Source: Babesia bigemina (Eukaryota). Taken from it: DNA of 64,000 nt. The stretch's first letter is position 1. The number at the start of each line of letters is the position of its first letter. Location of the stretch: positions 372,001-436,000 of the forward strand of contig NC_027220.1 in NCBI RefSeq assembly GCF_000981445.1. Direction: 5' to 3'. Shown here piece by piece: positions 1 through 64,000 of this stretch. A program made the translations under genes and the position numbers. The notes below the pieces were generated by a model. The model worked only from the letters and a program-made list of their open reading frames with translations, made no database searches and was not told the DNA's origin.

Positions 1-268
1 CCCAAACAAGTGAGAAGCACAACCTAGACATGATTGACACGGTCATCAGCATCGTCTGCTGCTGCTTGGAGAAACCCATGGTGGACTCGAAGAGCCTCAT
101 GCACAAGTACAACACCTGCTGCTCGTACCCCTCCGTGAAAGATACTAGGTGGTACAACACCTGACCAAAGGCACCATAGTCTTCAGTTTGTTTCGTTGCA
201 TCTTGTTTTGCAGCTTCCAATTCCACTTCTGAAGACGATTTAGGTGGTGAAAGCTGTGGTTCAGACAT
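1..268 (-). CDS. MFS transporter, N-terminal part (runs off the left end of the window)
   Basis: Manual translation from the ATG at 268 is open to base 1: MSEPQLSPPKSSSEVELEAAKQDATKQTEDYGAFGQVLYHLVSFTEGYEQQVLYLCMRLFESTMGFSKQQQTMLMTVSIMSRLCFSLVWG. The pattern fits MFS TM1-TM2 leading into the WG..AD motif A. Not in the ORF track. Confidence 0.7.
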   Translation of the reverse strand, partial: MSEPQLSPPKSSSEVELEAAKQDATKQTEDYGAFGQVLYHLVSFTEGYEQQVLYLCMRLFESTMGFSKQQQTMLMTVSIMSRLCFSLVW

Positions 269-1266
269 TGCTATCCCCTAACATTGGTTCAGTAACCGAT
301 TAATGACTTAAAAATCATGAACGCCTGAAGACGCGTAACATATGGATAAGAATGTGAACTACATTAGATAACATGTATGGCATTATATTTCATAGCGGAT
401 CAGTGCGATATAATGGCTCGGAATGGGATTAAGGGCAACATCACATGTGACCTGTAATCACATCCTGATCAACGACATCATGTACACATTACCTTGCACC
501 ACATAACAACACATAGACATTCACCTAAGGCTTATGGAAATACAGAAGGCATTTTAAATCGTGAATAAGGAAAATGAAAGGATAACTACTTATGAAAAGT
601 ATGCGGAATCCCAGTCTTATAACCACTCCGTTTGACGTCACAAAAATACATTTATCCCCACTGTCAAAACGTTTCAACTGGAAATGTCCGTGGCCAATGA
701 ATCTCTTAAGCTATTATATTACTGTATCTGGTAAACGAATCGGTGCGGCTGGAAGGTCGGCTCCGGCATCTCGATGAGTGCTGCGATAGGTAGGCATGTG
801 GAGATGGGCGATTCATTGCAGACTTAGTGAGCGCCACGAACTCGTGATTAGTCAGCGGCACTTTCAACAGTTGAGAAGTTGCAGAGATGCGCTGGGCATC
901 AGCCATTGTGGTATTTCAGGCGATCTAGTAAATTTGTTGCATCCACCTGATACGGCCTAAAGCGGCGCACATCGTGGTTTTAAAATGCGGGTCTCCAGAA
1001 TGCCCGTTGGGTGTACGGGCACTGAAGCATGTGACCTTGGAACAAGAATACGCCAGCTTGCGTTTTCAATACAAATCGTGTTACGCCAAGAACAGTGTAT
1101 GCCTTTAATGCGGCAAAAACGTAGTAGACGAAGATCGTATCCACAATTCTGGTCATCACCACATTTCATATATAAAAAATGCCCGTGATAATTCGTGATG
1201 CCAGCTGACTGGGAAACTGGGGTCAGCACGTGTATTGAACTGCTTCTACATCTCCTCCTATAACGC

Positions 1267-2022
1267 TCAATAGAAAGCCCAAAACCCGGCGATGTCGTAA
1301 ATTATTTCCAAGACATCCTTATCCACCTCGCTCAACGCCCGAGACATAAATGATACGGTAATATTACAGCGCCTTTTCGACCTCCTGTAACCAACGGCTC
1401 GCAATACCGTTTTCAAACGCCTCCTTGCCTTCTCATTTGCCTCGTTCTGAAGTGCGAGTCTGGTTACATACTTCAAGGAACGTAGTCCTGCGTACAACAT
1501 TGGTGCGATCCCAACGAGGACCACTGCACATGCTTCTGGGTCTTCTGCGCATGATGCCTCCCAAGTCGCGTCTGAACTGTAAGCAGACTTATATTGATCG
1601 GGGATTTTCATATGCTTCATGAACCTGTCACAACCGTACACAACGCGGCCTAAGTACAATCCCATGGCGTAAGGCTCCAAATGATTCTGCTGCACGATGT
1701 TGCAGCAATCGCTTTCTTGCCCATAAAAGAGCCGAAAGACAATTCCACTTCTGTTCATTGGTTCCTCAAATATCCTCAGTAATCCTTTCACGAATAGCTG
1801 TTTTTGAATAGGTTTGCGCTCCAGGAACTCTTTAGTGATAAGTTTAACCTCTTCGAGAGCTGGCAGCTCCATCTTGCCCACGGGCTTGTCCACGAGGAAT
1901 TTGTGAAGTGCCGCACCCATAGCCTTCAGGTGCCTTTCAGCATCACTTCCCCTCAGAGCTATCAGCCAGTCAATGCACTCCTTGAGATCGTGAGGAGCTT
2001 CAGTCAACGAAGTGTACACCAT
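1267..2022 (-). CDS. Short variant erythrocyte surface antigen (ves/VESA1 N-terminal-like, ves2-type) protein, 251 aa
   Basis: Starts MVYTSLTEAPHDLKECIDWLIALRG, the ves N-terminal signature. Also has YKSAYSSDATW...CAVVLVGIAPMLYAGLRSL and ends YDIAGFWAFY. Single exon, lacks the C-terminal TM module of full-length VESA1. Confidence 0.85.
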   Translation of the reverse strand: MVYTSLTEAPHDLKECIDWLIALRGSDAERHLKAMGAALHKFLVDKPVGKMELPALEEVKLITKEFLERKPIQKQLFVKGLLRIFEEPMNRSGIVFRLFYGQESDCCNIVQQNHLEPYAMGLYLGRVVYGCDRFMKHMKIPDQYKSAYSSDATWEASCAEDPEACAVVLVGIAPMLYAGLRSLKYVTRLALQNEANEKARRRLKTVLRAVGYRRSKRRCNITVSFMSRALSEVDKDVLEIIYDIAGFWAFY

Positions 2023-3937
2023 TTTGAAAAGAGTCTTTGGATTGACTGACTTCTATAAAAGCGTGAATTGTTTGGGCATTTGTATGGCAGTATACAGTAA
2101 AGGTCGCGTATTTAAACTCCTATGTCCTAATGGCGGAGCAGCACAGCGCAGATGCTGTTGCCTTCTAATACGATTGCGCTTTATCGTTATCGGCAAATAC
2201 GCATACACACCAAATAGTGAAATACCGGAGATTCGATTATAACCGTGATATCGTATCGCAGCAATGTCTACAAAAGATTAACATGGCATGCTGTGAGCAG
2301 AACGCGAGTCATGGTCTATACACAATTCAGACAGCAATCGCACGGACGAAAGGTAGAGGTTGTACTAATTTATAAACGGCTTCGAGGTTTTAAATCTTGT
2401 CATAAGTTGTTCGGGGTGTCGTACAAATCATAAATCATCCCACGTGGCCTATACTTTATGAACACATCAGTCACATAATGAAGCATACCAATGCTTTTGG
2501 CACTGTATTTGCCAAATTACATCACGATTTACTGTTATGAGTGATTGTAGTAGCTTTTGTTTCGAGTGCTTCTCGACGGATAACAGCTGCCCATTACAAC
2601 ATAACTTCATTTGACTTGCAATACGCGTATGCTCTCAGCCGGTATCACGGCAGCTTTTACAATACATCCCACAATCATATTCAGTGCTATTGTCTCTGCT
2701 AGTACCACGCCGTGTTAGTTTATGTACCTATGGTATTTAGGGTTTGAACCTGTGCTACTATTTAACCTCTAATAACCATGCCTTAATCTGCATGTTATGC
2801 TAATCAGGCTGTCTGCTATACTTTGTGTCAAACAGCTTAACTAAATCTTTAATTTAGTCATCGACATCGGGATTCCTGAACTGTGGTTGATTCCGTTCTG
2901 TCAGCGGTGCCTTCCGGCAGTGGAGATTAGTTTGCCTTTCAAAAGGGGGTGACTACGCCGCCTCATTTCATTTATCGTTTGCCGTTAGTTCCGCATATTG
3001 ATAATGCCAAATATGTTCGTTAAGGCAACTGTATATCGGCACATATTCTTCAGTGTCTGGATCCTTCTATATAAGAATGGCTCCTTTGTGCGAATCTATA
3101 GTCACATTGACAAGTAATGAGATGCGTGAATAGCCGTTCCAAACACAAATGCCATCATACGTACCAGCTATTGCATCTCCGTGTGATATCCTAATAATCT
3201 TTCATCCATGTGAGATATGGATAACAGTACAATGAAATTCATAAACACATATTGGCAACCACATCGGTTAGGCATTTAGATTGTTTGCAACGCTCGAATA
3301 GTCAGAATGACGGGCACATGGGATGAGCAACCTTGTACCCACGAGTAGTTTAATGCACTTTTTGGATATGGTGTTTAACCAACTATATTTTGATGATCTC
3401 TACCAGTCACCAACTCTAACTCACTGGGTGGCGACAACATATGAGAGAAGGAAGTACTGGGCGCCTCGGTGACTTACAGCGTACGAACGCTCTTAATAAC
3501 GGTTCGAATGTAACTTAACCCTAGACTATTGGGGTACACGTTCGCAAACACTGATTCTAGCGTGATGTGCCGGGCATGTTATTAGAGTGTTGGAGATAGG
3601 AAGCTATCAACGTTGCTAATATTGGGATTACGGGCGAAGACAGCTCGGTGTATGAGACACATAATTTGTTCATCGAGTGCTTCTGCCGATTGCTCGAATC
3701 ACTCGTCCCGTAAGGTCATTTATGTTTTACAATAGTCAGTTGATGCTTTTCGTGCAATATTAGCCTACAAGGTGCAGCTATATGGCCCATTAAGTTGCAT
3801 GAAAAGCGACGCTAGCCGTACTCAGCTAGTTACATCGCCGTCGAAAAATTAGACCACGACCATTTATATGTGTTTAACGATAACCGGAATATTATAATAA
3901 GTGTCGACTATTCCGCAGTTCACTATTCGATGAGAGG

Positions 3938-4974
3938 TCACTTCGAGGACACAAGGTTGCAGACGTGTTTTTGCTTGGACAGTTCCTCTTCTAGCAGGTA
4001 TATCTCTTGATTGACGTTCTCTAGCCGACGGACCTCAGCATCTGTGAGTTTTCTTGAGGTGCCTATACGTTGCAGTTTGTCTCTGAAATTATAGTTGCGC
4101 TGCAACTCATGCTGTATGTCCGTAATTTCAGACACTTTGAAATCTTCTTGCATATGTTTGTGCAACTCTTTCGACAAAGATTTGGCTTTGTTCAAGAGAA
4201 AGGGGTTGTTTAGACGAAACTCCTTTAACGGCTGACCAGCATCAGAAGCCTATAGAAGAAATGGCGATCGTTATATATAGTAACTTACTGCTTCGCCATT
4301 TACCTCTTCAAGCTGCTGCTTAATTTTGATCTCCAGCTGGTCATCACCTTTCATACGACTATCCAAGACTAAGGCCTCTAAAAGTTCAGCGAACTCCTGC
4401 AAAGAGCAACCGCTGACCATGCGATGTTCCCGTGACTCCCCCACACCGGCTGCTATAAATCTATCGACTATAGGGTCATCAGTAGCTATTTCCACTGTTT
4501 CTAGAAACATAAGAGCGTCGCTTCTCCTGAAACCATTCTCCTTCGTTAGATCGAATTTGATGAAATAAGTAGATAGGCTGCGCAAAACATCAGGTTGCAG
4601 ACATACGTTATACTGCGAATTTAGTAGGGCAGAAACTCGTACAGGAAGCGAGTTGCCATATAACAATCCATTCCAGTGTAAGGAAAACTTTCTTCTACAT
4701 TTGTCCAACTGGAATCCTGCACGAATGTAACTACAAAACCCGGAGTATAATTACCTGAGCTGATTACCACGTATGCTCCATATGCCGATACGACAACGCC
4801 TGCCAGACAAGCTGACAGCTTTAACTGCCAAATCAGCACTATTTTGCGATCGGATACTTCAGACGACTCGGCAGGAGCACTAGACATTTTCCTCTGGAAG
4901 AGTCGGCGACATGCCGGTGCCCGTACACATCGCCATCGTAAGCCATGAACAATCGATGCTTTTGAAATGATCAT
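3938..4974 (-). CDS. Hypothetical protein, probably mitochondrial single-pass membrane protein (about 3 exons)
   Basis: ORFs 4621-4974, 4271-4708 and 3938-4195 are consecutive on the minus strand with short intron-like gaps. Arg-rich, acid-free N-terminus (GLRWRCVRAPACRRLFQRKMSS), one hydrophobic segment (LSACLAGVVVSAYGAYVVI) and a coiled-coil C-terminus. Confidence 0.65.
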
Positions 4975-5197
4975 CGTTCTGTTAAGATTCTACGCCGCGG
5001 ACGCGAGCGTTTTTAGCTACAGGCCTAGCCACGACATAGACAAGGCTAGTGGCTAATCACATGATACAGACATCGTTAGAATTCTACCTTCATAGTAATA
5101 TATTATTGGATTGCCATACTTTAGGATGTTGCCATTACTACCGCTTGGTTTACCTGTCTATATTCCGACGCACGACACGCCGAGTAGCGTGCTACCC

Positions 5198-8100
5198 ATG
5201 AATCTATACGGGAATCTGCCGCCTGCCGTAACCCCGCCATTTATAGACACCGTTTATAATAGTCCTAAATGATTCTGAGATTAAGGTGTTACAGAAAAGG
5301 CGCGACAGCTTATTGACAACAACGTCCGTTGTCGTTTGCGCTTTACACACGATTTTCAAATGCGAGGGAATATAAGGTATAATCATAAGGTCGAGAAGCA
5401 ATCAATGTTACTGGTTCGTTCCAATATTTGGAGAAGGTTTGTCTGAGCTTTATGCTCGTTTTGTGAAGTTGTTTGGTCCAACGCATATATATGTAACCGT
5501 TCGAAGTGTTTATCCCAGTTTTTACCACAACGGGCGCATCCGTACAGAACGTAGATGTGAATTTGGTTTTATGGTAAAGGGCGTCGCGTCTGATAGTGGC
5601 GAGGCGTCATCGGCCTCTTCCCTAAGCTCAGAAGAGTTGATCCGGTGTGTTGCTAGTTTGTAGGATTCCTGGACCACCACCCTGCATCAACTGAGGATGA
5701 ATGTTCGCACGGACAAATGGATTTTTACGTGAGAAACAATGATTACTACACAGCATACCCCAAGAAGGCTCCAAACGCAGAGATTGGTTAGTAAGAGGAT
5801 CATTGCCCTGGAGCCGTATAAGTCCACTACCGCAGCAGAGTACGTCGAGACGTGTGATGGTAGTCTGGAATCTGGTGCTTCTTTTGATGACCGTTGCAAA
5901 TTTCGCGTATCCCTTGATCAGGTACGTGGCCCCCTCGTCACATCAGCATGGTGCAGGTTTGCTGTATTCATTCTCGTTCTTTATCCCTTGATCAAGCAAT
6001 CCCGACACCGAGAGCCGCTCTGAAGCATGTGAGAAAACACAACACGCTCTTTCGTTGGGCCAGATCGTACCATGGTAATGTACGAGAATCCGTAGCCAAT
6101 GAAATTGCCAACGTGTGTTGTACCAAGAACCGAGTAAAAATGACGTTAAAAACCCTGACATGCGCGGTACGTAATCGCCGTATTCATACGGCTAAACGCG
6201 AAGCGGATGCATTTGCTGTCAAGGTTTTGTTGATGCGTTGGTGTGCCATCGCATCGCAGTCCGCTACTGAGCGTTACAGCAATGCCTCCGCGGCCATTTT
6301 CTATCAGACCTCACTTGCTTCCCGCATGTTTCGTTCGTTCAAGTTGTTGACGCAACGTAAAAAGGAATGCAATCGCTTAATACCCCGCATGGCAGAGTTG
6401 ATAGAGACATCCCTCGTCGCTCAGTGCATAAACCCGTGGCGACACTACACCAAGCAAAAGAAGTATGCGGATGCTTGTAGCAAGGAAATCGCATGTTTGC
6501 GTGACGAGAATATCAAAGGGGCAGCGATCGTCTCTTGGCAGGCTGCTCATAGGTACCGATTGGGCTCGGTGCAGATGGAGGCATCATGCCGGAGTTTTGT
6601 CTTGCGATTAGCATGGGAACGCATCAAGTCATTGCATAGAGACTCAGTACAGGTAAGTATATGGAAATTTGTCTTATCAATGTTGAATCAGAAAGAAGCT
6701 CTTGTACAACATGCCGTCCTGCGTGATGCGGTGTCGACAGCATTCGATTGCTGGCACTCTGCGGCCAAAGAGAAACAAGCCGCCCAATACCGCTCTTTTG
6801 TACTTAAATACAGATCCTTCAGTGCCTTGTGAGTTTTCATGGCAATTAAACTTTAACGCTAATCACAGGAGGCAAAACACTGAACGCAGCAATGAGCCAC
6901 CAATACCCTCGCCAACATCGGATCCCTCCGAGAACGATATTCCAGTCCATAGTACTATCAAGAATACAATAAAGTCCGCTCTGCAACACAAGCGTGATAT
7001 CATAACGGCTGCAGGGCTTTTGACAAAGGCTATGCATAAAGAATTGAAACGCGCATCACTGAGGGCGTTATGCGAAAACTCTAATCGCGTTGCAAAAGAG
7101 ACAATTAAAACGCAGCTCGTCGCCTATATTCGCAAAAAACACATCGCAAAACGTACCCTTGTGAGTTGGAAGATGTACAGTGAGATGAGAAAGAAGAAGT
7201 CTAGCATGAAACATCTCGCGGACCTCAATTACAGAGGATATCTTGTATCGCACTTTTTCGACTATCTACGGAGTATCTATCTAGAAAACATCGAGGAATT
7301 CCATAAATCGCTAAGTCTATTCAAAACTCAGCAGAGGAAGCACCATCACCGTGCATGGTTTCGGGCCTTTCTAGTCGCAGTGGAGCGTTCTCGGTCTCTG
7401 AAAACCGCTAGAAGTATGTTTGACGTGTGAAACCGCTTATGATGTTTTAGGTCTCATAGAAGCCTCTCAAAAGGCTCAAACACTACATTGGGCGTGGAGG
7501 AGTCTTGAAGAACGTTGCGACAATAATATGATGCGGAAGCTTCAGTGCATTGCTAGAATTGGATCTATCAAACTCGATGAATCTCTAGGAGATCCGCATA
7601 TGTGGTTAAGGACTTTGCGGGAGGTGAAACTTCGTAAATCACACGACGTGAAAGGTCTTTGTCATAGTCTCAGGGAACAACATCTAGGGCCAAACATTGT
7701 GTCAGTTCTCACCCAGCCGCTGCGTAGCGAGTGCGTAGTGTTCCTGCATTATCTGTCTGGTCTAAAAACGCGGGCTTTCGAGATGATCGAAAGATTGGAT
7801 ATGTCCGCGGATGATGCTGTAGTCCGTGTATGCAGTACGCTCACGCCCACTGAACTGGGTGAATTGCATTCCACGTATGCATATCAACTGTATGTTATGA
7901 GGTTAGAAGGATTTCCGCAATTGAATTCTTTACCCGAGTCGTGTAACACCGAGCACTCGAAGCAGTCGACAAAGGCATTATCGCCACACTTTGGAAGCAA
8001 TTTGAAGTTATGTGGCGTACTGGAACCTGATTATGGTGTAGTAAATGGCTTAAGTGAATCGGTATGTGGAAAGGTGCCTATAGATTTACAACGAGACGCA

Positions 8101-10122
8101 ACCAGTAGCCCGCACAGCAATTACGGAGGCTCTATGCGTGACATACCAGAGTGGTCAGTGGATTTGCTACAGCATTTGACAGCAAACAAGCTGTTAGGAA
8201 TCTGTGACATGCGATCGCAAAGGTGCACCACTTTTGATGTATTGAATTCCAGGCTGCCCGTCTGGCGTTTGTTGCTCACTGTGTTCGCTCAAGCTCGTTG
8301 CGCTTCCACCTTCCAGGCGTGGAAAAGGATTAGTGCAGAGAGGAGCTCTCGCCGCGCTAAACTGTCAGAAGTACGCAATAGTGTTGAGGGGATCTTTAAA
8401 ATGTCCACCCGTTGTGAATGCTTCACACGTTGGCTGGAAGTGACACGAAAGTGCCACGAACAGAGGGTAGCTGAGTTAAACGAACGCTGCACCACATTCA
8501 CATCTATATTTAGTTGTCTGGTGTATAAATCGGTCAGCATAGTCTTTATACGACTTCACCTTGCGCGTCTCATGGCCATTTACACCGGAGCGGAGCGAAT
8601 GCGCCATATGAAGTTTCTCTCAAAAGCCGTTGTGTTCTCGTGTCGTGATGGCGATGCATGCGCAGAAATATCGGTATTTCGTTCGTATACAGTCCTAGGC
8701 AGGCTCTTCTGCTATTGGAAAATGCTCACGCAGTGGCGTGCCGAGGTAACCTCCCAAACGGACGCATTTTACCGGGATCTATTTATGAGGAAGGGCTGGA
8801 GAACAATTCAATCTGTGTTCATTGAACGTTGCAATAGTCGCACAGAGTTGGAATCTTCATTAAAAGAGGAGATCACAGTGCGGCGCTTGGGTAATGCGTT
8901 TGATTTATGGTGTAAGACTACTCGCTGCAAGAAGGCATTAAGTTCGTTTTCACCTTCCGAAGATGTTGTGTTGCAAAGGTGCTTCAATGGCTGGAAGGCA
9001 CATGTGCGTAATAACATCAGGCTGGATAACATCTCCGAGATTATCCGAAAAAGGGTTGAAACATCGCTCTTAGGTATCGCATTGGAAGGCATGCTAGAGC
9101 ACTACTTTAGGCGCTGTTCACTTGCCTCCATGCGTTCACGTGTAATTGCTGCTTCCTCCAAGCGAGCGTTATGTGCCGCATTCACAACTTGGAAGGACGC
9201 CACGCAGAGGAGCGCAAGGCTTTCTGCACTGCACTACGAAATCAAGAGGCGCAGAGATAACATAGAACAGGAGTACGTCTTCAGTATTATGTACCGATTC
9301 AGCCTTGTGAAACGCAATGATTCTAACCGTTTGAAGCGTCAATACTTCGAATACGTAGTTATATCTGCGGCCACCCGTAAGATGTCTCGGACGATAGAAC
9401 AGCACTGGACGACCACCCAGAATGCTATTTGTCGCAGGTTCTTTGAACTACAACGCATTATGAAAAAGTCAGAACAGGCTTTAAGTAAGATCTCTGCGGA
9501 CAAAAGTCGGCTTTATGTGGCTCTGATGGCACTGTCGTCGCTGAAGGAAACACGCATTGTTGCCGGACTCAAGGCGCTGCAGCAGAATGTTCACTATAAC
9601 ATCGCAATGAAGACCATTCAGCAAATGCGCGATCGCGCTGTGTCTCAACGTATATTCACGTGTTGGAGAAAATGTGTTTCGTTCAACTTGCGTTCTATCG
9701 CTTCTTCTAAGGTTGGCCATCGTCAGTTGGTAGAGCCTAAAATCTTGGGAAAGTATAGTGAGGGCGGCGCCATCGAATTAAATGCCAGTGGTGGGGATAC
9801 ATTGACTGCCGATGCTATGGGGAGATATTGCCTTGTTTTGGCGTGTTTCAAACACTGGCGAAATACAACACTTATGCTGCCTGGCCGCAACGCTGTTGCG
9901 ATTGTTGAGGAATTCACAGCCCACAACCGCATGGTAGACGGTATATACTTGTTGAAACTACACGCGCTCACTTCCCTTTGGTATCGCACGTGCAAAGCAC
10001 GACTGGAAGTGTTAGTAGGTTCTATGGAGGACAGAATGAAGTGGTCAATGTTCCACCAGTGGCGGATGGCTGCCAAGAAAAGGATGACTGTCAACAGTCA
10101 GGAGTTCCCATTTATTGGGTGA
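5198..10122 (+). CDS. Sfi1-like (centrin-binding repeat) protein, multi-exon; 5' end uncertain (about 5.06-5.7 kb)
   Basis: ORFs 5948-6832, 6702-7430 and 7420-10122 join in frame through GT-AG introns at about 6829-6868 and 7414-7450. Many F/L-x-x-W-K/R helical repeats: STFQAWKR, ECFTRWLE, RLFCYWKM, NAFDLWCK, RCFNGWKA, AAFTTWKD, RIFTCWRK, ACFKHWRN, SMFHQWRM. Confidence 0.7.
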
Positions 10123-11602
10123 ATCCTGTGAAAACTCGCTGAAAGGAAGCATGCTTGTACTTAAACCCTTAAGCGCCACATGTGCAACTGCGAAAAAACA
10201 TGTAAAATATATCACCGTATAACCAGCTATTTATGTTATAGTTCTAACATAATATTCGTACATTCACACATGGACGTTGCTAGTATCACAATCGGGTTAG
10301 AAGGTCATATTATAATATGAAGGCTCCGTCCCTTCCAACTGGCGTGGGCGTGCATTTATGGGTGTTGCTTAAGTTATGTGTAACCTTTAAACAGCATGAT
10401 ATATCGTCTCTGATACGCTATTTCAGCCGAATACAACTATTCTTTGCCGATTATACATGAGTTGCATGAATCGGGAAATGCCTAGCGCACCACATCTCTC
10501 TTACGAAATAGACACCAACAACTGCTACTACAACAAGTCGTATAGTAGTGGCTGTATTTATTAGTTACTTGAAGACGAAATGCCCATATTCCGGTGCTGT
10601 GCATGTAAATGTCATAAAATGGAGCCTTATTCAACTACACCTTGCACCGCCGTCTACGAGATGGTGAATCTCAGTGTGCAATTAACATTCGAACCACAGT
10701 GCTCGTTGACTATTGCCATCCCAATATGTGCTAAATCCTCTAATAAAGGTCTGGTTCAACCCATTTGACAGTAGACATGAAGCTGGTGCTGACATGCCGC
10801 CAATTTCATTATGTCGCTAGTTAACAGCACAACATACTATTTCGTGTCTTAATCAGAGGATTTTGTTTTGTTAATGATCCAAAGAGTGATAAAATATGGC
10901 GTGTGTAATTGTTCGTTTGACCCCTTGGCGGAGAATCAAATCGGTATAAAAATCGATTACTCGCCACTCACAATTAGCTCGAAGCAACTAGCTGACAACA
11001 TACGGTGGACCACACGTGAATTGGCTAAGATTTGCGACCCCATCACTGCCTCTTGCCGATGCCTCCCAGATATGCAGCGAACATCGACTAACATCAAGCT
11101 GAGAGAGCCCTTGAGGGCCCTGAAATAACGTGGTTACTGGGTAGTGTATTATAATTACGCACCGATCTTCCACTAACAGTATGGCACAGATGCAAATAAC
11201 AATAGAATCCACCTATGGGATGGACACGAGGAGTAGTCAGAGATAGTATATTGCAGGTATTTCACTCGATACTATGCGAAAAAACGGTTCCCCATATAAT
11301 GAGAGTCATTTAAAATTATTGGCGCTCGTTATGCATTGACTAACGTATATCCGACGCTGAGTGGCAGGCACTAGTGCAGAACGTAAATGGCTTTTTTCTA
11401 CGCGGGATTCCTAGTCACGACGTAATGCATTTGCAACTGCAGCATTAACAAGCCCATGTCAGAAATTACTCGACCGGGTATTTAGGGGAGAAATGCATGA
11501 AACAGATATTGCACCTGGTGGTGCTGGGCCCGCCTCTGCTATGCAGCTTGTACCAGGCACAGCTCTAATAAACTAAGGGTTTGAATACAAATTGTAACTT
11601 CA

Positions 11603-12988
11603 TTAAGCTGGTAATTTCACGATTGAAACTACAAATATACCATCGGTATCAGGCGACAAGGGACTAAATCTTACGCAAACGGGTGAGCTATGATTGGCGC
11701 ACCTACTAGTTTCACTGCACACCTCACGATTAGGAAGGTAACGAGAAGAACAATGGTTCCGTATTTTATCTTCCGTGGAGGTAGCCGGCCACGCGTCTGG
11801 CCTATCACAAACCGATGAACAGCAATCGCACTGCAGCAAGGGTAGCTGCCGCAACTGTACGTTGTCAAATTCCTCGATCACGCTTGCAACCAGAATCTCA
11901 TTCTGCTCATCGTGCAAAGAGCAAGTACTGTAAACGACAATACCGCCGGGACGTACCAACCTAATAGCGTGTCTAAGCAGCTCTCGTTGGTTTGAGATTA
12001 CAGTTTTCGCATGTTCCTCAGTAAATCGGCTCTCCAACGAGTGCAAGCCCCAGTACTTCAAAGTGCGTACGACCGATCTTAATGATCCCTCATGGGTACA
12101 TTCAGCATCCACTATAACACGATCGAATCGCTCTATCATGGATTCGCCCTCAAATTCGGTGAAACTCTGTCCACTGCAGTTCAGCAAATGAACGTCGATG
12201 TTGCTTGGTGCGTTCTCCTTTTTTAGAAGAGAGGCGCACACATCTAGCCGCCTTTTGACAATATCTAGACCGATAATCTTGCAGTTAATTTTGTCTCCCC
12301 AAAGACGTTTTACGGTGCTCACCGTTCCGAGGAGCTTACCGCCTGGAGCGCAGCAAATATCCAAAATCCACTTGCATTCATTCTCCTGCCGAAGTTCCGA
12401 TAGCCTCAAAGCATCTATTATTGATGCACTCGCCGCATCTAGCCCGATGGAACCTTCAGGTATCTTCGAATAGCACTCGTAAAGTTCGATGTCACGAAGC
12501 CACCTCACATGCGAATGACGCGGGGTATGTTGCTTTGTATGGGCGTTGCTGCACCTTGAATCGCCATCTAACGTACTATCGCTGCCGTTTGCTAGGGCTT
12601 CACTGGAATTCGATGCCAATGAGCTCTCGACAATCGTATCTTTATGTGTATGAGATGGAGCAGAATCAACGTCTTCGGGGACACTCAATTCCCTGGACGT
12701 GCGTTTTGATACACCCGAAACCTCACACGATGGTTCTGGGTCCGATAACATGCGATAATACCTCTTCTTTAATCCTTTAGCCACCTGGTAAAGCGCTCGC
12801 TGGTATTGCTCAGCGTTTACACCGATGTGTGCCAACCACGCTATTACAGCTGTCGGAAGGACAACAGAATCCCCATTAAACTCGAGCTGCGGTGCAGGGT
12901 CGTTTCGTTTGCGCCTTTTACCGGCAGATTCTTCAACGCGATGGGCTGCAAGTTCTGTTGCCTGCACATCATCGGCTCGGTTACACAT
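11603..12988 (-). CDS. NOL1/NOP2/Sun (RsmB/NSUN) family RNA m5C methyltransferase
   Basis: Motif I ILDICCAPGGK, motif IV FDRVIVDAECTHEG, and motif VI PGGIVVYSTCS followed by L..EQNE..V. Confidence 0.9.
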   Translation of the reverse strand: MCNRADDVQATELAAHRVEESAGKRRKRNDPAPQLEFNGDSVVLPTAVIAWLAHIGVNAEQYQRALYQVAKGLKKRYYRMLSDPEPSCEVSGVSKRTSRELSVPEDVDSAPSHTHKDTIVESSLASNSSEALANGSDSTLDGDSRCSNAHTKQHTPRHSHVRWLRDIELYECYSKIPEGSIGLDAASASIIDALRLSELRQENECKWILDICCAPGGKLLGTVSTVKRLWGDKINCKIIGLDIVKRRLDVCASLLKKENAPSNIDVHLLNCSGQSFTEFEGESMIERFDRVIVDAECTHEGSLRSVVRTLKYWGLHSLESRFTEEHAKTVISNQRELLRHAIRLVRPGGIVVYSTCSLHDEQNEILVASVIEEFDNVQLRQLPLLQCDCCSSVCDRPDAWPATSTEDKIRNHCSSRYLPNREVCSETSRCANHSSPVCVRFSPLSPDTDGIFVVSIVKLPA

Positions 12989-13170
12989 AGCGCTATAGCA
13001 ACGAACGCGAAGCGCAAAAATGCTACTATTTTAAATGTGCATTGATGAAAACAAAAATCTTTTTATGGGCGCTGTCTATCTGCGTAACACATCTTGGGGC
13101 ATGACACACCTTTTCTCCGCGCTCATATCACGAAAACAGCATTGTGGTACAAATTTGTGCTTAAAATGAA

Positions 13171-16140
13171 ATGAATATGAAGCAATCTGCGGGGTCGGCC
13201 GCATTTGATGGCTCTCGGGAGCGTGCCGAGGCGTCAGTATCGTCGTTGCTCTCTTCATTTTACGACGTCGATCAACAGGATGAGGCCACTGATGGAAGTA
13301 AAGCCTTTTCACCAAACGACCAAAGTCAAGATTCATGGGATGAGGCGTTAATGAGCGGCGCCATATTCGGAAATGAGGATTTTGACGTTGATCAGTGTCT
13401 TACGACCGCGCTCAAAAAATATTCAATGGTGGAGCTAATTGCTCTCCTTAGGAGATTGGAACGTGAGGTTAGGCAGTTCACAGCAGGGAAACAGATTCTC
13501 ATATACGACAACTACGAATGCCTCTTTTCATCCCTAGACACGGTGCACGAAATAAACGCTGATCTAACCGTTCTCCAAAAGCAACTTTATACGCTGAAAT
13601 CATCGCAGATAAAGGCGTCGTCGGTTGATATATCTTCCAGATATGGGTTCCGTGAGAAATTACGTGGTATCACAGAGTTGAATCGTGTACTCAACATTTT
13701 CCAGGCACTAGCCTGCATCGCAACATGTCTTCACAACGCTACTAAGGAGCCAACAACCGGAGATGAAAGCAAGGAACATTTTTTTAAGTTGCTTGAGCTT
13801 TTAGGAAGGGTTTATGTAATATTGAATGTGGTAAGAGAGCGATCTGGTCCCAAGACAGCGAACATAAAACTCTTCCAGACATTCAACCAAAAGATAAGAA
13901 TTCTCATTCCAAACGTAGTCACCGGTATAGTTAGACACGTTAAAAGTGAATTCATGTCGCAGAATGTCCTTGTGGACATCTGCTGCAACTTGGCTGTGAC
14001 ACGCATTACCGCTAAACAGCTCTGGGAAATTTACTGGGTCAACAAATCTTTGGGGTTGAAAAGTCGGCTGCAAGAGTTGACAAACGAGGTAAGTGATTCC
14101 TCAGTGACGTTGCACAGCTTGTCTAACCATGTGATTAACTTCCTCATGTATGTGTTGGAAGCAGTTTACTCGGATGGTTACTTCAAACTTGCCAGATTCA
14201 TTGAATCGAATGCGGACGGGATGCCAGATGGAGATGAAGCGATTGCCAAGGAACGTGATATGGCGTGTATTTTCTGCTGTGAAGACGATTGTGACATTAT
14301 ATTTGAGTACCACGGAAACGGTGCTGATGGCAGTGTCGAAGAGGAGCATGCTGGCAACAATACGGCCGAAACTCCCGTGTATAAATACTATTGGCTTGCT
14401 AACCACCGCCCAAAGCAATGCGTGTGCATTAAAGAGAATATTGTGGAACAGTTTGTTGTATGTTATGTTCAGTTGGCCTTTGCCACTCTGCAGCCCCGTC
14501 TCATGGATCGGTCCAAACACGTTACGTGGAACGAAATTATTTTTGTTCTGACATGTATTTTAGATAAGATTAAATCTGTTCCAAAAGGTGAAACCATGGC
14601 GAAACTGCTTGCAGACATCAGTTTTGGTTGGATTCTACTTACGGTCCTACTATACTTGCAGAAACAATTTTACCCGGTGTACGATGCCGTCGCATCCGCC
14701 ATCGTATCAGCGTCGGAGGGCAGAAATGATGATAGTCCTTTTGAGGATGTTTATATTAAGGTGGAGCGCATATTAAAAGATGACGTTGCTGATGTAATGC
14801 GTTTCGTTGACGATTTGGGGGATGCCATGCACCTTTCTTTGCGACCCTTGTTTACGTCATTTCTTGCTTTCTACATCGGTTCCTTGAAAAGTGTCTTTAA
14901 TGCGCAATTTAATGTGTTGGTACATGCATCTGAGGCCAGGCAAGAGGATGAATACAGTCTGGGATCGCTGGCTTGGTTGCTATCGTTGCGCGGAAACAAG
15001 GAATCGAACCGCCGCGAGTTGATGGGGGAGCGTATCAAAGAATCCAGGGCCAATTATCGCCATGCGGAAGCTAATAAATCCATATTAGGAATCGCATTCG
15101 ATGAGGAATCGGTTGAATCTGAACTGCTCCTCCTTAGGTTAGGACTCTCAGTTGAACACTACTTGGAATGGAAAATGCGGATGCATGCTAAAGACCTTCC
15201 ACCTGTGGGAAATAATATGAGAGCAACGTTGACACATCTTGTGGCCTTGATGGCGCCTTTTAACGGTGTATTTAATCGCATTAAAACTCTTACAGGACAG
15301 CACTGCAGCGGCGCATCTTCCATGCTCACAAGCGGTGCCCTGGAAATGATGCTACCGAATGTCCCTATCTCACCCGTCAATGTGTTCGATAAAGAAATTA
15401 ACACCTGCACTTATCTAACGGGGTTGATGGATTTCGCAATCGGGCAAAACTATTTAGAAGGTCTCTTGCGCAACCACCACATACATCTTACCGCCATGGT
15501 GCACGCTGCTCATCGCTTTGCGAAGGAACACTCAACTTTTGGTTTGGTTCCCATAATCAAGGTGGCTTCGTGTGATGTGAAGCGTAGCAACCGCTACGCC
15601 TTAATGGAGGGATCTGTGCTCTTAGATATGCATCATATTACACTACGGGTGCTGTCGCATGTGATGATCACTTGCATGAGGAGGGCGAACACTCTGATCA
15701 GGCACGCAATGGAGAGCTTAGAATACGGGGATGTGGCGGCGGAATCTGCTGTTAGGGATCTCACGGGAGTGCTTTATGATGTGATAGAGTTTCTTAATGC
15801 CACTGCCGATCCTACTCTCAGCGGGGAAATTACTTACATTCAAGTGGCCGAACTGAACAGGAAACTAAAGTATATGTCGTCTAAAAGCGACGTAGATGCA
15901 TACAATGTCATTCAGGAACTCTCGTTTGTACCATCTAAGGACATGTGCCTAAAACTGTTCACAATCCATGTTGCGCAAAGCATTGCTCGAAATTCGAGGC
16001 TTCACGTAATAAGCAAAGAAACTCTTCGTGGGCTCACGTCGCGCATAGAAAAACAGTTGGTAATGGCTTTCAAGAAGAGTTCCGATGCTGAACAAATGAA
16101 GCGAGTTTTCACGCAACTAGCAAGTACGGACACGGCGTGA
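13171..16140 (+). CDS. VPS51: Vps51/Vps67 family (GARP complex subunit) protein, 989 aa
   Basis: N-terminal LLSSFY...FDVDQCL...LRRLEREVRQFTAGKQILIYDNYECLFSSLDTV matches the Vps51 N-terminal pattern (L..EI..LD...Q.LVY.NY..FI.A.DTI). The rest is helical. Confidence 0.75.
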   Translation: MNMKQSAGSAAFDGSRERAEASVSSLLSSFYDVDQQDEATDGSKAFSPNDQSQDSWDEALMSGAIFGNEDFDVDQCLTTALKKYSMVELIALLRRLEREVRQFTAGKQILIYDNYECLFSSLDTVHEINADLTVLQKQLYTLKSSQIKASSVDISSRYGFREKLRGITELNRVLNIFQALACIATCLHNATKEPTTGDESKEHFFKLLELLGRVYVILNVVRERSGPKTANIKLFQTFNQKIRILIPNVVTGIVRHVKSEFMSQNVLVDICCNLAVTRITAKQLWEIYWVNKSLGLKSRLQELTNEVSDSSVTLHSLSNHVINFLMYVLEAVYSDGYFKLARFIESNADGMPDGDEAIAKERDMACIFCCEDDCDIIFEYHGNGADGSVEEEHAGNNTAETPVYKYYWLANHRPKQCVCIKENIVEQFVVCYVQLAFATLQPRLMDRSKHVTWNEIIFVLTCILDKIKSVPKGETMAKLLADISFGWILLTVLLYLQKQFYPVYDAVASAIVSASEGRNDDSPFEDVYIKVERILKDDVADVMRFVDDLGDAMHLSLRPLFTSFLAFYIGSLKSVFNAQFNVLVHASEARQEDEYSLGSLAWLLSLRGNKESNRRELMGERIKESRANYRHAEANKSILGIAFDEESVESELLLLRLGLSVEHYLEWKMRMHAKDLPPVGNNMRATLTHLVALMAPFNGVFNRIKTLTGQHCSGASSMLTSGALEMMLPNVPISPVNVFDKEINTCTYLTGLMDFAIGQNYLEGLLRNHHIHLTAMVHAAHRFAKEHSTFGLVPIIKVASCDVKRSNRYALMEGSVLLDMHHITLRVLSHVMITCMRRANTLIRHAMESLEYGDVAAESAVRDLTGVLYDVIEFLNATADPTLSGEITYIQVAELNRKLKYMSSKSDVDAYNVIQELSFVPSKDMCLKLFTIHVAQSIARNSRLHVISKETLRGLTSRIEKQLVMAFKKSSDAEQMKRVFTQLASTDTA

Positions 16141-16181
16141 TTGCCCCTACCACATAAAACAGACTCATTTTCATAGTAAAA

Positions 16182-17060
16182 ATGAAATTACACCCTAGCC
16201 AATATAGTTATATTAAAAGGGCGAATGAGCTAGAGGAAATATCGCCCGCTTCATCGTTTTACTGCCTCAACTATGTAATAGACAAGGTATCCCAGGTTTA
16301 CCAAGATAACAAAAGCGGTAATGATTTTATTATATAGTTGAATAATACGGCAGATCTTGAAGTTAAGAACACCTTGATACAGCTTCTGGACAGGGCTGAG
16401 ACGCTGAAGGAGGCCCGTGGTCCATTCGAGCTCTCACAGTTCGTGGAATTCGCGTCATGTAAGCTTTTATTAACCGCAACAACATGTATATGACGATGTG
16501 TAGGCCTCTTGGATGCAGCTGAAGCCGACAATGACCCTCAGTCCGCTTTCAACCGATTTTTTGTCGCTGGCAAACTGTTCGACGTCGTAGTACACTTCAG
16601 CGGCGATTCTAAACACAAGGAGCTACGGTAAGCGTGCCTATAAATACGCACATCGCTCACGCAGGCGATACGCCCAGTTCAGGGCCCTTCAGGAGAAGAG
16701 GCAAATCTCGGGAGACGAATCATCGACATCGCAACAGACAATCGAGGAAGCGTCCGAAAGCGCGGGCGTGTCAAGCGCTCAGCATCAACATACAAATGCA
16801 ATCCGAGAGACAAGGTCAGAAACAGAAGAGTTGAAAGCGCCTGAGCACACGCCGGCGGCAGAGGCATATGACCTTCAAATGGCAGAGAACGCGATGAAGT
16901 CTGCGCGATTAGCCGTTTCAGGTAGGCGCACATAATCCATGTTCCCAATATAATGGTGTATCAAAACCCTGCAGCGCTATCCTTCCAAGACTTCAAAGAA
17001 GCATCTTTGCATCTTAAGGATGCCCTGGCGACTTTGGAACGCATGGGATATGACACTTAA
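16182..17060 (+). CDS. VTA1: Vta1/LIP5 (Vps4 activator, ESCRT-III accessory), 5 exons
   Basis: Exons 16182-16286, 16338-16458, 16504-16627, 16665-16921 and 16975-17060 are joined by GT-AG introns in frame. They give the MIT region (YIKRANELEEISPASSFYCLNY...LIQLLDRAETLK...FFVAGKLFDVV...RRYAQFRA) and a C-terminal VSL domain (AENAMKSARLAVSALSFQDFKEASLHLKDALATL). Confidence 0.85.
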
Positions 17061-17061
17061 T

Positions 17062-19377
17062 TTATTGCGCCACAGGCCAAATAAATTTAATTGCATCACT
17101 GCAAAGTTCCTCGTTTTCATCGGTCTTAATGCTTTCCAACATTCGCTTTAGCATTATAGCCCACCTTTGGTTAGTGTTTATTGGGAGGGCTGTCCGTGGC
17201 GACGTAATCTGTATGGTGCTTCCTTCATTATCAACCATTATCCTTTTTATCGTATTTATCCAAGACCCTAATGAAATTTTGTCTCTCTCGCTTTCGCACT
17301 TAACTTGCTCATCGTTAGAAATGGTATCCAAGGCGTTGGACAAAGCTGTGTCGACATATGCCGCAGTTTCGGACTGAGTCGCACGCAGGCATGGTGCGTG
17401 GGAGTCAGGCTCGTGCCAATCAAATGGTGTCACTTCGTCTAGGTTATTTCCTGCCATGCAAACGGACACATACATTTCGCATCCAATTTTCAACTTCATA
17501 AACATTTCCCTCAGTGCGTTGTATTGTAAACCCTCCGATTCGTTGGAGCTAAAAGTATTCAATAAAATGGCTATCTCCCCTATAGCATCCAGCGGTAAGT
17601 TGTAGAATGGTTGCGTTAAGTGCTTGGCGTAATCCAGATCGCCACCCTTGTCAGGGATGGTGAGAGCGCAAACAAATGACCCCGCTTCGTTGGCCTCTAT
17701 CCATACTCGCTTGACAGAGAAGCCGCATGAGGAACGCTTCAACGTTGCGGCAATGCCGTCAAATATTCTGTCTAAAACCAATCCAGTCGAATGCTCCAGT
17801 GTCAGGTGACCTGGCTTACGTTGTAGGTGACCAATTTTTAGTAAAAAGGTGTGATGATTTCTTCGAGGCAGTTTCAAAGTCATTGCAAATGTCGATAATT
17901 CGCGCGCTTCCGTGATTTTTTCTTTATTTTCCGATGCTACATTGATTAGAGGTCTGGAAGCGTCAGAATCTTGCTGCGTTGTTGAAGGCTCCTGATTCTC
18001 ACCTCCGAAAAACGTACTAAATTGCGAACTAAAGGACCAAGCGTCGTTTGCTTTGACTTTTAACGCTTCATTTTCCACAATCTTATCCTCTGGGCTCCCG
18101 ACTGGAATGTGGGGTGAGTTAGGGGTGACGCTGAGTTGAGTAGACAGCCCATTTTCATCCTCCACTGCGTTATTTGCGGTGTCAGGTTTATTCAATACTA
18201 ATTCATCTTCATTTGTTTGAGCAACAACGTCCAGATCGTTCCTATTGCATACATTGTTGACGAGATTGTTTATGTCCAATACAGACACCCTGTATTTAGG
18301 GTCGCTGCCCACATACACAGCACATATATCATTGGCTGTTACACTTTGTGAGGGTGACACAATCATATCGGATGGACTTAAGTGATATGTTATGCATTCT
18401 TTTAGTGGTACTAATTCCGAATCTGAGATAGAATCGCGCGACATAGGGATGTCGCTGCTGCGTGGACATTGTTCTCTACTTACAATTGCAGATGAGCCGC
18501 TTCGCGTGTATTTCTCCAAACACTGAACACTTCCATATTCTTGGGCATCAGTACAAGATTCCTGAGATTGCAGTGATAGATTTGGTGCGTGTATATTGTC
18601 GTATTGTTTAGTAGACGAAATAAATTTGACGTCCTTGATGTTTATGTTAACAAACACGCACGCATCAGATACACTACACCCGGAAACAGCATCTGTAATA
18701 CATGAATCACCGAAAAGTTCAAAAGCAATCCGTGTCCCAAATAAATCTTTTGCACGTAATAGACGCAAACCATGTCCCGCGTAAACCACATTACCGTTGT
18801 ATATCACTGCCGTGTCTATCGCGATCTTAAACAAATGGGATTCTGAAAGATGAGCGCACTGGGAGCACGCACAACTGTTTTCACCGATATCGGTTTCCGT
18901 ACATGGAATAAAATCGCTTTTGCTACCCGTCGGTACACCATTGTGGCTGGCGGCCGGCCGGCGTCCCATAAGGTACAGCGGTAACCGTTCTTGATGTTTT
19001 AACAAACAAGTCGTATATTTACGGTTGCTCTTATTGAAACGTGATAGGATTGGTTTCGTTTCCACTGTGGAACATAGCTGCCACTCCTCTTTTGAGGTAC
19101 TTACCTTGTACTCAACTTTGACCGAAAAAACCACGAAGCAAGATTCGGGTGGTTTTAAATGCCGAGATTTTTCAAATCCTTTAGGTGTATCACCATTTTC
19201 ATCAGCAGATAAAGGGTGTTTTGGTAATTGAAATCTTTGCTCATCAAAAATATGTCCACTGCTGCATCTTAGTGACACTGCACTAAAATTGAAGAGCAAC
19301 GTCCCCCTTCTTTTGGCGTTGCAATACCCTGATGTTTCAGCAGACCGCCGTACAACCATGCTTGGTGAGATGTTCAA
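17062..19377 (-). CDS. Hypothetical protein, about 770 aa (true start uncertain; first ATG at about 19359)
   Basis: Long uninterrupted ORF with globular ends and a Ser/acidic low-complexity middle. No family recognised. Confidence 0.7.
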   Translation of the reverse strand: MNISPSMVVRRSAETSGYCNAKRRGTLLFNFSAVSLRCSSGHIFDEQRFQLPKHPLSADENGDTPKGFEKSRHLKPPESCFVVFSVKVEYKVSTSKEEWQLCSTVETKPILSRFNKSNRKYTTCLLKHQERLPLYLMGRRPAASHNGVPTGSKSDFIPCTETDIGENSCACSQCAHLSESHLFKIAIDTAVIYNGNVVYAGHGLRLLRAKDLFGTRIAFELFGDSCITDAVSGCSVSDACVFVNINIKDVKFISSTKQYDNIHAPNLSLQSQESCTDAQEYGSVQCLEKYTRSGSSAIVSREQCPRSSDIPMSRDSISDSELVPLKECITYHLSPSDMIVSPSQSVTANDICAVYVGSDPKYRVSVLDINNLVNNVCNRNDLDVVAQTNEDELVLNKPDTANNAVEDENGLSTQLSVTPNSPHIPVGSPEDKIVENEALKVKANDAWSFSSQFSTFFGGENQEPSTTQQDSDASRPLINVASENKEKITEARELSTFAMTLKLPRRNHHTFLLKIGHLQRKPGHLTLEHSTGLVLDRIFDGIAATLKRSSCGFSVKRVWIEANEAGSFVCALTIPDKGGDLDYAKHLTQPFYNLPLDAIGEIAILLNTFSSNESEGLQYNALREMFMKLKIGCEMYVSVCMAGNNLDEVTPFDWHEPDSHAPCLRATQSETAAYVDTALSNALDTISNDEQVKCESERDKISLGSWINTIKRIMVDNEGSTIQITSPRTALPINTNQRWAIMLKRMLESIKTDENEELCSDAIKFIWPVAQ

Positions 19378-20234
19378 TTTAGTTTTATACGCAATTGGAA
19401 ATTAATGCAACACGAAGGTAGCTGAAGGGATTCAATCTGAATGCTGAGGCTATATTCTGCACGTGTGTACATCTCAGTAACGTCAATATAGCCATCAGCA
19501 GTGTGTTAAACCACATCGCAATGAGAAATTCCTACATAGAAAAACTTCAACAACCTTTAGCACGGAAGACACGGTCTTTGCCATAATTTTTGATCGCATA
19601 CGTAAGAATCCCAATGGTTGACAGTTTCATACAGCGGTGCCTATCCTACGTGTGCGCCCTTTATAGGCTGAGGATAACACACAGCCATGTGTCACTGGTA
19701 TTACCTGAATGGTGGTGGCATTAGAGGCGACATAGAAAATTTTGTTTTTCAAATGAATACAAGCTGTTCTATATTTATGTAAGCCCTTGAAGTGTGAAAC
19801 GGGTTAAAAGACGCCGCTTGACGCTAGGAATCTTGCTGCGACAAGTGTTCGACAGGAACAAACGAAAAATGACAACTTATCTGTCGTTATTTGTACACAC
19901 ATCGCTAATCCATTATACAAAAATTATATAAACAACCTTTCTAGGTAATTTGGCAATTTAACGAAACTAAACGAGACCGCGGTATCATTGCACGACGTAA
20001 CGGCGCGGATTCATGATTAACACACGGAACTCACATCTGGCACGGGTTTTATCCTTGTCTACAAGTTATTTCTGTTAATTTATTTCGTCTAAAGTTATCT
20101 TATGACGGTATATTTCCCCATATACATCAGAAAGTTGTATCTTTGGCGGGCCTAAGGATCACATCCCACGACACATCCATATATTAGACTTCACCTAAAG
20201 CAGCTTGAAATGTTCGTTTTAAACATTCAATAAC

Positions 20235-23200
20235 ATGATACCGATCGAAATGGACCTTGGATATCGCCTTATGGCGGATGAAAATGAAGATGTACCTATC
20301 TTTAGAGCCGAAATTAAACCGCTCATTCCTGAGCGACGTGCTACCCCGGGAATTCATAAGTGTGTCATGAAGAATGATTTTGATGCGTTGAAACGGATCC
20401 TTGCTTCAAGGAGGAGGGAATCCATCAATGACTGTGATCACTTTGGTCGCACTCCGCTGCACATTGCAATGCAGATGGCGAACCCAAAAGCACTTTATCT
20501 GTTGCTCTACTATCCTCTTGTGCACCATTCAAAGGTATTTGCCACGCAAGACTGGGATCACTTGTTAGGTCACCTGGGTGACCGCCAATCAGATGATTGG
20601 GACGTAGATATCGCAATGGGATTGGATGAAAAGTGTGACAAAATGGAGTTGGATGATTCATTACATGATACAAATACTGAAAGTACGGGGCCACAGAGCA
20701 CTCGACTGGCCAAGGACACCGGGGTAGATAAATTCAAAGCACCATCCAGTGGAATACGGCGTAAAAAAGTGGAATGGTCACAAAATGAACAATGCAGTAA
20801 TGTAAATGGAACAAAAATTGATGGGTCATGGAAAATGGACACACGCTTGCTGAGGCACTGGGAGGATTCCCCAAGCAGCTATAATAAATCGGTGTTCGGG
20901 TTTGACCGTGGTTCGACAATCTTTGGTTGTGGTACGAAAGAGGTAGAAGCACTATATGAAGAACATTACAAATTTTTGGTTGGCGAACCCCATAACCTTG
21001 AAGTTGCTGCACGTAACTACTCTGCTATATACGCGGGTTTATACGCCAGCCACCCTGCCAATCTCAGCCATGTGATGGCAAGTATGGGAGAAGGGGTACC
21101 GAATATCCATACCACAATAACCTTTGAAAGGTCTCACGCAAACGATCGCAAATCTGTTGCTGTAACTACGCACCTCGCTGACTCATATCCATGTGGGGCC
21201 CCTGATGATGTAGAACAAAATGATGATGCACAAGAAATGAAAGAACACAACACAGAGAGAAGTACGGGAAAGGGTGTGGATAACAGGGATAGTAATGCAA
21301 TTACGGGTTATTCTAACTCAGCTCAGCATTCTCATAGTTCGCTAAGGCCGCATCTACGTGATATGGTAAATGCTACGTTAACACGAAGAGATTGTTTACC
21401 TGTGCCCCTTGCTACTACTGATCTGCTGTTCACGTACGACAAAACATCTCCCATACACCTTCTTTTCTCGAATATATACATTGAAAGCTATCGCAATAAC
21501 ATAATTAAGTGCTTCCGCATACTTTTGCATTATTTCGGTAAATTCTCTGAATCTACTGAAGGCTCAGGTTCCCACGAGGGTAGCTTAGGCGAAGCATCGA
21601 GTGAGGAGAATGAGGTGTCGGAAACCCCCATTGTACCTGGAACGCCAACCGCGTCAAGTACAGAATTGGCGGCTATAGAAAGAAATACCCCTCAAAAACA
21701 CCCCGAGAATAGCGAACCTTCAACTCATAAAAGGCTTAACTTGACAAGCTGTGGGGTACCCAGCTCGTCACGCAATGCATTCAACGGCGCCGATACGGAC
21801 GAAGCAGTTGAGAATCACTTCAAAAAGGCAAAGACATGCAAAGACACGAATAGTGGTTCCCGAGGAGATGGATCCACGCGTAACACGGTGCGAATGGATA
21901 CTGGGGAGTCCGATGGTGCAGTTGGTAATTTGATAGGAAAATCACAACTTAGCGCAGTTCCTACAGTGACGGATACCTCTAAGCGTGTAGAATATACAAA
22001 AACGGCCCATGCTACTGAGTATGAATCGTCCCAATGGGATTCGGTAGATGCTGTCGTTACCATCGATGCCGTAAGTGAATGCGCAGTACCCCTAAATGAG
22101 CAAAAGGAAAATTTGGTGCCTTGCTCAGGCAATCCCACGCCAATTAGAGATTTGGTGAATAGGCCGAACGTCACACCAAATAACTTCAAAGGTCATCCTG
22201 GCATCAACCAAACTCTGTGTGCTGATGTTAGCGAAGTGGATGTTGACGCTATGGCAAGTACTTTCAAAGGTATCGGTGATATAAGACGTGGAAGACGTAT
22301 GATTAGGCACAAAAACTGTTCTCAGATAGCTGTCAAACCATCGGAGTTCCCGCTTGTAAGCAAGTACGTCTTGGGCGGGCACATGGATTACAAAATGCAA
22401 GCGCTCAATGACATCGTCTGCTCTTCGAGTTTACTAACTCCTACGATGCCATGGGAGACATTTTTGAATCAGCGTGACTATACCCGATCCAACCTGTTGC
22501 ACAAGGTCTGCCAAATTAGAGATGCGGATTTGATCAAATGGTTAATAGGGTGCGGATGTATGCCTCTGGTCGTGAACGAAGTGGGAGACCTGCCGGTACA
22601 CCTTGCAATGGATGCAAAGGATCCTTTGTGCCTCGTTACTATGCTGCATGAGACTTTAAAAGCGTTGTTCTACCACAAACGTTATATGACAGAAAGCAAA
22701 AGGAATAACGAAGAGGGGGCACATTTCCTGCAAGACGACCAACGCAATCTATGCCGCCGAGGTTTATCCTTCGAATCGTTCATGAAAAGCATCAAATTCT
22801 ACAAGCGTAGTGAAGGATGTGAAACTTCTGTTGTTGTAGAGGCAGCGCAGGCTACATCCATCATGAGGGCCTCTGTTGATGAAAAATGTCATCCTCGTTC
22901 CGAGGCACCCCATGTGCCTATAAATGAGGCAAGTTTGTTATGCACAGGTGAATATGGTCTTTTGAGGGATGTCGAATATTTTGCCATTTTTGAAGAGATG
23001 ATGAAGCTGATCGAACAGCTGACATACAGGGGTATAAAGGCTGGTGCTTGGGAGGCTATTGTGGCTATGTACTCGTATAATGAGGGCCTAACATTTCATG
23101 TATTGGCGAGCCCACAATACATGCACAGGTTCATAAAGCTGTCTATAATGATAGGAAACTCAAAGCATTTCATGGATGTTGCTTCCTTTATAGCAACTAC

Positions 23201-25598
23201 CCTTGTAAAAGCGGATGCAACCGAATCATCTGTTAAATCCTTAGAATCCGGTTACAGCACACATGGGAAGACATTGAATAATGTCGAAAATGTGTGTAAT
23301 GGTGCTGAAGCTGTAGGGAAGGTCGAGGTTGTGCCACGGAGTCAGAAACACGTCCAGTCCACGAACACAACCGCTGTGGGGAGATACAAGGGTTGTGCGT
23401 TTCCGTCGTTATCACTAAAGCGCGCCATCAACAGTATCACAATGTCAGTTACGGATGATCCGGCGTTGTACGTAACGTGTCCTGAAGCGACCGTTACACG
23501 CAGAGACGTGGACTCATTGTTGCAAAACTTCAGAGGTTAGTTTTTAACATCATGGGTGTAAATTTTTTGCAGGACATGTACCGAATCAGGACACCATTGC
23601 CGACAACAAGTACACATGGGTTATCACGCATCCCACGTGTTTACATCATCTAGCGCTCCCTGAACCCACCGACGCACCTAACCGACGTCATAGGCTGATT
23701 ATGTCATATCCTGAAAACCCCACGAGATTGGAAGTTATCATCACGAATGAAAATGGAATTCTAAGGAGTGACACCCTGGAACACATCAAACTGTTGCACA
23801 GCCCACCACCTGCCACTTTGGCAGATATTTTGAGGGTACACGACTGGGGTTACATTGATAAGTTGTTGAATCAAGTGCAAACTGCGCAAAAAAGATGGAT
23901 GGGGAACAATTACTGGCCGGTGCTAGCCGATGGTGACACTCCAGCAACACCGCATTCTTGGAACTCGGCGATGTATGCCGCAGGATCAGGTGAGTAGTTG
24001 GTCTTTCGTCTTATCATAATCGTCTCAGTGATTGCCGCAGTTGATGCTGTATGCAATGGGCACTGCCGCAATGCGTTCTGTGCGGTTAGACCACCTGGAC
24101 ACCACCTGGGTACGTGGGGAGGAGCACAATCGGCGGACTTCGAAGACGAAGATTTTGCGTAAGTCGTATTGTATATACACATTATACAGTTCTTAACAGG
24201 GCTGGCTCACAGGGATTCTGTCTCATAAACAACGTTGCGGTGGGTGCTGCATATGCCAAATATATGTACGCCAAAAAAGGAATCCGCAAAATTGCTATTA
24301 TCGACTTCGATATACATCACGGTAATGGCACCCATCAAATCGTTCTCAATATCGGGCCACGAAATGTTAGATGTAGACATGGCAACAATGGGGTGGGCAA
24401 CGATTCAAAGGCAAGTCAGTACAATCACCCACATTGGTTTGGATGGAGGGATGCCCACGATAGAGAAGAAGTTTTCTTTTCATCTATACATGCATACGAT
24501 GGTGTATTCTACCCAGGTACAGGTAGAACGTGTTCTAAGTACAAGTCATCGGAACCAAGGATTATAAACGTTGGTATACCAGAAGGTACAACATCTGCCG
24601 AATTCAAGATTCTATTCGAAGGTAAAATTCTCCCATACCTTCTACACTTTCAACCGGATCTCATTTTCATTTCAGCCGGGTTTGACGGCCATTATCGCGA
24701 TTCGGTTTCATCTGGTTTCGTTAGATACAACGAGAAAGATTTCTACTGGGCTACTGAGCGCCTGGTTGCCGTCGCGAATACCGTGTGCAGTGGTAGGGTA
24801 GTAAGCGTCCTGGAGGGTGGATATAATACACGGCTAGATACGCTTTCTCCATTTGCTAAATCAGTCTTTGAGCACGTTAAGGCGCTAAGCAACACGCACG
24901 AAGGATTCGTTTACCCATTCATGCACTCTCATAGAACGGTTGACATGTTGCTCCTTCCGATGCTAGATGACAAGTCGATTACGCCGCCGCAGTTAACAAA
25001 GTCGGATGCGGATAATTTGTCTATCCAAAGGGCAATGTCTAAATCCGCCTTCATTACTAAAGCCACTGATCAACTGTTGAGAAAAGCATATGGGATGCCG
25101 AGGATAAAATGCACCAATGGACCGCCGCTTTTCATGACTACACCCACGCATATAATGGGGCTCGAAGCTGTGGCTCAGACAGGAAATGCCTTTTACAGCT
25201 TTTATTCCAAGCACTTCCATTCACTTTTCATGGCTGACACGTACTTGGGGTCGAGAGAATACGTCCTTTCTGTCCTACACAATATACCTGCAATTGGCCA
25301 TGATGTGTTTACGTTCGACAAGTGCCTGGGAATCAGACCTCTTGGAAACAACGCAGGCGGATCGCTGTTTTCATACTCGGATGAATCGGTAACTATGTCC
25401 AAGATTGCCTCAGCCTTCATTATGCAGGTTGCTAACGCAGGAAATGACGGTCGCATGGATCAAAGATTCACCTCCAATGCTTGGGCCATGGGCATTAAAA
25501 TGAAGTCGCTAGAACGGCACGCAACTGCGGCCGCACTTCTCTGTGGATTCTTTCAGAAGTTTGAGTATCTATTCAAGTGTGAATGCAAATTACACTGA
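20235..25598 (+). CDS. Ankyrin-repeat class II histone deacetylase (4 exons)
   Basis: Ankyrin motifs DHFGRTPLHIAM and NEVGDLPVHLAM. The intron at about 23536-23572 joins the large exon in frame to the HDAC domain: YPENPTRL, VRPPGHH, GFCLINNVAVG, IIDFDIHHGNGT, SIH...FYPGTG, SAGFDGH.RD, VLEGGY. Confidence 0.9.
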
Positions 25599-26337
25599 AT
25601 CAAACCATTAAACTTTTTCTGGACGTTAAGTTTGTGTTTATATTTGTCTAGTCGTATATTACTGACCATCTCTGGTTGCTGCTGTCTCCTCAAGTTTACT
25701 TGAGTCCTACCCCTCGAACATATTTGGCGTTGACTTCAGGTCGCACGCCACGCTGTTACATCGTATATGTCAAGTCACTTGTTCTGCGTAGATGCGTAGC
25801 TAGTTGCCTGACTATGTTCATCTCCGGGCTCTACGTTTTCATTACTTATGGGTGTTTCCATGTAATTTTGTGTGGCATATGAGCACTCTCCTTCTGATAT
25901 CCTTCCCCAGGCCCCCGAAACTCTTATTTTGTGTATTTATCTAATGCTCTCATATCTTGCTTTAGATATCGACACTGGTGATCGTTGTGTTTCGCATACC
26001 CGACGCGATGGTGTCCGGTCTATTATGTTAGGTGGGATGATACAATGGTTCCATATCCATCCTGTTTACTGCAGTAAACATAAACTATTTACCAAATTTT
26101 TCACTTTACTGTCTCTTATCACCTCTGGGTGATACGCTTTTTATGTCTCCTACTAACACATGTGGAGGAAAACTCCGGACCATACAGACAGCTGCTGCGA
26201 TCCTTGTTGAGTTATTGACGCTCACAGAAAACTTACAGTAATTACGTAAACGATTACATATATCGCTGATTTTGGGGGTTTTTAACTTCGTGGCATTGTT
26301 ATAGTAGTTGCAATCACAGCGGTTAAGGTAACACGTA

Positions 26338-29274
26338 ATGCCATCCACAATGGACAGCTCTAGCTTGGTGAAAATTCTGTTTGTATTATGCGGGGCGTTG
26401 ATGCATTGCATTAGAAATAGCGTTGCATTCCATTGTGATTTTGACGATCCACATGATTTGCTCAGCAGTAATGCTTTAGTGAGTTGCCATTTGGATTTCG
26501 ATGACTTCAAATACGCACCTCTTGTATGCCCACACCAGATCAACGACGCCGAATACGTATGGCATCCACAGCCAACCGTTGGCTATGACGCTCGCCTCAA
26601 CACTTATGTGGTAAAAAATGGCACACTTGTATCCGTCGCTATTTCGGATGTCGTGCACTCTGAATCTAACAATCCATCTGTTAGGTTTAGATTGAACCCT
26701 TCACAAACTCAACTGTACTTCGACTTGCCAAGGCATGAACTATTAGCTATTACTGAGCGCCGTATGATATTCATTTGTGGGCCGCGAAATTTGGTTCTAA
26801 GTGATGCATTGCAGCGTCAACTGGATAGCCTCAATGGTGATGTCCAAACGCAAGAACATTCTTGGACGTCAGAAACAGCGTTGATTCGGGAGATTAGAAA
26901 ATTTGGTAAAGGATTGGGGGTAGTATTTTTGTATAGACGCCGTCAACATATACCCCTTCAGGGTTGTGGGAGCCATCCGTCTCCATTGTTTGCTGCAGAT
27001 AATGAGGTAACTGTGGACTCCAACACCGGTACACGTTCATGTGTAGCGGATCCCATGTCAGAATCACGTATAGGGTTTTTTTGTGAAGGCCTAATTGAAC
27101 CTAAGGAGTGTATGAAATTCCTCTTGGACCATGATGGCAAAATTGTGACTGCCCCCAGACCATATCCATATTGGAATTTCGATATGCATAGCCCTTGGGT
27201 AGCAGCGCGTTATTTTGATAAATTGGCATTACCGCGATTTCATGGCGAATGCATTTGTAAAGATCACAGCACTGGCCAGGTGAAAGCCAGGATAGAAATC
27301 CGTCCGAAAAACGACTACGTTTGTGACATTGCCAGCAAGATCTTCCGTAACCGTCACCGTCCAATCCGCGGCCCTTGGTGTTCGGTGGTACTTCATCCAG
27401 GCAGTACCTTGACCATAAAGTTCCCGACACAAATTGCCACGTCGGTTTCAACAAACGAGCGTTCCGATGAGGATCTCTATGTGGATGTAGACGAAGATGT
27501 TTCGAGTCTGCCATTCTCTCAATTGCCATTCATCTATGAATACGAAACTGAATTTCTGCCCAGGAACTTGGCTACGCTGAGGCAACTTAAAACTGTATAT
27601 GGCATTGATCTCTACCAAGAAGTCTTGTACCACGACGTCCTTGTCGGCGATGCTCTGGAGTTGGATATTTCTAGAATATCCCACGGTGAAGTAATGCTAA
27701 AATACCGCATGGGCAAGCCTCTTGCTCTACGAAGCGGATTGAACTCGTTTTATTTTCATTGGACATTGATATCTAGGAATGACTATGTCCCAGACAACAT
27801 AAGCGCCATCGTCAAAGTCTCTTTGGCGTTTACCCACCAGTACGGGATCCTTGGTTGCGAACGAGGGCCACAGAGGGTGTTCGATGCGGCAATCAGCGAG
27901 ACCAATTGTACAACCAAAAGGGTAGGGAACGGTGTAGGGAATACTTATGAATGCGTGTATGATATGAGGCACGGTAGACAAGTTGGCATTCATTGCAGAC
28001 TCGATGAGGAGTTGTTGCCAAACAACTGTGAATCTACGGGGTACGACCTAACATCTAACAAGATTATGCAATTCACTGGATCATATCGTAATGTAACTCC
28101 ATACCCCATTCGGGGATTTCAAGTTTTCGACATGGGTGCACAAGATAAACCCCTCAGTTTTGCTTGTGTGTGCGTCGACCAACGTGGATACGAAAAGTCG
28201 AAGCTTATTGTAGAGTACAGCCAAAAGGTATCATACCAATACAAAGTACGCGGTGAAGGGGCGTCACATCTGTTGTTACCTTACATTCTGTTGCCGTGGC
28301 GTGAGATAGGTTTACCAAGTGAAGGCAGGTTTCCTTCAAAGTCGCTCATCCTAAATAACGTATCTCAAAAGTCGGTTATGCTACACGTAGGGAAAACATT
28401 GCTGCTTCATTGTGGCATTGGTCCGATTTCATCGTTTCAATATGAACGTTTAATGCGCGGCAGAAGTGCGGGCATGATAGTAACTACATGGTTACCAATG
28501 CAACCTGACGTGTTCTATTATGCCGTCACGCAGAGAGCATACAACACTGAGCTAATACGCAAAACATACGAAGATTCGATAGTTAGCACCGCGGGTGGAT
28601 TTCGAGTCGTCTACGAGAACACGTATTCACCCGAATATCAACGCTTGACGATAACATCACCTCGATACGCCATTCTCATTTCCAAAGATCCAGCTCACAA
28701 GGAATACGTGCCCATGACATTCGTCTGCGGCAAAGCGCCTGAACAATCTGACTTGTCCTTAGTCACAGGTGATGTACCTAGTTCAGGCGACTCTGCAGAA
28801 CGAAATGTTCTTATCAATGAATCATCGGAGCGATATACGTGGAACGTCCTTGATGTTGCCGTCAAGACCACTGACCCGTACATGCAAGGCTGCGGTGTCA
28901 CCTACGAATCAGATGATCTCTTCAAGCCGGAGACTCCCAAACTCTACGACACTGACGGACGACAAATCGGTTGCAAGATAGACATTCAGAATGTTAAAGA
29001 AGCGGCTTTCTACTGCCCAGCACCGTATGTCTTGGACCCACCCAACTGCTTCGACCAAGTGTTAGTGGAAGGAAAGGTGAAGAACCTGAGCGACATCAGC
29101 CAGTCTATCGTAGCGTCACATTCCAACCACTTCGTCATACTGCAGTTCGACAGTTCTCGTATAGGGCGCGGGGAGACTCTGCGCAAGACACCGCCCTTAG
29201 AATGCCAATGCGTAACCATCAAGGGCGTCATCCTATCCACCATCCAGATTAAGCACTACTATTCCAAGGGATAA
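26338..29274 (+). CDS. 6-Cys (s48/45) domain secreted protein, 978 aa
   Basis: Signal-peptide-like N-terminus (LVKILFVLCGALMHCIRNSVA). Three s48/45-like modules: LQGCG...IGFFCEG..EP.EC; ILGCE...VGIHC...LLPNNC...FACVC; MQGCG...AAFYCPAPYVLDPPNCF...LECQC. Confidence 0.8.
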   Translation: MPSTMDSSSLVKILFVLCGALMHCIRNSVAFHCDFDDPHDLLSSNALVSCHLDFDDFKYAPLVCPHQINDAEYVWHPQPTVGYDARLNTYVVKNGTLVSVAISDVVHSESNNPSVRFRLNPSQTQLYFDLPRHELLAITERRMIFICGPRNLVLSDALQRQLDSLNGDVQTQEHSWTSETALIREIRKFGKGLGVVFLYRRRQHIPLQGCGSHPSPLFAADNEVTVDSNTGTRSCVADPMSESRIGFFCEGLIEPKECMKFLLDHDGKIVTAPRPYPYWNFDMHSPWVAARYFDKLALPRFHGECICKDHSTGQVKARIEIRPKNDYVCDIASKIFRNRHRPIRGPWCSVVLHPGSTLTIKFPTQIATSVSTNERSDEDLYVDVDEDVSSLPFSQLPFIYEYETEFLPRNLATLRQLKTVYGIDLYQEVLYHDVLVGDALELDISRISHGEVMLKYRMGKPLALRSGLNSFYFHWTLISRNDYVPDNISAIVKVSLAFTHQYGILGCERGPQRVFDAAISETNCTTKRVGNGVGNTYECVYDMRHGRQVGIHCRLDEELLPNNCESTGYDLTSNKIMQFTGSYRNVTPYPIRGFQVFDMGAQDKPLSFACVCVDQRGYEKSKLIVEYSQKVSYQYKVRGEGASHLLLPYILLPWREIGLPSEGRFPSKSLILNNVSQKSVMLHVGKTLLLHCGIGPISSFQYERLMRGRSAGMIVTTWLPMQPDVFYYAVTQRAYNTELIRKTYEDSIVSTAGGFRVVYENTYSPEYQRLTITSPRYAILISKDPAHKEYVPMTFVCGKAPEQSDLSLVTGDVPSSGDSAERNVLINESSERYTWNVLDVAVKTTDPYMQGCGVTYESDDLFKPETPKLYDTDGRQIGCKIDIQNVKEAAFYCPAPYVLDPPNCFDQVLVEGKVKNLSDISQSIVASHSNHFVILQFDSSRIGRGETLRKTPPLECQCVTIKGVILSTIQIKHYYSKG

Positions 29275-29763
29275 GTAATCCAGATGTAACAACTCGTTTG
29301 GTAATTAGAAACTTTAATTGTCAGTTTATGTTGGTTGCTCTGTTGGTTTGTGTCCCCAGTGGCAGCATTAGTATTTGGTGAAATTACTGCAGTTACCAAT
29401 CCAATAACATATTTTAGTCTTTATAAAGTTTGTGTAAAACATAATGCCTGCTTACTAGATTGAAATGAAAATAAGTCTTACTTGTTACGTTATGCAGTTC
29501 TTCTTGCCAAAACGTAAAAGGTGTGCTGCTACCATTTCCATGTATGGTCACAATTTTGAAAGCCGACAACGGCCTTAATACGTAGTAACGAGTAATACTT
29601 GATACCTAGCGATGGACGGCACGTATTTCACCGATGTTGGCAAGCGATCCATGCGGTACCTGGCCGTGTCGATCAATGGGTTGCGAAACACACGCCTACT
29701 GCCTTAACTCATCGTCATGTGCTTACGGTACACTCTGCAAGATGTTATGTAATGCTGGTGTAA

Positions 29764-30225
29764 TTATTATTATAACCTCTTGTTTTATATTGTGCTATGT
29801 GGCAACGTGCCTAGGGCCGGTTTTCGGCTTTGGCGGGGCTACCGCCTCACGCTGTTGTTGGATGCGTGATTCCCGTCGGTACGTTGCCGATCGTAACTGC
29901 TGCCATGTGTTGGCTTTCACCCTGTTAGGGCTTGAAGGTCTTCTACGAAGTCGTAGTCTTCTTTCGGTTCCATGTCCCTCATCACTATTTCATGTGTTTC
30001 TTGGATCACTACCCGTGGTATGTGAGCATCCATGCGATCCGATATGCCCAGGTACCGTCTATACTTGCTGTGTTCTTTCGTCACTATTCCCTCCCACGTC
30101 ATCACGTAGGGGATAACCCTGATCTTCGTTTGCTGGTTAAACTGTCACGCCTTGAGGTCCTCGATTAGGTCTTCATACTTCTGCTTCTTGAACTTATCCG
30201 TATCCAATAGGTTTATGTAATGTTG
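29764..30225 (-). mobile_element. Decayed, 5'-truncated non-LTR retrotransposon fragment (C-terminal part of a restriction-like endonuclease domain plus 3' end)
   Basis: One minus-strand frame reads through a TGA at 30145-30147: YINLLDTDKFKKQKYEDLIEDLKA*QFNQQTKIRVIPYVMTWEGIVTKEHSKYRRYLGISDRMDAHIPRVVIQETHEIVMRD. This matches the K..KY..L / IIPYVMTWDGIVT..H..Y...L.I....AYIQ..V...T.E pattern remembered from RLE-type LINE proteins. Three small hairpins and (TAA)3 follow. Confidence 0.7.
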
Positions 30226-31263
30226 CAGTAAGTCACATTGGTAAATGCGAACTGCGACTGTATAGGTGCCACCCAACTCAGTAACAGCCCACAGATTGAT
30301 GGGATAGTGAACAACAAAAGCTTGAATTCCTCGTATTAAGATGTTAATCAGTAACACGATGATAATCGTGTTGGAAAAGGGGTGAGTTCTAGATGTCGGT
30401 GAAGGGCGTTCAGGAAATATCAGCTGAATCGTGCGACTTATCACATCATGGCTGGGATATTCGACCTTACATCACCTTAGGTAGTTTTGTTCTTAAATAG
30501 TGATACTATGAATGAATTCACGTACATTTGGTTACGTGCCAATTAATAGAGTTAGGTGGTCCATTGAAGTGCGAAGTGTCGTTGGTTAGGTGACCCAATG
30601 CTCTCAAATTGTGACAGATGAGTAGTTGCTAACGCATTTCAGGATGTAGGATAGTGACAATCGATACTTGGCGCTGTTTCAACGGTAACTTATTTGATGC
30701 ATTACTCCATGGTTATGTTTGCAACACCCAAACCATAGTGCAGAGATAAATATGGGGTAGCTTTGTCAGTCTATATATAACCTGCTGGGCGTGCTATGTA
30801 TGTGGTGTAAAACATGCCGTTGCCATCTTTGGCGGTGTGGGTGATGGAGGATGCTTGGGTGCTTCCCTTGCTCTTAGGGGAGACGGCTTGGCGGCATGAC
30901 GGTGCAGCGTTTGGAAACGCATACTATCTCCCAATCGAAAACTTAATGGTCCGTCTCGTTCATCTACAGTGCTCCAACTTGCCATGATAGTCAGGTTCCG
31001 TGCTTGATTGATTATTGGGTTTGCAACTTTCCCCCTCCTCAGGTAGGTGGGATGTCTGTAATCTATGTTTTCTTGAATCTAGTTTTGGGGTGAGGAGTTA
31101 TGTGCCTCGCTTTAGTGCCATAAGGCTCTGCGTTGTCACTCGCTTCAGCTCCTAATCTTGCAACTTTACCCAATAAGCACACTTGGCCGTTTGGCCATGC
31201 TGTCTTATAGGCAGCGGCGCAGGCCCTGACTGCCTGGCAATGTGACTGTCCGAGGCTAGCGGC

Positions 31264-34200
31264 ATGGCGCCGAAGGCCTTGACTGACTGTCCCGAGAACC
31301 TTCGAGAGGCGATCGACTGGCTCATCCAGGTGAAGCACTGTGGTGGGATTTCGACTGTGTCCGACGCTCTCGCTTCGTTGTTTGACAATGTTGCTCGGGA
31401 CGCTGAGAAATCTCAGCCGTCTCTGCTCGACTCGGACCGGCCGTCCGCCAGAGATGTGGTCTCCAAGCTTCGGGCGTTTCAGAGTACTCTTCCGGAAGAC
31501 TCTGAGAATCCTCATAAAAACATTATACATAATCTCTGCGCCTCCGCTGGCAGCCTATTAGGTTATCGGTATCCTGGTACCTACTACGGTTCTGGGATTG
31601 TATATGGCAACGCCTCCCGTCTGTGCCATGCCATCCTGGCATTCTTGTATCCCGTGTTCAGTGATGTCCATGATAACCAGCCGTACGTTGCTGGTAGAAG
31701 TGTATTGCGTGATGATGTAATTGTGGAATTAAAATCCCAACTATGGCGCGGCCACAAGGGGTTTTGTCAAGCCATCCCCAGGGTGGCCACTGGCCTGCAG
31801 AGGTACAATGCCGCTGTCAAGGCTTCAAACGAAAGAGTCAAGGAGCCGATTGAGACCGTGTTGAATTACGTGAAACCAGATGGTGAGTTGTGTAAAGGTA
31901 TAAAAGATTTGCAGATATCGGAAACATCTCCGCTAGCTGAATATGAGAGAACTGTGTCCACGGCTGTCTCCCTGGTGGAGGGGTGCAAAGAGGTTGCCCG
32001 GGTATTCTCTAGAAGTCTGACGGCGGCCACAAATGCCATAAATGACTTCAACCCCAAGCTGAAAAGGAAGCTCGAGAACGCCAGGAGAAGCTTTTTCAGC
32101 CACGTTGACTGGCTGAGCAGGTGGTCCAAGAAGGGGGAGAAAAAGCGGTTGGACAAGATGGTACAGAAAATCAAGAGCAAGCTTAAAAGGTTCGCAAAAG
32201 CCGTCAAAGACAAAATTAAACAAGAAGTGCATGCCGTTGTCGAGGTGTTGAAGGACCGTGTCAAAGAGTTTAGAATGAAGTTGGAAGCAATTACTGTCAG
32301 TCTGGAGAAATATGTCAAGGAACTAGGACAGTGGATGGGTGAGGCGAAAGAGTATATTAATGCAGTGAAGAAGTATGTTGATCAGATAATGAAGCAACTG
32401 GATGGAGAGCATAGAAAGGCGATTGACAGGGCCGCCGCGGACATTGATAGTGAGCTTGGCAAGAAGGTTGAGGAGTTGAATAAGTGGATTGAGGATGCGG
32501 ACGCCGCCGTAAAGGCGGCCAAGGAGAAGGCCGAGGATGTATATGGGAGGTTGGATAAGGATAGCAGTACGAAATTTAGTGTGGGACTTAAGAAGATCGA
32601 AGCTGCAAAAGGCAAAATTGAGAGTGTGAGTAGCGAGCTTAAAAATGTTCACAGTGATTTGGGGGATTGGAAAGTTGTGGTGCAGGATGTGATCAGCAAA
32701 GCTGCTGGGAAGGCAGATGAGGTGAGTGAGCAATTGGATCCTGCTCAACAAGATGAAAACCATTCAATTGGCAAAAACCTTAATGATATTGAGACCTCTG
32801 AAAAAGCAATCAATGAAGCAAATGAAAGCCTCCAGGAAGAAGTTACCAAGTTGAGTAAGTCGATCACGGAAGCTGACCGTATCCGTGAGCAGGCGCAGCA
32901 GAAAGCCCAGGAAGTTTACGATAGCTTGACAGTTCATAACGAACTGAGTGAGAAAATCAAAGAAATTCAGGCAGCAAATCAGAAGATTAAAGATGTCAAT
33001 ACTGGGCTAAAAAGTGTGGACAGCAAATTGGGAGAATGGAATAAGGAGGCTAGCACAGTTATCGAAGGGGTGGTGAAAACGGCGACGGAAGTATATGACA
33101 AGTTGAATCACGGAGATAACCAACAGGTGATTGGCCAAGGCATCAAGCAGATTCAGGACGCCAAACAGAACGTTGATGATGTTGCTAAGGGGTTAACATC
33201 TGTTAATGAGGATTTGCAGAAATGGAGAGAGGCGGCGGAGACTGTGCTTAGCACTACGGTTGATAAGGCTGCAGAGGTGCATAAAGCTTTGGATCCTGCG
33301 AAAGGTAAGTCGACGCTGGGTGAGCAAATCGATGCGATCGATACTGCTGGACAATATATTAAAAGTGCAAATGATCAACTCAAAAGCCAAGTTGGCAATT
33401 TAAGTAAGTGGATGCAAGATGCCGAAGATATCCGCCATAAGGCGGAGGAAAAGGTCAGGGAAGCATATAATAAGTTGCAAGTTAATGAGAAACTGAGCAA
33501 AAATGTTAAGAGGATTGTGGATGCTAAGGAAAAAATAGATAAAGTTCATAATGCAGTTGAGACACAAGTTAAGGAGTTGGGACGGTGGAAGGATCAGACT
33601 GAATGTGTTATTGGCAGGGCTATAAAAAATGCGGAGTATGTCAATGATACGTTGAGAGATCGTCTTGACCCTAAGATTGGTGAAATTGAACAACATAATG
33701 ACGCAATTAAAGAAGCTCAAGCTAAGCTTGAGCAGGCAGTTCAGCATCTAGGTAAGTGGAGCGATGCCGCAAAGAATGTCATTAAGAAGGCCGACGAAAA
33801 GTGTGATGAGATACTTAGACGGGTTAAAACGGATCCCAGCAGCAAGGATGATACTATTTATAAGCAGGCTGAATTGTTAAAATACCAGGGCATAAAACTT
33901 CTGAAGGCTGCCGATGTTGCAAAGCAGACAGTTGAATCCAAAGTCAAGGATGCGTTGGAGGCTGTGAAGGCTATGGACACAGATCTCAAGAAGGATTTGT
34001 TTGAAGTCAAGACAAACATTGCTGAAGGGATAAAAACGGTTATTGAGGAGTTGAAAGTTGATCAGTTGGGTGATAAAGTGAAAGAGGATTTGAAGCAGTT
34101 GAGGGAGAGGATTGTGAATCTCAAGGATAAAGTGGATAAACCCAGCGGCAGCGGCCTGGTGGAAGAGCAGCTGAAAGCGCTTGGAAAGGCGAAAACTCCG

Positions 34201-37200
34201 CTTACTGAGAAGACTAGTCAAATAAAGACGCAGACGGAGGAGATGGATAAGAAGTTCAAGGAGACCATCAAGGATCCGCTTGACAAAGGTCTCCAAGCAG
34301 TTGAAGGGGAGATCGAGAAGCTCTACGGACAAATCAATCCAGGAGGCAGCGCAACAGCTGCGGATAAAAAGCAACTTCACAAAATTTTCGAGCATATGAA
34401 AAAAGAAGTTGCGGTGATTAAGGGGAGGGCAGGGAATGGTGTAAATGATCAAAACTCCAAAGGCTTGGAGGGGATTGTCACTAATGCGAAGGTGCTTGCT
34501 CAGCAGTTCCACGGTGGCAAAAAATTTGAAAATAAAGTTAACGGGTTTGTAATGGAAATACTGCGGGAGAATAAGATTGTGCAGGGAATACTTAAGAAGT
34601 ACGCACAGGACAAGGGTTTAGGTGAAAATTACACGAAGCTTGATAGCTCAGGAAATTCACCGTTTCGCAAGTATATCGCAGAGAGTTTGCAGATACATCT
34701 GAGAGACGAGGCTAATGCGGCTGGTAAAAAAGTTGAAGAAAAGTTCGGAGAAGCGGATAATTCCAGGGAGAAGATTCAGAGATACATCACTACTGTAAAA
34801 GAAGGCCTAACAACATTTGTCAATGAGATCGAGAAAAGACTCAAAGTTGAACAAATTAATAATTTGGAGGGTAGTATTGATACGCTTGTAGGCACTATAG
34901 TCTCGGGCATCGTGAATGATATCAAAAGTAGAGGCCAACCCCGCCAAATCCAAACTAACGACGACCTTCTTAAACTCGCCGTCAAGCGCATCTTCATGAA
35001 GCTCATCGTTATTGTACGTAAAGTTGCAGCGGAAGTAGAATTCTTAGGCACCAAAGTTTTTGGCAAAATCTTAGACACTATAAAGCCGACTGTTGATGAA
35101 CTTGACAAAAATCTAAAAGCGGTGACAGACACCGGCAGAACTCCCGTTCATGGCACAGCCCAAGCAGTGGACAGGGCGATCGAGGGGGTGAAGGGTATGG
35201 TTAGAAGTACGATTGAACAGAAATTTGAGAGCGATGTCAAAACGCCAGTTGAACAAGCAGTTCAAGGCCTTGAAAAGGCCGTTACCGAATACGACAAGCA
35301 AGTTAAGGAACAAGTCAGGGAAGCGGTTAAGGGGGCGATTGAGCAGGCGGCTGAAGAGATTAGTACGGATGAGAATGTGACGCTTGGTGACGTGAGGGAT
35401 AAGATGGAGAATTTCAACGGTGCGTACAGTTTAATTATAGGTGGGCTTCAAGGACAACTGAGTTCAATACTTGATAAGCAGTTGACGAGTAGAGCGGATA
35501 AAGTCGACATTAACAAGGCTGCAGGTTTCAAGAAATATACAGGTCACGTATCAACTGGCTATACCACTGACCACTCGTATGGTAAAATGAATTCGGCAAT
35601 CAACGTCATTAAGGGCGAGGGTCTGAATGCTCTTGAAAATACAATTGGTACCACTGCAGCGCAGAAGATAGAGGCAGACGCATTCAAAAAGCCGTTTAAA
35701 GCAATAGAAATACAGCTCTCGACAATCACTGATGTCGTTACTAACGAAGGCTTTAAATTTCTTGGCGATAAAGATGAAAGCAGAAAAGGTGTCAAGGTTT
35801 TGTTGGCTGAGCTTAAAGATGGGTTTGACAATAAGCCAGTGGGTGAATCAGCAAAAGGTCTTGATGCAATAACAAAGGCTATTGGAGAGCTGCGAAAAAA
35901 CACTTTTTCTCCTAAATCCGAGCAAATTGGCAAAGCTGTCACAGAAATGAAGTCGCAGGTTGAAGATCTTAAGAACAAGTTGAAGAGTGATGGTAAAGAT
36001 GATAAAGATTCAGTCATCAACGCATTGAAGGATTTGAAGGATGCTGGTCTAGCTAGTGGGAAATGGAACGGCAAGGATGGACGTCAAGTAGGCGGTCTTC
36101 AGAAAATCGAGGATGATCTTAGAAAACAAAATGAGGAGTTACGCAATCAAACAATAGAAATTGGCAAAGCCTTCGACTATACTCTAAGAGAATTGAAGGG
36201 TATGCTTGCGCAAGTCGGCTTGAGGTTACACAACATCATTGTACCGGATGACGTCATGGACAATCTGAAAGATATTAAATTGAAGATTGGTAGGGGAAAA
36301 AATATAGGGCTTGAACATATTCATGAATTGATTAAGAAACTACAAGAAGGGAATTTTACACATAATCCCGAAGAAATTGGCAAAGCAAAGGACGAAATCA
36401 CAAACAAACTTAAAAAACTGCAAGATGACTTGCAAGGTGACAAGAACAATGACGTCATCGAAACGTTGAGAGATTTGAAAGATGTTGGCCTTGGCAATGG
36501 TGATTGGAAAAAGAAAAATAACACAAAAGGCCTTGAGAAAATCAAAAATGAGCTTAAGGCTCAACTAGATGAATTATCCGTCCAGCCAGATTTCATTGAC
36601 TTAGGCATTGCCCAGATTACCAAGCAGCTTGATGAGCTGAGAACCACATTTCAGAGTGGTAACAAAAATCCTAATGATGACGTGATAAATAGATTGGAAG
36701 ATATGCGAAGGAATGGGCTTAGTGATGAGACAAAATCTTGGAACGGTAAAGATGGCCTCGGTAAAATAAGGAGTAACTTTCAAGAGCAAAATGTTAAGTT
36801 GTTCGAGGCAAGAGATCAAATTGACAAAGCAACTGACATTGTACTCTCACATACACAAAGTGTGCTTAAAAGTGCTGAACATAAATTGCGTAGCGATGTA
36901 GCTAACGACGACGTCCTGGACCATTTAGAGGAGCTGAAGAGAAAGATTGGTAAAGATGGTGTTGTGGAAGACAGTCTTCAAGGAATCCATAATAAGATTC
37001 ATGAGCTGCAAGAACGGGAGTTCGTTGTGCAATCTAAAGGAATTGTAGAAGCAAAGAAGCATATTGAAGAGGGACTTCAAGAGCAGCGGATGACATTGCA
37101 AAAGAATGTTACTAATCCGTTGAATGATTTGGTAAACAAGGGTTTTGGCCCCAGTGAGAACTGGAATTACCTTAATGCCAAGGGGTTTAATCACATTCAA

Positions 37201-40200
37201 GATAACCTTAACACTCAACAAGATACATTGTCACAGCAACCCCAAGACATACAAAATGGCGTCGAACTGATTAACGATGAGCTTCAGAGTATTCGAGATG
37301 CGTTGCAGGGAACCGCTGACGGTAATCCCCAAGACAGAGGCGTGATCAAGAATTTGGAATTCATGACAAAGCAGATCGGCACTCACGACGATGCAGGCCT
37401 TAAGAAAATCAAAAGTGACATAGAGTCTCTTAAGCAGAACCAGGTCCCAGTTATCACCAAACATCTTAACATCATGTCCAGTGCAATTACCAACGCAGCC
37501 GGACAACTGGGCTGGAATCTGGATCAGCTGGAGACCCCGCATATCGACGTCAAACTCAAAGGCATACAGGACGGTTTCAAGAACCTCCGACTCTCCGACC
37601 TGGACGACGCCATCAAGTTGTGTGACGACTTCCTTCATAAAGCCGACGAGATAGAAAGAAACACCATCGCCGCCCTGTTGAAGCACGTCGACAATGAGGT
37701 GGACGATGCCATCAAGGAACTCACCAAGGAGGCCCGTACGCTGTACGTGGACTCGGTGAGGGATGCGTTGGAATTGTTTGCCAGGAAGGTCAATGAGGAT
37801 TTAGAGCAGCTGCCGAGTGACATCAATCACGACTTGACGATCGGCTTCAAGGGGTTCATGAATGCGGTGGAAGGTGACGAAGGCGTTAACATCAAACAGC
37901 TCATGTGCGTAGAAAGCAGAGAACTGAAACACTTATCTGCCGCCCTCGGCAGTTTCTTAGGTGAAGTCAACGAGTACGTCCGGCAGGAGACTCAGAGGGT
38001 GCATAAGGAGCTTGGTGATGAAAGACATCCGTCATTGCCACCGACCGAAGATCCATATGTACCCCAGCTTGATTCAGTCCACAGGGATCTCAACACTGTA
38101 CTCAATTACATCTGCGATACGGAGACATTCGACGATAAGCTGCGAACCCTGCTGGCCGATCTAAAGACAGCAATCGCCGGGCTGGTACCCTCCGACTTCA
38201 AGCACCCGTCCACTCCGCTGCTGGACACTGTCGCTAGCGGTCTCACCAAATTCGCCGGTGAGTTTGGTAATTGTTACATCTCCACCTACTCCGGTCAGCG
38301 GTGCAGGGAGGAGCACGCCCACAAGTACGCCAAGGTGTTACTAAGCATGGTACCTATGACGTACAATGCTCTTAACAAGTTGGCGACGAAATGTGAGAGT
38401 GAGTGGAAACCACTTCACATTAGTAAGTTCACCGCTGACGACAGAGACAACCCACTTGGCAACTACCTCGCCAGGTGCGGGTACAGGGTGTCCAGTTACG
38501 AGAGTGGGCAGGAAGGCGAGTTGAATAACATGTTCACTGGAGGTGGGATTTACGAGTTACTTGCCACCCCAATTGAGGATGTGGACATCGATATGCTGGT
38601 TGACGGTGAGCAAGTAACTTACGATATTAACTTGGTCCACATCATATCGCTGCTCTACAACACCCTATGCCACTACTTCCAGGTCTGCCACCTCTACGTT
38701 CCCCCTGAGCCAAGATACCCGTGCACAGTCAGGGACATGCTGTCGTGGCTCTCCGGGCTGCAGTATACACAGGTGGCAGACAAGCTGCCTGACCACTGCA
38801 AGGCGTTGCTCAACCGCCGGTGCCACGACGGCGACACGCCCAACACGGAGGATCCTGTGATGGCCAAGTGCATTGGTGAGCTATCATCCATCATCGCAAC
38901 AACATGTTCACGCTCCAATGCCCTGCTCACCGCCATCCAGGGTAACGGCCACGGCTTCGACATGGCCGCCTACCCGTATTCAGTGGACTTCTCCAACAAC
39001 CGTGCCAGGCTCCACTACCCCGCTGACCCAGATGCGCTGCTTGATATGCTACGTGAGATAGTGTTCCGCCTTTGTAAAGTGCTCTACTTCCTGTACTCCC
39101 AGTGCTGCCGCAGCACCGCCCGGGTCAGGGGGTGGAGGGAGTGCGTGTACGGCAGGCAGGTTCAGTCACACCACTGGCAGTGTAATACATTGGGAAGTGG
39201 TTCCGCTACCAACGATACCACTACGACTGCTGCAACTACCACTTCCTCCACCGCCAAGCACGGCTGCCCGCCCACCTCGCCTCTACAGTCGTTCCTCTCC
39301 GACTGCTGCCACGGACTCCTGCCGCATACCCTTACCGCTGCTGACGGCACTATCAAATGTGCTAACTGCACCGTCAACCAACCTGGCAAGCAGTGCCTCA
39401 CTCCGCTCGGCTTCTGGGACCTGGGCATTGCTGCTTCCATAAGTGGCACCGGCTGGGATCTCGCCAATCGTCTCGGAGATATGTGCCGTGACGCTGACTC
39501 ATGCCTCTTCGTGCTCTGTCGTACTCTGTTCTGGTTGTGTCCCGCCACACCCTCATCACTCGCCGACGTGTTTGCATTGTATGCTCAGGCGTTACGGAAG
39601 TGGGACCCTCATGACTGGGTTGAAAACCGTGGCGGCAATTACACCGATGCCTCCGATCTTATATCGCATCTCAACACCGACAGTATCGACGGCTTCTTTC
39701 CACTGTCGGCACAGCTCCACGGCAGCTATGAAAATCACAAGCTTACCAGTGCCATCTCATCGCTCGCCGGCCATGACCATAAAAGCCACGATGCGTTGTC
39801 CAGCCTCTTCAAAGACTCCACTTGCAAGCCACCCAGTGGATGCGCTCCCTACCTCCAACCCCTAGGACTCCATGCCCACCACACCTACCCGCAGAAGCAC
39901 GCCGGACTATACATCACGTGGATAATATACTTGGCATGGGAGTTCTGGGAGTTGCTCTACCAACTACTGCAGGCTTTGGACAACATCGACTGCACGGCCG
40001 CCGGCTGCGCCACATGCCCTTGCCAACCCGGCATACACGGTGGGAAGGACGCCTGTCACTGCCCGTCCATCGTCCAGTGCGCCGGACCACTGCCCACCCT
40101 CTACCGTTACGGATTCACGTATCGCAACGCATATCTGCTAGTCACCGATAACCGTGCCGTGCGCTGCGGTGACCTCAACACAAAACTCAAACAGGCACTG

Positions 40201-40491
40201 CATTCTGGCCACTTCACTGAATTGTTCCGGCAAATCGACAAACTCATCTGGCACATACGGATGCCTTTCTTCTACTGCTTCATCGCACTGTGGACTCTCG
40301 TGGCGCTTTACATACTTCACAATTTCCTCTACCGCTTGGACATCTTCCGCATCAGGTCACATCTCCTGACCACCAAGGCCTCACACTTCATCGACGTCAA
40401 GGCGCTAGTCATCCCGAACAGAAAGATGCTCTCACTCTACGACGCCGATTACTTCGACGATGACCCTATTGGTAACATTGCGCCCCAGTAA
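31264..40491 (+). CDS. Giant VESA1-like variant surface antigen with long coiled-coil repeat region, 3075 aa
   Basis: ves N-terminus MAPKALTDCPENLREAIDWLIQVK. C-terminal VESA blocks YISTYSG, NPLGNYLARCGY, PCTVRDMLSWLSGL, SPLQSFLSD, CLTPLGF and CPSIVQCAGPLPTLYRYGF. TM MPFFYCFIALWTLVALYILHNFLY and tail RLDIFRIRSHL. Single exon. Confidence 0.9.
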   Translation: MAPKALTDCPENLREAIDWLIQVKHCGGISTVSDALASLFDNVARDAEKSQPSLLDSDRPSARDVVSKLRAFQSTLPEDSENPHKNIIHNLCASAGSLLGYRYPGTYYGSGIVYGNASRLCHAILAFLYPVFSDVHDNQPYVAGRSVLRDDVIVELKSQLWRGHKGFCQAIPRVATGLQRYNAAVKASNERVKEPIETVLNYVKPDGELCKGIKDLQISETSPLAEYERTVSTAVSLVEGCKEVARVFSRSLTAATNAINDFNPKLKRKLENARRSFFSHVDWLSRWSKKGEKKRLDKMVQKIKSKLKRFAKAVKDKIKQEVHAVVEVLKDRVKEFRMKLEAITVSLEKYVKELGQWMGEAKEYINAVKKYVDQIMKQLDGEHRKAIDRAAADIDSELGKKVEELNKWIEDADAAVKAAKEKAEDVYGRLDKDSSTKFSVGLKKIEAAKGKIESVSSELKNVHSDLGDWKVVVQDVISKAAGKADEVSEQLDPAQQDENHSIGKNLNDIETSEKAINEANESLQEEVTKLSKSITEADRIREQAQQKAQEVYDSLTVHNELSEKIKEIQAANQKIKDVNTGLKSVDSKLGEWNKEASTVIEGVVKTATEVYDKLNHGDNQQVIGQGIKQIQDAKQNVDDVAKGLTSVNEDLQKWREAAETVLSTTVDKAAEVHKALDPAKGKSTLGEQIDAIDTAGQYIKSANDQLKSQVGNLSKWMQDAEDIRHKAEEKVREAYNKLQVNEKLSKNVKRIVDAKEKIDKVHNAVETQVKELGRWKDQTECVIGRAIKNAEYVNDTLRDRLDPKIGEIEQHNDAIKEAQAKLEQAVQHLGKWSDAAKNVIKKADEKCDEILRRVKTDPSSKDDTIYKQAELLKYQGIKLLKAADVAKQTVESKVKDALEAVKAMDTDLKKDLFEVKTNIAEGIKTVIEELKVDQLGDKVKEDLKQLRERIVNLKDKVDKPSGSGLVEEQLKALGKAKTPLTEKTSQIKTQTEEMDKKFKETIKDPLDKGLQAVEGEIEKLYGQINPGGSATAADKKQLHKIFEHMKKEVAVIKGRAGNGVNDQNSKGLEGIVTNAKVLAQQFHGGKKFENKVNGFVMEILRENKIVQGILKKYAQDKGLGENYTKLDSSGNSPFRKYIAESLQIHLRDEANAAGKKVEEKFGEADNSREKIQRYITTVKEGLTTFVNEIEKRLKVEQINNLEGSIDTLVGTIVSGIVNDIKSRGQPRQIQTNDDLLKLAVKRIFMKLIVIVRKVAAEVEFLGTKVFGKILDTIKPTVDELDKNLKAVTDTGRTPVHGTAQAVDRAIEGVKGMVRSTIEQKFESDVKTPVEQAVQGLEKAVTEYDKQVKEQVREAVKGAIEQAAEEISTDENVTLGDVRDKMENFNGAYSLIIGGLQGQLSSILDKQLTSRADKVDINKAAGFKKYTGHVSTGYTTDHSYGKMNSAINVIKGEGLNALENTIGTTAAQKIEADAFKKPFKAIEIQLSTITDVVTNEGFKFLGDKDESRKGVKVLLAELKDGFDNKPVGESAKGLDAITKAIGELRKNTFSPKSEQIGKAVTEMKSQVEDLKNKLKSDGKDDKDSVINALKDLKDAGLASGKWNGKDGRQVGGLQKIEDDLRKQNEELRNQTIEIGKAFDYTLRELKGMLAQVGLRLHNIIVPDDVMDNLKDIKLKIGRGKNIGLEHIHELIKKLQEGNFTHNPEEIGKAKDEITNKLKKLQDDLQGDKNNDVIETLRDLKDVGLGNGDWKKKNNTKGLEKIKNELKAQLDELSVQPDFIDLGIAQITKQLDELRTTFQSGNKNPNDDVINRLEDMRRNGLSDETKSWNGKDGLGKIRSNFQEQNVKLFEARDQIDKATDIVLSHTQSVLKSAEHKLRSDVANDDVLDHLEELKRKIGKDGVVEDSLQGIHNKIHELQEREFVVQSKGIVEAKKHIEEGLQEQRMTLQKNVTNPLNDLVNKGFGPSENWNYLNAKGFNHIQDNLNTQQDTLSQQPQDIQNGVELINDELQSIRDALQGTADGNPQDRGVIKNLEFMTKQIGTHDDAGLKKIKSDIESLKQNQVPVITKHLNIMSSAITNAAGQLGWNLDQLETPHIDVKLKGIQDGFKNLRLSDLDDAIKLCDDFLHKADEIERNTIAALLKHVDNEVDDAIKELTKEARTLYVDSVRDALELFARKVNEDLEQLPSDINHDLTIGFKGFMNAVEGDEGVNIKQLMCVESRELKHLSAALGSFLGEVNEYVRQETQRVHKELGDERHPSLPPTEDPYVPQLDSVHRDLNTVLNYICDTETFDDKLRTLLADLKTAIAGLVPSDFKHPSTPLLDTVASGLTKFAGEFGNCYISTYSGQRCREEHAHKYAKVLLSMVPMTYNALNKLATKCESEWKPLHISKFTADDRDNPLGNYLARCGYRVSSYESGQEGELNNMFTGGGIYELLATPIEDVDIDMLVDGEQVTYDINLVHIISLLYNTLCHYFQVCHLYVPPEPRYPCTVRDMLSWLSGLQYTQVADKLPDHCKALLNRRCHDGDTPNTEDPVMAKCIGELSSIIATTCSRSNALLTAIQGNGHGFDMAAYPYSVDFSNNRARLHYPADPDALLDMLREIVFRLCKVLYFLYSQCCRSTARVRGWRECVYGRQVQSHHWQCNTLGSGSATNDTTTTAATTTSSTAKHGCPPTSPLQSFLSDCCHGLLPHTLTAADGTIKCANCTVNQPGKQCLTPLGFWDLGIAASISGTGWDLANRLGDMCRDADSCLFVLCRTLFWLCPATPSSLADVFALYAQALRKWDPHDWVENRGGNYTDASDLISHLNTDSIDGFFPLSAQLHGSYENHKLTSAISSLAGHDHKSHDALSSLFKDSTCKPPSGCAPYLQPLGLHAHHTYPQKHAGLYITWIIYLAWEFWELLYQLLQALDNIDCTAAGCATCPCQPGIHGGKDACHCPSIVQCAGPLPTLYRYGFTYRNAYLLVTDNRAVRCGDLNTKLKQALHSGHFTELFRQIDKLIWHIRMPFFYCFIALWTLVALYILHNFLYRLDIFRIRSHLLTTKASHFIDVKALVIPNRKMLSLYDADYFDDDPIGNIAPQ
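32320..33830 (+). repeat. Degenerate ~57-64-aa helical repeat array inside the giant ves gene
   Basis: L-x-x-W anchors with TGG at 32332, 32485, 32668, (TCG at 32860), 33037, 33223, 33409, 33586 and 33757. Most are followed by A..V...A..KA.EVY..L. Confidence 0.75.
35780..37440 (+). repeat. Second degenerate ~66-80-aa repeat array inside the giant ves gene
   Basis: D/N/G-V-I-x-x-L-x-D/E-L...G...GL.KI units start near 36007, 36247, 36448, 36676, 36907, 37105 and 37339. Confidence 0.7.
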
Positions 40492-41829
40492 TTATTACAT
40501 TAGTGTTTTCATAAGTTACTAGGTGTTATATTGTGGCGCAGTAGTTATTGATTTTAGTAGTTGTAAGTGTTGATAATTACAATGCTGCTCAACCTTCTGA
40601 AATTGGCGTACCTATAAGTTGAGCAATTCCGGCGGTGCCCCACTCCATTTGCATACAATAAAGAACTCAACAATAAACAAGTCAAACGCGTCTAGTTCGG
40701 TTTTGGCGATCATGTTATAGGAGTTTGAGCCAAATGGTATACGCCTTGATTCAGTGTACCATGGAGTGGACTGGTTTGCCGCCCACGGCAGCTTGGGGAG
40801 CGCCATACCATGTAAGGTAGTCAGTAATTTGTTATGCGTTTGGATAACTTGCTAACAATTAGCTGGGCATCTAACAAATACGTAATGTCAGGACATTGTC
40901 AGACGTTGAGTATGGAACGTCGAAGTTATTGGGCTCTTATGTACAATTGTGGTAGTTATTAACTTAGTAATTGCACGATGTAACTGACACAGACACTGAT
41001 TTGTGCACTGCTAGTGTGACAACATAGTGATCTGTGAATAAAATTAGAATTCGTCTTTGCGCCCTTTGAATTTTAATATCGAGCTATCAGAGTAGTGCTG
41101 GCGACATCAACGTATGCACTGATCGTGGATTGGCATTCGATGCCAGCTTTGAGCGTTTTTGCATTGTACATTTCCAGAGAGAGGAATACAGAAATCTACA
41201 TCTATGAATATCACCACTTTGTATCGTCGATTTGTCAACGCTCTTCGAGGCGTGGGTTAGGTTGTTCATCGCTGAACCTAGATTGATTGTACCATACGCA
41301 ATATTCATGAACATTTGTGCTTATGACGCGGAAGTCTACGCGTGTTTATGATGACCACGTTTCACGTCATCAACAGGTATTGACGTGGCATTGGGAAGTA
41401 GCTGTGACCAGGGTTCTGTAGAATCAGCAATATGCGAAAAGCCGTCTGAGTGTCCCATAGAACCTGTTCTCAAATGTAACGGTGCATTATATACCCGCCA
41501 TAATCCTGCAGTTGTGAATCCCAGCTACTCTATAAGTGACGAGCCCATTTACGCCAAACCCGTAAGGCGCAAAAGCCTGTCGAAGATGCTTGTGCGCACT
41601 CGCGATACTCTAGCACGTCACATATATACGTCATAGGGCCCCATGTAGATGCGAATGGATAGAGAGGTACAGGATGGTTCCAAGTGGTAGCTATTGTCTG
41701 AATGTGCGGTCGTTGATAAATACATTTCTCATGGCGGATCACCGCCACAAAATTGCGCCATTCGTATGCGTTGTGAGCCATCTGAAACTGGTGTAATCGA
41801 AGAGTAATGGCTGGCAGCGAGTAGCGCAA

Positions 41830-42740
41830 CAGTTCGGTGTCTTACATCGACTGCATGCCAAAGCAAGTCATTTTGGATATCAGTCGTGCATCTGATCATG
41901 ATGATGTATACCTCGGATTGCCATATATGACTGCGCAAGCGTATTGCGTGCAGTCTTCAGATCATAAATATAAAACGTGAAGACGGCTCATACTAGACAT
42001 ATCGGTAGAAGACCGCCACAATAGTTGGAATATTGCAGACGCCTATGCTAACAATGATGCTGAATGTCCAACAGCGGGAGCAGAAACGTCAACATTTATT
42101 CCCCATATCCAACAATGTTTCGTTCGATGTCCACTCTCCCTCTAGATACATTAGTACATCAGCGAGTAAGTTCACGAGTATACCCACATCTATTGCACAT
42201 TCCAAAAATACGAGCTACACAGTTGAATTCAACATACCGTAGATGATGTTGGGGTTTATGTAGACCAGACGGTTGCCCACGTTACTGTTAAAGGTGCAGG
42301 CGTATCACATGGGCATCGTGAGGCCACTATCATCAGTTGCATCCAATACAGAATTGATGCACGGAGATAATATATACGACTCATACATATACGCTGATGT
42401 AGAACACCGTATTGAATCACTCGCTCCTGTTAATCATGATATTTTGACCCTCCACGAGCAACATCGGGTACAATACCTTCATCTGGTTCAGGGCCTACCA
42501 TCGACATTAGTAACCTAAGATTCGGATCGAAGACAACTTCCATCGCTTATATGGTATGTAGCATATCGTTGTCGAGCTTGTCACCGATTGTTAGTTCACC
42601 GGGCGCGACTGCCGGATTCCAGCTAGCACACGCAAACTAGCTGGTTGGACTAACGGTTTACATTAGGGACGCGAAACACACAGCATCCATGTACGCAAGA
42701 ATGAGCAATCGTGTTTTCAATGTTGTCGCAACTTGATCAT
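41830..42740 (-). pseudogene. Probable highly decayed RAP-1 (rhoptry-associated protein 1) family pseudogene
   Basis: Minus-strand translation with stops and frameshifts gives, in order: a signal-like LLILAYMDAVCFASL, APGELTIGD, IVPDV, *QERVIQY/IRC, LDATDDSGLTMPM*YACTF, GMLNSTV, DVGILVN and TSNETLL...RFCSR. This is collinear with remembered RAP-1 blocks (APAEVVGD, IVNDVC, CREVVNNYADRC, PLSLPNPYQLDAAF, GLLNNNV, DVEYLVN, MNYKTYL...FFNRF). Confidence 0.4.
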
Positions 42741-43054
42741 GTTTACCCGTACTGACTACTACGGCCTTACTGGTGTATATTCTATTCATCACACTGAGTG
42801 ATAGCACTGAACTTTTCGCTTCAACTAGAAATTTAGTGGATATACGGATTATACAGGCATGACATTTATTAAAAAATGAAATGATACGTTAGATTGCCGT
42901 GATAAGAAAAGGCACGCGTATATTATCTAATGACATCAGAGTGAGAGATACTAGAAGCATTCATATAGCACGTAACCTAGCACACCATCGCACTCAAAAG
43001 ATGTTAGCTTAATATGATTGGCTAAATGCAACCACTCAGATACCTCATTAGGAC

Positions 43055-43315
43055 ATGGAGAGCCAGAAGGCTTACGTTATTGTCCGGTTCATAGACTGTG
43101 GCTTGATGTATTACGTGTACAATTACTGTGAGTTCTACTGCCTGGAACTTATGAATCAAGTTACACAATGTGTGCTCAATACCATGACACATATAGCAGT
43201 GATTGCGGTGTCTATAATCACCTTTAAAAATCACGCTGAAGTTATGGGAAACGTGGGCATGGGCGCAGCTATTGTGGCTTGTTTGTTGTACTGGCTAGCC
43301 AAACAGAGCTTTTGT
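43055..43315 (+). pseudogene. Truncated triose-phosphate/phosphate translocator fragment (C-terminal helices only)
   Basis: GLMYYVYNYCEFYCLELMNQVTQCVLNTMTHIAVIAVSIITFKNHAEVMGNVGMGAAIVACLLYWLAKQ aligns without gaps to AVCYYLYNDFAFYCLGQMNQVTHSVTNTLKRVLVIVASIIIFRNTVTPLGYVGMAMAVLGAFWYSLVKQ of the neighbouring gene. No upstream TPT sequence was found. Confidence 0.85.
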
Positions 43316-44120
43316 GCATCGTGGAATGAGGTGACAGCGGTTTACCTTCGCAGCCTCCCTGCGCGTCGGCAGCAACGCGTTGTCGTAGAAAAGAGAAGTC
43401 CAGTATCTGGTATATCATCGGCGCCGCCAGGGTACTTAATAGCACACTCTAATACGCCGCATGTTGACATTCGCTATAATGTGCTCGTGTGTGTAGCGTA
43501 CACGTGGTCGCGGCGATTCCACAAAATGTTGCGTCCCAATGCCATTTCGGCATGATTGCAAGTGTCAAAGCCTACTGAAGTCATGTCACGTCAAACATTT
43601 ATCGCTATTTGGTTGAAAAATTATATCATCGGCTGCCCATGGTTGACGTTGTGTGTAACAGTATTTGGCGCCTCAACCGCGTGTCTTCTATTCTTAAGCA
43701 CATAAATCGGCGCCAACACATTGCTTTCTTTTAGAATTTTGCATTTCTGTGGCTCCTGACGTTTTGGGGTGATAGCAGTTGGGTTGAGTGTCGTTTCCCC
43801 TCTCACACTTGCAGATTCTCTATACGGTACTTTGCTGTTTAATCGGTTCCCACAATATTTATACGGTGTGTGGGATTATTTGAAGATTGCGCATATTGGA
43901 ATCTAAGTGTGTTCCCCGCACTTAATCCAAAAGCAGTTGTATATAGACACTTGCCGTTGTTGAACCTTAAACTAATCAAAAAACTTTTAATGATTGCGTA
44001 TCGCATACGAAACGCTTAGAGAAGACGCATTCTTTCTTCATTTGGGTACACATCTATTGATTGCTGCCGTGAAGTTCGGCCGCTTACGTGATTGGATACT
44101 GTTAAGTCATTGTCACCAAG

Positions 44121-45254
44121 ATGTCAGATTCACCCGCGGATAATGCAAAGATCGTTGTAGTGGATACTACTGAAGGTCAGCAATCACCTGAAACCTCTAA
44201 ATGGAAGGCTTGGTTAGAGGACCACGATAAGCTGATATGCGCTTTGCGTAGTTTTAACTGGCGGCTGGTGTTCGGCGTTTGTATGTGGTATACACTCAAT
44301 TGTGTATACGTTGTACAGCAGAAGATCTTTTTAAATGCCATACCGCTGCATGTGACATTGAGCGGGGTGCAGATGATTCTGAGTTCGATTTTCGCTTTGA
44401 TCGTGGTCGGTCTTAAATTGAGACCTGCGCCAATTATCACCAACCTAAAGAAGGCGATGCAGGTATTTATCCCTATTGGCCTGTGCCATTTGTTGGTTCA
44501 CTACGGCGCGGTGATTTCGATGGGTCTAGGAGCGGTGTCTTTCACGCAGGTTATCAAATCGGCGGAGCCTGTGACCACTGCTATCCTCTCTATGATAATC
44601 TTACGCGAATTCCATAGTGTATTCACGTACCTAGCTCTCGTCCCAGTTGTTGCAGGTGTGTCATTGGCATCTGTGAAGGAGTTGGACTTCAGCATCGGAG
44701 CATTTTTGTTCGCATTGCTATCTAACGTCGGGAGTTCACTGCGGTCCATTTTTGCAAAGGTGACTATGGATAACAAAATTGACATCGGAGAGAACTTGAC
44801 GCCCAGTAACATATACATGATACTTACGGTGATATCCGGTGTGCTGTCTATTCCTATCGTTTTGGGAGCGGAGGCATACAAGTGGAAGTCCGTGTGGTTG
44901 ACCCACACAGCCGAAATGAGCGCCGGTAAGCAGGCCGAGTTATTGTTTCACGCATTTTCGTCCGCCGTATGTTACTACCTCTACAACGATTTTGCTTTCT
45001 ATTGCCTGGGTCAGATGAATCAAGTGACGCACTCTGTGACTAACACTTTAAAGCGCGTGCTGGTCATCGTTGCGTCCATCATCATCTTTAGGAACACAGT
45101 TACCCCGCTCGGTTATGTAGGTATGGCCATGGCTGTTTTGGGTGCGTTCTGGTACTCTTTGGTCAAGCAGGGCGTTTTCTCACGCAAACCTAAAGAGGCT
45201 GAGCAGGTGAACGATCGTGAAGAAGATCAAACTGCAAGCGAGCAGAAGGTGTGA
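44121..45254 (+). CDS. Plastidic-type triose-phosphate/PEP:phosphate translocator (apicoplast phosphate translocator family), copy 1
   Basis: WYTLN, HLLVHYGAVISMGLGAVSFTQVIKSAEP, SNVGSSLRSIF and NQVTHSVTNTLKRV; about 10 hydrophobic segments. Confidence 0.92.
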   Translation: MSDSPADNAKIVVVDTTEGQQSPETSKWKAWLEDHDKLICALRSFNWRLVFGVCMWYTLNCVYVVQQKIFLNAIPLHVTLSGVQMILSSIFALIVVGLKLRPAPIITNLKKAMQVFIPIGLCHLLVHYGAVISMGLGAVSFTQVIKSAEPVTTAILSMIILREFHSVFTYLALVPVVAGVSLASVKELDFSIGAFLFALLSNVGSSLRSIFAKVTMDNKIDIGENLTPSNIYMILTVISGVLSIPIVLGAEAYKWKSVWLTHTAEMSAGKQAELLFHAFSSAVCYYLYNDFAFYCLGQMNQVTHSVTNTLKRVLVIVASIIIFRNTVTPLGYVGMAMAVLGAFWYSLVKQGVFSRKPKEAEQVNDREEDQTASEQKV

Positions 45255-46250
45255 GGAAACAATTCCGGTATTGTGTAGCGCGTTTTATTAATGTCGAGTC
45301 TGCGGAGCGCGCTACCGCGAATTGCCATGCCCCGTTTTATATGCAATACGCGCCTCTTCTGCACATGGTAGGCTGTGCTTTCCATTCCTAGCTTCTATCA
45401 CGAAGCGTATCATATGCTAGATGGTTAGTTTCAACGAAATGAGTTGCACCTGTGTGTGAACGAGGGAGACGAGTGTCGCCCCCAACCATCTGAAGACTTC
45501 AGAGATTTCTGGAGCATATCGGACGATCTTCTATAAAAATTACAAATTAACGCAGTGAAAAGGATCGCTTAAACTCTGTACATCGGGATTAGGCGTCCTA
45601 CTTAGTGAAAGACACCGCGTTTGATTTTTTGTGTGCGACTTTGAATAATTTTTATTAATTACTGACATTATGTGCCTCCACAAGTTGCGTAGACGTGGAA
45701 TTGCGCAAAGATGTCTCGCATTGCTGCACTATGCGGCCCATGTGCAGCCAAATAATTCTGTTTTAGCGCAGAAAATTCTGCACGACCCCATCGGCAATGG
45801 TGAGCGGCTAGCGCCTGTGGCCTTCCACGATTCTTTCTTTACTTACTATTACGGTCTCTTAAATACCTCAAAATTGGCCTTAGAATTTTTGCTAGTCAGC
45901 GACATCTACGGTCTTCTTTAGTAGTCGCACCTTCCACGTAGTAGGAAGGCGTCGTTTCTTGCCGGTGTTTTATTCCTTTCATCAACAGCTTTCTCCATTT
46001 AGTCAAATTTGTAGGCGCTGATTAATATATCAGATGTGCAAATCATTGTGTGAATTGGTGTCTGCTGTAGTTGCATGTCTATAGAAAGTGTATGAGAGTG
46101 GAAGGCTCGCCTTCTGTTTTGTCTTAATCGCATTTTGTGCGGATTCTGTCCAATACATCTTGCGTTTTGGATGCCATATAAGTATTCAAAAGGCGAATAG
46201 CTTGCATATGCCTACTTTGTAGGTAAGTTGTTGTTACTCAGGTCTCAAAA

Positions 46251-47309
46251 ATGGAAGTCAATCAGAAGAACGTTGACGCGTCGGATGTCGCGTTCGCAAA
46301 CCTACATGATGAGGAATACGAACGTGCACTTCCAGCTTCGGCATTTCCTGAAAAGCGTACTAAACGAACGTGGATAGAGTATATACTGGGACTGGATTGG
46401 TGGCTTATCATCGGTTTCGTCTTGTGGTATGCGCAAAATGCTTGTTATGTGGTCTTCAACAAACTGTTTTTGAACGAATTACCGCTGCCTTGGACCTTGA
46501 GTGCCTTCCAACTGCTAATTGGGTGGTTTTTCATGATCGTGTTTTGGGGGTGCAACATCCGAGACAAACCCAACTTCGACAACGTACGCAAATTTTTCGT
46601 CACCTTTCTGCCCATGTCGTTTCTTCATTTCCTGGTGCACGTGTCCGCAGTGATTTCTATGGGTCTAGGAGCTATATCATTTACTCACGTTGTGAAGGCG
46701 CTCGAGCCAGTGATCACTGTCATCTTGTCCATGCTGTGCCTCCACGAATTCATGAACGTATACGCGTACCTTGCTCTCATACCAATTGTTGGAGGTGTGG
46801 CGTTGGCATCCATAAAGGAACTGAACTTCAGCATCGGAGCATTTTTGTTCGCCATGCTCTCCAACGTCGCGGGAGCAACGCGCTCCATTTTGGCCAAGGT
46901 CACTTTGAAGAACAAAGCAGACATTGGAGAAAACCTTACGGCAAACAATATCTACATGATATTGACTTTGATTGCTTCGCTCATATCGCTTCCTTTCCTG
47001 GTTGGCTTCGAAGCGCGTCACTGGATCCCAGTCTGGACCAAGGCAACGGCAAATATGACGCAAAGCGAAAAACTTTGGCTCCTTTTCTATGGTTTCGCAT
47101 CTTGCTTCTTCTACTTCTTGTCGAATGATAGCGCATTTTATTGCCTGGGCCAAATCAACCAAGTAACCTACTCTGTGGCAAACACTGCTAAACGTGTTTT
47201 GCTCATAGCCTCATCCATCATTGTCTTTAAGAACAAGGTCACTGGAATGGGTTATATTGGAATGATCTTTGCGGTTTTGGGAACGTTCGTCTATTCAATG
47301 GTCAAATAA
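46251..47309 (+). CDS. Plastidic-type triose-phosphate/PEP:phosphate translocator, copy 2
   Basis: WYAQN, HVSAVISMGLGAISFTHVVKALEP, SNVAGATRSIL and NQVTYSVANTAKRV; clear paralogue of 44121-45254. Confidence 0.92.
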   Translation: MEVNQKNVDASDVAFANLHDEEYERALPASAFPEKRTKRTWIEYILGLDWWLIIGFVLWYAQNACYVVFNKLFLNELPLPWTLSAFQLLIGWFFMIVFWGCNIRDKPNFDNVRKFFVTFLPMSFLHFLVHVSAVISMGLGAISFTHVVKALEPVITVILSMLCLHEFMNVYAYLALIPIVGGVALASIKELNFSIGAFLFAMLSNVAGATRSILAKVTLKNKADIGENLTANNIYMILTLIASLISLPFLVGFEARHWIPVWTKATANMTQSEKLWLLFYGFASCFFYFLSNDSAFYCLGQINQVTYSVANTAKRVLLIASSIIVFKNKVTGMGYIGMIFAVLGTFVYSMVK

Positions 47310-47697
47310 TTTCTCTATGCGCAAGGTTTCTCGTGATGGCCGTATTGTGTGGAGATGTCTGTGGGCTGAAATTTGGCAACACCACTCCGTATTGCTTTTC
47401 TGGGGCTTATGTTCAGGTTTCTCGGGTACTTATGCCTCATTAGCGTGATCTATTTGATCACGCGTATAACGTACGCACACAACCTTCCATCTGGACATTT
47501 CAAGAGGTCAAGAATGTTTCAAGCGGTCCCAACACACTGCGTTCCTTTGACGTCAACTTTGTGCAAGGGTATAATCCCGAAACGGGGTTGAACAAAAACA
47601 TAGGAAACGCCTCATAACGCTCTGCGCGGTTACTACACTGAAAGACCATCACGCAGTTGCTGCAGCATGGAAGACCAGATGCATCCTAATCAATTTG

Positions 47698-50600
47698 CTA
47701 CTTTGGTGGAGATTTCACGAGTTTGGTACTATGTAAATAGACCCTATTTACACAAGCAGCGTTGAGTATTGCCGGTTCGACGTATGTTTTCGTGGCATGC
47801 TCGATACAACGCGCAAGGTACTGACATCTCTCTCGAAAAGCAGCCTCAAAATTGATTTTGCATACTTCAATTTCCCGCTGCCTTTTGTACACGCGTAAGA
47901 GATAGTTACGCTGTTCTTGCCTCTCCAGAACCTTTTTAAGTATTGTTTCAGCCAATTCGCACGGTGTAACACCGCTGTCGTGAAGTTTCATGAGTTGCTC
48001 ATATGCATATCTGGCCCGGCTAGCTGCGGCGTGGTTCGGCATGCCCATATTAATGTAGTGTTCAGCCAGTGTATCCATCTCGACGGCCAATTTGTCAAAC
48101 CCGCCTGGAGCCATGTCTATCGGCTTTAACTCTGTGAGGGCATTCTGTATGGTGCGCGGTGGATCGTACTTGCCGAGGGGCCGATATCGTATGATGAGTG
48201 ACATGAGTTTAATGCAGTCCTCCGAGCACGTAGTCTGGCGGTATGCAAGCCTCTGTGGGAGGAACACTCCTGAGAACTTGCATATTGACATATTCTTGTC
48301 GTGCATCAAAAATCTTTGCTCAATCTCCACTGGGGTTATTATCTTGTGGTATCTCAGCTTTTGGATAATTTCTTCGCCGAACACGTTGTTTATAGCCGTG
48401 TAGTTTCCCTTCGGCATCATCCCGTCCAAAATTTTGCAGAGTGTATCATGTGCCGAAATGTTGAGATATTTCATCTTGGTTGCGCAACAATTTACGAATT
48501 GCGCGATCGTCCATCCTGGCAATTCAATGCTTATTTTTTCAAGCTCGAACTGGGACTTGAAGGTCTCCATTGTTATGTCAATGTTGAACGTGTCCTCAAC
48601 ACTCAATAACGTCTTGATGTATTCCAATAGCATGTTTGAAACGTTGCGATACATCGCCATTGTCATACGATTGACCTCCTGAGATGCATGAGGTTCCATC
48701 CGAAGGCTAGGGTTCGCAATGTAATCAAAAAATTGCGACGCAGTCGTGAAGTTAGACACCACTGCTTCATCATCGAGGTTGTATCCGTGGGATGCTGCGA
48801 CCAATTAACGGGTCAATTGGAGGGAATGAATCTTACCTGCCATATCTACGGCGCTGCTGAAGTATGGCTGTAACACGGAGTATACGAATACCGGTATCAA
48901 TGGGTAGATGGAAACGTTTTCTAGAGGCACGCTAGGAAGCGCCCAGCCCGAGGGGATATTGAACTTGACCATATTGTGCATCCGCTTGAACGCCAGTTTA
49001 ATATATCTTGGCACTGTGATAATTGTAAGGATCTTGTTCAGATGCAACAGGAATTTGGTGAAGTTGTTCAGCTCCTCGCTATTGGGTGCCGCCTTACATG
49101 GTAGCACTAACCGGTGCTGCTTCATGAAGGTTGCAAAAGACTCGTTGAACTCGTACGAATAGAATGTGCGAGCGTTAGGCGCAGAGATAACTTTGGATGC
49201 TGCGTATATCCTCAGCATTTGTGCAAACGGGGAACTTGAAGCGTTTAGTGGCGCATGTGGCTTGAAGCACAGTTGGAGCTCTTCACGCAGCAGGGTAAAC
49301 AAAAGGGCGACGAATTGCATGTGCACCCTTGGTTTGTCCATACTGGCATAAAGCTACACAGTTTTGAGGTTATACGCGCATGCACTTACGCAAGTAACAA
49401 AATCTTCAACCATTGTGATTGCGTTCCCGAATAGGCAGAGCCTAACAAGATATGCGGGTTGTAGGAATACTATTTGAACAATCTGCTGTATCTGCGGCAT
49501 CAATTGCGTGTACACCTTAAAATGCCTGTCAAACAAACTCGGCGGACGGGATTGCGGGCGACCAATGTTGCCTATAAACCCTTGTATGGCTGCCTCCAGT
49601 TTGGACTGCTGGGCATTCATTTCACCATGGTACCTGTCCAGCTCGAGTATAAAGTCTACATGGTGTTTCAAACACTTGACAAGATCGTCCTGCAGCTTGT
49701 AAGCGGTGCTGTATGAGTTACCAAACCTCGAATGACTTCAACGACGACTCCCAACATAGGCGCTCTTCGTTTTGCAAAATAATTTGGAGGCTTTTCCAAT
49801 CCACCACACTCTTGTCCTCGGTGAAATGCAATTCATTTATAAGCGACTCTACTGTCAACGCAAACGCAGACTGCGCCTTGTTAAATGTCCACTTTGCACT
49901 TACCAGGTCGTTGTTCGTGGTCATGTTGTCAAATCTGTTCAACATATCACCGACCAGACTCATAGTGGCAATCTGAATTGCTATGCGCGTTAACGGTTTA
50001 AACCTACAGCTGTGGGTTTGTAAGTCACCTTGTCACGCGTTTCACCGATTCCCAAGCGGCCATCAGATGATGTACCCCAGGCATACGCATCTCCGTTGCT
50101 GTGGCATGCTATGTAACTGATTTGCGTAACCTTACACTGTTGTACACGCAGCGAACGACCGCGACGTTGCTATAGACAGAACGGGGGATTCGATTGTCAC
50201 CAAGGATGGTCTTTCAATGAAACCCGTTGATGCGACATCTTTAGACGTAACAGGGACCCCTAATTGCCCTGAAGAGTTATCTCCCCAAGCGATCAGCTGA
50301 TTAAGATAAACAAACAGATGCTTTTACCTACGTGTCCTTGATCCGTGATGACGAAGGAATGATTCGATGATGCAGCCACGCTATGAACTTTGGCGACTCC
50401 CGATTGGCTAGGTAAATTGGCAACCAAGGTCGGCTCGACAAGAGTATCATCGCTTCCATTGACGTAGGCGCCCTTTCCCCAACCGTAAAGATCATGTTCC
50501 ATAGATACGGCCAGTGAGTGAGAAGCGCCCACAGCCATATCTATAAACTTAAGTCCGCTTTTTACGCAGGTAAATGTATTCACTCCCGCCGTATCGCCAG

Positions 50601-52781
50601 TTCCCAGCCTTCCATCCGCTCCCGACCCAGTCGAGTACAACGTCCCATCGTGCTGCAGGAGTAACGAGTGAGTATTGCCTGCAACATTTGATGGCACTTA
50701 TTATTCGGCGAACCTAACACGACCTTGTAAACGCCTGATATGTACGTTATTTTGCGCGGCGTCATTATAACAGCATTCGTGCATTCGTCCCCAAGTCCCA
50801 ACTTCCCTCCAGACGAGGAACCAAACACCCATGCCATGCCCACTTCATCGTTCTCGAAGCCGTCGTGTTTCGCCGTTGTCACACAGCAGCTATTGTTGAA
50901 CCCTGCAAATGCCTTTATAGCATATTCCAGGGATATCACGTGCTCCGGGAAGCCCCTGGGCCTGAGGTCACCTGCATGTGGTGATGGCGCTTTGGTTATC
51001 ACGACAAACCTAATCCAAGCTGTCCCGAGTCATTTTGTCCCCACGAAAAGACCAGTCCTTCGATGGTTACCGCTATTGTGTGGTTAGATCCGCATGCGAT
51101 ACTTCTGATTTTTGTGCTGAAATAGTTTAGAGGCCTGGGTTCGTTGTACGTCTGAATAAATTGCATTAGTAATGTTGAAAAGTTTCTTACCTCGGCGTTT
51201 GCAGTATCATCTGAAAATCCGCTCCCTTTACAAGCTCCCCAAGTGTACACAGTTCCGTTACAAGTAAGCAACGCCCCGTGGGCCGTGCCAACTGAGAGCT
51301 GTTTTATTCGTCTTTCATCAGCCACATTAGCGGCATTCAATTCGAGAGGTGATTCAGATTTGTGTACATCTTGCGTTTGCGACCGTTGCTTTAATATAGG
51401 ATCCACGAAAACCCTACTCCTGAGTTCGGCCACGAACTTGGGATGTTGGAAGTCAGATACGTTACCGTGTCCCAACCTGAAACAGCTCCCGACACCCCAA
51501 GTTAGTATATCTCCATAAGCGTTGACGGCTGCACAGCTATATGGGCCTGCTGCGATATATACGTTCTTCGACCCGGCCTCCGTGACCTTCTGAGGAACGT
51601 GTGCGATTTTTGGCACATCGGCTGACGTCGACATGCAACCCAGCATATGCCCCCATTGATATATACATCCTTCTTCAGTTAGCGCCAACGTGACGCCTGC
51701 ACCACATGCCACCTGGTTATTTTGTGAGCTACAAAGATATGTAGCATACCTGAACTACTTTCGTGTCACCAAGGGCCTCAACCAAGGTAGGTATAACCGC
51801 GTCATCTACCGAGGTTCTGCGCCCAAGCTTACCGCCTTTTGAAGATCCCCACGTATATACTTTCCCGTCGCTATCTATACACGCTGAATGTGTGTCACCA
51901 CACGCGGCCTGTTTCACTTGGTGTTCATCTAGAGATCCGACCATCTTGGGGGTGTACTGCGTCCTAGTATTCCCTATTCCAAGTCTGCCGTTTCCTGTGA
52001 GTTGCTATTAAATGCGTGTTTTGCTGTTACCTCCATATCCCCATGCCCACAGTTTGCCCGCATCGTCGACGCCAAATGAGTGACGGCATCCAGCAGCACA
52101 ACTTGTCATGAATGTTTCATATGGGAATCGCACTCTGACAGGGGTGTAGCTATTGTGGCTTTCCCCTGTACCTAGGACGCCGAATGAACCCATACCCCAG
52201 GAGAACAGCGATCCATCCACCGTTGTCACCAGTGTATGGTTGGCTCCGCATGCAAGCGAAATAACATTGTGCTTGAGGTTCACCGATAGTCCGACTGGTT
52301 GCGGCTCCGCTGTACACCATGCCGATTCTGTATCGGATGTTGTGCTGTATGGTAGATTATGCGATGACTGTGCGTGGTCGTCGATATCGTATCCCAGCCG
52401 GCCCGCGGTGCCTAGGCCGAACGTGTATACTGTACCGCCTGAGACACTCGTTGCACCATGTGGCATCACGAGAGCTGCAGAATGATAATCCCCGCACGAC
52501 ACTTGCAAAACGTTTTTCTGTTTGAAGAAAGGTACGGCTTTGGGTGTTTTTGCCAAGTTGGTATTGAGTCCATGTCCAATACAGTTGAAATTCCCTTTTC
52601 CCCAAGAATACAGATTGAATTCGGCATCTTTGACGGTGTCATGTCCAGTCGAAAATGCATTTGCCTCCCCTAATGCCACAGATTTCGTAACGCAGAGTGC
52701 ATGGTTGAGGCCAAGGGCAACCACCAGAGCTGCCTGTGGCCGTTTTTCGGTGACATGGTCACCATCCACATCACTACTCAT
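47698..52781 (-). CDS. Multi-exon RCC1-repeat protein (about 14 repeats) with C-terminal RasGAP/IQGAP-like helical region; 3' end may extend to about 47450
   Basis: Consecutive minus-strand ORFs separated by short GT-AG introns. RCC1 repeats such as VSCGDYHSAAL..VYTFG.G..GRLG and AACGDTHSACI..VYTWG span about 50030-52720, followed by helical ORFs 49718-49963, 49354-49671, 48805-49341 and 47698-48804. Confidence 0.85.
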
Positions 52782-53004
52782 GTTAATTCACCCATGGCTA
52801 CTAACAAAAGACATATGTGTGAGCTCCAAGCCTCCCACCCAGCAGTATGATCAGACACGACCGCCGCGGCAACGCCGCTACGCGGCGTAGACAATCAGCC
52901 ATTTATCAACATTATTACTTCCAATTTGTGTGATATGATACTACTAGTCGAGGTGTGTTGGTGTAACGTTCACAGAGTAATCGAAAGCCCATTCCTCCGT
53001 GTGG

Positions 53005-56000
53005 CTATAGTACTGAGTACCTCCCGGTCATCTTCTGCATCACAGGCTGCCCATATTGCGGTATCGCGGCTGACTGTACGATCTTCCTCAATTCGCTCCT
53101 GCAAATTGCTGTGTAATGCGGTAATAATGACTCACAATGCGGATTGGACGCTCACAACGCTCGGGCCGGATATCTCTATATACAATCCCTTGGTGCCTCC
53201 CAGCACGTTCAAGTTGCGCGTAGCCGTCTCAACCGGTATATAACGGCCTTTTACTTGTAGCGTAACGCCTGCTTGCTCCATCACATACGACAGCACCTCC
53301 TTGTTCGTGATGCGATGCCTGACCAACTCCGGGAACGAGTTGATGTCGAATTCGTCATGCGCGTACCCAGTGTTGGCATCGATGTATCCCGCACAAGTGA
53401 GACCCTTAATCATGGGTTCCGGTTCGCGCTGTAGAGGGTTTGAAATGCAAAGAGGTGAAACAAACCGTGATTATGGGCTTGTCGAAGGGGTTAGTTTCCT
53501 TCTGTTGTGTTTGTGTCAAAGAAGACTGCAATCCGCCGGAAGACTGATACAAAAAAATGTGAAGGGTAAAGATTTAGACTTACCGTTTTGATATTTGCTA
53601 TACCACCAGTTGCATTTTCGGCCAACGCTGCCTCCTCCTCTTCGTCCATGTCGTTATTGAAACCTAATATACACATAGAACACAAGGACATTGTGCACTT
53701 ACCAAGAGCTTTACATGCGTATTGACGCTCCTGCTGCTGCCGTGACTTCTCGGCGTCCGTAAACTTGAACCCACGGCCACCGAATCCGCCCCCGATGCGC
53801 ACCTTGTGTTTTCCGTCCAACGTTGCTAAGTGTGCCTCAGCGAGATGTTGGAGATCCATTGGCACCTCTTGGTTAGACGCTTTAAGTGCTTTAATGATAT
53901 CGTGCGACTTCGCGCCTTCCTCAGGCGTAATGAACGTGTAGCTCGTGCCGATGTTGCCTGCTCGCCCAGTTCTGCCCACTCGGTGGACGTAGTCTTCGAT
54001 GTGATCCGGTGTTGCGTAGTTGATGACTAGGACGACCGACTTGACGTCGATCCCCCTTGCTGCGATAGATGTTGCAATGAGTATCCCCTTGGTCCCGTCT
54101 CTGAAGTCTTGGAGCGTGAACTCCCTATCAGTCTGGTCCTGACCTCCATGTAACACGGCACACTCGTAACCATGTTTTATAAGTTCTGCAAACATATTGT
54201 CGGCGTCTACCTGTCTATTGACGAAAATTATGATGCTGCCGTGCTCATGCCACTCCCCTAGCAGTTTGAGCAACGCATAGATTTTCTGATTCTCCCGGAG
54301 CACCATGACGTGCTGGTCCACTTGCGATGCACTCTTTCCCGACTCTCCAACAACTACTTGCAGAGGCTTGGTGAGGATTTTCTTCGCCAGAGCCTCGATG
54401 GTTGGAGGGAAAGTGGCTGAAAACAGAGCGGTTTGCCTGTCCGGTCGTACATTGTCAATGATGGCGCTAATCTGCGGACTGAACCCCAGGTCGAACATGC
54501 GGTCGGCCTCATCGATGACTACGAAGGTGACCCTCCTCAAGTTGGTGACCTTTCCGTTGCTGATGGTGAGAACCTCTATTAGCCTCCCCGGTGTTCCACA
54601 GACTATTTCCGCCCCTCTCTTTAGCGCATTGAGTTGTTCACCTATTGGAGCTCCTCCGTAAACAGCCTTGGTGCGCAATCCGACAAGTTTCGATAGTTTC
54701 GAACTCTCCGCCCCAATCTGGCTGGCAAGTTCCCTTGTAGGCGCAATAATAAGCACAATCATACCGTCGTTTTCTCTCAGCTTGGGCTGGTATAGAACAT
54801 GCCTGATGGCAGGGAGCAAGTAGGCTAGTGTCTTTCCCGAACCGGTTTCTGCTATTGCCAGGACGTCGCGCCCGCACATGAGGGCAGGTATGCATTGCAT
54901 CTGAATAGGAAACGGCTTCTCGTAGTTGCGATGTTGTAGAAGCGCTAGTATTGGATCAGGCAGCCCGCACTGTGAGAAGTTGTAAATAGGTCTTGGGCAT
55001 TGCTTCCCCCGGACCCTGATGTTTCCATTTGCCTTCCTGAAAGCGTCCACTTCGTGTTCCTTCATCGCAGTTATTGCTGAGATCTGCACATAGAAATTCT
55101 TCTTGAAAGGAGGGTAATCAATCGTAGAATGGTCTACCTTGGGCATCTCAATTCTGCTTCGAGTGCTGCCCTTGAACATTTCGGAATAGTCTACAGTCTG
55201 CGTTCGTTCGGGTTTTTCGTCATCGCTGGATATTACACCATCGTCACCGTCGTGTTGTTTTGAGTCCCTCTTAGTTTTGCGCCGCAGCTGTGAGAGGAAC
55301 TCCTCTTCACAGTCTTCACCTGCTGCTTCGGGTTCGTTGGACATGGCCATAATTTCTTCCAACGTCACGGATTTCCCCACGTCCGATGATATGCTTGAGT
55401 TAGGGTCCAATATGGGTGCGAGTTGCACATGTTTCAACTCCTCCTCACTCTCCTTGAGTATGTTCGTCATGTATAAGTCCAGAGGATCAACATCTCCCGC
55501 ATCGGCGCTATCTTGCGCATCCTCCTTTCCCTGCGCTTCTGTTTGCACCTGGAAGAAACTTTCAAGCGCATTGTTTTCCACTTTCTTAGATTTGGCTGCG
55601 CCAAGTTTCAACGACAGTATCTTGGTTGCCCCGCCACCATTGGTCATGGAAGCACGTAATTTCTTCTCCTCTGCGAGCTTTTTAAAGCGAGCTAGACGAT
55701 CCAACTTTGCTGCATCCTTGTCAGGCAGTTGCTTTTGAGCACTGGCATCAGTGGCAGTTTCCACTGTGTGTTGTGTTTGTCTATCCGAGTGAGTGCGCTC
55801 ATCCTGCTCTGCGGGATATTTGGTAGATTCCGCAGACCGCCCATCTCGCAGCGCCGCATCTGCATCGTCACGAGCATCACGCTTCGAATGCCTGCGCTCT
55901 GATGACTTGCGCCGGTCCTTGTGATGGTCACGTGAGCGAGAACGGTACCTCTTGGATACCTCTTCATCGCCGGAAACGTCCGAGTGCAAGGAGTGTTTTC

Positions 56001-56166
56001 GACGGCGATCGCGGTGTCTTCCATCTATGCTTGGCGATCTAGATCGACCGTGCCTTCGTGAATGTCGCGATTTTGCCTCGTGCGGCGACCTGCTGCGGTG
56101 TCTATGTGACCGACCGCGGCCGTCGTCTCCTCGAGACCGCTCATAAAGGGACCCACGGAATCCCAT
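53005..56166 (-). CDS. PRP5: DEAD-box RNA helicase Prp5/DDX46 (multi-exon)
   Basis: RS-rich N-terminus, DPLDLYM, Q motif PFPIQMQCIP, AETGSGKT, PTRELA, TPGRL, DEADRMFDLGF, SATFP and HRVGRTGRAG. C-terminal domain FDINSFP...VTLQVKGRY. The last exon ends TGRYSVL* (TAG at 53005-53007). Confidence 0.93.
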
Positions 56167-57029
56167 TCAGGATTAACTATTTCGAAATTTGCACGTTCCC
56201 TGTGCTTTGTTATAACATTGCTAGGCTGTCAATTCCGTGCCTAGCCGTTGCATGGGTGCAGCATCAGGGGAGATCCACACATCGGACCACGCGCCCTACG
56301 GCTGCCAGAAAAGCGCATAACAGCTCATTTTCTCAATACGGATTCACAGAATGGATATGTTTAAACACGAGGCGTTTACATAAGCGTATTTTGGGGAAAT
56401 GTGCTGGCATTAATTGCGGACCTATTCTGCCATGTGTCGCGCCCTTTACTCACGTTGATGTTGCTGCTGAATGGCAACCTTCCTTAAACGAAAACACGGT
56501 TGACGCTACTAGTTGTCGCATGGAGGTGACTTATGCACCTCGATTTAGGTTTCCGGAGGAAACAACGAAGGGAGTGCGTTGCATAATGATTCGACACGCT
56601 GTAGTTACGTATCCCGTTCTACGATAACATAAGCTTATTATGCACAGATTTTCAGGGGTCTATAAGTGCTGATAAGACCCCTTTAAGTTCTGCGATTGGC
56701 TCATATATAGAGCGCGGTAGCATAATGTTAATGTTTTAGATATACGTATGCTGCCCGCACAAAGTGAAAATGGCAGCAGTTTTCTCCTCTGGAGATGCGC
56801 GACGTTGGTCAAACCCCATTTATAATTCCCTTTATCCGTGGAACCCCGCTGCTCACAACAAATCGCAGTCGATTCATTATTTACAGTCCATATTTTTGTA
56901 CATTTCCAATAGCTATTAAAGTAGGTTTTTTGGTAGTGCTATAACTGAGTTTTGTCGCCTGAAGCCGTCCAATTATACCTGCGTCGCTCTTGCTAGTCAC
57001 AGTCCTGTCTCGTGGGATACGCCATCACA

Positions 57030-57844
57030 ATGACGACACATCACTCTAGAATATTGTCAACCATTACTTCCGTCATTCCTGAAGAGGCTTCGTTCCTTTT
57101 TGGTTCGCTGACGCTGCCGTACACGCAGGTCTTAGCCAAGTCCGAACTGAGCTACGCCTTCGTTAACATAAGGCCGTTCATGCCGGGGCACACGCTGGTG
57201 TCCCCGTTGCGAGTTGTTAAGGTGTGTGTTGCGTAGCGGTTATTCCGCAGTGCTACGTGTCTGTCTACAATCGCCGCGACCTGTCATGCGTTGTCGCCCA
57301 TCTTCTCGTAGAGATACCGGGATATGACTGCCGAAGAGCTATCCGATTTCAGCGCTCTAGTTCAGATCACTGCTGAAGCTCTAGAATTAAAATACGGTGC
57401 CACGGCCAGTACAATAGTTATTCAGGTGGGTGTGTAGGCATTGCACAAAATCGAAACGTTGGTTGGTTTTGATGTCGAACCGTATTATCGGCGTAATACA
57501 TCTCGTTTATGATAATTGTACGCCTGTTTTGAGCAGATACACTGTCCGATGCTAAGGTGTGCAACGCGTTTCCATAAATTCTGACAGGATGGGAAGGCAG
57601 CCGGCCAGACAATACCACATGTGCACGCACACGTAATCCCAAGACACGAGAAAGATTTGGAAAATCCGGATTCCATTTATGACGAGCTGGAGAAACCCAC
57701 TAACAGGCTATGGTATGTCCACTGTTCACTAAGCGCAAATAATACAGGACCGACGAGGAGATGGCGGTTTGTGCAAGGGAAACACGACCCTTTGTGGACA
57801 AAGTGATCGAAGAAGGCGCGTTGGGTTGCCTCAAGCCCACATAG
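57030..57844 (+). CDS. FHIT: HIT family hydrolase, Fhit-like bis(5'-adenosyl)-triphosphatase (4 exons)
   Basis: SYAFVNIRPFMPGHTLVSPLRVVK / RYRDMTAEELSD...TIVIQ / DGKAAGQTIPHVHAHVIPR (histidine triad) / TDEEMA, joined by GT-AG introns. Confidence 0.88.
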
Positions 57845-58125
57845 GTGGTGGTGTCAATCATAGGTTATACTCTCGACACACATGCATACATATACCGGTT
57901 ACAAACCCCTTTTCCAATGCGCTCCAAACCAAAAATTGCGCACACATCAATATTATACGTACTACGAATTCGTACAATGTTTGAACAGGCCGCGGCGCTT
58001 AGGCGCGCGTGTACCGTTGTATGGTCTTCCTTAAAAAGTCCTGCCCCGCGTTAGCACACAACTGTACTATAAACCTTTTGCGCCAGACATTTAAACAACA
58101 CATAATGTGCAGGGCCCGTTTTTAA

Positions 58126-59153
58126 ATGGTCAATAGAATCCTATCCATACTGCGCACGGTGCCGGCCTTCTTACTATGTTTGCTTTATGACAATGCCATT
58201 TCCGTCAATATAAGCCACAGTAGACATATCTATTTTCCTCATGCTATTTCTAGCTCTAGAGAGCCTCGCCCTGTAAACAATTGCTGTATTAGGTCTACAG
58301 TAGGCGCTATTAGGGATGGCTTGCCTTCGTTTGCCTTCCTGGCTGCTGGACTAAGGTCGTTACCTCATCATAGCGTAGCAAGCACGGTCAATGTTCGTAG
58401 AGGAACTCAACGAGATGCCAGTAAGTGAATCGTTTCTTTACGCTCCACTTGTTGCAGTACCGAGAAGCAAACCGCCTGATATAAGTTCGGCCCTATTGAA
58501 TGAGCGTACCATCTTTATTGGATATCCAATACAGGCTGAGGTGAGACGCAAACACCTCATCGCTATTATGTTTAGGTTGCGCAGCTGGTGATAGCACAAC
58601 TGCTTTATCTGGACCACGCATCACAGAAGCCTATAACAATATACATCAACAGTGACGACAGTCCGGTAAACGAAGACCCATTATCCAGCTGCGATATATA
58701 CGCGCTTAACATCGTTGATGTTATGAGGTATTGGTTACCAAAAAATCCCACACCTTCGCGTGCAGTTACGTGAAGAGCGACATAATAACAGTGAACTTGG
58801 GCAAGGTTGGTTTAAATTTGCCTCGAAAGTTCGAATTGTTGTAGGCGTACGGATCAGCTGCGTTGATTTTGGCATCAGGCACACCGGGCAAACGGTTGGC
58901 ACTTCCAAATTCATTCACGGCGTTGCGCCAGTCTGCGGTTTCCTTAGAGCTCATGCCAGCTGCAGACATCTGCATATACTCGAAAGAAATATTGAAGGCG
59001 AGAAGGCAAATGATATGTATGCTGGCTAGGTGTTGCGGAAAAGGTGAGGATGATGTATTGCAGACTATACAGCGCGGATGTTATATGGGTGCTCAACAAG
59101 CTGTTGAATACGGCTTAGTCGACAAGATTATCGACGAATACGCTGTAAATTGA
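58126..59153 (+). CDS. clpR: Apicoplast-targeted non-catalytic Clp protease subunit ClpR (multi-exon)
   Basis: Signal peptide plus basic/Ser-rich transit-like leader. PPDISSALLNERTIFIG, IAQLLYL, PITIYINS, ILASGTPGKR and AVEYGLVDKII. The catalytic Ser position reads AYGSAA and the His position reads ALRQS. Confidence 0.85.
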
Positions 59154-59228
59154 TGGGGAATGAGGTAGCGGGTGCATGCATTTCTCACTCACGTAACGTT
59201 GGCCAATACACAGATTGTCATCCTTAAA

Positions 59229-61133
59229 ATGTCACTGCCAGCCACAATGTGGCGCTGTCGCTGGCTTTCGTCTGGCACTTCGACCAAAATATTGAAGACA
59301 AATGCCGCCACTAAAATGCACAACAAATTAGACCAATTGCTTCGATTAGGGGCGCAAGATGCGGCTGTAAAGCATCGAAACGAAGTTATGGACATAGCAA
59401 AGACTCTTCTGGAAAATCCGTTGAATGTGAACGAAGAGGCAGAGATCGTTGCCAAATTAAAGCGCTTCAAACAACTGGGCGAACCTTTCTGGCTAGATTA
59501 CATGTCTAGATTAGAAAACCGCATAAAGTCAACACACAACATAGCGCCTCCGAATCATAATCGCGAAGCTTCCGGTGCTGCAAGCGTTGGTAGGCTAGAC
59601 ACGAACATTCGTGGTTTATTGAAGTTGGCTAGATCACTCAGTGACGAAAATGTGTCATCGACAGCCGTTGCATCGTTTTTTGCAAAGTGGATTAAAAAAC
59701 ACATATACGACTTGGTACCGGGCCAGCTGGAATTATTAAACGGCCTACTTGAGTATATTTTACGTACTGGCCAACAAAATCAACTATCACCAGCGGATTT
59801 CGACCCCTTAGCCGAGTGCTCTTGGGAGGCTGAAACACATCTGCTTGTCGATACGTTGTACCTTCTAGGAAAACTTGGTATCAAGAACGACACTGTGCTC
59901 ACCACTGTAGGTAGAGCGATTCACAACGATATTGCGATTGGGAAATTGAGTGCATACCACAAAACGAAGCTTGCCAGAGCCTACGCTTTGCTCAAACACA
60001 GTCACATCACGTTCTATTCACATGTGGCCGAAGAACTCCGCGTAATATTTCAGGGGAAGGATATAGGAAAGTATTCAATGGCAGGTGTTACCAGGGGAAG
60101 CGATTACGTTGAAGGTCTAGGGTCAGCTGCGTTAGCTCATCCCAGCGGCGTTATATGTGAAATACTTCCGCGAATAAATACAGACTCAAACGTTGCCGGA
60201 CAGCAAGGTACAGCGGAATCGATCGCATTCAAAGGTTTGACGGAGCAGTTGTACAGTGATGGTCAAATCATTTATATCTTGGATTCCATGCTTTACCTAA
60301 ATCTGCATCATCTCGAGAGGTACTTTGTGAGATTGCTCTCCAGCGCGATCAAACACTGCTATACAACACAATCTCTAGCCCAGTTTGATGTGGAGCAGGT
60401 GGGCGATCCGTCGATTTTTGCAATGGCTTTCAGCTTCGGAGCGCAATCACACTGCTTGCTCAATGCGGGAAGACCGTGGATGACACTGTTGTGGAGTTCA
60501 TTTCACGAAGGTGGGTCGCATGACATATCGATATCATTGTTGTAGGTTCATGCAGTCATACGTCGACGGGCATGCCAGTAACGCCCAGCTGACACTTTTT
60601 CTAAAGGACCTTGTGAAATATACGCGTCACGTAACCAAGAAAGTAAATCGACGTGGGCGCACATGTTTCAAATCAGCGTTTCATGCGCCCACATGGTTAC
60701 GCAAACCCTTGTCTGAAATGGAGGACGCCCCAGGTGGAAATGCTGCGCCGTCGATGCTGGAGTCGTTGTGTACTGCAATCTGCCAAAATGTGCACAGGTG
60801 ATGCTATATCGTGATTGTAATATCTGCATACAGTTTCGAAATGGTCGATTTAACGTCCTGTATTCGGTCTGTGGCGTATTTAGGTTTGAGAAACGAGAAT
60901 TTCTTCAAGGCATTCATCCCCTTCTTCAAAGACAAGATCGCTTCGGTGAATCACCTCGGCATAACGAATTTGACCCAGGTACGTTTACAGCAGGGTGAAT
61001 TCAAGCTTTCCAGGCATTTATTAAAGCGCAAATCAGGGACGATCACCTGTTTTATCTTATGGGCCAGCAGCACCAATTATCTTTGCTTGCTGACGATAAA
61101 GCACACAAGTTATATGTCAAACGCATCGGGTAA
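59229..61133 (+). CDS. Hypothetical helical-repeat (HPR/OPR/FASTK-like) protein, probably mitochondrial (multi-exon)
   Basis: Presequence-like MSLPATMWRCRWLSSGTSTKILK. Repeats such as LLVDTLYLLGKLGIKNDTVL, KLARAYALLKHSHITFY, LTSCIRSVAYLGLRNENFF and ITNLTQAFIKAQIRDDHLF. The spliced end reads KLYVKRIG*. Confidence 0.6.
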
Positions 61134-61280
61134 TAATTTATGTGGTTTCTCATAAGCTGGGTTGCCGCGAAAGTCACTGTTACTCGCCGTCTCTATTTCT
61201 ACATATGCATTCTGATGATTATTACAAACCGTTGACAATCATGACATGGTATTTGCCCGTTCGAGATTGTTTATACTGCA

Positions 61281-64000
61281 TTACGTTTTGCCAAGATCGT
61301 AACGCCACAGCGTGTGTCGGCTTTGGTTTCTGTATGCCGCGATCCAAATCTGCGACATATGGTACTGCATTACGTCCGTTAGCGGTGATGGGGGTGGACT
61401 CGGTGCTTCAATATCCATAATAATTGCCAATGCAAGCGCCGATTTCGTTTGGTTGTCGGATTCGTATATCTCCCGTATTACGTTGGACACAACCAATGTA
61501 ACGGAATGGTTTCCGTATCCAGCCTGCAATAGGGTTATATTTAAATCTGCGTGACGCACCTTTGTATTGTTAAGTTCGTACATCGAGTTCAATTTGTATC
61601 CCATGAACGTTCTCAGTATTAAAGATAAAAATTCCAGAAGCTCAATCGTCTTCGGCCTCATTTCTTCTAGCCCGAGCAACTTGGAGGTGGCTGCAGCAAT
61701 TAGTTTACGGACGCCGGGACCTACCGTCAAATTTGGAGTCCTTGATGTCGAATAGCAAATCCTCAATGGGGGGCATTGTGCACGTGTTGACTATACAGTG
61801 TAAAAGAGTCATATTCTTGTCCAAGGTTTCCGGGGATAGTGCTGCCTTAATTATACTTAAGACCGCTGTCACCATTTGAATGAGCATCTGGCATTGTGCA
61901 TATCGATTATACAACGCATCTTACCAATGTATTTTGACGAGCAATATCTGCATGTATCATCTCCTGGCGGATGGCGCTTATTGCTGCGCCAGTAGCTGAT
62001 AACCAATGATGCAGATTCTTCAGTAAATTTTCGGCAGTTGACCTTTACGAAATTTGACAGTTTAGCGCATTACACCTACCGGCTGATTACTAAGTGCGTG
62101 GGAGTTAGCTCGTTGACCAGCAGGTGCAAAGAATTGACGAGTTGATGATCCTTTTGAGTCTGGATGTTCCTACAACTGCTTGTTGGCACCGTGAACACGC
62201 CTTACCATGCGAAGACCGCAATTATCATGCCGATTAAACTGTCGGAGTCTATGTATGTTTCATCAACATAATTTTCCTGAGTCTGATTTTGGGTCATTTG
62301 ATGAAACCAATACCTTTTTATGAATGATGTAGTGAACCAGGATATTAACCAAAGTCCTGATAAGGGGGGATCTGGATACCAAATGATGTGGGCACTTTTC
62401 ATGGGCGTGTCCGGATGTCTTGCCTCTGATGGCCTCCTTTTTCATAGCCGAATGTTTCTTGATGGTGCTCATAACTTCCCTGATGAATGACCCAGGTTTC
62501 AGATAGAATGTTAAAGCAAAAGTTTTGTCGCACGACAACATATCGATGAGTATGAGCCAGAGTTCGTTGCTACACGTCATGGACGGACTTAAATTATCCA
62601 GTGCCTTGGCCATGGCGACCATCAACCCCTGAGGCAATTGTTCGCTGAACAATAATGAATGATGTATATTATTTAGTGATTTATGAGGAATAGCCGTCGG
62701 CTGGGAAATATTGGCTTCCGTTTCTTCTATGAATTCATCAGTGTGGCTTGATCCAGTGAGACTTAACGTTCCGGTACTGTACTCAAACGTTTTAAAACGC
62801 TCAGCCATTTCCTCGGTTTTGCTTAAAAACACATATTCTTTGCCTGCACCAATCATAATCAACATTAACAATGTAACGTTGTCACGCAGCACGTTGAGGT
62901 GCCTCTTCCATGCGTTCTGCGGTGAAGTTGATAGAAGACGGATCAAACACCATGCCATATCTTCCACCCCCCTGGATCCAATTGCATCCCTAAGCGAATC
63001 CATAGATGCGTATATCATAGGAGCGTCCCTTTTCAAGAAATAATCAACAACGGGTTCTATTGCATTGGGGGGCAGATCAGACGGCACGTTTACAAAAAGT
63101 TGCGAACGTACGCACTCCACATGAATGTAATAGAATGGCGCTACTGACCTTACAGTCTTGGGAACATTCTTTATACATGTAAACATGGGTGAAATTTCCG
63201 CCGTTCTCCGTTTGTCAATGCACGTGTTTACGTACGGCGCCATAACGATGCTAGACAGCAAAATGACCAACACATCGGTTGCCATGGATTGCGATGCCTT
63301 AATAAAAGTTGCATGCGAAGTCGACGACGGCGTTATATCCGTTGTAATGTAGGCATGTAAGGCAACTAATAGCCTTTGTAAGTGTGACGCACGTCCTGAT
63401 CCCCCATAAGCAACACTGCAAAATGGCAATGCCATGAATTCCGCAGCCCCTTGCGCACGTTTCAGCAATTCAACGACGCACGTTAGGGAGAATATGCGCA
63501 TTCTGTGATCTATAAAGCAGAATCCCCGGCGTAAAGCGTGTGTGGTACAGTCGGACCATGCATTAAGGGCTTCTTCCATAATGGCGTTATTGATAGATTC
63601 CAAAGACCCATCGACATTCACCGGAACATTGATTGGTTCCTTTTCCGTGCTCATGCGCAATCTAAGGGTCCGAATAATTTCAGAATTCTCTTCATAGATC
63701 TGCGACGAGGTGACGGTCGAGGGACACGGACATGGCGCAACCTCGCTGCTTGTGCCATCAACATCCTCCTCTTCAACCGCAGTGCCAATATAATTACATT
63801 CTTCTGCAGTAGCTTCCACACTGGGGTTGCTATTTTCTTTTTCTAATCCGGGTTGCGGTTGGTCTTGCCCTGAAAGATTTTCAGCATCGTCATCGCCATG
63901 TACAACGTTTTGACGTTGACTCGTCACCGAAATATCCGTTACATCTTGGGCGTTCAATTTAAATATGGCTTGCGAGCTCCATTCCAAATAGTAGGGGAGG
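61281..64000 (-). CDS. Large hypothetical helical protein, 3' part (multi-exon; starts beyond the right end; exact 3' end uncertain)
   Basis: 574-aa ORF 62263-63987 is followed by further minus-strand ORFs (61705-61914, 61281-61766) separated by intron-like gaps. Confidence 0.65.

What the first reader, a model, noticed from the sequence alone, without database searches (positions are those of the whole stretch)
29880..30225. Non-LTR (RLE-type LINE) retrotransposon relic in a piroplasmid genome, just upstream of a giant ves gene
Seen: two short ORFs in the track (30145-30444 and 29917-30105) are one frame broken by a single TGA, reading FKKQKYEDLIEDLKA*QFNQQTKIRVIPYVMTWEGIVTKEHSKYRRYLGISDRMDAHIPRVVIQETHEIV. 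Known: R2/R4/NeSL/CRE-type LINEs end in a restriction-like endonuclease with a K..KY motif. From memory, microsporidian RT proteins continue IIPYVMTWDGIVT..H..Y. Haemosporidian and piroplasmid genomes are generally described as nearly free of transposons. Inference: this is a 5'-truncated TPRT insertion (the PD..E catalytic part and the RT are missing), implying a LINE family was or is active in this lineage and may be tied to antigen loci.
Basis: partly seen in the sequence, partly recalled or inferred. Interest (0 to 1): 0.9.

Follow-up and report, generated by a model that had tools for sequence, protein, structure and literature searches.

The report
Babesia LINE relic with microsporidian kin
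This is a broken 449-base tail of a LINE retrotransposon, flanked by a duplicated target site and missing from related contigs, in a Babesia genome; its family has intact near-identical copies (so it is likely still mobile) and branches among microsporidian elements, which would mean it likely came from another intracellular parasite.

Summary
Observation confirmed and extended. Window 29764-30212 (minus strand) is a 5'-truncated copy of a LINE. It is 86% identical to residues 1226-1326 of a 1347-aa Babesia bigemina RT-CCHC-RLE protein. It ends in (TAA)3 and lies between imperfect 19-bp repeats. Contigs of four public runs skip a net 468 bases there, one repeat plus the element. A family profile aligns end to end with R2 structures, and the folded C-terminus matches R2 at Z 14. 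B. bigemina has eight 1347-aa records differing by 0-4 residues. Relatives occur in B. ovata, B. caballi, B. divergens and T. equi. Trees nest the piroplasm elements among microsporidian ones (AU p=0.012). My ten paper searches did not find the intact young copies, the microsporidian kinship or the empty site in print. Four of ten fused gene models join the element to ves sequence; enrichment is untested. The relic itself is dead; the family is the interesting part.

The parts
29764..30212 (-). 5'-truncated LINE copy, 449 bp (base 30213 fits both the element and the repeat)
   Evidence: tblastn; boundaries from repeat scan; 468-base skips
29847..30213 (-). ORF remnant: C-terminal half of the RLE domain (from residue 1226 of P0007, keeps KKQKY) and the ORF tail. 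Premature stops at 30145-30147 and 29917-29919, frame change near 29910, natural stop at 29847-29849
   Evidence: P0007 residues 1226-1326 at 30213-29911; P0005 residues 65-85 at 29912-29850
29773..29846 (-). 3' UTR of the element
   Evidence: contigs of other copies align over it (tables 2 and 8); it lies inside the skipped 468 bases
29764..29772 (-). (TAA)3 at the element's 3' end, likely the tail
   Evidence: only TAATAATAA on either strand of the 64-kb window; inside the skipped part; one other copy aligns down to 29763 and then runs on unlike (X1 record 1)
29745..29763 (-). 3' copy of the 19-bp target-site duplication
   Evidence: 16/19 identical to 30213-30231, 10 exact; joints show 8-10 letters fitting both sides
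30213..30231 (-). 5' copy of the 19-bp target-site duplication
26332..29274 (+). neighbour: 6-Cys (s48/45 domain) ORF, 471 bases from the 3' repeat
   Evidence: PF07422, E 9.5e-15
31264..40491 (+). neighbour: 3075-aa ves1-like ORF, starting 1033 bases from the 5' repeat, opposite strand
   Evidence: no VESA1_N Pfam hit; BLASTP to the B. caballi protein named VESA1 alpha, E 3e-12; 62% to the host part of P0311

Best explanation
The stretch is a broken, 5'-truncated copy of a restriction-like-endonuclease LINE, likely inserted by target-primed reverse transcription from an intact copy of a family that is likely still mobile in Babesia bigemina and likely came to piroplasms by horizontal transfer from microsporidia. 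Shown: homology, boundaries, the 19-bp duplication, the empty site, the intact 1347-aa relatives and their domain order (RT YIDD 818, CX2CX8HX4C 1119-1135, PD 1202, KKQKY 1234). Inferred from R2 biochemistry (established knowledge): the element's protein nicked the target and copied its RNA from the (TAA)n end. Copying stopped after about 449 bases, and a second cut 19 bases away left the duplication. The copy never had RT or the catalytic PD..E and has since decayed. Odds by step: LINE relic 0.98; TPRT insertion with this duplication 0.93; family recently active 0.8; microsporidian (or microsporidia-borne) origin 0.65; R4/Dong clade 0.65.
For: 87/101 identity to P0007 residues 1226-1326. Contigs of other copies match to 30213 and then run on in LINE sequence (loose ends in X1, X2, X4, X5). 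Joints 29744>30213 (X1, X2) and 29746>30215 (X2) skip 468 bases; X4 and X5 skip 483 with 15 other letters, net 468: 4 of the 5 runs laid, 3 studies. The family profile aligns over positions 22-746 of 775 with R2Tg, E 4e-54, including the CCHC, PD and K..KY columns; L1 matches only positions 21-358. The AlphaFold model of P0022 (pLDDT 81) has R2 structures as all 7 Foldseek hits at E<=0.001, and Z 14.0 and 13.3 (rmsd 3.9 and 3.8, 165 and 158 residues aligned) against 8.0 for the next fold. Eight GenBank records of 1347 aa fall into 4 sequences that differ by 1-4 residues. Five T. equi copies differ by 7-23 residues. Identity over RT-RLE is 46-47% to Hamiltosporidium elements and 26-30% to insect elements. 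Piroplasm rows sit inside starred branches with Vairimorpha and Hamiltosporidium, with Enteropsectra and Dictyocoela outside; AU p=0.012 against a microsporidia-only clade.
Against: The empty-site contigs are about 10-19% different from the window (table 8), so they may be a paralogous site or a related species, not an allele. No contig with a filled junction was listed, but the tables were cut (450 and 34 rows not shown). The repeat alone is modest: 2 of 297 random anchors scored as high. The (TAA)n end is shown for this copy only; other copies' loose ends start at 29783-29807 with different letters. Some 1347-aa records lie on 7-16 kb contigs and may be assembly duplicates; activity was not observed directly. 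For origin: the AU rows were chosen after seeing the first tree; the root hangs on a long branch; letter make-up is uneven. 53 of the 86 rows in the clade are unnamed or carry animal or bacterial labels (Octopus, two mites, Polistes, two MAGs) whose true source I did not test. Only the best 120 of 229 hits were listed. No named R4 or Dong sequence was in the trees.
Confidence: 0.9

Rival explanations
1. Same relic, but the family came from an arthropod (tick or mite) or another unsampled donor that also supplied microsporidia; there was no direct microsporidia-to-piroplasm step.
For: Mite-, wasp- and octopus-labelled proteins fall inside the large clade. Many near relatives are unnamed metagenome proteins. 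Microsporidia exchange transposons with animals (PMC4202319, passages).
Against: Four microsporidian genera span the clade from base to tips. The mite rows group with Enteropsectra outside the piroplasm-containing branch. Insect elements on chromosome-scale contigs are only 26-30% identical. No tick was named among the 120 listed hits.
Confidence: 0.25
2. The family was inherited vertically from an alveolate ancestor and lost in most apicomplexans; the microsporidian placement is an artefact.
For: Patchy presence with losses is one of two scenarios in PMC9141347. RLE LINEs are an old group (PMC4640811). That paper also reports R2-classed elements in Eimeria, which I could not include.
Against: 46-51% identity over 500-700 columns between piroplasm and microsporidian elements; T. 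equi is closer to V. apis (51%) than to Babesia (42%); AU p=0.012; no other alveolate was named in the 120 listed hits.
Confidence: 0.07
3. The fragment has been co-opted: it regulates the neighbouring ves gene or encodes a small functional protein (the annotated 61-aa P0003).
For: It lies 1033 bases upstream of the ves-like start, and the 61-aa frame is on record as a protein.
Against: Two premature stops and a frame change. Of 10 listed differences from other copies, 6 alter the protein or stop it (random expectation 0.8; small, partial list). Related contigs carry the same intergenic region without it.
Confidence: 0.04
4. Assembly contamination from a microsporidian or host genome.
For: Similarity to microsporidian proteins; some family records lie on short contigs.
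Against: The copy sits between a 6-Cys gene and a ves-like gene with a duplicated target and an empty site. The family is on megabase contigs of five piroplasm species, and the Babesia copies form one clade with 100 support.
Confidence: 0.01

Closest known systems
LINE-like elements of B. bigemina, B. ovata, B. divergens and T. equi (Rodriguez and Makalowski 2022, PMC9141347; models Bova_19, Bdiv_22, Tequ_3)
   Same: Same species pattern and RT content; very likely the same family (model sequences not compared). I read the abstract, methods, results, the start of the discussion, further passages and parts of the supplement.
   Different: In the parts I read, the paper gives no endonuclease type, phylogeny, target duplication, intact young copies, empty site, B. 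caballi data or donor lineage. Three B. divergens elements were auto-classed as R2.
R2 retrotransposons (R2Tg 9DOU/9NL3, R2Bm 8GH6/8IBW)
   Same: One ORF with RT, CCHC knuckle and C-terminal PD-(D/E)xK endonuclease; same fold.
   Different: 14-17% structural identity; no rDNA target here; no CxxC pair before the RT in P0007, so no canonical N-terminal zinc finger (Cys list); dispersed copies; 19-bp duplication.
Microsporidian RLE LINEs (Hamiltosporidium, Vairimorpha, Enteropsectra, Dictyocoela), classed 'Dong-R4' by RepeatMasker in PMC7313128 supplements
   Same: Nearest named relatives, 46-51% identical; the pre-RT region is homologous too (E 3e-32). Dong-R4 is the only RLE-type category among that paper's LINE columns (RLE status from my own knowledge).
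   Different: The host is an apicomplexan; the Babesia ORF has about 200 extra low-complexity N-terminal residues. That my microsporidian hits are the paper's Dong-R4 families is inferred, not checked.

Membership tests
RLE-encoding non-LTR retrotransposon (family level) | non-LTR reverse transcriptase in a single long ORF | tested here: met
   P0007, 1347 aa, RVT_1 E 5e-30; best PDB matches are L1 and R2 proteins. Absent from the relic itself.
RLE-encoding non-LTR retrotransposon (family level) | CX2-3CX7-8HX4C knuckle after the RT (spacing from PMC5678591) | tested here: met
   CX2CX8HX4C at 1119-1135; aligned to the R2Tg knuckle
RLE-encoding non-LTR retrotransposon (family level) | C-terminal PD-(D/E)xK restriction-like endonuclease, no APE | tested here: met
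   PD 1202 and KKQKY 1234 aligned with R2Tg; fold Z 14.0; Pfam found only RVT_1 in P0007
TPRT insertion (this copy) | intact 3' end, truncated 5' end, target-site duplication, empty site | tested here: met
   caveat: the empty-site contigs are diverged
TPRT insertion (this copy) | 3' simple-repeat tail shared by the family | tested here: inconclusive
   (TAA)3 in this copy; tails of other copies not resolved
R4/Dong clade | RT phylogeny with named R4 and Dong references | not testable with these tools
   no named reference sequence was returned; circumstantial support, and insect outgroup N-termini that look Dong-like to me (recalled)
R4/Dong clade | target specificity (rDNA or microsatellite) | tested here: inconclusive
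   one target only; it is intergenic, and the TAA run is in the inserted part; no Rfam match at gathering level in 29200-31300
R2 clade | N-terminal zinc finger(s) and 28S rDNA target | tested here: not met
   no CxxC pair upstream of the RT in P0007; this insertion is not in rDNA
Active autonomous element | transcription and new insertions observed | not testable with these tools
   only contigs were available and no run is on record as RNA; near-identical intact ORFs are indirect evidence

The most novel reading that the evidence does not exclude
A microsporidian LINE jumped into piroplasms, probably inside a shared tick and perhaps twice (Babesia, T. equi). It is jumping today in B. bigemina and lands preferentially in or beside ves antigen genes. 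There its breaks, dispersed homology and RT help drive the ves transposition and rearrangement that these parasites show.
Probability: 0.15. Interest if true: 0.85.

Novelty: new member of a known kind. Interest (0 to 1): 0.5.

Why it matters
Piroplasms are treated as almost free of mobile DNA, and the one survey that saw LINE-like repeats left their type, age and origin open. Intact copies at 99.7-100% protein identity point to a live mutagen in a cattle parasite, and filled or empty sites would serve as strain markers. A transfer between two unrelated intracellular parasites that can share ticks would be an unusual route for a LINE, and it addresses that survey's open gain-versus-loss question. 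Jackson et al. (PMC4066756, passages) describe routine ves1 transposition between loci. An element that recurs in ves loci of three species is a testable candidate contributor, although tolerance of insertions in redundant genes explains the pattern equally well.

Tried and rejected
No whole genome was held, so no copy count, target consensus or ves enrichment test was possible. Pfam does not recognise the relic (only Cas9_C, below cutoff). A single-sequence fold of P0006 was useless (pLDDT 32). By eye I thought degraded CCHC-like sequence lay near 30750-30900; neither tblastn nor the profiles support it, and the repeat fixes the 5' end at 30213. A weak PD-like stretch at 25962-26030 scores 1.1 bits, equal to the reversed-window null. 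Rfam found nothing at gathering level around the site. The metagenome scan found no relative. No RNA holder was listed; the runs guessed to be RNA also cover intergenic DNA, so I draw nothing on expression. The ESM Atlas gave only unnamed, mostly arthropod clusters at scores of 0.90 or lower. One origin versus two for Babesia and T. equi is unresolved (AU p=0.22). Three look-ups of earlier findings returned nothing. Tree rows dropped: P0242 beforehand as partial and P0230 for coverage (124 of 126 candidates kept); searches used hand-picked subsets of 43 and 20 rows. The main text of PMC5660447 has no mention of reverse transcriptase, although PMC10463595 cites it for an RT expansion; its supplements, not opened, may hold it. 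PMC13465657 discusses BovB and L1 matches in B. bigemina, a different matter (passages).

Full report
Observation. A protein search found it on record as a 61-aa protein on a 493,739-base contig, plus short relatives named from Babesia bigemina and B. ovata. A search among longer proteins returned a 1347-aa B. bigemina protein with an RT domain, P0007. The window matches residues 1226-1326 of P0007 at 87 of 101 positions, E 3e-46, and nothing else in the 64 kb matches significantly. I infer that the window is B. bigemina from these identities and from the neighbours: a 6-Cys gene and a ves-like gene.

Anatomy. Similarity begins abruptly at 30213; the open frame upstream is flanking DNA. Downstream there is a second premature stop (29917-29919), a frame change, the natural stop at 29847-29849, a short UTR and TAATAATAA at 29772-29764, the only such run in the window. 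Directly outside both ends lie 19-base repeats, 30231-30213 and 29763-29745, alike at 16 of 19. On its own that is modest: 2 of 297 random anchors scored as well. Public contigs settle it. X1 and X2 join 29744 to 30213 (X2 also 29746 to 30215), skipping 468 bases with 8-10 letters fitting both sides. X4 and X5 skip 483 with 15 other letters, again net 468. 468 is the 449-base element plus one repeat. Four of the five runs laid show a joint, from three studies; X3 has a contig that starts at 30213, but no joint was listed. One X4 contig runs from 29518 to 31347 without the element. These contigs differ from the window by about 10-19%, so they give the pre-insertion state at a paralogous site or in a related strain or species; they do not prove polymorphism within one population. 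Contigs of other copies match up to 30213 and continue in LINE sequence, which shows the 5' truncation directly.

The family. P0007 has YIDD at 818, a CX2CX8HX4C knuckle at 1119, PD at 1202 and KKQKY at 1234. A profile of 84 relatives aligns with R2Tg from RT through the endonuclease (E 4e-54) but with L1 only over the RT and thumb. A model of the C-terminal 222 residues of another B. bigemina copy (pLDDT 81) has R2 structures as all 7 Foldseek hits at E<=0.001 and scores Z 14.0 and 13.3 against 8.0 for the next fold. Eight GenBank records carry a 1347-aa ORF, in four sequences that differ by 1-4 residues, on contigs from 7 kb to 3.5 Mb; some may be assembly duplicates. Relatives occur in B. 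ovata, B. caballi (a cluster of 29), B. divergens and T. equi (13). The relic differs from other copies by about 5-9% in DNA (table 8). 6 of 10 listed differences change or stop the protein (partial list), which fits neutral decay but is weak.

Mechanism. From R2 biochemistry (established knowledge; overview in PMC5678591 and PMC4640811, passages), the likely course is as follows. An intact copy was transcribed; its protein nicked this AT-rich intergenic site and primed reverse transcription at the RNA's 3' end. Copying stopped after about 449 bases, and a second cut 19 bases away left the duplication. The copy was dead on arrival. These steps are inferred; the products are shown.

Origin. The RT-to-RLE search gave 229 hits, of which 120 were listed: piroplasms, many unnamed metagenome proteins at about 44%, microsporidia, a few animal- or MAG-labelled proteins, then insect elements at 26-28%. 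Of the ten best hits to the relic among 148, eight were piroplasm, one Polistes and one Vairimorpha apis. In a 124-row FastTree, the 13 piroplasm and 20 microsporidian rows share a long branch with 100 support. With a mixture model on 43 rows, piroplasms fall in a 99-support branch with Vairimorpha and Hamiltosporidium, while Enteropsectra and Dictyocoela lie outside. On 20 rows, a clade of microsporidia without piroplasms is rejected at p=0.012; a single piroplasm clade is neither found nor rejected (p=0.22). Limits: rows were chosen after the first tree, the root branch is long, composition is uneven, many rows are unidentified, and there are no named clade references or Eimeria elements. 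I put microsporidia-to-piroplasm transfer at 0.65, a third donor at 0.25 and vertical descent under 0.1. Microsporidia do infect hard ticks at low prevalence (PMC8760655, abstract), which gives a meeting place but no proof.

Antigen loci. The relic is 471 bases from a 6-Cys gene and 1033 from a ves-like start. Of 65 piroplasm gene models with LINE sequence, 10 carry 100 or more foreign residues, and 4 of these, from three species, match the window's ves-like protein. ves genes are long, numerous (154 ves1 in B. bigemina) and sit in gene-poor, labile regions (PMC4066756, passages). Fused models favour long exons, so this is a lead, not an enrichment result.

Prior knowledge. PMC9141347 already lists LINE-like elements in B. 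bigemina (0.97% of the genome), B. ovata, B. divergens and T. equi, and leaves one gain with losses versus two gains open (supplement searched). PMC10463595 notes RT-motif clusters in B. caballi (passages). PMC7313128 supplements class microsporidian LINEs as Dong-R4, among other types. Ten searches showed no paper on the endonuclease type, intact young copies, empty sites or microsporidian kinship of the piroplasm family. The library lacks most subscription journals and Repbase, and most hits were seen only as listings.

Verdict. The finding is real and correctly read: a dead fragment of a known kind of element whose presence in this genus is published. Its value is as a pointer to an apparently young, intact LINE family in Babesia and T. 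equi, with a probable microsporidian origin and a possible tie to ves loci. Novelty: new member of a known kind. Interest 0.5; 0.85 if transfer, current activity and ves targeting all hold (probability about 0.15).

Noticed in passing
P0311, P0012, P0027, P0179 (database proteins) versus window 31264-40491: Gene models fuse the LINE with ves-like sequence in B. bigemina, B. ovata and B. caballi. In P0012 ves sequence lies on both sides of the LINE; in P0311 it resumes at about residue 600 of the window's protein. Of 65 models examined, 10 had 100 or more non-LINE residues, and 4 of those were ves-like.
   Followed up: partly
P0209 and cluster (T. equi): Five full-length T. equi copies of 1312-1314 aa differ by 7-23 residues. 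The element is 51% identical to a Vairimorpha apis element but 42% to Babesia ones, which hints at a separate arrival.
   Followed up: partly
P0028 (B. ovata): A second, deeply diverged lineage of the element (51% to P0007) exists in B. ovata beside the main one (79%).
   Followed up: no
window 25962-26030, minus: Weak resemblance to the PD..E part of the endonuclease, upstream of the 6-Cys gene; it scores at null level. It could be an older relic or chance.
   Followed up: yes
window 43052-47309: Three tandem triose-phosphate-transporter-family ORFs, two of them about 70-74% identical in DNA.
   Followed up: no
window 28800-29300: The 3' part of the 6-Cys gene draws many diverged contigs in all four runs, as a multicopy family would; PMC5660447 reports a 6-Cys expansion in B. 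bigemina and B. ovata.
   Followed up: no
P0224, P0238, P0219, P0243, P0030, P0204, P0125: Proteins labelled Octopus, dust mite, Polistes and two bacterial MAGs fall inside the microsporidian clade; they may come from microsporidia sequenced along with those samples (untested).
   Followed up: no
window 31259: Contigs of all four runs carry one extra base just upstream of the ves-like start codon (table 4).
   Followed up: no
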